This document shows, one piece after another, positions 1 to 40,079 of a stretch of DNA of 40,079 nucleotides; the first letter of the stretch is position 1; each line of letters opens with the position of its first letter. A program made the position numbers and the translations under genes. This DNA comes from Kayfunavirus PDP21P1. The notes under the pieces are model-generated. The model worked only from the letters and a program-made list of their open reading frames with translations, had not been told where the DNA came from and did no database searches. The stretch lies in sequence record OZ035821.1; one strand, written 5' to 3'.

Positions 1-29
1 TACAAAACGATTAAAGGAGGTGGTAAAAC

Positions 30-293
30 ATGACGCAGATGGACTTAGAGAAGTTCCTCTTGATGCTGGATACTGAACGTGCTAGACTCATGCTGCAAGA
101 CCTGCGGGATGACTCTAAGCGTTCACCTCAGCTTTACAACGCCATTGAGAAGCTACTGGCTCGTCACAACTTCGTGCTAAGCAAGGTGTCTGTTGACGAG
201 AAGACGCTCGCTGATATGGAGGCTTTGAACAGGGAGTACGATAAGGTGCTCTCAGCTACTGAGGATAACGACACCGGGTATGGTGTACAGTAA
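30..293 (+). CDS. 18: Terminase small subunit (DNA maturation protein A), T7 gp18 homolog
   Basis: 87-aa ORF with AGGAGG RBS upstream. Sequence (LxMLDTE...RSPQLYNAIEKLLxRH) parallels T7 gp18 as recalled. Lies directly upstream of the spanin and large-terminase genes. Confidence 0.8.
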   Translation: MTQMDLEKFLLMLDTERARLMLQDLRDDSKRSPQLYNAIEKLLARHNFVLSKVSVDEKTLADMEALNREYDKVLSATEDNDTGYGVQ

Positions 294-297
294 GTGT

Positions 298-342
298 TAG
301 ACTCAAGGTCATTACTATATGTAGTGGCCTTTATGGTTAACA
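298..342 (+). promoter_or_regulatory. Conserved hairpin (AAGGTCA-N13-TGGCCTT), candidate RNase III processing site between genes 18 and 18.5
   Basis: One of five copies of the same stem motif (others at 4139-4156, 5162-5187, 9026-9051, 16437-16461). This one sits where T7 has the R18.5 RNase III site. Confidence 0.3.
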
Positions 343-394
343 CACACTACGGGCGGAGACGCTACGTGGATTCTGAGAAATGAGGAGGGCAACT

Positions 395-832
395 ATGCTC
401 GAACTTTTATGTAAAGCAATCCCGTGGCTGGTTGCAGGACTCCTGTTCTGTTCTGGCTACTGGGTGGCAGACAATAAGTGGGAGGCGAAGGTAAACAATG
501 AGTACATCACGAAACTTGAGGCACGAGAGAATCAACGGGCTGCTGTCCAAGGTGAAATCAACAAAGTGTCAGCCGAGTGGCAAGACAAGATGTCCGCGCT
601 GGAAGGCTCTACTGATAGGATTATTGCTGACCTTAACCGTGATAACAAGCGGCTGCGCGTCCGAGTCAACACCTCAGGTCTCACCGAGTCAGATGTCAGT
701 AGATGCTTCCCTAATGGTAGAGTCGAACTACACCCAGAAACTTCTAAAAGTCTTATCCGATTAACTCAGGAGGCAGACCTTAAGGAGAAGGCGCTTCAGG
801 ACACAATAAGGAGGCTCCAAGGTGTTAAGTGA
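395..832 (+). CDS. 18.5: i-spanin (Rz-like), T7 gp18.5 homolog
   Basis: N-terminal transmembrane helix (IPWLVAGLLFCSGYW) and strong similarity to T7 gp18.5 (EGSTDRIIxDLxxDNKRLRVRV). Start moved to ATG 395, which has a GAGGAGG RBS; the track start at 380 lies inside that RBS. Confidence 0.8.
   Translation: MLELLCKAIPWLVAGLLFCSGYWVADNKWEAKVNNEYITKLEARENQRAAVQGEINKVSAEWQDKMSALEGSTDRIIADLNRDNKRLRVRVNTSGLTESDVSRCFPNGRVELHPETSKSLIRLTQEADLKEKALQDTIRRLQGVK
498..764 (+). CDS. 18.7: o-spanin (Rz1-like lipoprotein) embedded in the +1 frame of gene 18.5, T7 gp18.7 homolog
   Basis: Embedded out-of-frame ORF with a signal peptide and lipobox (LTVITSGC). Closely parallels T7 gp18.7 (MSTxRxLR...GCASES...MVSVDxSLMVExN). 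Confidence 0.75.
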   Translation: MSTSRNLRHERINGLLSKVKSTKCQPSGKTRCPRWKALLIGLLLTLTVITSGCASESTPQVSPSQMSVDASLMVESNYTQKLLKVLSD

Positions 833-1259
833 TTACTACAAAGTGGACCCGGCTAGTCCATCCGGTCTGGTCTCCGTTAGGACTGGAAAGCCTGTGGGGA
901 CATTAAGTCGGATGGGATATTGGATAGTACAGACACGAAGTCTAGGCAGTAAGCGGGCCCATCGTGTGATATGGGAACTAACCAATGGTCCTATACCGCA
1001 TGGTATGCAAATAGACCACATCGACAGGAACCCTAGCAATAATACCTTAAGTAACTTACGGCTCGTTACTGCCGCTGAAAACACTTGGAATACTGGTAGC
1101 CATTATGACTCTAAGACAGGAGTGAAGTGCGTTACCCGTCACCAGAATGGTTATAGGATTCAGGTTAAACGCGGGAATGCCTATATGCGAACAACACGTC
1201 CCACTTTAGAGGAGGCTATCGCTGTCCGGGACCTAATGCTGGAGGGACTATATGTCTAA
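822..1259 (+). CDS. HNH homing endonuclease with AP2-like DNA-binding domain
   Basis: Motifs YYKVDPxSPSGLV, [35 protein letters not shown], and a C-terminal GYRIQV...[15 protein letters not shown]2-like segment. GTG start with GGAGG upstream. Absent from the T7 backbone at this position; AT-rich relative to flanks. Confidence 0.75.
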
Positions 1260-3018
1260 GAAAACACCCGCTGAAAGACAGGCAGAAATGGTCCAAAGGA
1301 TGAGGGACGACTTCGTGTTCTTCATCTTCGTTCTCTGGAAAGCACTAAGTCTTCCGGTTCCAACCCGCTGCCAGATAGATATGTGTAAGAAGCTGGCTGC
1401 TGGGGATAATCGCCGCTTCATCCTTCAGGCGTTCCGTGGTATTGGCAAGTCGTTTTTGACCTGTGGCTTTGTGGTCTGGAAGCTATGGAATAACCCAGAC
1501 TTGAAGTTCATGATTGTGTCGGCCTCAAAGGAACGAGCCGATGCGAACTCCATCTTCATCAAGCGAATCATCGACCTCATGCCTCAGCTTCAGGAACTCA
1601 AACCTAAACAGGGGCAGCGAGATGCGGTTATCAGCTTCGACGTGGGACCTGCCAAGCCAGACCACTCACCTTCGGTTAAGTCCGTTGGTATCACTGGTCA
1701 GTTGACTGGTAGTCGTGCTGACATCCTGATTGCCGATGACGTGGAGGTTCCGAACAACTCAGCGACTCAGGCTGCACGAGACCGTCTATCAGAGCTTGTG
1801 AAAGAGTTCGACGCTATCCTGAAGCCGGGAGGTACGATCATCTATCTGGGTACTCCTCAGAACGAGATGACCCTGTACCGTGAGCTGGAAGGTCGTGGGT
1901 ACACCACTACTATCTGGCCCGCTCGTTATCCACGCGACAGGAAGGACTGGCAGTCTTACGGCGACCGTCTGGCTCCTATGCTTCAGGCAGAGCTGGAAGA
2001 GGACCCTGAGTCCTTCTACTGGCGTCCGACTGATGAAGTACGCTTCGATGATACGGACCTGAAGGAACGTGAGCTGTCCTACGGTAAAGCTGGCTTCGCT
2101 CTACAGTTCATGCTTAACCCGAACCTGAGTGATGCCGAGAAGTACCCTCTGAAGCTCCGTGACCTTATCGTAGCCGACTTGGACCCAGCGTCTAGCCCAA
2201 TGGTATACCAATGGCTTCCTAACCCTCAGAACAAGCGTGAGGACGTTCCTAACGTTGGACTCATGGGTGACTCATACCACACGTATCAGACTGTAGGTTC
2301 TGCCTTCAGTTCGTACACCCAGAAGATTCTAGTCATTGACCCTAGTGGTCGTGGTAAGGATGAAACTGGTTATGCGGTACTGTACCAGCTAAACGGCTAC
2401 ATCTTCGCTATGGAAGTTGGCGGTATGCGAGGTGGCTATGAAGACTCTACGCTGGAAGCCTTGGCTAAGATTGGTCGTAAGTGGAAGGTCCACGAATACG
2501 TCATTGAGGGTAACTTCGGTGATGGTATGTACCTTGAGCTATTCAAGCCTGTAGCTTCCCGTATCCATCCTGCGGCTGTAACTGAAGTGAAGAGTAAGGG
2601 TCAGAAAGAACTCCGCATCTGTGACGTTCTGGAGCCTATCATGGGGTCTCACCGACTTATCGTCAACGCTTCTGCTATCGTCCAAGACTACCAGACAGCC
2701 TCTGACAAGGATGGCGTTCGTAACCCTATCTACTCTCTCTTCTACCAGATGACACGTATCTCTCGTGAACGTGGGGCCTTGGCACACGATGACCGACTTG
2801 ATGCGCTGGCTATCGGTGTACAGTTCTTCGTTGAGTCGATGGCTAAGGATGCCAACAAAGGCGAACGTGAAGTCACTGAGGAGTGGCTGGAGGAACAGAT
2901 GGAGAACCCACGTAAAGGCTTCGAGTCCATCCACACTGAGTTCTGGGACAATGGGGTCCGGGTAACTCACGATACGGACGACGAGCTTGGACTAGGGTCC
3001 TACGTTACGTTCCACTAG
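1252..3018 (+). CDS. 19: Terminase large subunit (DNA maturation protein B), T7 gp19 homolog
   Basis: 588 aa. N-terminus [24 protein letters not shown]...[12 protein letters not shown]...[20 protein letters not shown] matches T7 gp19 almost residue for residue; length close to T7 (586 aa). Confidence 0.93.
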
Positions 3019-3112
3019 CTGAATGAATAACTATAGGCGAAAACTGAATTAATAAGCAGTTAGTAACCTATAGTTACTACCAGTCTAACCTACTGTTTTA
3101 TAAGGAGTTTGG

Positions 3113-3135
3113 ACTTAACTATCACTATAGGGAAG
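3113..3135 (+). promoter_or_regulatory. Phage RNA polymerase promoter (phiOR-like, downstream of gene 19)
   Basis: ACTTAACTATCACTATA^GGGAAG; matches the 11-member promoter family in this window. Same relative position as T7 phiOR. Confidence 0.7.
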
Positions 3136-3315
3136 ACCCCCGGTTACTTATAGTATTACTGTAGTGAATATACATATGCAGACTTTATGCAAGACCTTAG
3201 GAGGCAGACTCCGAGTTCTTACCTAAGGCTTGCACCGATGGAAGGAGGGTGATATTAATCATAATCCCTCCAATACAGATAGTCACCGACCATAGATACA
3301 GGAGGTATGTAGCAT

Positions 3316-3474
3316 ATGGCAAAGACCAAAGCTGTACTTAAAGCTCTGGCGACCAATCGAGCTACATACAGGTTTCTTGCTGCTGTTCTACTTGCTGCTG
3401 GCGTTACTGCTGGAAGTAAGTGGGTCGGGTGGGTCGAGACTCTCGTATGTTCTCTGGTGTCTCAGTGTAATTAA
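3316..3474 (+). CDS. Small hydrophobic protein (gp19.5-position ORF)
   Basis: 52-aa ORF found by hand (below the track threshold). AGGAGG RBS 11 nt upstream; predicted transmembrane segment (FLAAVLLAAGVTAG). Positioned after phiOR as T7 gene 19.5 is. Confidence 0.3.
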   Translation: MAKTKAVLKALATNRATYRFLAAVLLAAGVTAGSKWVGWVETLVCSLVSQCN

Positions 3475-3799
3475 CGCAATCATGGTAACGATTCATGAGC
3501 GGAAGACCTAAGGTCAGTACGTGGATAAAGACTCACTCTACTGACCTTAGCTACTGTAGTCAAGGACTTTAGGTAACACCTTAATAGAAGCTCACCTAGG
3601 GTCATCCTACTTATTGGTCTATCCTAGTGTCGCCTGACCTACGGTCACTCGATGAGTTTGGACCAAAAGTTTGAGACCACATCTCACAGTTCAAGAACCT
3701 CAAGTCTCCCCATAGGCCCTCTTTAAGTCCAGACCAAAGGCCCTACCCGTTACTGCTCCTTGCAGTCACAGACAGTCTATCATAAGGTTGGACTGATGG

Positions 3800-4020
3800 T
3801 CAAGACGTTAGGTCGACGATAGGTCTAGGCTATGGCTTAGGGTAGGACGATAGGTAGGGACTATGGGTCTTCTTTGAGTCTCTATCTGTATAGTGTTATA
3901 GTATAACATTACGTCCTACACCATAAGTCTCACCAACCTACAGTCCTACAACCTACAGTCCTACAACCTACAGTCACAACCATAAGACACCAACACCTAC
4001 AGTCATAGACCTACAGTTAC
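3800..4020 (+). repeat. Short direct-repeat arrays in the terminal-repeat / concatemer-junction region
   Basis: Tandem CTACAACCTACAGTC and CCTACAGT units (about 3937-4016) and GATAGGT/TAGGGTAGG units (about 3806-3866), within a roughly 1-kb non-coding stretch between gene 19.5 and the first early gene. Analogous to the CCTAAAG-type repeats flanking the T7 terminal repeat. Confidence 0.45.
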
Positions 4021-4130
4021 TAGACACAGAGCTATAGACTTAAGGTCTAAGACATGTTAGTCAAAGACTATATCCTCTTAGTCACCATGAGGCCGACGAT
4101 AGCTTAATCAATATTATTTCAAATTACCTA

Positions 4131-4160
4131 TTGACTATAGGTCAAGGATATGGCCTAATA
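4131..4160 (+). promoter_or_regulatory. Candidate host sigma70 early promoter (A1-like)
   Basis: TTGACT (4131-4136), then 17-18 bp, then a weak -10 (CCTAAT/CTAATA); upstream of the first early gene. Overlaps an AGGTCA-N6-TGGCCT hairpin. Confidence 0.25.
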
Positions 4161-4270
4161 GCTTCCGTCAACACGACACGGCAACAACCGGATAGTGAAG
4201 ACGCCGGTCCGGTCCGGTTAAGTAGTCAGCCTGTAAGACATACGAACAACAGGCAACCGACAGAAAGTAG

Positions 4271-4300
4271 TTGACAAGATGTAACGATAAGATGTAAGAT
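4271..4300 (+). promoter_or_regulatory. Candidate host sigma70 early promoter (A2-like)
   Basis: TTGACA (4271-4276), 18-bp spacer, TAAGAT (4295-4300). Resembles the T7 A2 promoter (TTGACA ... GTAAGATAC) as recalled. Confidence 0.4.
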
Positions 4301-4486
4301 GTACCACATCGAAACAACGGTGATGACCAACACTGAAATGGTCTACCTGAAGTCCTCTGACTGAAGGGAATGTTCTTTAACAATCTGGATAAACTCTTAA
4401 TGTGCGCCGACAGTGATTAGCTACAGGGTCTTTGAGTCTACATCTGAAGGCCCTGACTGATAGTCACTAACTAAAGGATAAACAAG

Positions 4487-5011
4487 ATGAAACTGATAGG
4501 CAAGGGCGCGTTCACTAAGTGCTACCTGAAGGACTGCGGGAAGCGTGTAATTCTGGTATCTTCAGACCCAATCAAGGAGTGTATGGCGTGGGGATGGTTC
4601 CCTGAGTCTCCACTGTTCCCTGAAGTCAAAATGATTGAGGTAGGCACGTATGAGATGGAATACATGCCACCAACACGAGGTCTCAAGGCGCATTTAGACG
4701 ATGACCAATGGCAACTCTATCAGGTGTTGCGAGACTGCTTCTCACGGTCTCCGGTAGTCTCTCGACCTGCCGAACTGTATCACAAGTGGTACGAGTTATT
4801 CCAAGATGCACACGACAGGTCTGAGTCTGAGACTGTGCGGGAGGGCCTGATGGATGTTCTGATGGCGCTGGACGCTTGCGCTAACTTCGGGTCAGACATT
4901 CAGTTTGAGATAAGCCCACGTAATGTACGGGCTGTGGATGGCAAGTTGATACTGGTTGATTGTTTCTTCCTTGTGTCCAAGCTGCCAAAGATGAGGTCGT
5001 CAAAATGGTAA
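4487..5011 (+). CDS. Early protein, possible gp0.7-family protein-kinase-like domain
   Basis: 174 aa, first ORF after the early promoters, AAAGGA RBS. Glycine-rich loop IGKGAFTKCY followed by RVILV resembles the T7 gp0.7 kinase N-terminus (LGNGHFSAAY ... RVIKV) only loosely. Not acidic, so not Ocr-like. Confidence 0.45.
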   Translation: MKLIGKGAFTKCYLKDCGKRVILVSSDPIKECMAWGWFPESPLFPEVKMIEVGTYEMEYMPPTRGLKAHLDDDQWQLYQVLRDCFSRSPVVSRPAELYHKWYELFQDAHDRSESETVREGLMDVLMALDACANFGSDIQFEISPRNVRAVDGKLILVDCFFLVSKLPKMRSSKW

Positions 5012-5154
5012 CTTATGGTCTCTGCCAGCACCACGTCACCAACGCCCGGATTATGGTCAAGACCGGGCAGTTAGACCACGATTGGGCTATGCGTCTCTTG
5101 AAAGTGGTCTACAGGAGACGCAAGCGTATACACGACAGCTTGCACGCTAAGTGA
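5005..5154 (+). CDS. Hypothetical early protein (basic C-terminus)
   Basis: In-frame ATG at 5005 overlaps the upstream stop (ATGGTAA) and has a GAGG RBS. 49 aa, ending in an Arg/Lys-rich tail (VVYRRRKRIHDSLHAK). Confidence 0.3.
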   Translation: MVTYGLCQHHVTNARIMVKTGQLDHDWAMRLLKVVYRRRKRIHDSLHAK

Positions 5155-5220
5155 TAAACGAGAGGTCATCGAATGATAGGTGGCCTCAAAGATTATCACT
5201 TACATTGATAGGGGTTAACT

Positions 5221-5388
5221 ATGAAATTTACAATCATCGCACTTTACATAACCATTATTCTATCTTGGCTTACTGCGGTGCTCACTGATGGTAACGCATT
5301 ACGACTGGGCTGGCTGGCAGTGGACATTATATTCTCTCCGGTAGGTGTCGTGCGCGGTATCTTGATGTGGATTGGACTGGCGGGATAA
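5221..5388 (+). CDS. Hypothetical small membrane protein
   Basis: 55-aa hand-found ORF with two predicted hydrophobic helices (IIALYITIILSWLTAVL; GVVRGILMWIGLAG). Weak RBS. Confidence 0.3.
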   Translation: MKFTIIALYITIILSWLTAVLTDGNALRLGWLAVDIIFSPVGVVRGILMWIGLAG

Positions 5389-5391
5389 ACT

Positions 5392-5589
5392 ATGAGTCTT
5401 GCACTATTGATAGCCATAGGCTATGGACTTATCGCCTACATGCTGATGAGAGACATCAACAAGGCGCGTAAAGTCTACAAATTCAACTATGTACGTCTGG
5501 GCCGCTGGACTGTACGTCAACCTAACGGGCGCTTCGCGCGTAACTTAGCGAACGTCTGGGATATAGCAACTCTTGGGAGCAAACTGTAA
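5392..5589 (+). CDS. Hypothetical early protein with N-terminal transmembrane helix
   Basis: 65-aa ORF; N-terminal hydrophobic segment LALLIAIGYGLIAYML. Tightly packed with neighbouring ORFs. Confidence 0.4.
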   Translation: MSLALLIAIGYGLIAYMLMRDINKARKVYKFNYVRLGRWTVRQPNGRFARNLANVWDIATLGSKL

Positions 5590-5915
5590 TGAACAAGTCA
5601 TACGGGATTAATTTGGTACACTCTATGGACGCAGAAATGAACACGTTAAGCCTACTGGCTACCGGGTATCGTCACGGAACGTCAAGTCACTCCGCACGTC
5701 AACAGCAGGAGCGGGACCGTGTACTACAGGCACGACTCCGGGCAGAGGGCCATAAGTACGAACTGATGTGTCTGGCGTATGGTGGACGACCGATCACTGA
5801 CGATGGTAAACTTCTGGTCTCAGGCTGGAAGGCGATAGACCAACGGTCAACCATCAAGCACACGACTCACGGTGACTTCAGTCATCTTCACGCTAACCCT
5901 CTGATATGTAAGTAA
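5589..5915 (+). CDS. Hypothetical early protein
   Basis: 108-aa ORF; start overlaps the upstream stop (TAATG); GGGAG RBS. No recognisable motif. Confidence 0.5.
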   Translation: MNKSYGINLVHSMDAEMNTLSLLATGYRHGTSSHSARQQQERDRVLQARLRAEGHKYELMCLAYGGRPITDDGKLLVSGWKAIDQRSTIKHTTHGDFSHLHANPLICK

Positions 5916-5920
5916 TTATG

Positions 5921-5943
5921 ACTTAACTATCACTATAGGACTC
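5921..5943 (+). promoter_or_regulatory. Phage RNA polymerase promoter immediately upstream of gene 1
   Basis: ACTTAACTATCACTATA^GGACTC, identical at -17..-1 to the promoter at 3113. Lies 70 nt upstream of the RNA polymerase start codon. Confidence 0.65.
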
Positions 5944-6012
5944 AAGGTCTAAGACTCCAAGTGAAAGACCAAAGAGACTCTAAGTGAAAGACTAATAACA
6001 AGGACTTTAAGT

Positions 6013-8694
6013 ATGAGCGTCATCTCTATTGACAGACACGACTTCTCTGATGTGTCGAACGCCATTGAGCCGTTTAACCTGCTGGCAGACCACTACGGGC
6101 AAGACCTTGCAGTAAAACAGCTTCAGCTTGAGCATGAGGCATACACTGAAGGCGAGCGACGTTTCATCAAAAACCTTGAGCGACAGACTGAGCGCGGGGA
6201 ACTGGCAGACAATCAGGTCGCCAAGCCTTTGATGCAGACTCTGGTTCCTAAGATTGCGCAAGCCGTCAGGGAGTGGCATGAAGGCCCAGACGGGAAGCTG
6301 TCAACCTCTCGTCCTAGCGTAGCGTTCACCATGTTGAGCACTGAAGAGAGGGCCGTTAAAGACCGTTCTCTACGCATCTCCTGCGAGTCTGCTGCTGTCA
6401 TCATACTGAAGGTCATCCTCTCCAAGCTGGTCAAGCCTGAAGGGATACCGATTACACCGATGGCCTCCGCGTTAGGTCGCACACTTGAGGACGAAATCCG
6501 CTTCGGTCGCATCCGTGACAAGGAGAAAGAGCACTTCAAGAAGGCGATAGCTGATAACCTGAATAAGCGGGCCGGGGCGTCCTACAAGAAAGCCTACATG
6601 CAAGCGGTCGAGGCATCCATGCTGGAGAAAGGCCAACTGGAAGATGCGTGGGGGACTTGGAGTCCTACAGAGGCTGTCCACGTTGGCATCAAGATGCTCG
6701 AGATTGTCATCCAGTCAACACAACTGGTCGAGCTTAAGCGGTACGGCGCTGGCAATGCAGCGGCTGACGTAGAGATGGTCCACCTGTCAGACTTCTGGGT
6801 CAAGAAGATGGCACAACGAGGATTCAGCCTTGCGGGTATCGCTCCAGTCTACCAGCCTTGCGTCGTTCCACCTAAGCCGTGGACTGGTGTCGTAGGTGGT
6901 GGGTACTGGGCCAAAGGTCGCAGACCACTACCACTGATTCGCTTAGGGTCTAAGTCTGCGGTAGCACGTTACGAAGACGTGTACATGCCTGAAGTATATG
7001 ACGCTGTTAACATTATCCAGAATACACCTTGGAAAGTGAACAAGAAGGTTCTGGACGTGGTGAACATGGTCGAGAAGTTGCACAACACGCCTATTGATGA
7101 CATCCCTCAGATGGAGCCACTGAAGCCTGAGGACTATGTGGGTGAGACTGAAGAAGAACTCAAAGCATGGAAGAAAGCTGCTGCTGGTATCTACCGCCGC
7201 GAGAAGGCCCGACAGTCACGCAGATTGTCGCTGAGTTTTATCGTCAGCCAGGCGAACAAGTTCTCGCAGTTTAAGGCTATCTGGTTCCCATACAACATGG
7301 ACTGGCGCGGTCGCGTCTACGCTGTACCGATGTTCAACCCTCAGGGTAACGACATGCAGAAAGGTCTCCTGACTTTGGCAGTCGGTAAGCCTATTGGCGC
7401 TGATGGTTTCAAATGGCTGAAGGTCCACGGTGCAAACTGTGCGGGTGTTGATAAAGTCACCTTCGAGGAGCGCATCAAGTGGGTGGAAGATAACCACGAC
7501 AACATCATGGCTGCTGCTAAAGCGCCGATGGATAGTATTGAGTGGTGGGGAAAGTTAGACTCTCCGTTCTGTTTCCTCGCGTTCTGCTTCGAGTATGCTG
7601 GCGTAATGCACCACGGCCTTTCTTACTCCTGCTCGCTACCGATAGCGTTCGATGGGTCCTGCTCTGGGATTCAGCACTTCAGCGCGATGCTTCGTGATCA
7701 CATCGGTGGACACGCAGTAAACCTGACGCCATCCGGTAAGGTACAAGACATCTACCGCATCGTGTCCGACCGCATTGAGGAGGAGCTTAAAGTCCTGCTG
7801 GTTAACGGCACGGACAATGAGATGGTAACTCACGAGGACAAGAAAACTGGTGAGATTACCGAACGTCTCAAGCTGGGGACACGAGAGCTGGCCCGGCAGT
7901 GGCTTACTTACGGTATGTCACGTAAGGTCACTAAGCGTTCAGTCATGACTCTGGCCTACGGGTCGAAGGAGTACGGATTCGCAGACCAAGTTTACGAGGA
8001 CATCGTGATGCCAGCGATTGACTCAGGGTCTGGCGCTATGTTCACCGAGCCAAGCCAAGCGTCTCGCTTCATGGCTAAGATGATTTGGGAAGCTGTGAGT
8101 GTGACCGTAGTTGCTGCTGTTGACGCGATGAAGTGGCTTCAGGGTGCTGCCAAGCTGCTGGCTGCTGAAGTGAAGGACAAGAAGACTGGAGAAATCCTGA
8201 AGCCTTGCCTTCCAGTACACTGGGTAACACCTGATGGTTTCCCTGTCTGGCAGGAATACCGCAAGAAGGATACCACGCGTCTGAACCTGATGTTCTTAGG
8301 GTCATTCAACCTTCAGCCTACCGTCAACAAAGGCACGAAGAAGGAGCTGGATAAGCACAAGCAGGAGTCAGGAATTAGCCCGAACTTCGTCCACTCACAA
8401 GATGGTAGCCACCTACGCAAGACTGTAGTCCACACTCACCGCAAGTATGGCGTGATGTCATTCGCAGTGATTCACGATAGCTTCGGGACAATCCCGGCTG
8501 ACGCTGAGTATCTGTTCCGTGGTGTCCGTGAGACTATGGTCGAGACCTACCGCGACAACGATGTGCTGCTTGACTTCTACGAGCAGTTCGAATACCAGCT
8601 TCACGAGAGTCAGCGCGACAAGTTGCCTGAGCTTCCGAAGAAAGGTAAACTGAATATCGAAGACATCTTGTCTTCAGACTTTGCATTCGCTTAA
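6013..8694 (+). CDS. 1: DNA-directed RNA polymerase (single-subunit), T7 gp1 homolog
   Basis: 893 aa. Near-collinear with T7 RNAP as recalled (PWTGxxGGGYWAxGRRPL, FPYNMDWRGRVYA, FCFLAFCFEYAG, HDSFGTIPADA, C-terminal FAFA). Confidence 0.97.
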   Translation: MSVISIDRHDFSDVSNAIEPFNLLADHYGQDLAVKQLQLEHEAYTEGERRFIKNLERQTERGELADNQVAKPLMQTLVPKIAQAVREWHEGPDGKLSTSRPSVAFTMLSTEERAVKDRSLRISCESAAVIILKVILSKLVKPEGIPITPMASALGRTLEDEIRFGRIRDKEKEHFKKAIADNLNKRAGASYKKAYMQAVEASMLEKGQLEDAWGTWSPTEAVHVGIKMLEIVIQSTQLVELKRYGAGNAAADVEMVHLSDFWVKKMAQRGFSLAGIAPVYQPCVVPPKPWTGVVGGGYWAKGRRPLPLIRLGSKSAVARYEDVYMPEVYDAVNIIQNTPWKVNKKVLDVVNMVEKLHNTPIDDIPQMEPLKPEDYVGETEEELKAWKKAAAGIYRREKARQSRRLSLSFIVSQANKFSQFKAIWFPYNMDWRGRVYAVPMFNPQGNDMQKGLLTLAVGKPIGADGFKWLKVHGANCAGVDKVTFEERIKWVEDNHDNIMAAAKAPMDSIEWWGKLDSPFCFLAFCFEYAGVMHHGLSYSCSLPIAFDGSCSGIQHFSAMLRDHIGGHAVNLTPSGKVQDIYRIVSDRIEEELKVLLVNGTDNEMVTHEDKKTGEITERLKLGTRELARQWLTYGMSRKVTKRSVMTLAYGSKEYGFADQVYEDIVMPAIDSGSGAMFTEPSQASRFMAKMIWEAVSVTVVAAVDAMKWLQGAAKLLAAEVKDKKTGEILKPCLPVHWVTPDGFPVWQEYRKKDTTRLNLMFLGSFNLQPTVNKGTKKELDKHKQESGISPNFVHSQDGSHLRKTVVHTHRKYGVMSFAVIHDSFGTIPADAEYLFRGVRETMVETYRDNDVLLDFYEQFEYQLHESQRDKLPELPKKGKLNIEDILSSDFAFA

Positions 8695-8706
8695 CAGGAG
8701 AGAGTT

Positions 8707-8922
8707 ATGAAATTTGCACACAAGCAGGCTGGCGTTAATGGCGGGACTCAAATCGTTACCGTAACGAAACACAACGGCAAGGGTCTGGTGAAGACCACTG
8801 TCATCCCAACTAAGATGTCAAAGCAGCTTAACATCCCGTTCAAGACCCTTGTATATCTGGTCGAGTCCAACCACGAGAAGTACCTGAAGGACGCAGTGTC
8901 CAAGCTGGGGCAGATAAAATGA
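8707..8922 (+). CDS. Hypothetical protein (post-gene-1 ORF)
   Basis: 71-aa ORF with GGAGAG RBS directly after gene 1. No recognisable motif. Confidence 0.5.
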   Translation: MKFAHKQAGVNGGTQIVTVTKHNGKGLVKTTVIPTKMSKQLNIPFKTLVYLVESNHEKYLKDAVSKLGQIK

Positions 8923-8997
8923 CAGACCTACAGTTACTGGCCTTGTAGCTAGGAGCACTCGCAGTATTCACTTTAATCCAACGCAGAAGAGGTTAAC

Positions 8998-9020
8998 CCT
9001 AAACTATCACTATAGGATTA
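8998..9020 (+). promoter_or_regulatory. Phage RNA polymerase promoter (phi1.1-like)
   Basis: CCTAAACTATCACTATA^GGATTA; followed by the conserved hairpin at 9026-9051. Confidence 0.75.
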
Positions 9021-9063
9021 GACTAAAGGTCATGACTCAAAGTCGTGGCCTTCATGATTAACC
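9018..9063 (+). promoter_or_regulatory. Conserved hairpin (AAGGTCA-N12-TGGCCTT), candidate RNase III site (R1.1-like)
   Basis: Same stem motif as at 305-331 and 16437-16461; placed directly after a phage promoter, as R1.1 is in T7. Confidence 0.3.
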
Positions 9064-9093
9064 CTAAATAAACACTACTGGAGATTTAACCGT

Positions 9094-9255
9094 ATGTATC
9101 AGAACACTATCAACTTCGAGCGCATCCGTGAACGTCAGCAGACTGAAGGTTACATTCCTAAGGGCCGTAACGCTCATGACTCCGAGGAAACTAAAAGTCG
9201 CAAGTTGAATAAAGTAAGGAGGGATCGCAGTGAGAAGCGTCATTTCTGTCAGTGA
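9094..9255 (+). CDS. gp1.1-like small basic protein
   Basis: 53-aa hand-found ORF. RKLNKVRRDRSEKR resembles the T7 gp1.1 basic segment (RKLNKTKRDRSHKR) as recalled. Overlaps the start of the next ORF by 26 nt. Confidence 0.45.
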   Translation: MYQNTINFERIRERQQTEGYIPKGRNAHDSEETKSRKLNKVRRDRSEKRHFCQ

Positions 9256-9631
9256 TAGATTCTGGAATAAAGTGGACAAGTCTGGAGAATGTTGGGAATG
9301 GACTGCCTCAAGATTTACTAATGGATACGGGCAGTTTACGATAAACGGAAGACCAATAGGGTCTCATAGATTCGCCTACATGGACACCTACGGTCCTATA
9401 CCTAAAGGCTTATTGGTAAGGCATACTTGCGACAACAGACTTTGTTGTAATCCTTCACATTTATTGTTGGGTACACCACAAGATAATATGAACGATAAGG
9501 TCGAACGTGGTAGACAGTACAGGCCTGAGAGGAAGTATGCTGAGGCTATGATGGTGGGCCTCAAGTATAAGGAGGCAAAAGAACTGTTCGGAATAAGCGA
9601 GACACATTTCTATAGGTTGAAAGGAGCATAA
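9230..9631 (+). CDS. HNH homing endonuclease
   Basis: GTG start with TAAGGAGGG RBS. Motifs CWEWT...NGYGQF, GPIPKGLLVRHTCDNRLCCNPSHLLLGTPQDNMNDK. Same family as the ORFs at 18588 and 32898. Confidence 0.75.
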   Translation: MRSVISVSDRFWNKVDKSGECWEWTASRFTNGYGQFTINGRPIGSHRFAYMDTYGPIPKGLLVRHTCDNRLCCNPSHLLLGTPQDNMNDKVERGRQYRPERKYAEAMMVGLKYKEAKELFGISETHFYRLKGA

Positions 9632-9635
9632 CTCT

Positions 9636-9899
9636 ATGGGCCGACTTTATAGTGGCAATCTCAACGCTTTCAGAGCAGCGTGTAACAGGCTCTATCAGTT
9701 AGACTTCGCTGTCATATCTCAGGAGTTTCAAGACTGTACGTCACACCAAGAGTGCATGAAACTCAGGGTGGATGACCGAGCTGGTAACATCTTCGCGCTT
9801 GTGACCTTCTCACGCTACGATGAAGACGTGCTGTATAACACCGCAACCGACTACCTCAACGGTCTCGCTGACCAACTCGACACATGGAGCAAAGCATAA
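9636..9899 (+). CDS. 1.2: Inhibitor of host dGTPase, T7 gp1.2 homolog
   Basis: 87 aa. MGRLYSGNLxAFxAAxNxLxQLDxAVI ... YDEDVLxN matches T7 gp1.2 as recalled. Confidence 0.8.
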   Translation: MGRLYSGNLNAFRAACNRLYQLDFAVISQEFQDCTSHQECMKLRVDDRAGNIFALVTFSRYDEDVLYNTATDYLNGLADQLDTWSKA

Positions 9900-10921
9900 T
9901 GACAACTATCAAAACCAACCCGCACCGCGCTGTAGATTACTCTGAGTCTGGCATTAAGAAGGCACTGGAAGCAGCCGGGTCTCTGGAAGCTGAAGTGAAG
10001 TATGACGGTGTGCGACTAAACCTCCCGGTCCTGCGTGAAGGTGAGACCTACTGGCTGAGCCGTGAGTCTAAACCTCTGCCTGCCTTGGAGTGGATGAACT
10101 CTGAGTTAGGCAACGCGTGGACCCAAGCTGACTGGCGATGGTTCCTGCGTCAAGCTGGCTACGAAGGTGTTGGCCTCATGATTGATGGCGAGGTCATGGT
10201 CAAAGGTGTGGACTTCAACACATCATCGGGTCTCATCCGAACGAAGTGGCTGAATCCTAGCAACGAGGAGTTCGCTGAATGCTATCCGTGGCGTGGAAAG
10301 AAGGTCCCGTTCTGGGTCGCCAGGTCACGACTTCAGGTTGTGGTTTACGGTGTCGTCGACATGACAACCATTGCTGACCCGAAAGCCGAAGGTCCTATTC
10401 ATAGCGTAACCCGCCTGAAGGCCGAAGCTATCGTCCCTCTCCTTCAGAAATACTTCCCGGAAATCGACTGGGTTCTCTCTGAGAGTCATACAGTGTTCGA
10501 CCTTGAGTCTCTTCGTGATTTGTACGAGGAGAAGCGAGCAGATGGACATGAAGGTCTGGTAGTCAAGGACCCGCTTGGTAAGTATAAGCGAGGCAAGAAG
10601 TCGGGCATGTGGAAGATGAAGCCAAGTGAAGAGGCAGATGGTCACGTTGTTCGCCCGGTGTGGGGAACAGAAGGTCTAGCCAACGAAGGCATGGTCATTG
10701 GCTTTGACGTTATTCTCGAGAACGGGATGGAGGTCTCCGCAACTAACATTAGTCGCGCCCTTATGTCCGAGTTCACGGAGAACGTTAAGTCAGACCCTGA
10801 CTACTACAAAGGGTGGGCTTGCCAGATTACCTACATGGAGGAGACACCAGATGGCTCATTGCGACACCCCTCGTTCGACCAGTGGCGTGGAACTGAGGAT
10901 AATCCTACAGTCAAGATTTAA
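9899..10921 (+). CDS. 1.3: ATP-dependent DNA ligase, T7 gp1.3 homolog
   Basis: Start taken at ATG 9899, overlapping the gp1.2 stop (N-terminus MTTIKTNP, as in T7 MMNIKTNP). Adenylation motif EVKYDGVR; C-terminus ETPDGSLRHPSF..RGTEDNP matches T7 ligase. Confidence 0.93.
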   Translation: MTTIKTNPHRAVDYSESGIKKALEAAGSLEAEVKYDGVRLNLPVLREGETYWLSRESKPLPALEWMNSELGNAWTQADWRWFLRQAGYEGVGLMIDGEVMVKGVDFNTSSGLIRTKWLNPSNEEFAECYPWRGKKVPFWVARSRLQVVVYGVVDMTTIADPKAEGPIHSVTRLKAEAIVPLLQKYFPEIDWVLSESHTVFDLESLRDLYEEKRADGHEGLVVKDPLGKYKRGKKSGMWKMKPSEEADGHVVRPVWGTEGLANEGMVIGFDVILENGMEVSATNISRALMSEFTENVKSDPDYYKGWACQITYMEETPDGSLRHPSFDQWRGTEDNPTVKI

Positions 10922-10964
10922 AGTGGACGAAAGGTCGGCCTTAAGAGATTCATTATGACATCAA

Positions 10965-10998
10965 CCCAGTGGTCTTAGCGGACTGCTGGGTTTCTTTG
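10965..10998 (+). terminator. Intrinsic terminator after the ligase gene (TE-like early terminator)
   Basis: 10-bp stem CCCAGTGGTC / GACTGCTGGG with a 6-nt loop, followed by TTTCTTTG. Same position as the T7 early terminator. Confidence 0.55.
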
Positions 10999-11037
10999 CT
11001 TGTTCTAGCAAGCTATCGTCTGGGCCACCAGCTAGAC

Positions 11038-11060
11038 CCTAAGCTATCACTATAGGACAA
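11038..11060 (+). promoter_or_regulatory. Phage RNA polymerase promoter
   Basis: CCTAAGCTATCACTATA^GGACAA. Confidence 0.7.
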
Positions 11061-11084
11061 CCATCAACAACCAAAGGAGACTCT

Positions 11085-11345
11085 ATGTCTAAGAACTTAA
11101 TGTTCAACCGTTATACCGATACATTCCATCTGTCCAACAACCCGTTCGCTTGCATTAAGAGCAACGAGAAGCTTGGATACTTCGGGAAGGCCGTTAAGCT
11201 GTCACCTACAGTCTATGCTCTGATTAGTCCCGGCAAAGCTGAAGAGGCTCGCCAGAAGCGTGAGACCGACGTACCTGTGGTATACACCAAGTGGCCTCGA
11301 GTTCGTCTGTTTATTGAGTTCATGAAGGAGGTGATCAATGGTTAA
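11085..11345 (+). CDS. gp1.6-like protein
   Basis: 86-aa ORF with AAAGGAG RBS; in the T7 gene 1.6 position, upstream of 1.7. Function unknown. Confidence 0.5.
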   Translation: MSKNLMFNRYTDTFHLSNNPFACIKSNEKLGYFGKAVKLSPTVYALISPGKAEEARQKRETDVPVVYTKWPRVRLFIEFMKEVING

Positions 11346-11781
11346 GGTGGGGGATACAGTTAACTATGTTGGACCAGTTGAAGCCCACACGGGACGCTCC
11401 TGTGGCAAGGTGATAGTGGTTAAGAATGGGCATGTGGCTGTTGTTAAGTGGCCCCGTTTATCTGAACCACTCACTCACTCCATTAATTCCTTAAGTATTA
11501 CCAAGCAGGCGCAGTCCGAGACGACAACCATAGGTCAGGAAGATAGCGTCCGTAAGCCGTCTCACTATCAGGTCTTTGACGGTGTGGAATCCATTGAGAT
11601 TATCGCTCGGTCAATGACTGTCAGCGAGTTCCGTGGGTTCTGCATGGGTAACGTCCTGAAGTATCGACTCAGGGCTGGTAAGAAGTCAGAGCTGGCGACT
11701 ATGGAGAAGGACCTGAACAAAGCAGCCTTCTATCAGGAGCTGTTCGACCTACATAAAGGTAAGTGCTATGCTGCCGAGTGA
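11338..11781 (+). CDS. 1.7: Nucleotide kinase, T7 gp1.7 homolog (N-terminally shorter)
   Basis: C-terminal half KPSHYQVFDGVESIEIIARSMTVSEFRGFCMGNVLKYRLRAGKKSELATMEKDLNKAAFY matches the T7 gp1.7 C-terminus as recalled. GAAGGAGG RBS. Confidence 0.75.
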   Translation: MVKVGDTVNYVGPVEAHTGRSCGKVIVVKNGHVAVVKWPRLSEPLTHSINSLSITKQAQSETTTIGQEDSVRKPSHYQVFDGVESIEIIARSMTVSEFRGFCMGNVLKYRLRAGKKSELATMEKDLNKAAFYQELFDLHKGKCYAAE

Positions 11782-11863
11782 GTGGTGCGAGCGTAAATTT
11801 GAGGAGACAGGTAACGTCGATTACCTTCAGCTCTACAACTTATGGAAGGAGCGTGGTCTATGA
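11768..11863 (+). CDS. Small ORF in gene 1.8 position
   Basis: 31-aa hand-found ORF, overlapping both neighbours (ATGA overlap with gene 2). Position only. Confidence 0.2.
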
Positions 11864-12018
11864 CTGACGTAGAGAAGAAATACATCGTGGAACTTGAGGG
11901 ACGTACCCAGTCTTTCGAGGTTCCGGTGTACGCAAAGTCTCTTGAAGAGGCTACCCTGAAGTCCCAAGAGTATGAGGACGCTGGGTTTGTGGTCGGACGG
12001 ATTCGTCCTGAGACCTAA
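11860..12018 (+). CDS. 2: Host RNA polymerase inhibitor, T7 gp2 homolog
   Basis: 52-aa hand-found [18 protein letters not shown]...[10 protein letters not shown] parallels T7 gp2 (HSFEVPIYAETLDEA...AGFEVTRVRP). GGAAGGAG RBS. Confidence 0.75.
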
Positions 12019-12036
12019 ACTATCACTGTAGGACAG
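12014..12036 (+). promoter_or_regulatory. Phage promoter variant (phi2.5-like)
   Basis: CCTAAACTATCACTGTA^GGACAG; one mismatch in the TATA element. Precedes the SSB gene. Confidence 0.55.
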
Positions 12037-12076
12037 ACGTCCAGTTCGTAACTTTTAAATTAGGAGCTTTACACCG

Positions 12077-12775
12077 ATGGCTAAAGAGCAACTGAAGACT
12101 TTCACCACTCCGGTAGCTGGTATCGTTGAGCCTTACGCATGGCTTAACAAAGCAGACACCAAGTTCAACGAGCGTGGTGAGCATAAGGTTAACCTGACAT
12201 TCGACCTGAGCAACCCGAAGGTCCGTAAGATGATTGATGTCTTGCAGAAGATTCACGACGATGCGTATGCGAAAGCACTCGCAGACCACGAGAAGAACCC
12301 ACCTAAGGTTCAGCGTGGCAAGAAGCCTATTGAACCACGAGAAGGCGACATGCCGTGGATTGAGAATGGTGACGGTACTGTTACCCTGAAGTTTAAATGC
12401 TTCGCGTCTTACCTGAAGGATGGTAAGTCAGAGCCTATCGTATTACGGTTCTACGACACCGATGCTAAGTTAATCCGTGACGTCCCGAATATTGGTGCTG
12501 GCTCCAAACTGAAGGTCAAGTTTAAAGTCCTACCGTTCAAGTGGAACGCTGCGACTGGTGCAAGCGTTAAGCTCCAGCTTGAGTCCTGCCTTCTGGTAGA
12601 ACTGAAGGAGTGGAAAGGTGATGGTTCTGGTGGCGATGGTGGCTGGGGTGACGATGAAGACCTCGGTACTGGGTACAAAGCGTCAACCGATGGTGACTTC
12701 GGGTCTGACGACTTCGGTGACGATGGTTCCGAAGGTGGTGACGACTCTGGCTCTGGTGGCGATTACGACTTCTAA
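12077..12775 (+). CDS. 2.5: Single-stranded DNA-binding protein, T7 gp2.5 homolog
   Basis: 232 aa, same length as T7 gp2.5. Conserved core (RGKKPxxPxEGDMP, GDGTxTxKFKC, GSKLKVK, ASVKLQLES) and acidic C-terminal tail ending in DF, as in T7. Confidence 0.93.
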   Translation: MAKEQLKTFTTPVAGIVEPYAWLNKADTKFNERGEHKVNLTFDLSNPKVRKMIDVLQKIHDDAYAKALADHEKNPPKVQRGKKPIEPREGDMPWIENGDGTVTLKFKCFASYLKDGKSEPIVLRFYDTDAKLIRDVPNIGAGSKLKVKFKVLPFKWNAATGASVKLQLESCLLVELKEWKGDGSGGDGGWGDDEDLGTGYKASTDGDFGSDDFGDDGSEGGDDSGSGGDYDF

Positions 12776-13227
12776 TGGCACAATGGTCTGCAAAACGGGG
12801 GCACTCTGTGGGTGCCTACCGCTCTGGACTTGAAGCCAAGAACCAGCAGTGGCTGGAACAGAATGGCGTCAAAGCGGAGTACGAAAGCCATTATATCAAC
12901 TATGTGATTCCAGCTTCCGACCACAAGTACACACCAGATTTTATCCTTCCTAACGGTATCATCGTGGAGACCAAAGGTATCTTCGATAGTGATGACCGTA
13001 AGAAGCACCTTCTGGTACGAGAACAGCACCCAGAGTTAGACATCCGGTTCGTGTTCTCAAGTTCCCGCTCAAAGTTATACAAAGGGTCTCCGACCACGTA
13101 TGGCGCATGGTGCGAAAAGAACGGCTTTAAGTTTGCCGACAAGTTCATCCCGGTTGAGTGGCTGCGAGAGGCGACTGTACATCTGCCTTCAGGCATACTC
13201 ATTCCAAAGAAGAAAGGAGTTAAGTAA
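12775..13227 (+). CDS. 3: Endonuclease I (Holliday junction resolvase), T7 gp3 homolog
   Basis: 150 aa. YVIPASxHxYTPDFxLPNGIxVETKG, DRKKHLLxREQHPELDIRxVFSSSRxKLYKGSPT matches T7 gp3. Confidence 0.93.
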   Translation: MAQWSAKRGHSVGAYRSGLEAKNQQWLEQNGVKAEYESHYINYVIPASDHKYTPDFILPNGIIVETKGIFDSDDRKKHLLVREQHPELDIRFVFSSSRSKLYKGSPTTYGAWCEKNGFKFADKFIPVEWLREATVHLPSGILIPKKKGVK

Positions 13228-13718
13228 TGAGCAAGAAGTTTAAACTGTCAGTAAATACGTGTGGCTGGCCTCGTGGGACCATCGTTACCAAGTGTGAGAA
13301 GGATCCCACACCATATCCGCACATGACCCTAGTTGAGTGCAGCACTCCGGGCACCTACAAAAACGGGTCTAACGGCCACAACACTCAGCCTGATGGTATG
13401 TGGGGAGCATGGGTCCATGACCATGAACTTGAGGAAATAAAGCAGGAAGAGAAACTCACTGGTGTACAGACCACTCAAGTCATGCCAGCTTCTAGCGTAC
13501 CGCCTGTGACTATGAAGCGTGAAGTCCTGACCATCAACAAGGTTGGTGTAGGTCAGACTTTCATCGTCCACGGTAAGCCTGACGAAGTGTACGTGAAGAT
13601 TAGCAACTCTCACGTCTTCAACCATAAGTTGCTCCAGATGCACACGACTGACGCCCAGCGCTTCCAGTCACACCTGAATCTGGTCGTAGTAGAGCTGGTG
13701 GTGTACAATGGTAAGTAA
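13227..13718 (+). CDS. Hypothetical protein, no T7 counterpart at this position
   Basis: 163-aa ORF with AAAGGAG RBS. Start overlaps the gene 3 stop; end overlaps the gene 3.5 start. No recognisable motif. Confidence 0.6.
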   Translation: MSKKFKLSVNTCGWPRGTIVTKCEKDPTPYPHMTLVECSTPGTYKNGSNGHNTQPDGMWGAWVHDHELEEIKQEEKLTGVQTTQVMPASSVPPVTMKREVLTINKVGVGQTFIVHGKPDEVYVKISNSHVFNHKLLQMHTTDAQRFQSHLNLVVVELVVYNGK

Positions 13719-14166
13719 GGTTCAGTTTAACCCACGGTCCCGGACTGACGCTATCTTCGTTCACTGTTCGGCTACCAAGCCAGATATGGACATCGGGGTG
13801 GAGACCATCCGTATGTGGCACAAGCAGCAAGGCTGGCTGGACGTAGGCTATCACTTTATCATCAAACGTGATGGCACTGTGGAAGATGGGCGCCCGGTCA
13901 ATGTCGTAGGGTCACACGTTAAGGACTGGAACTCAAAGTCCGTAGGCGTCTGCCTTGTAGGTGGAATCAACGCTAAGGGTCAGTTTGAAGCTAACTTCAC
14001 TCCAGCCCAGATGAACTCCCTGCGCAACAAGCTGGATGACCTGAAGGCCCTGTACCCTCAGGCAGAAATCAAAGCACACCATGACGTAGCACCTAAGGCG
14101 TGTCCAAGTTTCGACTTGCAACTCTGGCTGTCTACCAATGAACTGGTCACTTCCGACCGTGGTTAG
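13708..14166 (+). CDS. 3.5: Lysozyme / N-acetylmuramoyl-L-alanine amidase, T7 gp3.5 homolog
   Basis: 152 aa. TDAIFVHCSATKP, WLDVGYHFIIKRDGTVE, AHHxVAPKACPSFDL, C-terminal NELVTSDRG identical to T7. Confidence 0.95.
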   Translation: MVSKVQFNPRSRTDAIFVHCSATKPDMDIGVETIRMWHKQQGWLDVGYHFIIKRDGTVEDGRPVNVVGSHVKDWNSKSVGVCLVGGINAKGQFEANFTPAQMNSLRNKLDDLKALYPQAEIKAHHDVAPKACPSFDLQLWLSTNELVTSDRG

Positions 14167-14189
14167 TAAACTCTAAGGAGAACAACTCA

Positions 14190-14393
14190 ATGATTAAACT
14201 TATCGAATTTCTTGGTCGTACGGTGGTGCGTGGCTATCGTCGTGCTGCGGTACTGGAACGAAAGGTAGAAAAGAAGGCTGCCGATGGTGCTGCTCTGGCT
14301 GACAAGCTGACCATCGCGTCACTGGAAGCTGGCATGAAGGCACGTCAAGCTGACACCAAAGCTGACCAGTTGGCTCAGTTCTTCAAAGCCTAA
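14190..14393 (+). CDS. Hypothetical small protein (Ala/Lys-rich, predicted helical)
   Basis: 67-aa ORF with AAGGAG RBS, in the position of T7 gene 3.8 but without an HNH motif. Confidence 0.45.
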   Translation: MIKLIEFLGRTVVRGYRRAAVLERKVEKKAADGAALADKLTIASLEAGMKARQADTKADQLAQFFKA

Positions 14394-14411
14394 ACTATCA
14401 CCTTAGGGATG
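14389..14411 (+). promoter_or_regulatory. Degenerate phage promoter-like element
   Basis: CCTAAACTATCACCTTA^GGGATG; two mismatches in the -4/-3 TATA region, so possibly weak or inactive. Followed by a GGGAC-N10-GTCCC hairpin. Confidence 0.35.
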
Positions 14412-14456
14412 GGACCTTGAGTCTTGTCCCTTTGTTCGCATTTGTGATTAAGAAAT

Positions 14457-14535
14457 GTCTCCATAGCTCAAACGGTAGAGCGGCGGGTCGTTATGGCCTA
14501 TTGCGATTAGGGTTCGAATCCCCGTGGAGACGCCA
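14457..14535 (+). tRNA. tRNA-like element; anticodon arm unresolved
   Basis: Perfect 7-bp acceptor stem (GTCTCCA / TGGAGAC), discriminator G and encoded CCA; canonical D-arm (TA GCTC AAACGGTA GAGC); canonical T-arm (GGG TTCGAAT CCC). The 26 nt between D- and T-arms do not fold into a clean 5-bp stem / 7-nt loop by eye. Possible loop TTGCGAT (anticodon GCG) or GTCGTTA. Confidence 0.45.
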
Positions 14536-14546
14536 CTAAGGAGTGA

Positions 14547-16250
<1,704 letters not shown>

Positions 16251-16261
16251 GGAGGAGTACA

Positions 16262-16426
16262 TTGCTAAGAAAACTTAAAGCTCGCTACCATCGGTTCATG
16301 TACAAATGGTGGAGCGATGAAGCAACCTGCCTGTCCAACATTCTGGGAGACCAGAGGTTCGACTCTAAGGCATGGAAGAAGGCTAACCGTAAGTTCATGT
16401 ACCACTTCTTACGTACAGACTTCTAG
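16262..16426 (+). CDS. Hypothetical small basic protein (gene 4.x position)
   Basis: Start taken at TTG 16262, 6 nt after GGAGGAG; the track's GTG start at 16229 overlaps gene 4. 54 aa. Confidence 0.3.
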   Translation: MLRKLKARYHRFMYKWWSDEATCLSNILGDQRFDSKAWKKANRKFMYHFLRTDF

Positions 16427-16427
16427 G

Positions 16428-16470
16428 TCTAGACTCAAGGCCATTCACATCGAGTGGCCTTTATGATTAG
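16428..16470 (+). promoter_or_regulatory. Conserved hairpin (AAGGCCA-N11-TGGCCTT), candidate RNase III site upstream of gene 5
   Basis: Flanks (TAGACTCAAGG ... TGGCCTTTATGATTAGAC) are near-identical to the copies at 298-342 and 9018-9063. Confidence 0.3.
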
Positions 16471-16489
16471 ACTAAACGGAGGATTAACC

Positions 16490-18505
16490 ATGTTTGACCT
16501 TAAGAGTATCTGGGGTTCTGACATCGAGACCAACGGTCTCCTTGATACAGTCTCCCAGTTCCACTGCGGGGTCCTGATTAACGCCGAGTCGAATGAGACC
16601 CTTAAGTATGGGGTAGCTCCGATGGTCGGTATCGTCGGTGGCTTCAAAGAGTATGTGCAGAAGGTTGAAGAGATTGCCGCATCACCTGATGGTATGCTGG
16701 TATTCCACAACGGTATCAACTATGACGTCCCGGCTATAGACAAGCTGAAGCGTCTGTACTTTGGGAAACGCTTTAACTTCCCGAAACACAAGATGATTGA
16801 TACCTTGGTGCTGGGGCGCTTGATGTATCCAAACATTAAGTTCTCAGACATGGGCGCGGTGAAAGCTGGTCGCCTTCCACCTAATATGATGGGACGTCAG
16901 TCTCTTGAGGCTTGGGGTTATCGTCTCGGTGAGATGAAAGGTGAGTACAAACACGATTACGTTGCCAAGTGTAAGGCTGAAGGCATCGAATATAAGGCTG
17001 GGGACGAATGGTTGTTCCCGTCTCAGGAGATGCTGGACTATAACGTTCAAGACGTTGTGGTCACACTGGCGTTGTTCAAGAAGTTCCTGACTGACAAGTA
17101 TTACTTCCAGTCTGAAAAGTTCGCTTTCGACCATATTTATGCGTTGCGTCTGGAACATGATGCTGCGTGGACCTGTGCGAAGATGGAACGTAACGGTTAT
17201 CCGATGAACACCGAGATGGTCGAAGGCTTATATCGTGAACTCACTGTAAAACGTGCAGAGCTGCTGGACAAGCTGCGTTCGACTTTCGGTAGCTGGTATG
17301 CACCGAAGGGAGGCAAGGAGTTCTTCAGGCACCCACGGACAGGAAAGGACCTTCCGAAGTATCCGCGAGTCGTGTATCCTAATGTCGGTGGCATCTTTAA
17401 GAAGCCGAAGAACAAAGCTCAACGCTTAGGTCTGGAGCCTTGCGAGTTCGACTCACGAGACACGATGAAGGGAGCACCATTCACTCCAATCACTTACGTT
17501 GAGTTTAATCCGGGAAGCGGAGACCACTTAGCGAAAGTCCTGATGGAGCGTGGCTGGGAGCCTGTGGACTTCACTGACACCGGGAAACCTGTGGTTGATG
17601 ACGAGACGTTAGAACACGTTAAGTTACCAGACGCAGAGGCTCAGGCTTGCGTAGAGCTGGTCCGTGAGTATCTGGTAGTCCAGAAGCGCATTGGTCAGGC
17701 GGCTGAGGGTAAGAACGCATGGTTGAAACTTGTAGGTCAAGACGGACGTATGCATGGTTCAATCAACCCCTGCGGGGCAGTAACCGGACGTGCGACGCAT
17801 AGTGCACCAAACATGGCTCAAGTCCCGGCTAACGGTGCTCCATATGGTGAGACTTGCCGTGGTGCTTTCGGTGCAGCTTGGAACAAGACGGATGGTAAGC
17901 CAGACCCTTGGATTCAAGTTGGTGTGGATGCCTCAGGTCTTGAGCTTCGTTGTCTGGGGAACCGAGCGGCTCCGTTTGATGGTGGTACCTATGCGAGGAC
18001 TGTGGTCGAAGGTGACATCCACTGGGCCAACGCAGTCAACGCTGGGCTAGCACCTAACGTACCACGCGACAAGTCGAGCCACGACCACGATTCTTTCCGT
18101 AACAACGCTAAGACGTTCATCTATGCGTTCCTGTATGGTGCAGGGGCAGCTAAGATTGGACTGATAGTCGGCGGTGGTAAGAAGGAAGGTTCAGCTCTCA
18201 TGAAGAAATTCATTGAGGGTACACCAGCCATCAAGGACCTCAGGGAAGCTGTGAGTAATACGTTAATCTCAGACTCTAAGTGGGTGGACGGAGAGAACAT
18301 CGTTAAGTGGAAACGCCGTTGGCTGCGTGGACTTGATGGTCGCCGTATCCACATCCGGTCACCCCACTCAGCACTGAACGCATTACTTCAAGGTGACGGT
18401 GCGGTGGTATGCAAGCACTGGATTGTTGAGACTGAGCGTATGCTGGAAGCCGAAGGATATGTCCACGGCTGGGATGGAGACTTTGCGTACATGGCATGGG
18501 TGCAT
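16490..18505 (+). CDS. 5: DNA polymerase, exon 1 (T7 gp5 homolog)
   Basis: Start moved to ATG 16490 (GGAGG RBS; MFDLKSIWGSDIETNGLL parallels T7 MIVSDIEANALL). Thioredoxin-binding loop present (GGIFKKPKNKAQR). Exon ends ...DGDFAYMAWVH, directly followed by TAA. Confidence 0.93.
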
Positions 18506-19103
18506 TAACATCATGGTGCACATTAAATCTGGTGAACTCGGTGAACTCCTAATGGGACAATACCGAGCCAAGCCATAGGGAGGATGTATGAGAGGCAAGA
18601 AGTTAATTCTTGAGGCCACTGAGACTGGCTGCATAATCCCTACGTCACATAAATTGAATAAGGATGGATACTTCCGAAAGAGGACTAACGGTGTCCTTGA
18701 GATGTATCATAGAACTGTATGGATTAAAGCTAATGGTCCAATACCTGACGGTTTCGAAGTAGACCACAAGTGTCGTAATAGAGCTTGTTGCAACGTCGAA
18801 CATCTACAAGTATTAGACCGGGACTCACACTTAGTCAAGACCAACAAAGAGCGATACGCTGCTAGGAAGCTAGAAGCACGAGACTACTGGGTAGAGACTG
18901 GGTGTACTGGAACGAAGTTAGCCGAAGTATTCAATGTGTCGTTCTCAGCCGCCTGTGGGTGGATTAGAGAGTGGAAGGCGTAGAGACTATCCGAAAGGAG
19001 TAGGGCCGTGGGTGAGATTCCCACGTAACCCGAAGCGCCAGACAGTCACCTCAAAGACTGATGATATAGTCCGACACTTCCAGTAATGGGAGAATACAGA
19101 AAG
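18506..19103 (+). mobile_element. Group I intron interrupting the DNA polymerase gene; carries an HNH endonuclease ORF
   Basis: Stop codon immediately after exon 1. Exon 2 restores DELQIACRTQEI...LDTEGKIGPTWKECH, the conserved T7 gp5 C-terminus, in frame. 5' splice site after U18505 with P1 pairing (exon GUGCAU : intron GUGCAC at 18516-18521, U.G at the junction). Intron ends in G19103. Possible P10 (intron CAUC 18509-18512 : exon 2 GAUG). Confidence 0.7.
18588..18983 (+). CDS. Intron-encoded HNH homing endonuclease
   Basis: 131-aa ORF within the intron, in a different frame from the polymerase, with GGGAGG RBS. Motif NGPIPDGFEVDHKCRNRACCNVEHLQVL; same family as the ORFs at 9230 and 32898. 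Confidence 0.8.
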   Translation: MRGKKLILEATETGCIIPTSHKLNKDGYFRKRTNGVLEMYHRTVWIKANGPIPDGFEVDHKCRNRACCNVEHLQVLDRDSHLVKTNKERYAARKLEARDYWVETGCTGTKLAEVFNVSFSAACGWIREWKA

Positions 19104-19259
19104 GATGAGTTACAGATTGCTTGTCGTACTCAAGAAATAGCAGAACGTACAGTAGAAATTGCTCAACTTGCTATGCGTAAGGTGGGTGAGTTCTATAACT
19201 TTAAATGTGTCCTTGATACCGAAGGTAAGATTGGACCAACGTGGAAGGAGTGTCACTAA
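19104..19259 (+). CDS. 5: DNA polymerase, exon 2 (C-terminal 51 aa including the D/E of the catalytic HDE motif)
   Basis: Translation DELQIACRTQEIAERTVEIAQLAMRKVGEFYNFKCVLDTEGKIGPTWKECH, against recalled T7 DEIQVGCRTEEIAQVVIETAQEAMRWVGDHWNFRCLLDTEGKMGPNWAICH. In frame with exon 1 after removal of 18506-19103. Confidence 0.85.
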   Translation, partial: DELQIACRTQEIAERTVEIAQLAMRKVGEFYNFKCVLDTEGKIGPTWKECH

Positions 19260-19558
19260 TGGCTATGACCAAACGCGCTATCGTAAGTTTCAACCTTAAG
19301 GCTGTACTTCCTACAGACCAAGAGGAAATAATCATTAAGGGTCTGCGAGAGCTGGCTAAAGGAGTTAACTCTGGTGAAATCAATCCTGACTTTAAGCAGA
19401 GCCATATGTTGACATTGTGGCTGACAGAGGGTATGGAAGCAGTGATTGAGCTTGTTCTGAGGGACAACTTTCGTTCAATGATTAAAGAGGCTGTACAGGA
19501 GTATTCAGATGCAGAGTTATTCAGCGTCTCACCAGCTACTGTGAGGTTCAAGCAATGA
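19259..19558 (+). CDS. 5.5: T7 gp5.5 homolog (H-NS-binding protein family)
   Basis: Start taken at ATG 19259, overlapping the polymerase stop (TAATG); N-terminus MAMTKR as recalled for T7 gp5.5. The track start at 19241 lies inside exon 2. Confidence 0.65.
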   Translation: MAMTKRAIVSFNLKAVLPTDQEEIIIKGLRELAKGVNSGEINPDFKQSHMLTLWLTEGMEAVIELVLRDNFRSMIKEAVQEYSDAELFSVSPATVRFKQ

Positions 19559-19764
19559 GTGAATACTTACGGGTCCTTGCGGCCCTCAAGTCCTGCCCGA
19601 AGACCTTCCAGTCCAACTATGTGCGCAACAACGCTGCACTTGTGGCTGAGGCTGCGAGTCGTGGACATCTAAGCTGCCTGTCTATGGACGGGCGTAACAA
19701 CGGTGCGTGGGAGATTACCGCTGAAGGCACCAAGTTCCTGAACCAACACGGAGGCTGTCTGTGA
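19555..19764 (+). CDS. 5.7: T7 gp5.7 homolog (inhibitor of sigma-S-dependent host transcription)
   Basis: 69 aa, same length as T7 gp5.7. MSEYLRVLAALKSCPKTFQSNYVRNNAALVAEAASRGHLSCL...GAWEITAEGTKFL is near-identical to the recalled T7 protein. Confidence 0.85.
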   Translation: MSEYLRVLAALKSCPKTFQSNYVRNNAALVAEAASRGHLSCLSMDGRNNGAWEITAEGTKFLNQHGGCL

Positions 19765-20627
19765 GCGAAAAGAAGATTGCTCTGGTACTAGATGGTGACT
19801 ATCTGGTCTTCTCATCTATGGCTGCGGCTGAGGATGAGACCGATTGGGGCGACGATATTTATACTCTGATTTGTGACCACGCCAAGGCTCGTCGTATCCT
19901 TGAGAACACCATCGCTGAAATCGTTAAGAAGCGAAAGGCGTGGAAAGACGCTAAGATTGTGATGTGCTTTACTGACGATAACAACTGGCGTAAGGACGTT
20001 CTGCCTACCTATAAGGCCAACCGTAAAGGTTCTCGCAAGCCTGTAGGTTACAAGAAGTTCGTAGCCGAAGTGATGGCTGACCCACGGTTCAACAGCTTCC
20101 TGCGTCCTACGCTTGAGGGTGATGACTGTATGGGCATCATCGGGACCAGACCTCAGATTGTCGGATGCGACCATGCGGTGCTGGTGTCCTGTGATAAGGA
20201 CTTCAAGACCATCCCGAACTGTGAGTTCTTCTGGTTAACCACTGGTGAAATCCTGAGTCATACGACTGCCGAGGCAGACTACTGGCACATGGAGCAGACC
20301 ATAAAGGGTGACATTACAGATGGCTACGGCGGTATTCCGGGGATGGGTGAGGACACCACTCGTGCGTTCCTTGACGAGCCGTACTACTTCGTGCAGGAGA
20401 GCCGCGAGCTTAAGACTGGCAAGAACAAAGGCCAGATTAAGACTGAGTGGAAGAAGTACCCTAAGCGTGAAGACATGACGCTGTGGGACTGCATGGTTAC
20501 TCTGGCTGCTAAAGCTGGGATGACAGAGGAGGAACTTCTGGTCCAAGCTCAGGTCGCTCGTATTTGCCGAGCCTCCGACTACGACCCTAAGTCCAAGGAG
20601 GTAATCCTATGGACACCATCCATGTAA
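19761..20627 (+). CDS. 6: 5'-3' exonuclease, T7 gp6 homolog
   Basis: 288 aa; GTG start with GGAGG RBS. LDGDYLVF, CDHAKAR, NWRKDVLPTYKANRK, SCDKDFKTIPNC, TIKGDITDGY, AKAGMTEE all parallel T7 gp6. Confidence 0.95.
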   Translation: MSEKKIALVLDGDYLVFSSMAAAEDETDWGDDIYTLICDHAKARRILENTIAEIVKKRKAWKDAKIVMCFTDDNNWRKDVLPTYKANRKGSRKPVGYKKFVAEVMADPRFNSFLRPTLEGDDCMGIIGTRPQIVGCDHAVLVSCDKDFKTIPNCEFFWLTTGEILSHTTAEADYWHMEQTIKGDITDGYGGIPGMGEDTTRAFLDEPYYFVQESRELKTGKNKGQIKTEWKKYPKREDMTLWDCMVTLAAKAGMTEEELLVQAQVARICRASDYDPKSKEVILWTPSM

Positions 20628-20701
20628 TTTACTGGGCCGGACTTCTGGCCCTTTACTGCATGTACAAGTGGTTCGGGTCGAACAACCGTCCTAAACACTG
20701 A
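20609..20701 (+). CDS. Small hydrophobic ORF (gene 6.3 position)
   Basis: 30-aa hand-found ORF with AGGAGGT RBS 7 nt upstream; overlaps the gene 6 stop. Hydrophobic core WAGLLALYCMY. Confidence 0.3.
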   Translation: MDTIHVIYWAGLLALYCMYKWFGSNNRPKH

Positions 20702-20753
20702 GTCTAACCGATAGTCATATCCTATCAATCCAACAGTCATCCATAGGTGAAAT

Positions 20754-20776
20754 ACTAAACTATCACTATAGGGACT
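20754..20776 (+). promoter_or_regulatory. Phage RNA polymerase promoter (phi6.5-like)
   Basis: ACTAAACTATCACTATA^GGGACT; full consensus match. Confidence 0.8.
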
Positions 20777-20837
20777 TTAGGACCTAAGATATGACTATAA
20801 GATAGACTTTAGTCTTAACTTAAAGAGGAGATTCAAG

Positions 20838-21110
20838 ATGGCGCTTAATGCTATTGAAAACGTTGTTAAGCAGTTACAGGAAGAAAGACTTGATGTCCCG
20901 AACATCTCCCAGTCTGCCATCCAGTTCCTGCACGTATTGTTCAACGCAAGCTACGCGGAGAAGACGGGAGCTATTAGTCTCCTCAAGCAGCAGGGCTACA
21001 GCGATGCGTTCATTGCCGGATTCATCAAGGGTCTCCAGTATTGCTCTGACACTCTCGACTCTGCGATTGCTATGCGTCGTGAGCTGAAAGATACCGTTCA
21101 GTTTGATTAA
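20838..21110 (+). CDS. gp6.5-like protein
   Basis: 90-aa ORF with AGAGGAG RBS, in the gene 6.5 position. Function unknown. Confidence 0.5.
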   Translation: MALNAIENVVKQLQEERLDVPNISQSAIQFLHVLFNASYAEKTGAISLLKQQGYSDAFIAGFIKGLQYCSDTLDSAIAMRRELKDTVQFD

Positions 21111-21124
21111 CTGTAGGAGGGACT

Positions 21125-21349
21125 ATGTGTTTCAGTCCAAAGATTAGCACTCCGAAGCCTTCGGTCCAAGCACCTGAACCAGCACCCCTGAGTGAGGAAG
21201 TTGCGTCAGTTGACATCGGGGCTGAATCGGATGTTGACACCAACGAGACCAAAGGTATCAAAGACCTGAAGGTCAAGAAGGAGTCTGCACCTAAAGATAA
21301 ATCGTCAGTTAGCCGCGCTATGCGAGCATCTGGCGTAAACATGGGGTAA
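21125..21349 (+). CDS. 6.7: Virion protein, T7 gp6.7 homolog
   Basis: MCFSPKIxTPK ... EPAPL N-terminus as recalled for T7 gp6.7. GGAGGG RBS. Confidence 0.7.
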   Translation: MCFSPKISTPKPSVQAPEPAPLSEEVASVDIGAESDVDTNETKGIKDLKVKKESAPKDKSSVSRAMRASGVNMG

Positions 21350-21353
21350 GACA

Positions 21354-21758
21354 ATGCTACCATATCTCAACTCACGCGAAGGTCGCCACATGTGCGCTTG
21401 TCGCCTCTGGGAAGACGGGCAGTCTAACTTCAAGTCATTCGAGGACTTCAAGGCTCATACTTACCGTATGGCTGACGAGTTCGATGGTGAAGAGTACACA
21501 ATCTACGATGTCTCAGGTCAACCAGTAGCGTATCTCTACATGCTGGCTACCTCATCTTGGCACCGACCGACTCCCGGTCTTGACCTTTCAATCGTCGCTA
21601 TTCGTCGTGACTCGCAGTCCTCCCGCAAGGTTCTTGAGACTGTCAGACACATCATAGACGAAGAGTGCAAGCGTTGGGGTCTTTGCTGGTATTCTCGTGT
21701 CAAGCATGTTTCCGGGTCGGTAGACATCGTAACAACTAAGGAGATTAATCGTGGGTAA
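21354..21758 (+). CDS. gp7-like virion/host-range protein
   Basis: 134-aa ORF in the gene 7 position; length close to T7 gp7. No motif verified. Confidence 0.5.
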   Translation: MLPYLNSREGRHMCACRLWEDGQSNFKSFEDFKAHTYRMADEFDGEEYTIYDVSGQPVAYLYMLATSSWHRPTPGLDLSIVAIRRDSQSSRKVLETVRHIIDEECKRWGLCWYSRVKHVSGSVDIVTTKEINRG

Positions 21759-21999
21759 ATCAATCAGTAAGGCCTTCAAGAAAGTGGTGAAAAGTACGTT
21801 AGGGACCGTTGGTCTTGGCTCTGATGACGCGCCTAAGGTTGTTGAGGCTAAGACCCCAGCAGCACCAGTGGAAGTACCAAACGACAAAGTGGAGGATGTG
21901 GATACTGAAGCAACCGCATCTGATGAGAAGAAAGTGAAGCGTTCCGGTAAGCGTAGCCTTCAGGTCTCTCGCACCTCTGGTGGCGGTATTTCTATTTAA
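21751..21999 (+). CDS. 7.3: Virion protein, T7 gp7.3 homolog
   Basis: GTG start with AAGGAG RBS. Basic N-terminus MGKSISKAFKKVVKS and C-terminus KRSGKRSLQVSRTSGGGISI parallel T7 gp7.3 (SLSVARSSGGGINI). Confidence 0.7.
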   Translation: MGKSISKAFKKVVKSTLGTVGLGSDDAPKVVEAKTPAAPVEVPNDKVEDVDTEATASDEKKVKRSGKRSLQVSRTSGGGISI

Positions 22000-22010
22000 G
22001 GAGGTGACGA

Positions 22011-23579
22011 ATGGCTGAACGTGAAGGGTTCGCTGCTGAAGGAGCCAAAGCGGTCTATGACCGACTGAAGAACGGTAGACAGCCATATGAGACACGCGCT
22101 CAGAACTGTGCTGCTGTCACTATCCCGTCACTGTTTCCTAAGGAGTCCGACAACTCGTCTACTGAGTACACAACTCCGTGGCAAGCTGTAGGTGCTCGCT
22201 GTTTGAACAACTTGGCTGCAAAGCTGATGTTGGCATTATTCCCTCAGTCACCGTGGATGCGACTGACAGTCTCCGAATATGAGGCCAAGACCTTGAGTCA
22301 GGACTCAGAGGCTGCTGCTCGTGTTGACGAAGGGCTTGCTATGGTCGAGCGTGTGTTGATGGCCTACATGGAGACTAACAGTTTCCGTGTGCCATTGTTC
22401 GAAGCTCTGAAGCAGCTTATCGTCTCCGGTAACTGTCTGCTTTACATTCCAGAGCCTGAACAGGGTACTTACAGTCCTATGCGAATGTACCGCTTAGTGT
22501 CCTACGTTGTTCAACGTGATGCTTTCGGTAATATCTTGCAGATTGTGACTCTCGACAAGGTAGCGTTTAGTGCTCTACCGGAAGACGTTAAGTCACAACT
22601 CAACGCAGACGACTATGAGCCTGACACAGAGCTGGAAGTATATACGCACATCTACCGTCAAGACGACGAGTATCTACGTTATGAGGAAGTGGAAGGCATT
22701 GAGGTAGCAGGGACCGAGGGTTCCTACCCACTGACTGCATGTCCATACATCCCGGTACGAATGGTTCGACTGGATGGTGAAGACTATGGTCGTTCTTACT
22801 GCGAGGAGTATCTGGGAGACCTGAACTCGCTGGAGACGATTACAGAAGCTATCACCAAAATGGCTAAGGTAGCCTCCAAGGTGGTGGGCCTCGTTAACCC
22901 GAACGGTATCACGCAACCTCGTCGTCTGAACAAGGCGGCTACAGGTGAGTTCGTTGCCGGTCGCGTTGAGGACATCAACTTCCTGCAACTGACTAAGGGT
23001 CAGGACTTTACGATTGCCAAGTCGGTGGCTGATGCTATCGAGCAACGTTTAGGCTGGGCCTTCCTTCTTAATAGTGCTGTTCAGCGTAATGCCGAGCGAG
23101 TCACTGCTGAAGAGATTCGTTATGTTGCTGGCGAACTGGAGGCGACCTTAGGTGGCGTGTACTCAGTACAATCCCAAGAGCTTCAGTTACCTATCGTCCG
23201 TGTGCTGATGAACCAACTTCAGTCTGCTGGCATGATTCCTGACCTTCCGAAAGAAGCGGTAGAGCCTACTGTCTCCACTGGTCTGGAAGCGTTAGGTCGT
23301 GGTCAGGACTTGGAGAAGCTAACTCAGGCGGTTAACATGATGACTGGTCTTCAGCCGCTATCTCAGGACCCGGACATCAACTTGCCGACCCTTAAGCTAC
23401 GACTCCTGAACGCTCTGGGTATCGACACCGCTGGCCTACTCCTGACGCAAGACGAGAAGATTCAGCGCATGGCTGAGCAGTCGTCTCAACAGGCAGTTGT
23501 CCAAGGTGCTAGTGCTGCTGGTGCTAACATGGGTGCTGCTGTAGGTCAGGGAGCTGGTGAGGACATGGCTCAAGCCTAA
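22011..23579 (+). CDS. 8: Head-tail connector (portal) protein, T7 gp8 homolog
   Basis: 522 aa. YETRAQNCAxxTIPSLFPK, YRLxSYVVQRDAFGN, RMVRLDGExYGRSY, GLVNPxGITQPRRL and TAEEIRYVA are collinear with T7 gp8. Confidence 0.95.
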   Translation: MAEREGFAAEGAKAVYDRLKNGRQPYETRAQNCAAVTIPSLFPKESDNSSTEYTTPWQAVGARCLNNLAAKLMLALFPQSPWMRLTVSEYEAKTLSQDSEAAARVDEGLAMVERVLMAYMETNSFRVPLFEALKQLIVSGNCLLYIPEPEQGTYSPMRMYRLVSYVVQRDAFGNILQIVTLDKVAFSALPEDVKSQLNADDYEPDTELEVYTHIYRQDDEYLRYEEVEGIEVAGTEGSYPLTACPYIPVRMVRLDGEDYGRSYCEEYLGDLNSLETITEAITKMAKVASKVVGLVNPNGITQPRRLNKAATGEFVAGRVEDINFLQLTKGQDFTIAKSVADAIEQRLGWAFLLNSAVQRNAERVTAEEIRYVAGELEATLGGVYSVQSQELQLPIVRVLMNQLQSAGMIPDLPKEAVEPTVSTGLEALGRGQDLEKLTQAVNMMTGLQPLSQDPDINLPTLKLRLLNALGIDTAGLLLTQDEKIQRMAEQSSQQAVVQGASAAGANMGAAVGQGAGEDMAQA

Positions 23580-23597
23580 ACTATCACTATAGGAACT
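23575..23597 (+). promoter_or_regulatory. Phage RNA polymerase promoter (phi9-like)
   Basis: CCTAAACTATCACTATA^GGAACT; overlaps the gene 8 stop codon. Confidence 0.75.
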
Positions 23598-23675
23598 TAG
23601 ACAAGATTCACAAAGCATTAGGCCGGGTGAGACTCCCGGTCGGTTCCTATCATCAACTTAAAGGAGAATGACTCA

Positions 23676-24560
23676 ATGTCTCAATCAGTTTATGCCGAGT
23701 TCGGCGTTAGCTCTAATGCAATCACTGGTTCCGTTGAGGACCTGAACGAACACCAGAAGTCTATGCTTGAACAGGACGTAGCTGTTCGTGATGGCGACGA
23801 TGCTATTACCTTCAAGCAACTGGAAGCTGAAACCGAAGAGGCTACCGAAGAAGACGATAACGTCGACGAGACTGAAGGTGAAGAAGACCACGAGTCCGAT
23901 GACGAAGAGTCTGAGACCGATGGTGAGCAGCCTGAGTTCATCGAACTAGGTGATGCACCGAAAGAGCTGACTGAAAGTGTCACCGCTCTGGATGAAAACG
24001 AAGCTGCATTTGACGACATGGTGTCTTCTGCTGTAGAAGCTGGCAAGGTCACTGCTGATGAAATTACCGCTATCAAGGCTGAATACGCCAAGGACGGTAA
24101 GCTGTCTGACGCATCCTACGCTAAGTTGCAGGAAGCAGGTTACACCAAGCGTTTCGTAGATTCGTTTGTCCGTGGTCAGGAAGCTCTTGCTGAACAGTAT
24201 GCTGCTGGTGTGGTTCGCTACGCTGGTGGTGCTGAACAGTTTAATCGCATCCTGTCACACCTTGAGTCCAACGACCCGTCAACTCGTGAAGCACTGGAAG
24301 CTGCTATCGTTCGTAAGGACATTGCGACTACCAAAGCTCTGCTGAATCTGGCTGGCAAGACTCTGGGTAAAGCTGTAGGTGTTAAACCTCAGCGAACCAT
24401 CACCACTCAGGCTAAACCTGTGGTCGCACCTAAGGCTCCTCAGACCGAAGCATTCAGCTCCAAGGCTGACATGATTAAGGCTATGAGTGACCCGCGATAC
24501 CTGCGTGACGCTAAGTACACGATGGAAGTTCGCGCTAAGGTAGTTGCATCAAGCCTGTAG
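23676..24560 (+). CDS. 9: Capsid assembly (scaffolding) protein, T7 gp9 homolog
   Basis: 294 aa, highly acidic middle region. YAKLxExGYTKxFxDSxxRGQEAL and KAMSDPRY parallel T7 gp9. Confidence 0.9.
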   Translation: MSQSVYAEFGVSSNAITGSVEDLNEHQKSMLEQDVAVRDGDDAITFKQLEAETEEATEEDDNVDETEGEEDHESDDEESETDGEQPEFIELGDAPKELTESVTALDENEAAFDDMVSSAVEAGKVTADEITAIKAEYAKDGKLSDASYAKLQEAGYTKRFVDSFVRGQEALAEQYAAGVVRYAGGAEQFNRILSHLESNDPSTREALEAAIVRKDIATTKALLNLAGKTLGKAVGVKPQRTITTQAKPVVAPKAPQTEAFSSKADMIKAMSDPRYLRDAKYTMEVRAKVVASSL

Positions 24561-24561
24561 G

Positions 24562-24584
24562 ACTAAACTATCACTATAGGGAGA
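24562..24584 (+). promoter_or_regulatory. Phage RNA polymerase promoter (phi10-like, upstream of the capsid gene)
   Basis: ACTAAACTATCACTATA^GGGAGA (initiating GGGAGA as in the T7 class III consensus). Confidence 0.85.
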
Positions 24585-24686
24585 CCAAGAGACAGACTCA
24601 AGGTTTCCCTATTACTTCAGTCCATACGGATTGGGCGTACAGTAAGTAATAAACTTTATCTTTCAATTGAATAGGAGAATTATCAT

Positions 24687-25733
24687 ATGGCAAACGTTCC
24701 GGGTCAGAAAATTGGTACAGACCAAGGTAAAGGCAAATCTGGTTCCGACGCTCTGGCGTTGTTCCTGAAGGTCTTTGCTGGTGAAGTCCTGACCGCATTC
24801 ACTCGCCGCTCTGTAACTGCTGACAAGCATATTGTCCGTACCATTCAGAACGGTAAGTCTGCTCAGTTCCCGGTCATGGGTCGCACCTCTGGTGTGTATC
24901 TGGCTCCGGGTGAGCGACTGTCTGATAAGCGTAAAGGTATCAAACATACCGAGAAAGTGATTACCATTGATGGTCTGCTGACTGCCGATGTGATGATTTT
25001 CGACATTGAAGACGCGATGAACCACTACGACGTGGCTGGCGAGTATTCCAACCAGTTGGGCGAAGCTCTGGCTATCGCTGCTGATGGTGCGGTGCTGGCT
25101 GAAATGGCTATCCTGTGTAACCTCCCGGCTGCATCCAACGAGAACATCGCTGGTCTGGGTACTGCGTCCGTACTGGAAGTTGGTAAGAAAGCTGACCTCG
25201 ACACCCCGGCTAAACTTGGTGAAGCAATCATTGGTCAACTGACCATTGCTCGTGCGAAGCTGACCTCCAACTACGTACCTGCTGGCGACCGTTACTTCTA
25301 CACCACGCCGGACAACTACTCTGCAATCCTCGCTGCTCTGATGCCTAACGCTGCTAACTATGCTGCGCTGATTGACCCAGAGACTGGTAACATCCGTAAC
25401 GTGATGGGCTTCGTTGTTGTTGAAGTTCCGCATCTTGTACAGGGTGGCGCTGGTGAGACCCGTGGTGCTGATGGTATCACTATCGCTTCCGGCCAGAAAC
25501 ACGCATTCCCGGCAACTGCTGATGGTGACGACGTTAAAGTTGCTATGGACAACGTTGTAGGTCTGTTCTCTCACCGTTCTGCTGTGGGTACTGTGAAGCT
25601 GCGTGACTTGGCGCTGGAACGTGACCGTGACGTCGATGCTCAGGGCGACCTGATTGTTGGTAAGTACGCTATGGGTCACGGTGGTCTGCGTCCTGAAGCG
25701 GCTGGCGCACTGGTTTTCAGCCCAGCGGCGTAA
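24687..25733 (+). CDS. 10: Major capsid protein 10A, T7 gp10 homolog
   Basis: 348 aa. ALFLKVFxGEVLTAF, GKSAQFPV, HTEKVITIDGLLTADV, ALMPNAANYAALIDPE, SAVGTVKLRDLALER, YAMGHGGLRPEAAGA match T7 gp10A. Strong RBS. Confidence 0.96.
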   Translation: MANVPGQKIGTDQGKGKSGSDALALFLKVFAGEVLTAFTRRSVTADKHIVRTIQNGKSAQFPVMGRTSGVYLAPGERLSDKRKGIKHTEKVITIDGLLTADVMIFDIEDAMNHYDVAGEYSNQLGEALAIAADGAVLAEMAILCNLPAASNENIAGLGTASVLEVGKKADLDTPAKLGEAIIGQLTIARAKLTSNYVPAGDRYFYTTPDNYSAILAALMPNAANYAALIDPETGNIRNVMGFVVVEVPHLVQGGAGETRGADGITIASGQKHAFPATADGDDVKVAMDNVVGLFSHRSAVGTVKLRDLALERDRDVDAQGDLIVGKYAMGHGGLRPEAAGALVFSPAA

Positions 25734-25864
25734 GCACCTTTAGCCAACCTAACGTCGCTACAGTAGCGGCTGCACCTGAAGAGGAGACTCTAACTCCTCA
25801 ACAGAAAGCTGCGCGTACTCGTGCTGCGAACAGGGCCGCTAAACTGGCTGAGTCCAACAACTAA
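24687..25864 (+). CDS. 10: Minor capsid protein 10B (predicted -1 frameshift product of gene 10)
   Basis: Slippery heptamer G-GTT-TTC at 25712-25718, four codons before the 10A stop. The -1 frame is open from 25718 to a TAA at 25862-25864, adding about 48 aa (QPSGVSTF...LAESNN). Same arrangement as T7 10A/10B. Confidence 0.5.
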
Positions 25865-25867
25865 TTG

Positions 25868-25908
25868 AAACCCCTTGGGTGCCTTCGGGTGCTTGAGGGG
25901 TTTTTTGC
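25868..25908 (+). terminator. Tphi-like intrinsic terminator downstream of the capsid gene
   Basis: CCCCTTGGGTGCC-TTCG-GGTGCTTGAGGGG stem-loop with a UUCG tetraloop, followed by TTTTTT. Architecture and position match T7 Tphi. Confidence 0.75.
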
Positions 25909-25927
25909 TTAAAGTGAGAGGAGACTT

Positions 25928-26494
25928 ATGGCTCAATACATTCCACTGAATGCTAACGATGACTTAGACGCCATCAACGATATGTTAGCTGCTATCGGTG
26001 AACCAGCAGTCCTACAGCTTGACGAAGGCAATGCTGACGTCTCGAACGCACAACGTATCCTGCATCGTGTCAATCGTCAGGTCCAAGCTAAAGGCTGGAA
26101 CTTTAACATCAACGAAGCTGCTGTACTGACACCTGATGTCCAAGACAACAGGATTCGATTCCTACCGTCATACCTTCGTGTAATGACTGCCGGGGCCACC
26201 AGCTACTACAGCAACATGGGTGGATACCTGTACGACCTGTCCACTCAGTCAACCACTTTCACCGACCCTATCACGGTAGAGCTTGTGGAGATGAAGCCAT
26301 TCTCCGAGATGCCTGTGGTCTTCAGGGACTACATCGTCACTAAAGCTAGCCGTGAGTTCAACGCTAAGTTCTTCGGTAGCCCAGAGTCAGAGCTATACCT
26401 TCGTGAGCAGGAAGCAGAACTCTATCAGCAGGTTATGGAGTACGAGATGGACACTGGTCGCTACAACATGATGTCTGACATCGGGAGGGACTAA
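25928..26494 (+). CDS. 11: Tail tubular protein A, T7 gp11 homolog
   Basis: 188 aa. ILxxINRQxQxxGWxFNI, YIVTKASRxFNxxFFGxPE and MEYEMD parallel T7 gp11. Confidence 0.92.
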   Translation: MAQYIPLNANDDLDAINDMLAAIGEPAVLQLDEGNADVSNAQRILHRVNRQVQAKGWNFNINEAAVLTPDVQDNRIRFLPSYLRVMTAGATSYYSNMGGYLYDLSTQSTTFTDPITVELVEMKPFSEMPVVFRDYIVTKASREFNAKFFGSPESELYLREQEAELYQQVMEYEMDTGRYNMMSDIGRD

Positions 26495-26721
26495 TGGCTA
26501 GTCACAATCTGAAGATTCACCGCCAGCACTTTGGTCCGGTACAGCTAGGCCTAAAGACAGCAGAGCTGAGACTTAACGACCGGGACTTTAAGGTTGGCGA
26601 CTGGCTTATCCTGAATGAGTGGGACAACGGGTATACTGGACAACAGGTAGCACGTAAGGTTGTCCACATTGCTGACGTTGGTGACATCGCTGGCGGATAC
26701 GTCCTAATGAGTATGATTTAA
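26494..26721 (+). CDS. DUF3850 / ASCH-like small protein inserted between tail tube genes
   Basis: 75-aa ORF; start overlaps the gene 11 stop (TAATG), GGGAGGG RBS. HNLKIHRQHFGPVQLGLKTAELRLNDRDFKVGDWLILNEWD...YTG fits the DUF3850 (PUA/ASCH-like) signature as recalled. No gene lies between 11 and 12 in T7. Confidence 0.55.
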   Translation: MASHNLKIHRQHFGPVQLGLKTAELRLNDRDFKVGDWLILNEWDNGYTGQQVARKVVHIADVGDIAGGYVLMSMI

Positions 26722-26730
26722 GGAGGGCCT

Positions 26731-29088
26731 ATGCCACTAATTACTCAATCAATAAAAAATCTTAAAGGTGGCATTAGCCAGCAGCCCGATATACTGAGGT
26801 TCTCAGACCAAGGCGAGGCACAGGTTAACTGCTGGTCATCCGAGAGTGATGGCCTCCAGAAGCGTCCACCTACAGTCTTCAAGCGACGTCTTAACATCGA
26901 CGTTGGGAGCAACCCTAAGTTCCACCTGATTAACCGTGATGAGCAGGAGCAGTATTACATCGTGTTCAACGGGTCCAACATTCAGGTAGTTGACTTGAGC
27001 GGTAATCAATACTCAGTTTCCGGTGAGGTAGACTACGTTAAGTCGTCCAACCCGCGAGATGACATCCGTGTCGTTACCGTTGCAGACTATACGTTCATCG
27101 TGAACCGTAAGGTTGTCGTTAAAGGTGGGAGCGAGAAGGCAAACTCTGGTTATAATCGTAAAGCTCGTGCTTTAATTAACCTGCGTGGTGGACAGTATGG
27201 TCGCACCCTTAAGGTAGGAATCAACGGAGGAGTTAAGGTTGAGCATAAGTTGCCAGCTGGTAATGATGCCGAGAATGACCCTCCTAAGGTGGATGCTCAG
27301 GCCATCGGTGCAGCTCTGAGAGACCTTCTTGTTGCTGCTTACCCTACCTTCACGTTCGACCTTGGGTCTGGCTTCCTGTTAATCACTGCCCCTTCAGGGA
27401 CTGACATTAACTCAGTGGAGACGGAGGATGGCTACGCTAACCAGCTAATCAGCCCAGTACTCGACACGGTGCAAACAATCTCTAAGTTGCCTCTTGCAGC
27501 TCCAAATGGGTACATCATTAAGATTCAAGGTGAGACCAACAGTAGCGCCGATGAATACTACGTGATGTATGACTCCAACACTAAGACGTGGAAGGAGACA
27601 GTGGAGCCGGGAGTTGTCACTGGGTTCGATGTCACCACAATGCCACATGCTCTGGTCAGACAGTCTGATGGCTCCTTTGAGTTCAAGACTCTTGATTGGT
27701 CCAAGCGTGGTGCTGGTAACGATGACACAAACCCTATGCCTAGCTTCGTGGATGCTACGATTAATGATGTGTTCTTCTACAGGAACAGACTTGGGTTCTT
27801 ATCTGGTGAGAACGTAATCATGAGCCGTTCAGCCAGCTACTTTGCGTTCTTCCCTAAGAGTGTGGCGACACTGAGTGATGATGACCCTATTGATGTAGCT
27901 GTAAGTCACCCTCGAATCTCAATCCTTAAGTATGCCGTTCCGTTTAGCGAGCAGCTACTACTTTGGTCGGATGAGGTTCAGTTCGTGATGACAAGCTCTG
28001 GGGTACTTACCTCGAAGTCTATCCAGCTTGATGTAGGCTCAGAGTTTGCCTTAGGCGATAATGCCCGACCGTTCGCTGTAGGACGCTCAGTCTTCTTCTC
28101 AGCTCCTCGGGGGTCATTCACCAGCATTAAGCGATACTTCGCTGTAGCAGATGTGTCTGACGTGAAGGATGCCGATGATACCACTGGCCACGTACTGTCC
28201 TACATCCCTAACGGGGTGTTTGATATTCAAGGTACAGGGACTGAGAACTACATCTGCGTCAACTCTACAGGTGCATACAACCGAATCTACATCTACAAGT
28301 TCTTGTTTAAGGACGGAGTACAGCTTCAAGCCTCTTGGTCACACTGGGAGTTCCCTAAAGATGATAAGATTCTGGCGTCTGCTTCTATTGGCTCTACCAT
28401 GTTCATTGTTCGTCAGCACCAAGGAGGGGTAGACATTGAGCACCTTAAGTTCATCAAGGAGGCAACTGACTTCCCGTCAGAGCCATATAGACTACACATT
28501 GACTCCAAGGTGTCTATGGTAATTCCAATTGGCTCATATAATACTGACACCTATAAGACTACGGTTGACATTGGTGCTGCTTATGGTGGCAACGCTCCGT
28601 CTCCCGGTCGGTACTATCTGATTGACAGTCAGGGTGCTTATGTGGACCTTGGGGACTTGTCCAGTATCTCTACTGTGATTACCCTCAACGGCGATTGGTC
28701 AGGACGTACAGTGTTCATCGGACGGCCCTATCTGATGTCCTACAAGTTCTCACGGTTCCTGATTAAGATTGAAGATGATAGTGGCACTCAGTCTGAAGAC
28801 ACTGGTCGTCTACAGCTTCGTCGGGCTTGGGTCAACTACAAGGACACTGGCGCTCTGAGACTCATTGTCAGAAACGGTGAGCGGGAGTTCGTGAATACCT
28901 TCAACGGGTACACCCTTGGTCAGCAAACCATCGGTACTACAAACATTGGTGACGGGCAGTATCGATTCGCTATGAATGGTAACGCATTAACCACGAGTCT
29001 AACCTTAGAGTCCGACTATCCTACCCCAGTGTCCATCGTTGGGTGTGGCTGGGAGGCATCATACGCTAAGAAAGCTCGTTCAGTCTAA
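26731..29088 (+). CDS. 12: Tail tubular protein B, T7 gp12 homolog
   Basis: 785 aa, in the gene 12 position; length and N-terminus (LKGGISQQPD) consistent with T7 gp12. Confidence 0.92.
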   Translation: MPLITQSIKNLKGGISQQPDILRFSDQGEAQVNCWSSESDGLQKRPPTVFKRRLNIDVGSNPKFHLINRDEQEQYYIVFNGSNIQVVDLSGNQYSVSGEVDYVKSSNPRDDIRVVTVADYTFIVNRKVVVKGGSEKANSGYNRKARALINLRGGQYGRTLKVGINGGVKVEHKLPAGNDAENDPPKVDAQAIGAALRDLLVAAYPTFTFDLGSGFLLITAPSGTDINSVETEDGYANQLISPVLDTVQTISKLPLAAPNGYIIKIQGETNSSADEYYVMYDSNTKTWKETVEPGVVTGFDVTTMPHALVRQSDGSFEFKTLDWSKRGAGNDDTNPMPSFVDATINDVFFYRNRLGFLSGENVIMSRSASYFAFFPKSVATLSDDDPIDVAVSHPRISILKYAVPFSEQLLLWSDEVQFVMTSSGVLTSKSIQLDVGSEFALGDNARPFAVGRSVFFSAPRGSFTSIKRYFAVADVSDVKDADDTTGHVLSYIPNGVFDIQGTGTENYICVNSTGAYNRIYIYKFLFKDGVQLQASWSHWEFPKDDKILASASIGSTMFIVRQHQGGVDIEHLKFIKEATDFPSEPYRLHIDSKVSMVIPIGSYNTDTYKTTVDIGAAYGGNAPSPGRYYLIDSQGAYVDLGDLSSISTVITLNGDWSGRTVFIGRPYLMSYKFSRFLIKIEDDSGTQSEDTGRLQLRRAWVNYKDTGALRLIVRNGEREFVNTFNGYTLGQQTIGTTNIGDGQYRFAMNGNALTTSLTLESDYPTPVSIVGCGWEASYAKKARSV

Positions 29089-29112
29089 CTTATTGAAGGG
29101 CCTATAGATTTA

Positions 29113-29135
29113 CCTTAACTATCACTATAGGGACT
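29113..29135 (+). promoter_or_regulatory. Phage RNA polymerase promoter (phi13-like)
   Basis: CCTTAACTATCACTATA^GGGACT. Confidence 0.75.
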
Positions 29136-29164
29136 ATAGGCCATTAAGGTTATAAGGAGACTTT

Positions 29165-29617
29165 ATGTATATTCGCAAGGCTACGGAACCGGATGTCCAC
29201 TACTTTCTGTGGCATCTTTCAGCAGATGATGTTAATGAGTGCAAAGCAAACTACGGGTCAACCGTTGGTCTCTCTGAAAGACTGCTTAAGCACCTATCTC
29301 CGTCATCTGTGGTTTTAACGAACGGTGTAGGCGAAGTGTTTGCCTATGGTGGAAACCAAGGGGATAACGTATGGTTCTTGACTTCAGGTCTGGTCTATAA
29401 GCTGAGACCTAAAGAGAAGCGAGAGTTCATAAAGCGTATCTCTGAGTACAGGGACTTAATGTTAGACCAATACGGGACCATCTGGAACTACGTGTGGTCA
29501 GGCAATAAGTCTCACATTAAATTCTTGAAGTTGCTGGGAGCTAAGTTCCACCCTGATGTGACGATAAGTCCGGTAACAGGTGAGCGTTTTCAGTTATTCA
29601 CAATCTCTAAGGAGTAA
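29165..29617 (+). CDS. Internal virion protein A (gp13-like)
   Basis: 150-aa ORF with AAGGAG RBS, directly downstream of the phi13-like promoter. Assigned by position and size. Confidence 0.65.
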   Translation: MYIRKATEPDVHYFLWHLSADDVNECKANYGSTVGLSERLLKHLSPSSVVLTNGVGEVFAYGGNQGDNVWFLTSGLVYKLRPKEKREFIKRISEYRDLMLDQYGTIWNYVWSGNKSHIKFLKLLGAKFHPDVTISPVTGERFQLFTISKE

Positions 29618-29619
29618 AG

Positions 29620-30021
29620 ATGACCAAAGTTTGTTTAACTTGTGGTCTGGAGAAACCAATCACTGAGTTTCACAAACAGGCCACCAAGAAAGACCCTGAG
29701 CGCCGAAAACCTCATTGCAGAAGCTGCTGGTCCAAGGTAAGGAGGGATAGAACACCTGAGCATAATAGGCGATACAACCTGAAGAAATTCTACGGAATAA
29801 CACCTGAGGAGTATGATAAAATGCTTCGTGAGCAAGGTGGGACCTGTGCCATTTGTCATGGTACAGAGACTGTAGGGAGACTAGCTGTAGATCACTGCCA
29901 TTCTACAGGTAGGGTTAGGGGTCTGTTATGCACCAACTGCAATCAAGCTATAGGCAAGCTGAAGGATGACTCTCAGTTGCTTAGGAACGCTATCAACTAT
30001 CTGGAGGTGAACCGTGTGTGA
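29620..30021 (+). CDS. Endonuclease VII-like (HNH superfamily) nuclease, inserted between genes 13 and 14
   Basis: Cys/His-rich motif CAICHG...LAVDHCHSTGRVRGLLCTNCNQAIG, characteristic of the T4 endonuclease VII N-terminal zinc-binding nuclease domain. AAGGAG RBS. Confidence 0.75.
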   Translation: MTKVCLTCGLEKPITEFHKQATKKDPERRKPHCRSCWSKVRRDRTPEHNRRYNLKKFYGITPEEYDKMLREQGGTCAICHGTETVGRLAVDHCHSTGRVRGLLCTNCNQAIGKLKDDSQLLRNAINYLEVNRV

Positions 30022-30601
30022 ACCAGTATCCATCGGTTTAGGAATTATGGCTGTAGCCGGGGCCACTATGTCCGCGTCTCAACAAGCCAAGGCTGAGGGT
30101 GCTGCTATCGACGCGCAGAACCGACAGGCTAAGGAGATGATTAAGCAGATGAACTACTCTGACGCCAACCTGAAGATGCAAGAGCGGGACCTTAAGGAGC
30201 AGCAGGTCGCTGAGCTGACCGAGACCACTCTGAATGGTATCCGTAATCAGGGCATGGTCCGCGCAGCGGTAGCCGAGTCTGGCCTAGAAGGTAACTCCAT
30301 GAACCGCATTGAGCGCTCGGTGGAAGGCGACACCGTGAAGGAACGGGCTGGCATCACCGAAAGTTACAACCGCGACTATGCGGCTATCTTCGGGAACCGT
30401 ATCGCCAACATTGAGAACACCAAGTCTGCTATCCGTGGTCAAGGTAAAATCATCAAGACCAGTCCACTGGCCCATGCACTTAATGTTGCTAACGCCGGGA
30501 TGCAAGGTTACGCCGCTGGTAAGTCAATGTCTGGGACTTCAGGCTCTGGTGGTGCTGCACCAATTAGTGCTGCTAAAGGCACGCCTACAGGTCATAGCTA
30601 A
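30014..30601 (+). CDS. 14: Internal virion protein B, T7 gp14 homolog
   Basis: GTG start with GGAGG RBS. N-terminus MCEPVSIG parallels T7 MCWAAAIP; 195 aa against 196 in T7. Confidence 0.85.
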   Translation: MCEPVSIGLGIMAVAGATMSASQQAKAEGAAIDAQNRQAKEMIKQMNYSDANLKMQERDLKEQQVAELTETTLNGIRNQGMVRAAVAESGLEGNSMNRIERSVEGDTVKERAGITESYNRDYAAIFGNRIANIENTKSAIRGQGKIIKTSPLAHALNVANAGMQGYAAGKSMSGTSGSGGAAPISAAKGTPTGHS

Positions 30602-30612
30602 GAGGAGGACTA

Positions 30613-32895
30613 ATGGCTAGTAATATTGAATCAGCTCTGGCTAATCGGACTATGGGTCGTGGCAGAGCGCCTGGTAAAACTATCGCCGTCAACTATCAAG
30701 CAGCCAGCGTTCAGGCTCCAACTGGGGACTCAGGGCTGGCTCGTGCATTAACTAACTTCGTTGAGTCTGGGACAGGATTGTACAAGCAGTTCAAGGACGA
30801 TGAGAAGACCAGAGCTGACGAGCGTTCTAACGAGATTATCCGTAAGCTGACACCTCAGCAAAGACGTGAGGCTATCCAGAACGGCACATTGCTGTATCAG
30901 GATGACCCTTACGCTATGGAAGCACTTCGAGTCAAGACTGGTCGTAATGCTGCCTTTGCTGTAGACGACGAGATTAACGTTAAGATTCAGAACGGTGAGT
31001 TCCGTACACGTCAGGACATGGAAGAGTATCGCCACCAGCGACTTCAGGACGCCGCTAAGTCCTATGCTGAAGAGGCGGGTATTAACCCTACCGACGAGTT
31101 CTTCCAGCGTGGATTCAACGATAACATCACGGACCGAAACATCGCTATCTATGGGTCCTTCAATAAGTATTTCAGTAAGCAGTCTGAAGAGACAGCAATG
31201 TTGAATACTCGTATTGAGATGAACTCATTCCTGAACGATGGCGACCTGATGCGTTCACCTGAGTCAGGTAAGACCTTCATGGCCTACCTTCGTGATGGAC
31301 TGACTACTGCTGCTATCCCTTCAGACCAGAGAGCACGGGAGGTCATTACCCAGACGGTCCGTGACGCAATCCAGAAGTCCGGCGGCTCAAACTTCCTACA
31401 GCAAGTACGGGGCGAGCGTATCACCCTTAATGGTGTTGACGCTACCATCGAAGAGATTGTAGGACCTGACGTCTTCAATGCTGCTATGGTTGAGGCCCAA
31501 GGTACTGAGTATAAACTGGTGGCTAAGTATCAGGAAGACTTGTCGTTAGGCGTTCAGTCTGCGATTCTTCAGGATGACCCAACCATCGGTCTGGCCCAGA
31601 TTCAGAAACTCAAGGAGCAGAACAACCTGCTTCAGCCTGGTGAAGAACTCACGCCTCAGCGTCAGATGCTTATTAATGCCGAAGCCAGCTTACTGGAAGC
31701 GGTCAAGCGTAAGTCTGCTGAACAGGCGAAGGAGAACACTAAGTTAATCCAGACTCAGAACAAGCAACTGGTCATCGACCAAGTGTATCAGCGACGTCTG
31801 GCTGGGGACAACGTGTCCACCAACTATGAGGACCTTCCGGTCTCTGAAGCTACAGGAGAGTTCAAGCGTTCAGACATGAACAACTATGCGTCTGCAAAGC
31901 TACAGCAGATTGACCAGATGGACATCCCTGAGGCTGCTAAGGACGCTCAGAAGGTGGCATTGTTAAGAGCTGACACTAACAACGGTCCGTTCCGTAATGC
32001 ATTCCAGACGCTTACTCAGGACGCTGCTGGTGAGTGGCAAGCTGCGGTCATCCGTGGGCAGTACGACCCAGACAAGATGCAACGCTTCGAATCTCTTCGT
32101 CGTGCCTACACTCAGGACCCTTCAAGTTTCGCTGCTCTGTATCCTGACCAAGCTCAGTTGTTCTCTACGTTCGACCAGATGGACAAGATGGGTCTGGACC
32201 CTCAGACGATGATTGAAGCTGATAAGCAAGCTGCAAGTCAAAGCCGTGAGATGCGCATGGAGTCAGACAAGGCGTGGCAGGAGTTGAAGAACGACTCTAA
32301 GAACACCCAGTTGTCTCGCCTCCCAACGTCTCTGGACTCAAGTGCTCGTAAGGTCTGGGACTCATGGTACTATCGTACAGGTAACGCTGACGCTGCAACT
32401 CAGCAGACTCAACGCTGGCTGAATGAGAACACCGTAACGTTCCAGTCTGAAGGTTCTGACGGTAAGTCCATCGGCATGGTGTCCAAGCACCAGCTTATGG
32501 TCGGGGATAACCCAGAGTCGTGGCAGGTGGGTCGAGACATTATCGACACCGCTCGTAAGCAGCTCATTAAGGCCAACCCTTGGGTAGTGAACTCTCAGTT
32601 GTCAGTTGTTGAACAGAACGGCTCTATCTTCCTCCAAGACGCTACGGGGACTATTCGTATTCGATACGATAAAGAACTTGTAGGTAAACTATACCGCGAA
32701 CAACAGCAGAAGGCACAAGATGCCGCATATGCTCAGGCAGAACGTGACGCTAACAAGCGAGCGCGTATCGTCGGGACTAAAGCTGCTGGTGACAAACGTC
32801 GAGCTGACCGAGAGGCCAACATCGAGAAGCGCGGTGGGATGTACAATGACGTCTCACTGGAGGGTATCGCAAATGTACTAATCGGTAAGGAGTAA
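30613..32895 (+). CDS. 15: Internal virion (core) protein C, T7 gp15 homolog
   Basis: 760 aa. DERSNEIIRKLTPQQRREA...GTLLYQDDPYAMEALRVKTGRNAA matches the gp15 family as recalled. Confidence 0.9.
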   Translation: MASNIESALANRTMGRGRAPGKTIAVNYQAASVQAPTGDSGLARALTNFVESGTGLYKQFKDDEKTRADERSNEIIRKLTPQQRREAIQNGTLLYQDDPYAMEALRVKTGRNAAFAVDDEINVKIQNGEFRTRQDMEEYRHQRLQDAAKSYAEEAGINPTDEFFQRGFNDNITDRNIAIYGSFNKYFSKQSEETAMLNTRIEMNSFLNDGDLMRSPESGKTFMAYLRDGLTTAAIPSDQRAREVITQTVRDAIQKSGGSNFLQQVRGERITLNGVDATIEEIVGPDVFNAAMVEAQGTEYKLVAKYQEDLSLGVQSAILQDDPTIGLAQIQKLKEQNNLLQPGEELTPQRQMLINAEASLLEAVKRKSAEQAKENTKLIQTQNKQLVIDQVYQRRLAGDNVSTNYEDLPVSEATGEFKRSDMNNYASAKLQQIDQMDIPEAAKDAQKVALLRADTNNGPFRNAFQTLTQDAAGEWQAAVIRGQYDPDKMQRFESLRRAYTQDPSSFAALYPDQAQLFSTFDQMDKMGLDPQTMIEADKQAASQSREMRMESDKAWQELKNDSKNTQLSRLPTSLDSSARKVWDSWYYRTGNADAATQQTQRWLNENTVTFQSEGSDGKSIGMVSKHQLMVGDNPESWQVGRDIIDTARKQLIKANPWVVNSQLSVVEQNGSIFLQDATGTIRIRYDKELVGKLYREQQQKAQDAAYAQAERDANKRARIVGTKAAGDKRRADREANIEKRGGMYNDVSLEGIANVLIGKE

Positions 32896-32897
32896 AC

Positions 32898-33347
32898 ATG
32901 AAGAACGGGACAGCCAGTGAGAGACTGGCAGAACTGTCAGTAGCTGAAGAGTCTGGCTGTATCCGATTCACAGGCCACTTAGACGGAGAAGGATACGGAA
33001 GGATAATGGTGGCTAGGGTTAAGTATATGGCACATCGTCTCTCCTACTCCATAAATAAGGGGCCAATACCAGATGGCTATGTTGTTAGGCATAAATGTGA
33101 TAATCCATCATGCATAAATCCTGAACACCTTGAAGTAGGAACGCAGGCTGACAACATTGCAGATAAGGTATCCAGAGGCCGACAGGCAAGAGGTAGTGGA
33201 GCAGGCAGAGCTATACTGACAGAGGAATCTGTTAGGGAAATACGCTCCAGTCCATTAAAAGTATCTGAGCTTTCCACCTTATACGGGGTAAGCGTCGTTT
33301 CCATACGAAATATATTGAGGAGAAAGACATGGCAACACGTGGTGTAA
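32898..33347 (+). CDS. HNH homing endonuclease inserted between genes 15 and 16
   Basis: CIRFTGHLDGEGYGRI, GPIPDGYVVRHKCDNPSCINPEHLEVGTQADNIADKVSRGRQ; same family as 9230 and 18588. AAGGAG RBS; AT-rich codon usage. Confidence 0.8.
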   Translation: MKNGTASERLAELSVAEESGCIRFTGHLDGEGYGRIMVARVKYMAHRLSYSINKGPIPDGYVVRHKCDNPSCINPEHLEVGTQADNIADKVSRGRQARGSGAGRAILTEESVREIRSSPLKVSELSTLYGVSVVSIRNILRRKTWQHVV

Positions 33348-36300
33348 GGAACGCAAATCCGGGCAATATCCGTAAGTCCAAAGACCAGTGGGAAGGTGCT
33401 ATAGGCGATGATGGTGCATTCGTTATCTTCGACAGTCCTGAATCTGGGGTCCGAGCATTAGCGAAAAACCTTCAAAGCTACGGTCGCCAAGGTTATGACT
33501 CTATCGAGAAGATTATCAACAGATGGGCACCTCCGAGCGAGAACGACACTCAGTCCTACATCGACTCGGTTGTATCTGCTACTGGTATTCCTGCAACTCA
33601 AAGTCTCGACCTCTCGGACCCGGACACACTGTCTTCTCTGGCGCAAGCTATCAGCTTCCATGAGACAGGCTCCCGGTACGACCCTGAAGTCTATCAACAG
33701 GGAGTCGCAAGAGCACTCAACGGTATCAGCCCAAAGACTCCACCAGTAAGCGCTAACGTATTTGACGCACTCACGGAAGGACTCAAGGCTAAACCTAAAG
33801 TAGCTCTGGGTGAGAACCTTCCGACCGCTGCTGGTCTGAATATTGAGGGTCAAGCACCTGAAGCTCCCAACGAATCGTTCGGTGAGATGTTCTATAAGGC
33901 TACTGGAGAGACCATGCAGGAACGAGAGGACCGCTCTACGTGGTTCGGTTTCGGTGCTGCTACAGAAGCTGAAGTGAAGAACTCTATGGTCGGCGTGGCT
34001 ATCCGCGCTGGTCAGACCGAGGACTCACTGGATGTCATTGGCGATGTGTTTAACCCGACCCGCTGGAACAACCATAAGTGGACTCGTGAAGAGCTTGACC
34101 AGATTCGTAACGCTGGGGTTCTGCCTCAGTATTATGGAGTCATTACTGGTGGGTCTCCTCAGAACCTGACAGAGCTTATTAACTTGGCTCTTGAGAACCA
34201 GAAGTTGGACCAAGAGAAGGCCAAGGCTGGGACTGGTGCTCAGTTAGCTGCTGGTGTGATTGGTGCTGGTGTGGACCCTCTGACCTACGTTCCTATCGCT
34301 GGACAGGTGGGTAAAGGAGGTAAACTGGTCAACAAGATGTTCACCGTGGCGGCTCAATCTGGAGCACTGGCTGGTGTGTCTGAGATGGCCCGTACCTCAG
34401 TGGCTGGTGGTGATGCTCATGTGGCGGAAGCTATCCTTGGCGGTGCTCTCTTCGGTGGTGGCATGACTGCTATCGCTGATGGCCTAGGCAGAGCCTTAGG
34501 ACGAAACACTAATGAGTTTGCTGGCCCAGCTACACGTCTGGAAGCTCGTGAGACTGCTCGTAACGTTGATGGTCAGGACCTGTCTCGTCTACCTATTCAG
34601 GAAGGTGAGCAGACCTTTAGTCATCAAGGTGTTAAGTTCGCTGACGTGCCGAATGAGCCGGGAAGTGTACGATTAGAAGACGGTTCAATCCTGATTGGGG
34701 AGAACCCTCTGAACCCTAAGACACGTCAAGTCTTTGACGAAGTGATTGAGCCGGAACGTGCCGCTGCTGGTGTGAACCTTGGTGGACTTACCGAGATTGG
34801 CCTGAAGCTGCTTCGGTCTGAGAACCCTGAGATTCGTGGAGTAGCTGCTGACTTAGTGCGTTCACCTACTGGTATGCAGTCTGGGGCCTCAGGTAAAATC
34901 GGGACAACTGCGTCAGACGTGTTCGAGAGACTTCGTTCTGTGGACCATCGGTTCTACAACGACATCGACGATGCGGTTACTGAGGCACTAAAGGACCCGT
35001 ACTTCCAGACTGCATTCTGGCGAGACTCTGGCGCATTCCGTCAGGACATCTACCAGCGTGTGTCTATGGCTATCGAAGATGGTAGCGGAAACCTGAAGGC
35101 TGAACTGACTCCGGGAGAACTGAAAGTCTATGACCTACTGAAGAACCAGTTTGACGCCAAGCGTGAGATGATGGAGAACCCGTCTATGTTTGGGCGTCCA
35201 GACGCTCAGTCTATCTTTCCGGGCAGCCGCTTCAAGGGAACCTACGTCCCGCATGTGTATAGCAACCAGATGAAGGAGCTGTACATCAAGGAGCTTGGGA
35301 GTCCAGAGGCACTACAGGAGGCCATCAAGAAGTCATGGTTGACCAGCTATGCGTCTCGACCTGAGGTCAAGAAACGTGTGGACGAGGCACTCTTAGAGGC
35401 TGACCCTACGTTGACTCCAGAAGGACTTGCGGCTGCGGTCGATAAGTACGCCAACGATAAGGCTTATGGTATCTCTCACACCGAGCAGTTCGAGCGTTCA
35501 TCCGTAATGGAAGAGAACATCAATGGTCTGGTGGGTCTGGAGAACAACAGCTTCCTTGAGGCTCGTAACCTGTTCGATAGCGATATGTCAATCGTCCTGC
35601 CTAACGGTCAGACCTTCAGTGTCAACAACCTGCGTGAGTGGGACATGGACAAGATTGTCCCGGCCTACAACCGTCGAGTTAATGGTGATATTGCTATCAT
35701 GGCTGGTACAGGCAAGACCACGAAGGAAATGAAGGACTTAGTTGAGACCATGATGAACAAGGCTGGCGATGACGGAAAGTTGAAAGGTGAAGTATCTACC
35801 TTACGTGACACCTTGAAGATTCTCACTGGTCGTGCTCGACGTGATGGTGCTGATGATGCGGCCTTCGCTACCGTGATGCGCACGATGACAGACCTATCGT
35901 TCTTCACTAAGAATGCCTATATGGGTGTTCAGAACTTGACGGAGATTGGTGGTATGCTGGCTCGCGGCAACGTTCGTGCTCTGCTGCATGGAGTCCCGAT
36001 GTTCCGTGACCTAGCCTTCCGTAACAAGAAGGTAGGGGCTTCAGAGATTAAGGACCTGCACAATGTTATCTTCGGTAAGGAACTGGATGACTCAATCCGT
36101 CCGTCTAAACAGGATGTCATTGACCGTCTGCGGTCTTACAGTGACCTAGGTCGTGGTGCAGCTACAGCTCTGGGGACTGCCAAGTATTACACTGGTGAAC
36201 TTGCAGTACGCTCTCCGTTCACTAAAGTCCTCAATGGTACGACCAACTACCTGTTAGATGCTGGACGTCAAGGATTCCTGTCTGACATCGTGGAGCATAG

Positions 36301-37216
36301 CTTGACTGGTAGTAAGCGTAAGTTCGATGACCGCTGGCTGAAGACAGCTGGTATCTCAGACGAGCAGTGGAAGGGCATTAAGTCCCTAATCCGTGAGTCA
36401 GTGACTCGTGGTCCAGACGGGAAGTACACCATCAAGGATAAGAAGGCGTTCAGTCAGGACCCAAGGGCTATGGACCTGTGGCGTATGGGTGACACCATCG
36501 CTGACGAAACGTTACTCCGTCCTCATAAGCTGTCCAACATGGACGCCAAGGCTTATGGTCCTATCGCTAAGACTGTCCTTCAGTTTAAGAACTTCGTCAT
36601 CAAGTCCATCAATGGGCGAACCATGCGTACCTTCTATAACGCCACGAAGAACAACCGAGCGATTGACGCTGCACTATCGACCGTGATGTCTATGGGTCTG
36701 GCTGGTATCTACTACATGGCTCAGGCGCACATCAAGGCTTATGCTATGCAGGATGGTCGAGACCGTGACTACCTTAAGCAAGCTCTGGACCCAACGATGA
36801 TTGGCTATGCGGCCCTGTCCCGTAGTTCACATCTGGGTGGACCACTTGGGGTAGCTAACATTCTAGGTGGCATCGCTGGGTATGAGGACACTAAGATGCT
36901 CCGTTCGTCTATCCTACCTCGTTCGCCTACAGAGAAGCCTGAACGTGCCATCACGTTTGGTGCAGCTACAAGTGACCCTGTGATGAATGTTGTTGGTAAC
37001 TTCTTGGAGCAGGTTCCAGCTTTCGGATATGCTGCTAACGTTGGCGTTTCTGCTTACAACTTGGCTGGCTACCTCAAGGCTGATACTCGTGTCAACGAGC
37101 GAGACTACATGACCGGGATGTATAATACGTTCCGTGAACTGGTCCCGAATGACCCGATTACCCAGAAGTTGCTGCTTGGAACGTTTGAGGAGCAGGGTAT
37201 CCACATCAAGGACTAA
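33329..37216 (+). CDS. 16: Internal virion (core) protein D, T7 gp16 homolog
   Basis: 1295 aa. Collinear with T7 gp16 from about residue 200 onward (VRSPTGMQSGASGK, GTYVPHVY, GISHTEQF, NNSFLEARNLFDSD, NGTTNYLLDA, DPRAMDLWR, NNRAIDAALS, ELVPNDPxTQ). The N-terminal ~200 aa does not match the T7 transglycosylase domain as recalled. Confidence 0.92.
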   Translation: MATRGVRNANPGNIRKSKDQWEGAIGDDGAFVIFDSPESGVRALAKNLQSYGRQGYDSIEKIINRWAPPSENDTQSYIDSVVSATGIPATQSLDLSDPDTLSSLAQAISFHETGSRYDPEVYQQGVARALNGISPKTPPVSANVFDALTEGLKAKPKVALGENLPTAAGLNIEGQAPEAPNESFGEMFYKATGETMQEREDRSTWFGFGAATEAEVKNSMVGVAIRAGQTEDSLDVIGDVFNPTRWNNHKWTREELDQIRNAGVLPQYYGVITGGSPQNLTELINLALENQKLDQEKAKAGTGAQLAAGVIGAGVDPLTYVPIAGQVGKGGKLVNKMFTVAAQSGALAGVSEMARTSVAGGDAHVAEAILGGALFGGGMTAIADGLGRALGRNTNEFAGPATRLEARETARNVDGQDLSRLPIQEGEQTFSHQGVKFADVPNEPGSVRLEDGSILIGENPLNPKTRQVFDEVIEPERAAAGVNLGGLTEIGLKLLRSENPEIRGVAADLVRSPTGMQSGASGKIGTTASDVFERLRSVDHRFYNDIDDAVTEALKDPYFQTAFWRDSGAFRQDIYQRVSMAIEDGSGNLKAELTPGELKVYDLLKNQFDAKREMMENPSMFGRPDAQSIFPGSRFKGTYVPHVYSNQMKELYIKELGSPEALQEAIKKSWLTSYASRPEVKKRVDEALLEADPTLTPEGLAAAVDKYANDKAYGISHTEQFERSSVMEENINGLVGLENNSFLEARNLFDSDMSIVLPNGQTFSVNNLREWDMDKIVPAYNRRVNGDIAIMAGTGKTTKEMKDLVETMMNKAGDDGKLKGEVSTLRDTLKILTGRARRDGADDAAFATVMRTMTDLSFFTKNAYMGVQNLTEIGGMLARGNVRALLHGVPMFRDLAFRNKKVGASEIKDLHNVIFGKELDDSIRPSKQDVIDRLRSYSDLGRGAATALGTAKYYTGELAVRSPFTKVLNGTTNYLLDAGRQGFLSDIVEHSLTGSKRKFDDRWLKTAGISDEQWKGIKSLIRESVTRGPDGKYTIKDKKAFSQDPRAMDLWRMGDTIADETLLRPHKLSNMDAKAYGPIAKTVLQFKNFVIKSINGRTMRTFYNATKNNRAIDAALSTVMSMGLAGIYYMAQAHIKAYAMQDGRDRDYLKQALDPTMIGYAALSRSSHLGGPLGVANILGGIAGYEDTKMLRSSILPRSPTEKPERAITFGAATSDPVMNVVGNFLEQVPAFGYAANVGVSAYNLAGYLKADTRVNERDYMTGMYNTFRELVPNDPITQKLLLGTFEEQGIHIKD

Positions 37217-37234
37217 ACTATCACTATAGGAAAC
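37212..37234 (+). promoter_or_regulatory. Phage RNA polymerase promoter (phi17-like)
   Basis: ACTAAACTATCACTATA^GGAAAC; overlaps the gene 16 stop codon. Confidence 0.75.
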
Positions 37235-37281
37235 GGGAGGCGCTACCATAGGTCTCCCTTTAATTCATAACAGGAGGCATA

Positions 37282-39813
37282 ATGTCCACGCTTACACAAT
37301 TCCCTTCAGGAAACACTCAGTACAGGATTGAGTTCGACTACCTAGCCAGGACGTTTGTTGTTGTTACGCTGGTGAATAGCTCTAACCCTACCCTGAACCG
37401 TGTACTGGAAGTTGGTCGAGATTACCGATTCCTTAATCCAACGATGATTGAGATGTTGGTTGACCAATCAGGTTTCGACATCGTTCGTATTCACCGTCAG
37501 ACTGGAACTGACTTAGTGGTAGACTTCAGGAATGGCTCAGTGTTGACAGCTAGTGACCTGACCAATGCAGAGCTTCAGGCTATCCATATTGCAGAAGAAG
37601 GTCGAGACCAAACGGTTGACTTAGCGAAGGAATATGCCGATGCTGCTGGTAGCTCTGCTGGCAACGCTAAGGATAGCGAGGACGAAGCACGCCGAATCGC
37701 TGCGAGTATCAGGGAAGCTGGTCTAATTGGCTATATTACCCGTCGCTCCTTCGAGAAAGGCTACAACGTTACAACATGGAGCGAGGTCCTGCTATGGGAA
37801 GAGGATGGTGATTATTACCGCTGGGATGGTACGCTTCCAAAGAACGTTCCTGCTGGTTCAACTCCTGAAACTTCCGGTGGGATTGGATTAGGTGCGTGGG
37901 TTAGTGTTGGTGATGCTGCTTTAAGAAGTCAGATTTCAAACCCGGAAGGGGCAATACTCTACCCGGAATTGCAGATGGCAAGATGGCGTGATGAGGGTGA
38001 TGTTCGAGGCTGGGGTGCTAAAGGGGATGGTGTAACAGATAGTACGGAGAATATAGCTGCTTCACTAAATTCTCAAAAAGCTGTCGTAGCATCAGAAGGT
38101 GTATTCTCTAGTTCTGGTATTAATAGTAATTACTGTAACTTAGACGGTAGAGGCAGTGGGGTGCTAAGTCACCGTTCCAGTACAGGTAACTACTTAGTAT
38201 TTAACAATCCACGTACAGGTCGCTTAAGTAATATTACGGTAGAAAGTAATAAGGCGACGGATACCACTCAGGGACAGCAGGTATCTCTTGCTGGTGGCAG
38301 TGATGTTACGGTAAGTGACGTTAACTTCTCAAACGTTAAAGGTACTGGTTTCAGTTTAATCGCATACCCTAATGATGCGCCACCTGATGGACTTATGATT
38401 AAAGGCATTCGAGGTAGCTATTCCGGCTATGCTACTAATAAGGCAGCCGGATGCGTACTTGCTGACTCCTCAGTTAACTCCCTCATAGATAACGTCATTG
38501 CTAAGAACTACCCTCAGTTCGGAGCAGTAGAGTTGAAAGGTACAGCCAGTTACAACATAGTCAGTAATGTTATAGGGGCAGATTGCCAGCATGTAACTTA
38601 CAACGGCACTGAAGGGCCAATAGCTCCTTCTAACAACCTTATCAATGGGGTAGTGGCTAATAATCCTAAATATGCAGCGGTTGTTGCAGGCAAAGGTAGT
38701 ACCAACTTAATCTCCGATGTGCTTGTAGATTTCTCAACCTCTGATGCTAGGCAGGCTCATGGTGTTACAGTAGAAGGTTCTGGTAACGTCATAAATAATG
38801 TGCTTATGTCAGGGTGTGATGGTACTAACTCTTTAGGGCAAGCTCAAACTGCTACAATTGCACGCTTTATAGATACAGCTAATAACAACTATGCGTCTGT
38901 ATTTCCTAGCTACAGTGCTACAGGTGTTATTACTTTCGAATCAGGTTCTACCCGTAACTTCGTAGAGGTAAAGCATCCGGGAAGGAGAAACGACCTTCTC
39001 AGTGCTACTGGTACTATTAGCGGTGCAGATACTATTGACGGCACTAATAATAGCAACGTAGTGCACGCCCCTGCATTAGGGCAATACATAGGCAGTATGT
39101 CCGGTAGGTTCGAATGGCGGATTAAGTCCATGTCACTTCCATCAGGGGTTCTTACCTCTGCGGATAAGTACAGGATGCTTGCCGATGGGGCTGTGTCATT
39201 AGCTGTAGGCGGAGGTACTTCTTCTCAAGTACGCCTGTTCACTTCTGACGGCACTTATCGGAATATATCACTTACTAGCAGTAACGTGCGTCTTCCTACC
39301 AGTAGCGAAGGTTATTTGCAGTTAGGTTCTAATGCAATGACCCCAGATAGTACTAATACATACGCATTAGGTTCCGCAAGTCGAGCATGGTCTGGCGGTT
39401 TTACTCAATCAGCATTCACTGTTGTCTCAGATGCTAGGGATAAAACAGAGCCTCTTAATATCTCAGATGCTTTACTGGATGCTTGGTCTGAAGTTGACTT
39501 TGTGCAGTTTCAGTACTTGGACCGAATTGAGGAGAAGGGTGCAGACTCAGCTAGATGGCACTTCGGCATCATCGCTCAGCGAGCTAAGGAGGCCTTCGAA
39601 CGTCACGGTATAGATGCACATCGCTATGGCTTCCTGTGCTTCGACAGTTGGGATGATGTGTACGAGGAAGATGCCAATGGCTCTCGTAAACTGATTACAC
39701 CAGCAGGTTCCCGCTATGGTATTCGTTACGAGGAAGTACTGATATTAGAGGCTGCGTTGATGCGGCGTACTATTAAGCGTATGCAGGAAGCATTAGCTGT
39801 TATGTCTAAGTGA
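37282..39813 (+). CDS. 17: Tail fiber / tailspike: T7 gp17-like N-terminal anchor, beta-helix (pectate-lyase-like) domain, C-terminal self-cleaving chaperone domain
   Basis: N-terminal ~150 aa (FDYLARTFVVVTL, VDFRNGSVLTASDL, AIHIAEEGRD) parallels the T7 gp17 tail-attachment domain. Central region has GWGAKGDGVTDST, typical of pectate-lyase-fold tailspikes. C-terminus (SDARDK...WHFGIIAQRAKEAFE...GIRYEEVLILEAA) fits the peptidase S74 / intramolecular chaperone family. Confidence 0.9.
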   Translation: MSTLTQFPSGNTQYRIEFDYLARTFVVVTLVNSSNPTLNRVLEVGRDYRFLNPTMIEMLVDQSGFDIVRIHRQTGTDLVVDFRNGSVLTASDLTNAELQAIHIAEEGRDQTVDLAKEYADAAGSSAGNAKDSEDEARRIAASIREAGLIGYITRRSFEKGYNVTTWSEVLLWEEDGDYYRWDGTLPKNVPAGSTPETSGGIGLGAWVSVGDAALRSQISNPEGAILYPELQMARWRDEGDVRGWGAKGDGVTDSTENIAASLNSQKAVVASEGVFSSSGINSNYCNLDGRGSGVLSHRSSTGNYLVFNNPRTGRLSNITVESNKATDTTQGQQVSLAGGSDVTVSDVNFSNVKGTGFSLIAYPNDAPPDGLMIKGIRGSYSGYATNKAAGCVLADSSVNSLIDNVIAKNYPQFGAVELKGTASYNIVSNVIGADCQHVTYNGTEGPIAPSNNLINGVVANNPKYAAVVAGKGSTNLISDVLVDFSTSDARQAHGVTVEGSGNVINNVLMSGCDGTNSLGQAQTATIARFIDTANNNYASVFPSYSATGVITFESGSTRNFVEVKHPGRRNDLLSATGTISGADTIDGTNNSNVVHAPALGQYIGSMSGRFEWRIKSMSLPSGVLTSADKYRMLADGAVSLAVGGGTSSQVRLFTSDGTYRNISLTSSNVRLPTSSEGYLQLGSNAMTPDSTNTYALGSASRAWSGGFTQSAFTVVSDARDKTEPLNISDALLDAWSEVDFVQFQYLDRIEEKGADSARWHFGIIAQRAKEAFERHGIDAHRYGFLCFDSWDDVYEEDANGSRKLITPAGSRYGIRYEEVLILEAALMRRTIKRMQEALAVMSK

Positions 39814-39917
39814 GTAATACTGGTACGGTATTTTCGCACAATGAAATCGTTGAACACGCTAACCAACGTATGTAACAACTTTGGGTCACGGACGACCCGC
39901 TTTAAACTGGAGGTTTT

Positions 39918-40079
39918 ATGATTGAGTTAGACTTCAAGAATGAGGTCCTTAAAGCCTCTCCTATCGTCGGGACCGCTGCGGCTGATGGTGCCAGTCGGTT
40001 CTTCTTCGGACTTACACTGAACGAATGGTTCTACGTTGCAGCTATCGCGTACACCGTTGTCCAGATTGGTGTGCTAGTC
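39918..40079 (+). CDS. 17.5: Holin (class II), T7 gp17.5 homolog; 3' end truncated by the window edge
   Basis: MIELDFKNEVLKASPIVGT...RFFFGLTLNEWFYVAAIAYTVVQIG parallels T7 gp17.5 (MLSLDFNNELIKAAPIVGT...LFFGLSLNEWFYVAAIAYTVVQIG). GGAGG RBS. The ORF runs to the last base of the window. Confidence 0.8.
   Translation, partial: MIELDFKNEVLKASPIVGTAAADGASRFFFGLTLNEWFYVAAIAYTVVQIGVLV

Follow-up and report, generated by a model that had tools for sequence, protein, structure and literature searches.

Gene 13.5 lies between internal virion protein genes 13 and 14

We examined an open reading frame at positions 29620..30021 (+ strand) of the window, by which we mean the whole 40,079-nucleotide stretch of DNA analyzed here, from the K1F-like phage Kayfunavirus PDP21P1 (OZ035821.1). 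In the ORF list it has an ATG start, 133 amino acids and a TGA stop, and it is an intact copy of gene 13.5, a gene already annotated in T7-like phages. The initial annotation had described a frame with these exact ends and a CAICHG motif (C76, C79), and both are present, together with the longer motif that it quoted, VDHCHSTGRVRGLLCTNCN (D91, H92, H94, R100, C104, C107, N108). It had also placed the gene between genes 13 and 14, which agrees with profile matches for the left neighbor, gene 13 (internal virion protein A; 29165..29617, + strand; PF11090, E 6.5e-41), and the right neighbor, gene 14 (internal virion protein B; 30014..30601, + strand; PF24072, E 1.5e-46). The frame for gp15 follows at 30613..32895 (ORF list and Pfam).

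Upstream of gene 13, a 23-mer at 29113..29135 (+ strand), CCTTAACTATCACTATAGGGACT, matches letter for letter the phi13 annotated in EcoDS1, a phage RNA-polymerase promoter, and phi13 is the probable source of a late transcript that would include 13.5. No sigma-70-like promoter or terminator was found on the + strand between phi13 and 13.5. A promoter or terminator of the gene's own was also rejected, since + strand signals around 13.5 do not rise above shuffled expectation. Direct reading and alignments identify a Shine-Dalgarno sequence, AAGGAG, 5 nt ahead of the 13.5 ATG (29609..29614, + strand); in phages that lack the gene, the same AAGGAG serves gene 14. A GGAGG within the 3' end of 13.5 (30003..30007, + strand), 6 nt ahead of the gene 14 GTG, is kept in all EcoDS1-type alleles and may function as a replacement gene 14 ribosome-binding site brought in with the insert. 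Certain homing endonuclease genes of T4 have a hairpin that sequesters the ribosome-binding site. We found no such hairpin at the 13.5 start (z -0.38) or at the gene 14 start (z +1.16).

Gene 13.5 overlaps gene 14 by 8 nt, GTGTGTGA (30014..30021, + strand), and gene 14 codons 2-3 (TGT GAA) supply its TGA stop; the corresponding K1F codons, TGC GAG, give no stop in the 13.5 frame. Gene 14 starts with GTG in the window and in L040, and with ATG in EcoDS1, in TH20 and in the empty-site phages that were read; several carriers have GTG or ATT instead of ATG. The gene 13 stop is TAA here, and in K1F and vB_EcoP_F, where the site is empty, the annotated gene 13 overlaps gene 14 by 16 nt.

The 13.5 protein carries an endonuclease VII motif and resembles F-CphI

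The reading of the product as an endonuclease VII-family nuclease is borne out by profile, sequence and fold searches. PF02945 (Endonuclease_7) matches residues 54-129 of gp13.5 over profile positions 4-81 of 82 (E 5e-28; score 97.3 bits, Pfam cutoff 23.6 bits), and PHROG 2633, 'endonuclease VII', matches with E 9e-45; these two values exclude a chance match. The gp13.5 of EcoDS1 (YP_002003777 / ACF15821), likewise of 133 aa, is 94% identical in amino acids and 89.6% in nucleotides and has the same 13/14 site and the same gene 14 overlap, whereas its gene 14 starts with ATG and its gene 13 is of another type (66% aa identity). The versions in phiYeO3-12 (NP_072072) and FE44, also Endonuclease_7 proteins, are 45-53% identical, and further counterparts occur in vB_YenP_AP5 and many Klebsiella and Yersinia T7-like phages.

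BLASTP aligns gp13.5 over its full length with F-CphI (42% identity, E 2e-31, residues 1-129 against 8-139), an experimentally characterised, free-standing homing endonuclease of cyanophage S-PM2 around which the 'DHHRN' family was proposed (PMC6083498). Fang et al. 2018 list the EcoDS1 and phiYeO3-12 gp13.5 in their Table S1 with a C-terminal motif ('C'), and the FE44 gene 13.5 protein is also in their F-CphI family list (PMC6083498). Our sequence comparisons would place gp13.5 in the F-CphI-like 'endonuclease clade' of homing and restriction enzymes and not in the 'resolvase clade'. Database annotations name it 'recombination endonuclease VII'.

The protein has the same two-part build as F-CphI, with an N-terminal CxxC...CxxC and a C-terminal Endo VII motif. 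The ~50 N-terminal residues (29620..29769, + strand) contain a putative zinc ribbon whose cysteines (C5, C8, C33, C36) are invariant in all 13.5 alleles and F-CphI, and residues 76-~125 of Hpy99I align with this region. In the AF2 model (pLDDT 91.7 for the whole protein), the N-terminal block forms strands E2-4, E11-13, E17-19 and E29-33 at pLDDT 81-93. This putative zinc ribbon is probably a DNA-binding module, and would bind both zinc and DNA.

The predicted catalytic core, an Endonuclease_7 (beta-beta-alpha-metal) domain at residues 54-129 (29779..30006, + strand; Pfam), has by alignment the zinc ligands C76, C79, C104 and C107 and the catalytic residues D91, H92, H94, R100 and N108. These correspond to C23/C26, C58/C61 and D40/H41/H43/R54/N62 of T4 Endo VII and are invariant or at least 90% conserved in a 57-sequence alignment. 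Family membership is defined by D-H-x-H...R...N flanked by CX2-4C and CX2C zinc ligands (PMC6083498), and gp13.5 contains this arrangement with both zinc pairs. F-CphI residues D101, H102, R110 and N118, which were probed by mutagenesis (PMC6083498), all have conserved counterparts in gp13.5. The model shows the beta-beta-alpha-metal fold as strands E89-92 and E99-103 followed by helix H105-113.

Foldseek returns Hpy99I and T4 Endo VII as the top matches to this model (probability 1.00). Hpy99I (PDB 3fc3), a beta-beta-alpha-Me type II restriction endonuclease that cuts duplex DNA sequence-specifically, is the best solved-structure match (sequence E 3.5e-8, query 3-129 against chain 76-196; fold E 3.6e-6). 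Its match spans the N-terminal cysteine motif as well as the catalytic core, whereas that of T4 Endo VII covers the core only. Hpy99I differs in having an extra ~75-residue N-terminal domain, and, like Hpy99I, 12 of 13 Helicobacter homologues adjoin a methylase (Fang et al., PMC6083498), whereas gene 13.5 has no associated methylase. T4 endonuclease VII (gp49; PDB 1en7, 1e7d, 2qnc, 2qnf), a Holliday-junction resolvase, has the same zinc-stabilised motif and core fold (rmsd 2.9-3.7 over 86-87 columns), but residues 62-129 of gp13.5 align with only 9-86 of the 157 residues of gp49, short of a full-length match. In gp49 the motif is N-terminal and a ~70-residue C-terminal region follows; gp13.5 lacks this region and has the N-terminal cysteine motif instead.

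The initial annotation had assigned gp13.5 to a different nuclease class from an HNH trio in the same DNA. The families are indeed distinct, and gp13.5 gives no HNH-family Pfam match at E <= 0.01; however, Endo VII-motif and HNH enzymes form separate families within one beta-beta-alpha-metal superfamily (PMC6083498), so the distinction does not extend to that level. The trio is in fact a quartet, as Pfam identifies four HNH_3 ORFs elsewhere in the window (822..1259, 9230..9631, 18588..18983 and 32898..33347). The same genome also encodes T7 endonuclease I (PF05367, Phage_endo_I, E 1.1e-81; 12775..13227).

Gene 13.5 is a precise and sporadic insertion at a recurrently occupied site

Alignments, including a 15-sequence MAFFT alignment, confirm that the gene is an insert: a segment of exactly 394 bp (29620..30013, + strand) is missing from K1F, MT1B1P3, vB_EcoP_F, ST31 and LM33P1, and the flanks of such relatives are otherwise colinear with the window. 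The empty site reads AAGGAGGACGT followed directly by ATGTG(C/T)GA. Carriage among relatives is ~8%: this allele is present in ~7 of 221 related GenBank records, other alleles occupy the same junction in ~10 further GenBank records, and 22 of 24 IMG/VR loci are empty. The gene is polymorphic even within a species, with 101136BS1 carrying it and LM33P1 lacking it. The window and contig L041 form a sub-allele that differs from the EcoDS1 group by ~10% at the nucleotide level. In ZG49 we found a truncated remnant, which indicates that 13.5 is dispensable.

The location had been called unusual for a nuclease. However, the junction holds an annotated gene 13.5 in three genera, Kayfunavirus, Teetrevirus and Berlinvirus, and it is a recurrently occupied, long-annotated nuclease site. 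A 397-bp indel in a Hafnia phage Ca population (PMC8861465), considered as a possible further case, is instead the HNH gene that lies between the lysis genes and that of the large terminase subunit.

Gene 13.5 and its flanks have different histories

We compared amino acid identities of gp13, gp13.5 and gp14, in that order, and obtained 95, 42 and 95% against Penshu1, 66, 94 and 94% against EcoDS1, and 47, 53 and 43% against phiYeO3-12, showing that the history of 13.5 is decoupled from that of its flanking genes. A cassette of 13.5 and the first ~350 nt of gene 14 (29629..30363, + strand) is near-identical to L041, with 2 differences in 735 nt, whereas the window and L041 differ at 224 of 4537 nt beyond the interval 29536..30400 (Fisher p 2e-6 for this interval). 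As the L041 backbone is ~5% diverged from that of the window, the 99%-identical gene in a different backbone indicates recent transfer. Against the closest relative without the gene, the cassette stretch diverges more than any other part, with 10-18 substitutions per 100 nt versus ~1-5 elsewhere, and other genome pairs have recombination breakpoints at the ends of the gene.

The dN/dS of 13.5 is 0.08-0.10 against EcoDS1, 101136BS1 and yong1 and 0.08-0.20 overall; the value of ~0.09, at dS ~0.45, indicates that the protein is maintained. We considered a carrier-exclusive haplotype at 30181..30400 and rejected it, since the empty L019, L020 and L022 are 93% identical there. Kayfunavirus genomes are generally mosaic. 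Given this mosaicism and the presence of the haplotype in genomes without the gene, the patchwork near 13.5 is consistent with homing but is not proof of it.

The intact 13/14 junction is a candidate target

The candidate target suggested by these comparisons is the intact 13/14 junction together with the first ~35 nt of gene 14 (30014..30050). In DNA lacking 13.5, the intact junction reads AAGGAGGACGT joined to ATGTGCGAGCCAGTAAGTATCGG, a candidate cut neighborhood. Ten substitutions cluster at 30025..30046 when 101136BS1 or yong1 is compared with the closest relatives without the gene. We evaluated an 'immune' variant (Ser AGT to TCC plus nearby changes, gene 14 codons 4-11), but its association with carriage is imperfect: VIPECLMC06 carries 13.5 yet has the AGT typical of phages without it, and L025 and L026 are empty yet have the carrier-type TCC. 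Because of these exceptions, the polymorphism stays a candidate only. Tract asymmetry was also considered as a guide to the cleavage site and rejected. The tract shared by the window and L041 runs to the right and that of EcoDS1 and TH20 to the left, and these opposite directions allow no direction to be inferred.

Gene 13.5 is likely a free-standing homing endonuclease gene

We consider it likely that gene 13.5 encodes a free-standing homing endonuclease from the F-CphI/Endo VII-motif ('DHHRN') family. The initial annotation had raised this reading tentatively, and it is the best supported one, given the F-CphI homology, the exact indel, the decoupled history, the ZG49 remnant and the presence of endonuclease I. 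Gene 13.5 shows two features expected of a homing gene, a sporadic and precise insertion adjoining a conserved gene and a flank-incongruent history with lateral transfer. Both F-CphI and gp13.5 are encoded by free-standing genes adjoining the presumed target gene. F-CphI nicks and then linearises its substrate, and its target is the psbA intron-insertion site of intron-less cyanophages, whereas gp13.5 would presumably act on the 13/14 junction or on gene 14 in T7-like coliphages, with no intron involved.

Expression, site-specific cleavage, target location and homing of gp13.5, which we infer, would proceed as follows. The gene would be transcribed late from phi13 together with virion genes 13-16, and its translation would rely on the AAGGAG that gene 14 uses where the insert is absent. 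The protein, probably acting as a dimer, would cut a co-infecting genome that lacks 13.5 at the intact 13/14 junction, close to it, or in the first gene 14 codons. Repair by recombination with the carrier genome would then copy the 394-bp gene along with flanks of variable length, while the carrier would escape cutting, its target site having been split or altered by the insert.

In the T-even phages, the Seg enzymes are GIY-YIG endonucleases and MobE is an HNH enzyme. SegF, SegG and MobE are likewise free-standing and intergenic between conserved genes (PMC6083498, PMC2988022), and they resemble 13.5 in their patchy distribution and in the co-transfer of flanking sequence. Experiments have demonstrated both cleavage and marker exclusion by these enzymes, whereas literature searches returned no cleavage or homing experiment on any gp13.5.

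The nuclease could instead be kept for the benefit of the phage and not be self-propagating, serving in competitor exclusion, in degradation of host or plasmid DNA, or in tuning of gene 14 translation. Strong purifying selection (dN/dS 0.08-0.20) and the constant position in Kayfunavirus, Teetrevirus and Berlinvirus fit this explanation, as does the swap of the gene 14 ribosome-binding site, accompanied in several phages by that of the start codon; attack on the host was also speculated by the Hafnia phage Ca authors (PMC8861465). We nevertheless regard it as unlikely, as a frequency of ~8% with presence and absence within one species argues against a strong general benefit, the truncated ZG49 copy marks the gene as dispensable, and the family gives no sign of a non-specific nuclease, F-CphI and Hpy99I being sequence-specific. 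Moreover, exclusion by cutting competitor DNA is the same event as homing and is therefore not a clean alternative.

Co-option, in which 13.5 would cut gene 14 of co-infecting relatives (localised marker exclusion) or modulate gp14 dosage, also appears rather improbable to us. The fixed position in the virion-core operon of three genera, the purifying selection and the capture of both the ribosome-binding site and the start codon of gene 14 fit it. If it were true, balancing selection would keep both carriers and non-carriers, rather than a simple cycle of invasion and decay.

It is very unlikely that gp13.5 is a structure-specific enzyme that, like T4 gp49, resolves Holliday junctions or debranches DNA, clearing branched DNA before packaging, with late expression reflecting this role. 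Such a function would agree with the catalytic motif and core fold common to the two proteins, with the label 'recombination endonuclease VII' and with the probable location of 13.5 on a late transcript; T4 gene 49 likewise rides a late transcript. However, T4 Endo VII aligns over a 68-87-residue core only, its C-terminal half (~87-157) is without counterpart, and the gp13.5 motif is C-terminal and not N-terminal. gp13.5 resembles Hpy99I and F-CphI more closely than T4 gp49, and Fang et al. set such proteins apart from the resolvase clade, arguing that podovirus members that also have endonuclease I are not resolvases (PMC6083498). Because this phage encodes T7 endonuclease I, the resolvase of the T7 group, 13.5 is not needed in that role, and since the great majority of close relatives do without 13.5, packaging cannot depend on it. 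A terminase-associated role as for HK97 gp74 was judged improbable as well, since 13.5 is not beside the terminase genes and is absent from most relatives.

Homing endonuclease genes commonly decay after fixation, and a decayed copy exists in ZG49, but we find it hardly credible that the gene in the window is an inactive relic of a formerly mobile endonuclease gene, now only carried along, as its ORF is intact, none of the catalytic and zinc residues is missing, dN/dS is ~0.09 at dS ~0.45, and L041 has a 99%-identical copy in another backbone.

Significance

Gene 13.5 is thus real and apparently mobile, but ordinary. It is already known from the phiYeO3-12 and EcoDS1 reference records, where it is annotated, and a 2018 paper put its family forward as one of homing endonucleases (PMC6083498), so that its discovery value is small. 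What the comparative data add is a specific stretch in which experiments can look for the target, namely the intact 13/14 junction with the opening ~35 nt of gene 14. With several unrelated alleles and one decayed copy at a single site, the locus also offers a convenient natural setting in which to study how homing endonucleases turn over in T7-like phages. For therapy and engineering with Kayfunavirus, the 13.5 locus and the four HNH genes should be expected to drive localised recombination in mixed infections.

Gene 13.5 occupies a recurrent site in T7-like phages

The window holds the complete genome of a phage of the genus Kayfunavirus (K1F-like, T7 group), with MT1B1P3, K1F and vB_EcoP_F as its nearest GenBank relatives (~94% identity over ~88% of a 25-kb query). 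Relative to K1F it is circularly permuted: it starts among the genes for lysis and terminase, with position 1 of K1F aligning near window position 3682. A T7-type endonuclease I is encoded at 12775..13227 (PF05367, E 1.1e-81). Between this gene (gene 3) and the amidase/lysozyme gene (gene 3.5) lies a 163-aa ORF (13227..13718, + strand) without a Pfam match, whose only hit is PHROG 16385 (E 3e-92), a family of unknown function.

The ORF at 29620..30021 (+ strand; 133 aa, from an ATG start to a TGA stop) contains the Cys/His motifs quoted in the initial annotation and is indeed inserted between the genes for gp13 (29165..29617; PF11090, E 6.5e-41) and gp14 (30014..30601; PF24072, E 1.5e-46), upstream of gp15 (30613..32895). 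It is already known as gene 13.5. EcoDS1 has a "gene 13.5, endonuclease VII" in the same place, with 89.6% nucleotide and 94% amino acid identity to the window gene, and the gene is likewise annotated between genes 13 and 14 in phiYeO3-12 (Teetrevirus), there as "homologous to bacteriophage T4 endonuclease VII", and in FE44 (Berlinvirus). The gene is also found in vB_YenP_AP5 and in many T7-like phages of Klebsiella and Yersinia, in which the match overlaps "internal virion protein A"; every version checked is an Endonuclease_7 protein. Since it is annotated at one place in several T7-like phages, the junction, at first considered an unusual location for a nuclease, is a recurrent one. We found no biochemical test of any gp13.5 in the literature searched.

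gp13.5 is a two-part endonuclease VII-type protein

Profile searches bear out the proposed endonuclease VII-type domain: residues 54-129 match Pfam Endonuclease_7 (PF02945; E 5e-28, 97 bits, cutoff 23.6 bits), and residues 2-131 match "endonuclease VII" families in PHROGs (top E 9e-45). Of the solved structures, Hpy99I, a type II restriction enzyme (3fc3; E 3.5e-8), matches best in sequence, in an alignment that spans residues 3-129 and thus includes the N-terminal part of gp13.5; T4 endonuclease VII is next (E 2e-4, residues 62-129 only). In the sequence alignment with the T4 enzyme, the Zn ligand pair C76/C79 corresponds to C23/C26, D91/H92/H94 to D40/H41/H43, R100 to R54, C104/C107 to C58/C61, and N108 to N62. 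The motif-defining residue set of Fang et al. 2018 (PMC6083498) is complete in gp13.5, and across 57 aligned database homologues each motif position is either invariant or conserved in at least 90%. An AlphaFold2 model built from the 57-sequence alignment is confident (mean pLDDT 91.7). In Foldseek searches of the PDB with this model, Hpy99I alone scores E <= 0.001; T4 endonuclease VII comes next, with E 3e-3 to 1.2e-2 and probability 1.00 (86-87 columns superposed at rmsd 2.9-3.7 Å), and HNH proteins (Cap5, McrA, Cas9-type HNH) rank below it as weak matches only. The catalytic core (54-129) is preceded by a CxxC...CxxC array (C5, C8, C33, C36) within residues 1-50, and these four cysteines are invariant in every aligned gene-13.5 allele and in F-CphI. 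T4 endonuclease VII, in contrast, has the reverse layout, an N-terminal motif followed by ~70 residues without counterpart in gp13.5.

By sequence, F-CphI of cyanophage S-PM2 is the closest characterised relative (42% identity, E 2e-31; F-CphI residues 8-139 against gp13.5 residues 1-129 in direct comparison). It is a free-standing homing endonuclease that nicks the two strands in turn, and its residues D101, H102, R110 and N118, which mutagenesis showed to matter for cleavage or binding (PMC6083498), correspond to gp13.5 D91, H92, R100 and N108. Fang et al. proposed a "DHHRN" family from F-CphI and divided endonuclease VII-motif proteins into a resolvase clade with an N-terminal motif, including T4 gp49, and an endonuclease clade with a C-terminal motif, to which F-CphI, Hpy99I and intron-encoded enzymes belong; EcoDS1 gp13.5 (ACF15821) and phiYeO3-12 gp13.5 (NP_072072) are entered in their Table S1, both with a C-terminal motif (PMC6083498).

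The distinction initially drawn between this nuclease class and an HNH trio holds at the family level, as gp13.5 has no HNH profile match and the window's other endonuclease genes are all HNH_3, but not at superfamily level, where both count as beta-beta-alpha-metal proteins. The HNH_3 (PF13392) ORFs number four rather than three: 822..1259 (+), 9230..9631, 18588..18983 and 32898..33347. The extra ORF, 822..1259 (GTG start, 145 aa, E 6.7e-21), lies between the genes for an Rz-like spanin (380..832) and the large terminase subunit (1252..3018) and overlaps both. At this same lysin/large terminase subunit junction, Hafnia phage Ca has a 397-bp HNH gene whose presence or absence varies inside one laboratory population and is correlated with the size of plaques (PMC8861465).

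Gene 13.5 is a precise and patchily distributed insert

A 1.7-kb query around 13.5 matched 221 phage records, only 7 of which cover the query in full; most match it as two separate pieces that span 1307 rather than 1701 bp. Comparison of the junction with relatives lacking the insert gave an exact 394-bp difference (29620..30013). The empty site reads AAGGAGGACGT followed by ATGTG(C/T)GA, and gene 13 there extends into gene 14. Sensitive DNA searches detected the window's EcoDS1-type allele in 7 phages only, a Penshu1-type allele in 4 further phages, and a third, Ro45lw-type allele in a few others. In an independent sample, 22 of 24 Kayfunavirus loci in IMG/VR are empty. Of two phages filed under one species, LM33P1 lacks 13.5 and 101136BS1 carries it.

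The insert uses the AAGGAG at 29609..29614, 5 nt 5' of the 13.5 ATG, which serves gene 14 in empty-site phages, and it brings in a new GGAGG (30003..30007), 6 nt 5' of the gene 14 start, which is GTG in the window. The TGA stop of 13.5 comes from gene 14 codons 2-3 (TGT GAA in the window, TGC GAG in K1F). At Penshu1- and Ro45lw-type inserts (Penshu1, L003; Ro45lw, L007; ZG49, L008), the conserved gene 14 start (M-C-E-P...) is ATT rather than ATG or GTG, and annotators have shifted the start to a downstream ATG; such inserts may thus affect either the initiation or the N-terminus of gp14. The annotated EcoDS1 promoter phi13 is identical base for base at 29113..29135, and searches around 13.5 revealed no promoter, terminator or RBS-masking hairpin specific to it. 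Expression is probably from the late phi13 transcript.

Gene 13.5 has a history separate from its neighbours

Amino acid identities of gp13, gp13.5 and gp14 are 95, 42 and 95% to Penshu1, 66, 94 and 94% to EcoDS1, and 47, 53 and 43% to phiYeO3-12, so that the window allele is nearer that of another genus than another allele of its own. We count this decoupling as evidence suggesting independent movement. Divergence from vB_EcoP_F, the closest relative lacking 13.5, points the same way in peaking beside the gene: genes 12 and 13 mostly show 0-4 substitutions per 100 nt (maximum 8), 29500-29600 shows 12, and 30014-30400 shows 15, 10, 18 and 17, then 0. L041, a contig of 40 kb from one public sequencing run, holds a 99%-identical copy of 13.5 and differs from the window at 2 of 735 positions in 29629..30363 and at ~5% of the other 4.5 kb compared, indicating one cassette in two different backbones. 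Between EcoDS1 and TH20 there is a single difference in 29457..30037, and differences are dense from 30038 on; we likewise read breakpoints at the ends of 13.5 as supporting independent movement.

Within gene 14, 30181..30400 (codons ~57-129) is a distinct haplotype with 89-93% identity to Penshu1, Ro45lw, VIPECLMC06 and IMG/VR loci L019, L020, L022 and L023, and only 81-85% to most other Kayfunavirus loci compared, which shows local mosaicism. In ZG49, a ~320-bp deletion (about 1900..2230 of its locus) has taken out 42 codons at the end of gene 13 and ~64 at the start of a Penshu1-type 13.5, of which the 3' half alone is left; this catalytic half stands in frame immediately after a stop codon. 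We count this decayed copy, too, as evidence for independent movement. Either the record is misassembled, or gp13 can do without its C-terminus.

Between the window allele and those of EcoDS1, 101136BS1 and yong1, dN/dS is 0.08-0.10 (dS ~0.45), and 0.09-0.20 within that group, indicating purifying selection.

Proposed homing into the 13/14 junction

Family membership, the conserved active site, the indel, patchy distribution, decoupled histories, cassette sharing and selection support the initial suggestion of a free-standing homing endonuclease. Alternatively, 13.5 could be a beneficial nuclease acting in competitor exclusion or gp14 tuning, a less probable reading whose mechanism overlaps with homing. 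A T4-type resolvase role is unlikely: it is not needed in a genome encoding endonuclease I, most relatives lack 13.5, and the architecture is unlike that of T4 endonuclease VII; Fang et al. likewise considered endonuclease-clade podovirus proteins probably not resolvases, since these phages all also encode T7 endonuclease I (PMC6083498). The intact motif, low dN/dS and recent transfer contradict the reading as an inactive relic.

For a homing endonuclease, the best candidate target would be the 13/14 junction with the first ~35 nt of gene 14. In 101136BS1 and yong1, 10 substitutions relative to their nearest relatives lacking 13.5 cluster at 30025..30046. Because variants in this region associate imperfectly with 13.5 carriage, and shared tracts extend rightward in window/L041 and leftward in EcoDS1/TH20, the cut site cannot be placed. 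In two IMG/VR contigs (L025, 3300045988_000139; L026, 3300045988_000036; positions 1470..1545), the junction is empty and gene 14 opens with ~30 nt of the type that elsewhere stands beside the EcoDS1-type gene (…CCAGTATCCATCGGTCTAGGAGT…); these loci may have lost the gene precisely, or may be empty sites that resist cleavage.

We propose that 13.5 is a free-standing homing endonuclease gene whose product, made late in infection, would cut co-infecting relatives at an intact 13/14 junction in a sequence-specific manner, and that recombinational repair would then copy 13.5, with variable flanking tracts, into the cut relatives.

Follow-up and report, generated by a model that had tools for sequence, protein, structure and literature searches.

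Several phage tail spikes that share modules with the protein analysed here have been described. KflA, the K5 lyase of coliphage K5/K5A (PDB 2x3h), and ORF46 of the SP6-like phage K1-5 (Vectrevirus/Zindervirus) are composed of a catalytic β-helix, a stalk and a chaperone domain. KflA is a trimeric β-helical lyase that continues into a triple-stranded β-helix or prism (PMC8822698); its N-terminal peptide is only 30 aa long and attaches to an adaptor protein, which in K1-5 is gp37 (PMC6966330). The K1-5 lyase is listed as a 67 kDa precursor and a 52 kDa mature form (review PMC5380687), and the Ser/Lys autoproteolysis mechanism of such chaperone domains has been described (PMC4690869). K1F gp17, the endosialidase endoNF and type Kayfunavirus tail spike, is a 1064-aa protein with an anchor, a capsule depolymerase (a catalytic β-propeller sialidase for the K1 capsule) and a Ser/Lys self-cleaving chaperone. 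In T7 gp17, by contrast, the tail-attachment domain continues into a coiled-coil shaft that ends in a tip without enzymatic activity, which binds rough LPS. The protein carries neither a lyase nor a chaperone domain; its length of 553 aa, as given in the initial annotation of the locus studied here, matches the chain length of PDB 7boz.

The window, i.e., the whole stretch of DNA analysed, is 40,079 nt of Kayfunavirus PDP21P1 (OZ035821.1), and the parts of the tail spike locus described below lie on its (+) strand. The gene of interest occupies 37282..39813, exactly as annotated initially: the ORF list gives an ATG start and 843 aa plus stop, with a precursor mass of 90.3 kDa. We conclude with high confidence that its product is the sole receptor-binding tail spike of a K1F-like, T7-related coliphage, and that the body of this spike is a K5 lyase. 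The protein itself is not new: structures nearly identical to it have been solved, and 15 sequenced phages carry the gene. It is 98.1% identical over its full length (843 aa; 16 differences) to the "Tail spike protein" of PDB 9vvr, whose 18 chains make six trimers; it scores 1288 bits against the PHROG tail-spike family 14895, and the whole gene is present at 95.8-98.7% DNA identity in the 15 GenBank phage records. The spikes of 9vvr, IME177, vB_EcoP-R1, Kayfunavirus AN24P4/AN17P1, vB_EcoP-101120B2, PM129-139, SHAK7854 and ZG49 have the same length and architecture, and differ only by point substitutions and by an allele patchwork in the lyase core. A literature search for 9vvr, IME177 or vB_EcoP-R1 returned no paper on this spike. 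The initial annotation had read the protein as a T7-type anchor joined to a horizontally acquired β-helical depolymerase and a self-cleaving chaperone, and all four elements of that interpretation are supported by the analyses that follow.

The position of the gene is that of gp17. A gp16 homologue (33329-37216) precedes it, a holin gene follows from 39918 onward, gp18 is at position 30 of the window and the terminase gene lies at 1252-3018, in synteny with K1F, to which the backbone is ∼94% identical. The gene is preceded by a late promoter and a ribosome-binding site of its own. The promoter copy for the phage RNA polymerase (37210..37232, the equivalent of phi17) is one of a 10-copy family of 23 nt with the consensus ACTAAACTATCACTATAGGGA; it lies directly 5′ of the tail spike gene and overlaps the gp16 stop codon. 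The AGGAGG ribosome-binding site (37272..37277), read in the intergenic sequence, is 4 nt from the ATG. Genome position, promoter and downstream holin are as in K1F, and so is the order of the modules, from anchor through capsule depolymerase to a Ser/Lys self-cleaving chaperone.

At its N-terminus the protein carries a T7 gp17-type virion anchor (aa 1-116; 37282..37629). PF03906 matches aa 10-115 with 57.3 bits (gathering cut-off 25.2), and the T7 gp17 structures 7boz, 8dsp and 8e4g match aa 6-116 (7boz, E = 3e-16). A T7-type anchor had been proposed from a resemblance of the first ∼150 aa to T7. The resemblance is real, but likeness to T7 itself is confined to ∼aa 6-116, and the N-terminal module derived from the phage backbone is longer than proposed, 211-253 aa rather than ∼150. 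By analogy with characterised homologues, six homotrimers would attach to the tail through aa 1-116. The anchor is followed by an Ala/Glu/Asp-rich neck (aa 117-155; 37630..37746), which is probably a helical linker that joins the anchor to the next domain; a low-confidence model weakly places helices at aa 95-158. An LEA_4 match at aa 104-132 was discarded as a spurious, low-complexity artefact.

The neck would lead into a Tail_spike_N domain (aa 156-211; 37747..37914), identified by PF18668 with 69.2 bits (cut-off 25) and by PDB matches 4oj5, 5w6h, 6nw9 and 9occ. This domain had been missed in the initial description of the N-terminus, which was incomplete in this respect. It is common to many tail spikes. 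The module that all Kayfunavirus gp17 proteins share ends with it at aa 211, most homology stopping at nt 632-648 of the gene.

Because this domain is homologous to the N-terminal domains of CBA120 TSP1/3/4 and of G7C-type proteins, and KP32-type phages have branching domains immediately behind the anchor (PMC13352976), it could be read as a docking platform for a second receptor-binding protein in a branched system. We regard this as highly improbable, since the holin gene directly follows gp17, and since K1F, whose copy of the domain is 98-100% identical in DNA, is regarded as a phage with one receptor-binding protein. The class II holin gene (gp17.5) starts at 39918 and reaches the end of the window (39918..40079); its 64-aa product, read across the wrapped ends, is identical to the K1F holin. 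The window being circularly permuted, the gene runs on at positions 1-33, and K1F matches 39854..40079 plus 1..757 without a break. As the holin gene continues across the wrap, there is no second receptor-binding gene after the tail spike; likewise, no second tail-spike-like ORF was found between gp16 and the terminase genes. A two-protein arrangement of the KP32/K1-5/CBA120 type was rejected for want of a second gene, and with the holin gene directly after the tail spike PDP21P1 is taken as a phage with one receptor-binding protein.

Downstream of this module the composition of the gene changes. The GC content of the segment that encodes the lyase (aa 241-716) is 0.446, whereas that of the genome is 0.50 (z = -3.0). 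Elsewhere than in the gene, a value this low is reached in just 0.56% of windows of equal size. At third codon positions the GC content of the lyase part (GC3) is 0.34, compared with 0.553 ± 0.042 in twelve long backbone genes, a distance of ∼5 SD. The AT-rich shift noted initially is therefore neither chance nor a flat profile, and the codon string quoted for it occurs once, at 38029-38070. The fall starts at ∼37950-38000, where identity to K1F is lost as well. Inside the segment GC is uneven, with a partial recovery to 0.48 at 38900-39400 and 0.478 in the C-terminal domain. The span first given for the AT-rich DNA was ∼37900-39400; the foreign cassette, however, runs past 39400 to the stop codon, and so includes the chaperone domain. 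With a GC of 0.45 the cassette is close to the SP6-like and N4-like genomes in which it is likewise found (0.42-0.44). One might ascribe the AT-richness to amino-acid or structural constraints of β-helix proteins, with no foreign origin: Asn, Ser, Thr, Ile and Val abound in β-helix spikes, and GC at first codon positions is slightly lower in the lyase part as well (0.494, against 0.58 in the anchor). We find this barely credible, given that the largest shift is at synonymous third positions, that the compositional boundary is the point where K1F homology is lost, and that the cassette is found at 93% identity in two other phage families; in our view the GC3 shift and the shared cassette already refute it.

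Horizontal acquisition of the cassette, the reading that we prefer, is documented by the comparison with K1F and by a recombination scar. The N-terminal 263 aa of K1F gp17 are 93.5% identical to those of PDP21P1; beyond aa 263 the K1F protein, including its catalytic domain, is unrelated in sequence until the C-terminal domain, where identity is 30%. At the DNA level identity to K1F is 98-100% up to ∼37960, ∼78% to 38040 and random beyond. The junction segment (aa 212-253; 37915..38040) lies between two recombination hot spots and holds the motif GWGAKGDGVTDST, which is present as first reported and begins at aa 243. This motif had been taken as a pointer to a pectate-lyase-type β-helix, but GWGAKGDGVTD also occurs in the β-propeller endosialidase of K1F; it marks the swap junction and was a lucky pointer rather than a diagnostic of the β-helix. 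The matches to other K5 lyases enter the gene in the same region, at 37896 for the N4-like phages and at 38035 for phage K5. The K5 lyase of the N4-like Gamaleyavirus phages UE-S5a/b, UE-M3 and UE-M6 is 91.7% identical in protein over aa 156-843, and its DNA match from 37896 to 39829, which takes in the junction segment and 16 nt beyond the stop codon, is the longest cassette in common with PDP21P1. These lyases differ from the PDP21P1 spike in having their own N-terminal 100 aa (N4-type attachment), and the same phages also have an endosialidase gene immediately upstream of the K5 lyase.

Just 3′ of the tail spike stop codon we found a non-coding remnant of a K1F-type endosialidase gene (39824..39857). 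All 34 nt are identical to K1F gp17 codons at ∼aa 994-1005, and they include the codons for TVFSHNEIVEH of the chaperone domain. Sequence comparison showed that this segment is absent after the K5 lyase gene in UE-S5b and in phage K5. Several near-identical phages retain a longer endosialidase remnant at this place than PDP21P1 does; in the sister phage 101120B2 it is the whole 3′ end of the gene, ∼214 nt, non-coding and frameshifted. Since such a remnant follows the stop codon, we conclude that the AT-rich K5-lyase cassette (∼37960/38040 to 39823) replaced the endosialidase cassette of a K1F-like ancestor. Recombination took place in the conserved junction motif at the 5′ end, and at the 3′ end within the chaperone-domain region or beyond it; a deletion of ∼250 nt would have come later. 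The exchange might have gone the opposite way, with the K5 lyase ancestral in this Kayfunavirus lineage and the endosialidase gained later by K1F: compared with the backbone, the two catalytic cassettes are each rich in AT (GC is 0.446 in the endosialidase part of K1F), and so both look foreign. A gene fragment, however, can be left only by a gene once present, and an endosialidase fragment follows the K5-lyase stop codon in 101120B2, with a 34-nt piece in PDP21P1, whereas no K5-lyase fragment was seen beside K1F gp17. The opposite direction is thus very unlikely, and replacement of the endosialidase by the K5 lyase is the direction that we adopt. From the graded remnants in the sister phages it might be possible to read the direction and the date of a K1-to-K5 capsule switch. 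Scientifically this is nothing new in kind, being one more case of the shuffling of anchor, enzyme and chaperone modules in tail spikes; the small gain is a clean directional example of a K1-specific ancestor turned into a K5-specific phage, which rests on two swap junctions (aa ∼211-216 and ∼250-253) and the left-over endosialidase fragment.

The body of the spike (aa 254-715; 38041..39426) is a K5 (heparosan) lyase, with a right-handed β-helix and a C-terminal trimerising stalk as its predicted parts. Residues 242-716 are ∼93% identical to the KflA crystal structure 2x3h (E = 1.6e-281), and identity to CAA71133 (KflA) is 93.0% over aa 242-843. A pectate-lyase match (PF12708) reached 17.3 bits, under its cut-off of 27, and was not used as evidence. 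Single-sequence AlphaFold2 prediction of the full protein gave an unusable model (mean pLDDT 33, pTM 0.25), and the fold is therefore taken from sequence identity to solved structures and from published work: at 93-98% identity to those structures, and with the description of KflA (PMC8822698), we accept that the body is likely to be a trimeric, right-handed, single-stranded parallel β-helix. The β-helical depolymerase proposed initially is supported by this match to KflA. Its target had been given as "capsule or O-antigen"; capsule fits, but the label is generic for an enzyme predicted to be specifically a K5 heparosan lyase. PDP21P1 differs from KflA in that the enzyme is fused to a 253-aa anchor module of the T7/K1F type and attaches directly to the tail.

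The proposed catalytic residues of KflA, Glu206, Lys208 and Tyr229, fall at an offset of +211 on E, K and Y in all three cases. Those proposed for PDP21P1 are thus Glu417, Lys419 and Tyr440 (38530..38601). The protein departs from KflA by 36 substitutions in aa 254-843, and these spare all three residues. Extrapolating from KflA and K1-5 ORF46, the body would bind the E. coli K5 capsule (heparosan, -4GlcA-β1,4-GlcNAc-α1-) and cut it by β-elimination, presumably with these three residues, so that the phage could tunnel through the capsule to the outer membrane. As the lyase would let the phage through the capsule, the tail spike is expected to set the host range, i.e., K5-encapsulated E. coli. 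Strains of this group include the probiotic Nissle 1917, and uropathogenic strains also belong to it. Naming the host-range determinant as a K5-capsule lyase is useful for picking or engineering phages against K5 E. coli, and the spike is also a possible source of a heparosan-cutting enzyme.

It could be argued that the KflA fold is retained with a shifted specificity, the spike acting on a polysaccharide other than K5 heparosan or serving mainly as a binder. Seventeen of the 36 substitutions cluster in aa 575-692, a stretch (38992-39351) that reaches just 83-91% identity with any of the other K5 lyase alleles in the comparison, and for ES17-TFP, a distant relative, binding to heparan sulfate is reported while depolymerase activity has not been demonstrated (PMC7885116). 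We consider this improbable: over 38092-38631, the β-helix part in which the proposed active site lies, identity to phage K5 kflA is 94-100% and the E/K/Y residues are kept, the divergent stretch would lie in the C-terminal stalk, outside the catalytic groove, judging from the description of KflA, and dN/dS values of 0.13-0.19 in both the lyase and the C-terminal domain indicate a maintained function. Identification of the spike with the ES17 heparan-sulfate-binding fibre was rejected, as the latter has only distant structural similarity to K5 lyase (PMC7885116). A K5-specific lyase thus remains our reading of the body. K5 heparosan is the unsulfated backbone of mammalian heparan sulfate, and for this reason we raise, as a doubtful proposal, that N-acetylated heparan-sulfate domains of gut or urinary epithelium may be a further target which the virion lyase binds or trims. 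If true, such binding would place the phage at the mucosal surfaces where K5 E. coli live; the tail fibre of ES17, a distant relative, has been reported to act much in this way (PMC7885116). The reading of the remnants as a record of a capsule switch is a separate proposal, held with the same doubt.

The C-terminal domain (aa 716-843; 39427..39813, stop codon included; 14.8 kDa) is an intramolecular chaperone of the PF13884 (Peptidase_S74) family, which matches aa 716-776 with 52.7 bits against a gathering score of 22. It aligns with the corresponding domains of phi29 gp12 (3gud, E = 1.9e-23), endoNF (3gw6, 5.9e-21) and T5 pb1 (4uw8, 9.3e-10), and is 93% identical to that of KflA and only 30% to that of K1F. 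The chaperone domain had been placed from Ser716 at the motif S-DARD-K, and both hold: the motif spans Ser716 to Lys721, and 127 residues follow Ser716. The predicted autocleavage site, Ser716-Asp-Ala-Arg-Asp-Lys721 (39427..39444), was located by alignment to known Ser/Lys dyads, with Ser716 and Lys721 falling on S-DERH-K of the phi29 gp12 C-terminal domain (3gud) and on S911A/K916 of endoNF (3gw6). The cleavage-site Ser and Lys are also those of KflA, and the crystallised, mature KflA chain (2x3h) ends at the residue aligned to Ser716; together with the 67 and 52 kDa forms listed for the K1-5 lyase, this gives indirect support to cleavage at the position proposed initially. From the chaperone-domain literature it can be extrapolated that the last 128 residues would nucleate trimerisation of the C-terminal stalk and then be removed by Ser716/Lys721 autoproteolysis, to leave a mature spike of ∼75.5 kDa and a fragment of ∼14.8 kDa. 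The upstream Arg701 is kept in each of the four K5 lyases that were compared, and its register relative to endoNF and T5 is off by one in an ungapped alignment. The residue before the scissile Ser is Val715 in PDP21P1, whereas KflA and T5 pb1 have a Thr at this position.

The tail spike open reading frame was present as the initial annotation had proposed, at 37282-39813 on the + strand, with an ATG start and 843 aa. It carries its own AGGAGG ribosome-binding site and a phage-polymerase promoter at 37210-37232 (+), one of ten 23-nt copies. The backbone is that of a Kayfunavirus (Autographiviridae, Studiervirinae), with ∼94% identity to phage K1F along 25 kb. The genome is circularly permuted in the window, the ends of which cut through the holin gene (39918-40079 joined to 1-33), whose wrapped 64-aa product is identical to the K1F holin. 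The K1F match runs contiguously from 39854 across the end to 757, gp18 starts at position 30, and no terminal direct repeat was found between the window's two ends. Since gp16 (33329-37216) precedes the tail spike gene and the holin gene follows it, the gene lies at the gp17 position, in a phage with a single spike.

Three Pfam matches exceeded the curated cut-offs: Phage_T7_tail (aa 10-115), Tail_spike_N (PF18668, aa 156-211), which had been overlooked, and Peptidase_S74, "chaperone of endosialidase" (aa 716-776). A pectate-lyase-like match (aa 241-366) fell under threshold. Residues 242-716 aligned with the crystal structure of KflA, the K5 lyase of the SP6-like coliphage K5 (2x3h; E=1.6e-281), and the terminus of the 2x3h chain aligned with Ser716, where the self-cleaved mature spike should end. 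Over its full length the protein differs at 16 residues (98.1% identity) from PDB 9vvr, a "Tail spike protein" of 843 aa whose deposition comprises 18 chains, the count expected from six trimers. A single-sequence AlphaFold2 model gave a pLDDT of 33. The proposed KflA active site is reportedly formed by Glu206, Lys208 and Tyr229 (Thompson et al. 2010); with an offset of 211 we take these to be Glu417, Lys419 and Tyr440 in the tail spike, and all three are conserved. The lyase and chaperone parts are under purifying selection (dN/dS 0.13-0.19 against both phage K5 and UE-S5b, an N4-like phage). KflA is a trimeric lyase with a central β-helix followed by a triple-stranded β-helix or prism (PMC8822698); the K5 capsule, composed of heparosan, is its substrate (PMC6966330, PMC5380687).

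The suggestion of a chaperone domain starting at Ser716 held: the last 128 residues aligned with the chaperone domains of phi29 gp12 (3gud), K1F endosialidase (3gw6) and T5 pb1 (4uw8), and the S-DARD-K motif corresponds to Ser716...Lys721, both of which coincide with the catalytic dyad in this alignment. The Ser/Lys/Arg self-cleavage mechanism has been described (PMC4690869). In the mechanism proposed by analogy with characterised homologues, six spike trimers would dock to the tail by the N-terminal anchor, and the β-helix would bind K5 heparosan and cleave it β-eliminatively, giving the virion access to the outer membrane. The C-terminal domain would nucleate the trimeric stalk while folding and then be cut off at Ser716, so that a 90.3-kDa precursor would yield products of 75.5 and 14.8 kDa.

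The shift in base composition was real. Sliding-window GC dropped from ∼0.52 to 0.42-0.45 from ∼37950 on, and the AT-rich codons quoted as an example lie at 38029-38070. The lyase segment (aa 241-716) has a GC of 0.446 vs 0.50 for the genome (z = -3.0), a value as low being found, outside the gene, in only 0.56% of windows of the same size; the chaperone domain, at 0.478, is less extreme. The shift was greatest at third codon positions (GC3 0.34 vs 0.553±0.042 for the backbone, from twelve long genes), hence codon usage is involved, and not amino-acid content alone.

To the 1064-aa endosialidase gp17 of K1F, protein identity is 93.5% over residues 1-263; beyond this point the two are unrelated except for the chaperone domain (30% identical). 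DNA identity to K1F is 98-100% from 37282 to ∼37960 and ∼78% to 38040, then random. Phage K5 kflA matches 38035-39817, and the UE-S5b K5 lyase gene 37896-39829. Across 199 phage records surveyed, the homology with spikes of other Kayfunavirus members broke off at two points only: gene nt 632-648 (aa ∼211-216; LM33_P1, EcoDS1, CLB_P1, Bas105 and many Salmonella Typhi phages) and nt 750-759 (aa ∼250-253; K1F-type endosialidase phages). The N4-like and SP6-like K5 lyases start at these same two points, which therefore mark the boundaries of an anchor module, a junction segment and a cassette. The conserved anchor module, made up of the T7-like anchor, the neck and the Tail_spike_N domain, is thus ∼211 aa long rather than the ∼150 aa first estimated, and the 40-aa junction segment sits between two recombination hot spots. 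The module at 37900-39400 had been called foreign, and both this and its approximate start stood; its end did not, as the cassette reaches the stop codon, chaperone domain included. The GWGAKGDGVTDST motif begins at residue 243, where GWGAKGDGVTD had been read as pointing to a β-helix. It lies on the second junction and also occurs in the K1F endosialidase (GWGAKGDGVTDDT), and hence is a splice-point marker and not diagnostic of that fold.

The direction of the exchange is indicated by a scar. Ten bases past the K5-lyase stop codon, window positions 39824-39857 are identical (34/34) to the K1F gp17 codons for TVFSHNEIVEH (∼aa 994-1005, within the endosialidase chaperone domain), and an ACAC microhomology links this remnant to K1F-type intergenic sequence. 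In the sister phage vB_EcoP-101120B2, the only one whose remnant was examined at the level of single bases, the entire 3'-terminal ∼214 nt of the endosialidase gene come after the K5-lyase stop, frameshifted, with the last 32 codons still ...GVRPDGIFFAEAAYQRRKLERIEARLSALEQK, as in K1F. The junction was matched across in all 15 K5-lyase Kayfunaviruses, as one continuous match in the window, ZG49, IME177 and vB_EcoP-R1, and in two pieces over a longer stretch in the remaining records, an indication of extra sequence. Because a gene fragment requires a once-complete gene, the ancestor was K1F-like and K1-specific, and a K5-lyase cassette took the place of its endosialidase; loss of ∼250 nt later shortened the remnant in the PDP21P1 sublineage.

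The lyase core (38092-39351) is a patchwork, in which successive blocks of ∼100-500 nt are nearly identical alternately to phage K5/101120B2 or UE-S5b. Block 38092-38631 shares 94-100% identity with phage K5 and 91% with UE-S5b; for blocks 38632-38721 and 38812-38991 the figures are 98-100% with UE-S5b and 86-94% with the others; block 38992-39351 (aa ∼571-690), which accounts for 17 of the 36 residues that differ from KflA, is 83-91% identical to every comparator. K5-lyase alleles thus recombine across three phage lineages. The cassette GC (0.45) is near both SP6-like and N4-like contexts (0.42-0.44) and singles out no donor. In N4-like Gamaleyavirus phages from UPEC, among them UE-S5b (our L002, locus 1-5918), an endosialidase gene has the K5 lyase gene directly behind it, a K1+K5 dual-spike arrangement that parallels K1-5, an SP6-like phage of another family. 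In ZG49 (our L004, NC_047777; locus 3001-6241) this tail spike is split in the annotation between gp38 (window aa 1-686) and gp39 (aa 458-843); the two CDSs imply that the counterpart of 38621-39331 is duplicated in tandem, which may be genuine or an assembly artefact.

The architecture, enzyme, chaperone and exact fusion are already known, since the same fusion is found in 15 phage genomes and one PDB entry. Enzymatic spike domains on variable anchors are shared among Kayfunavirus, Gamaleyavirus and other phages (PMC11990801, PMC13352976). The initial annotation was itself a good reading, to which the analysis adds a precise map of the junctions and a scar that gives the direction. The heparan-sulfate-binding fibre of ES17 is a distant relative only, and reading the Tail_spike_N domain as part of a branched two-spike system is unsupported because the genome lacks a second spike gene.

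Elsewhere in the window, the 23-nt phage-RNA-polymerase promoter-like element (ACTAAACTATCACTATAGGGA) occurs on the + strand only, at 3111, 5919, 8996, 12012, 14387, 20752, 23573, 24560, 29111 and 37210, with an eleventh variant, of a related family, at 11031. The lowest GC outside the tail spike (0.437 in a 1428-nt window from 3021) was found just after the terminase gene, at ∼3021-4450, a stretch with short CCTACA-type repeats, tandem and dispersed (3913-3972 and 3998-4034), that is probably the genome-end/early region. A 145-aa HNH_3 homing-endonuclease ORF (822-1259, +; Pfam E=6.7e-21) lies between an Rz-like gene (380-832) and the large terminase gene (1252-3018); K1F lacks it, its match stopping at 757 and restarting at 1300, and 101120B2 has it annotated.
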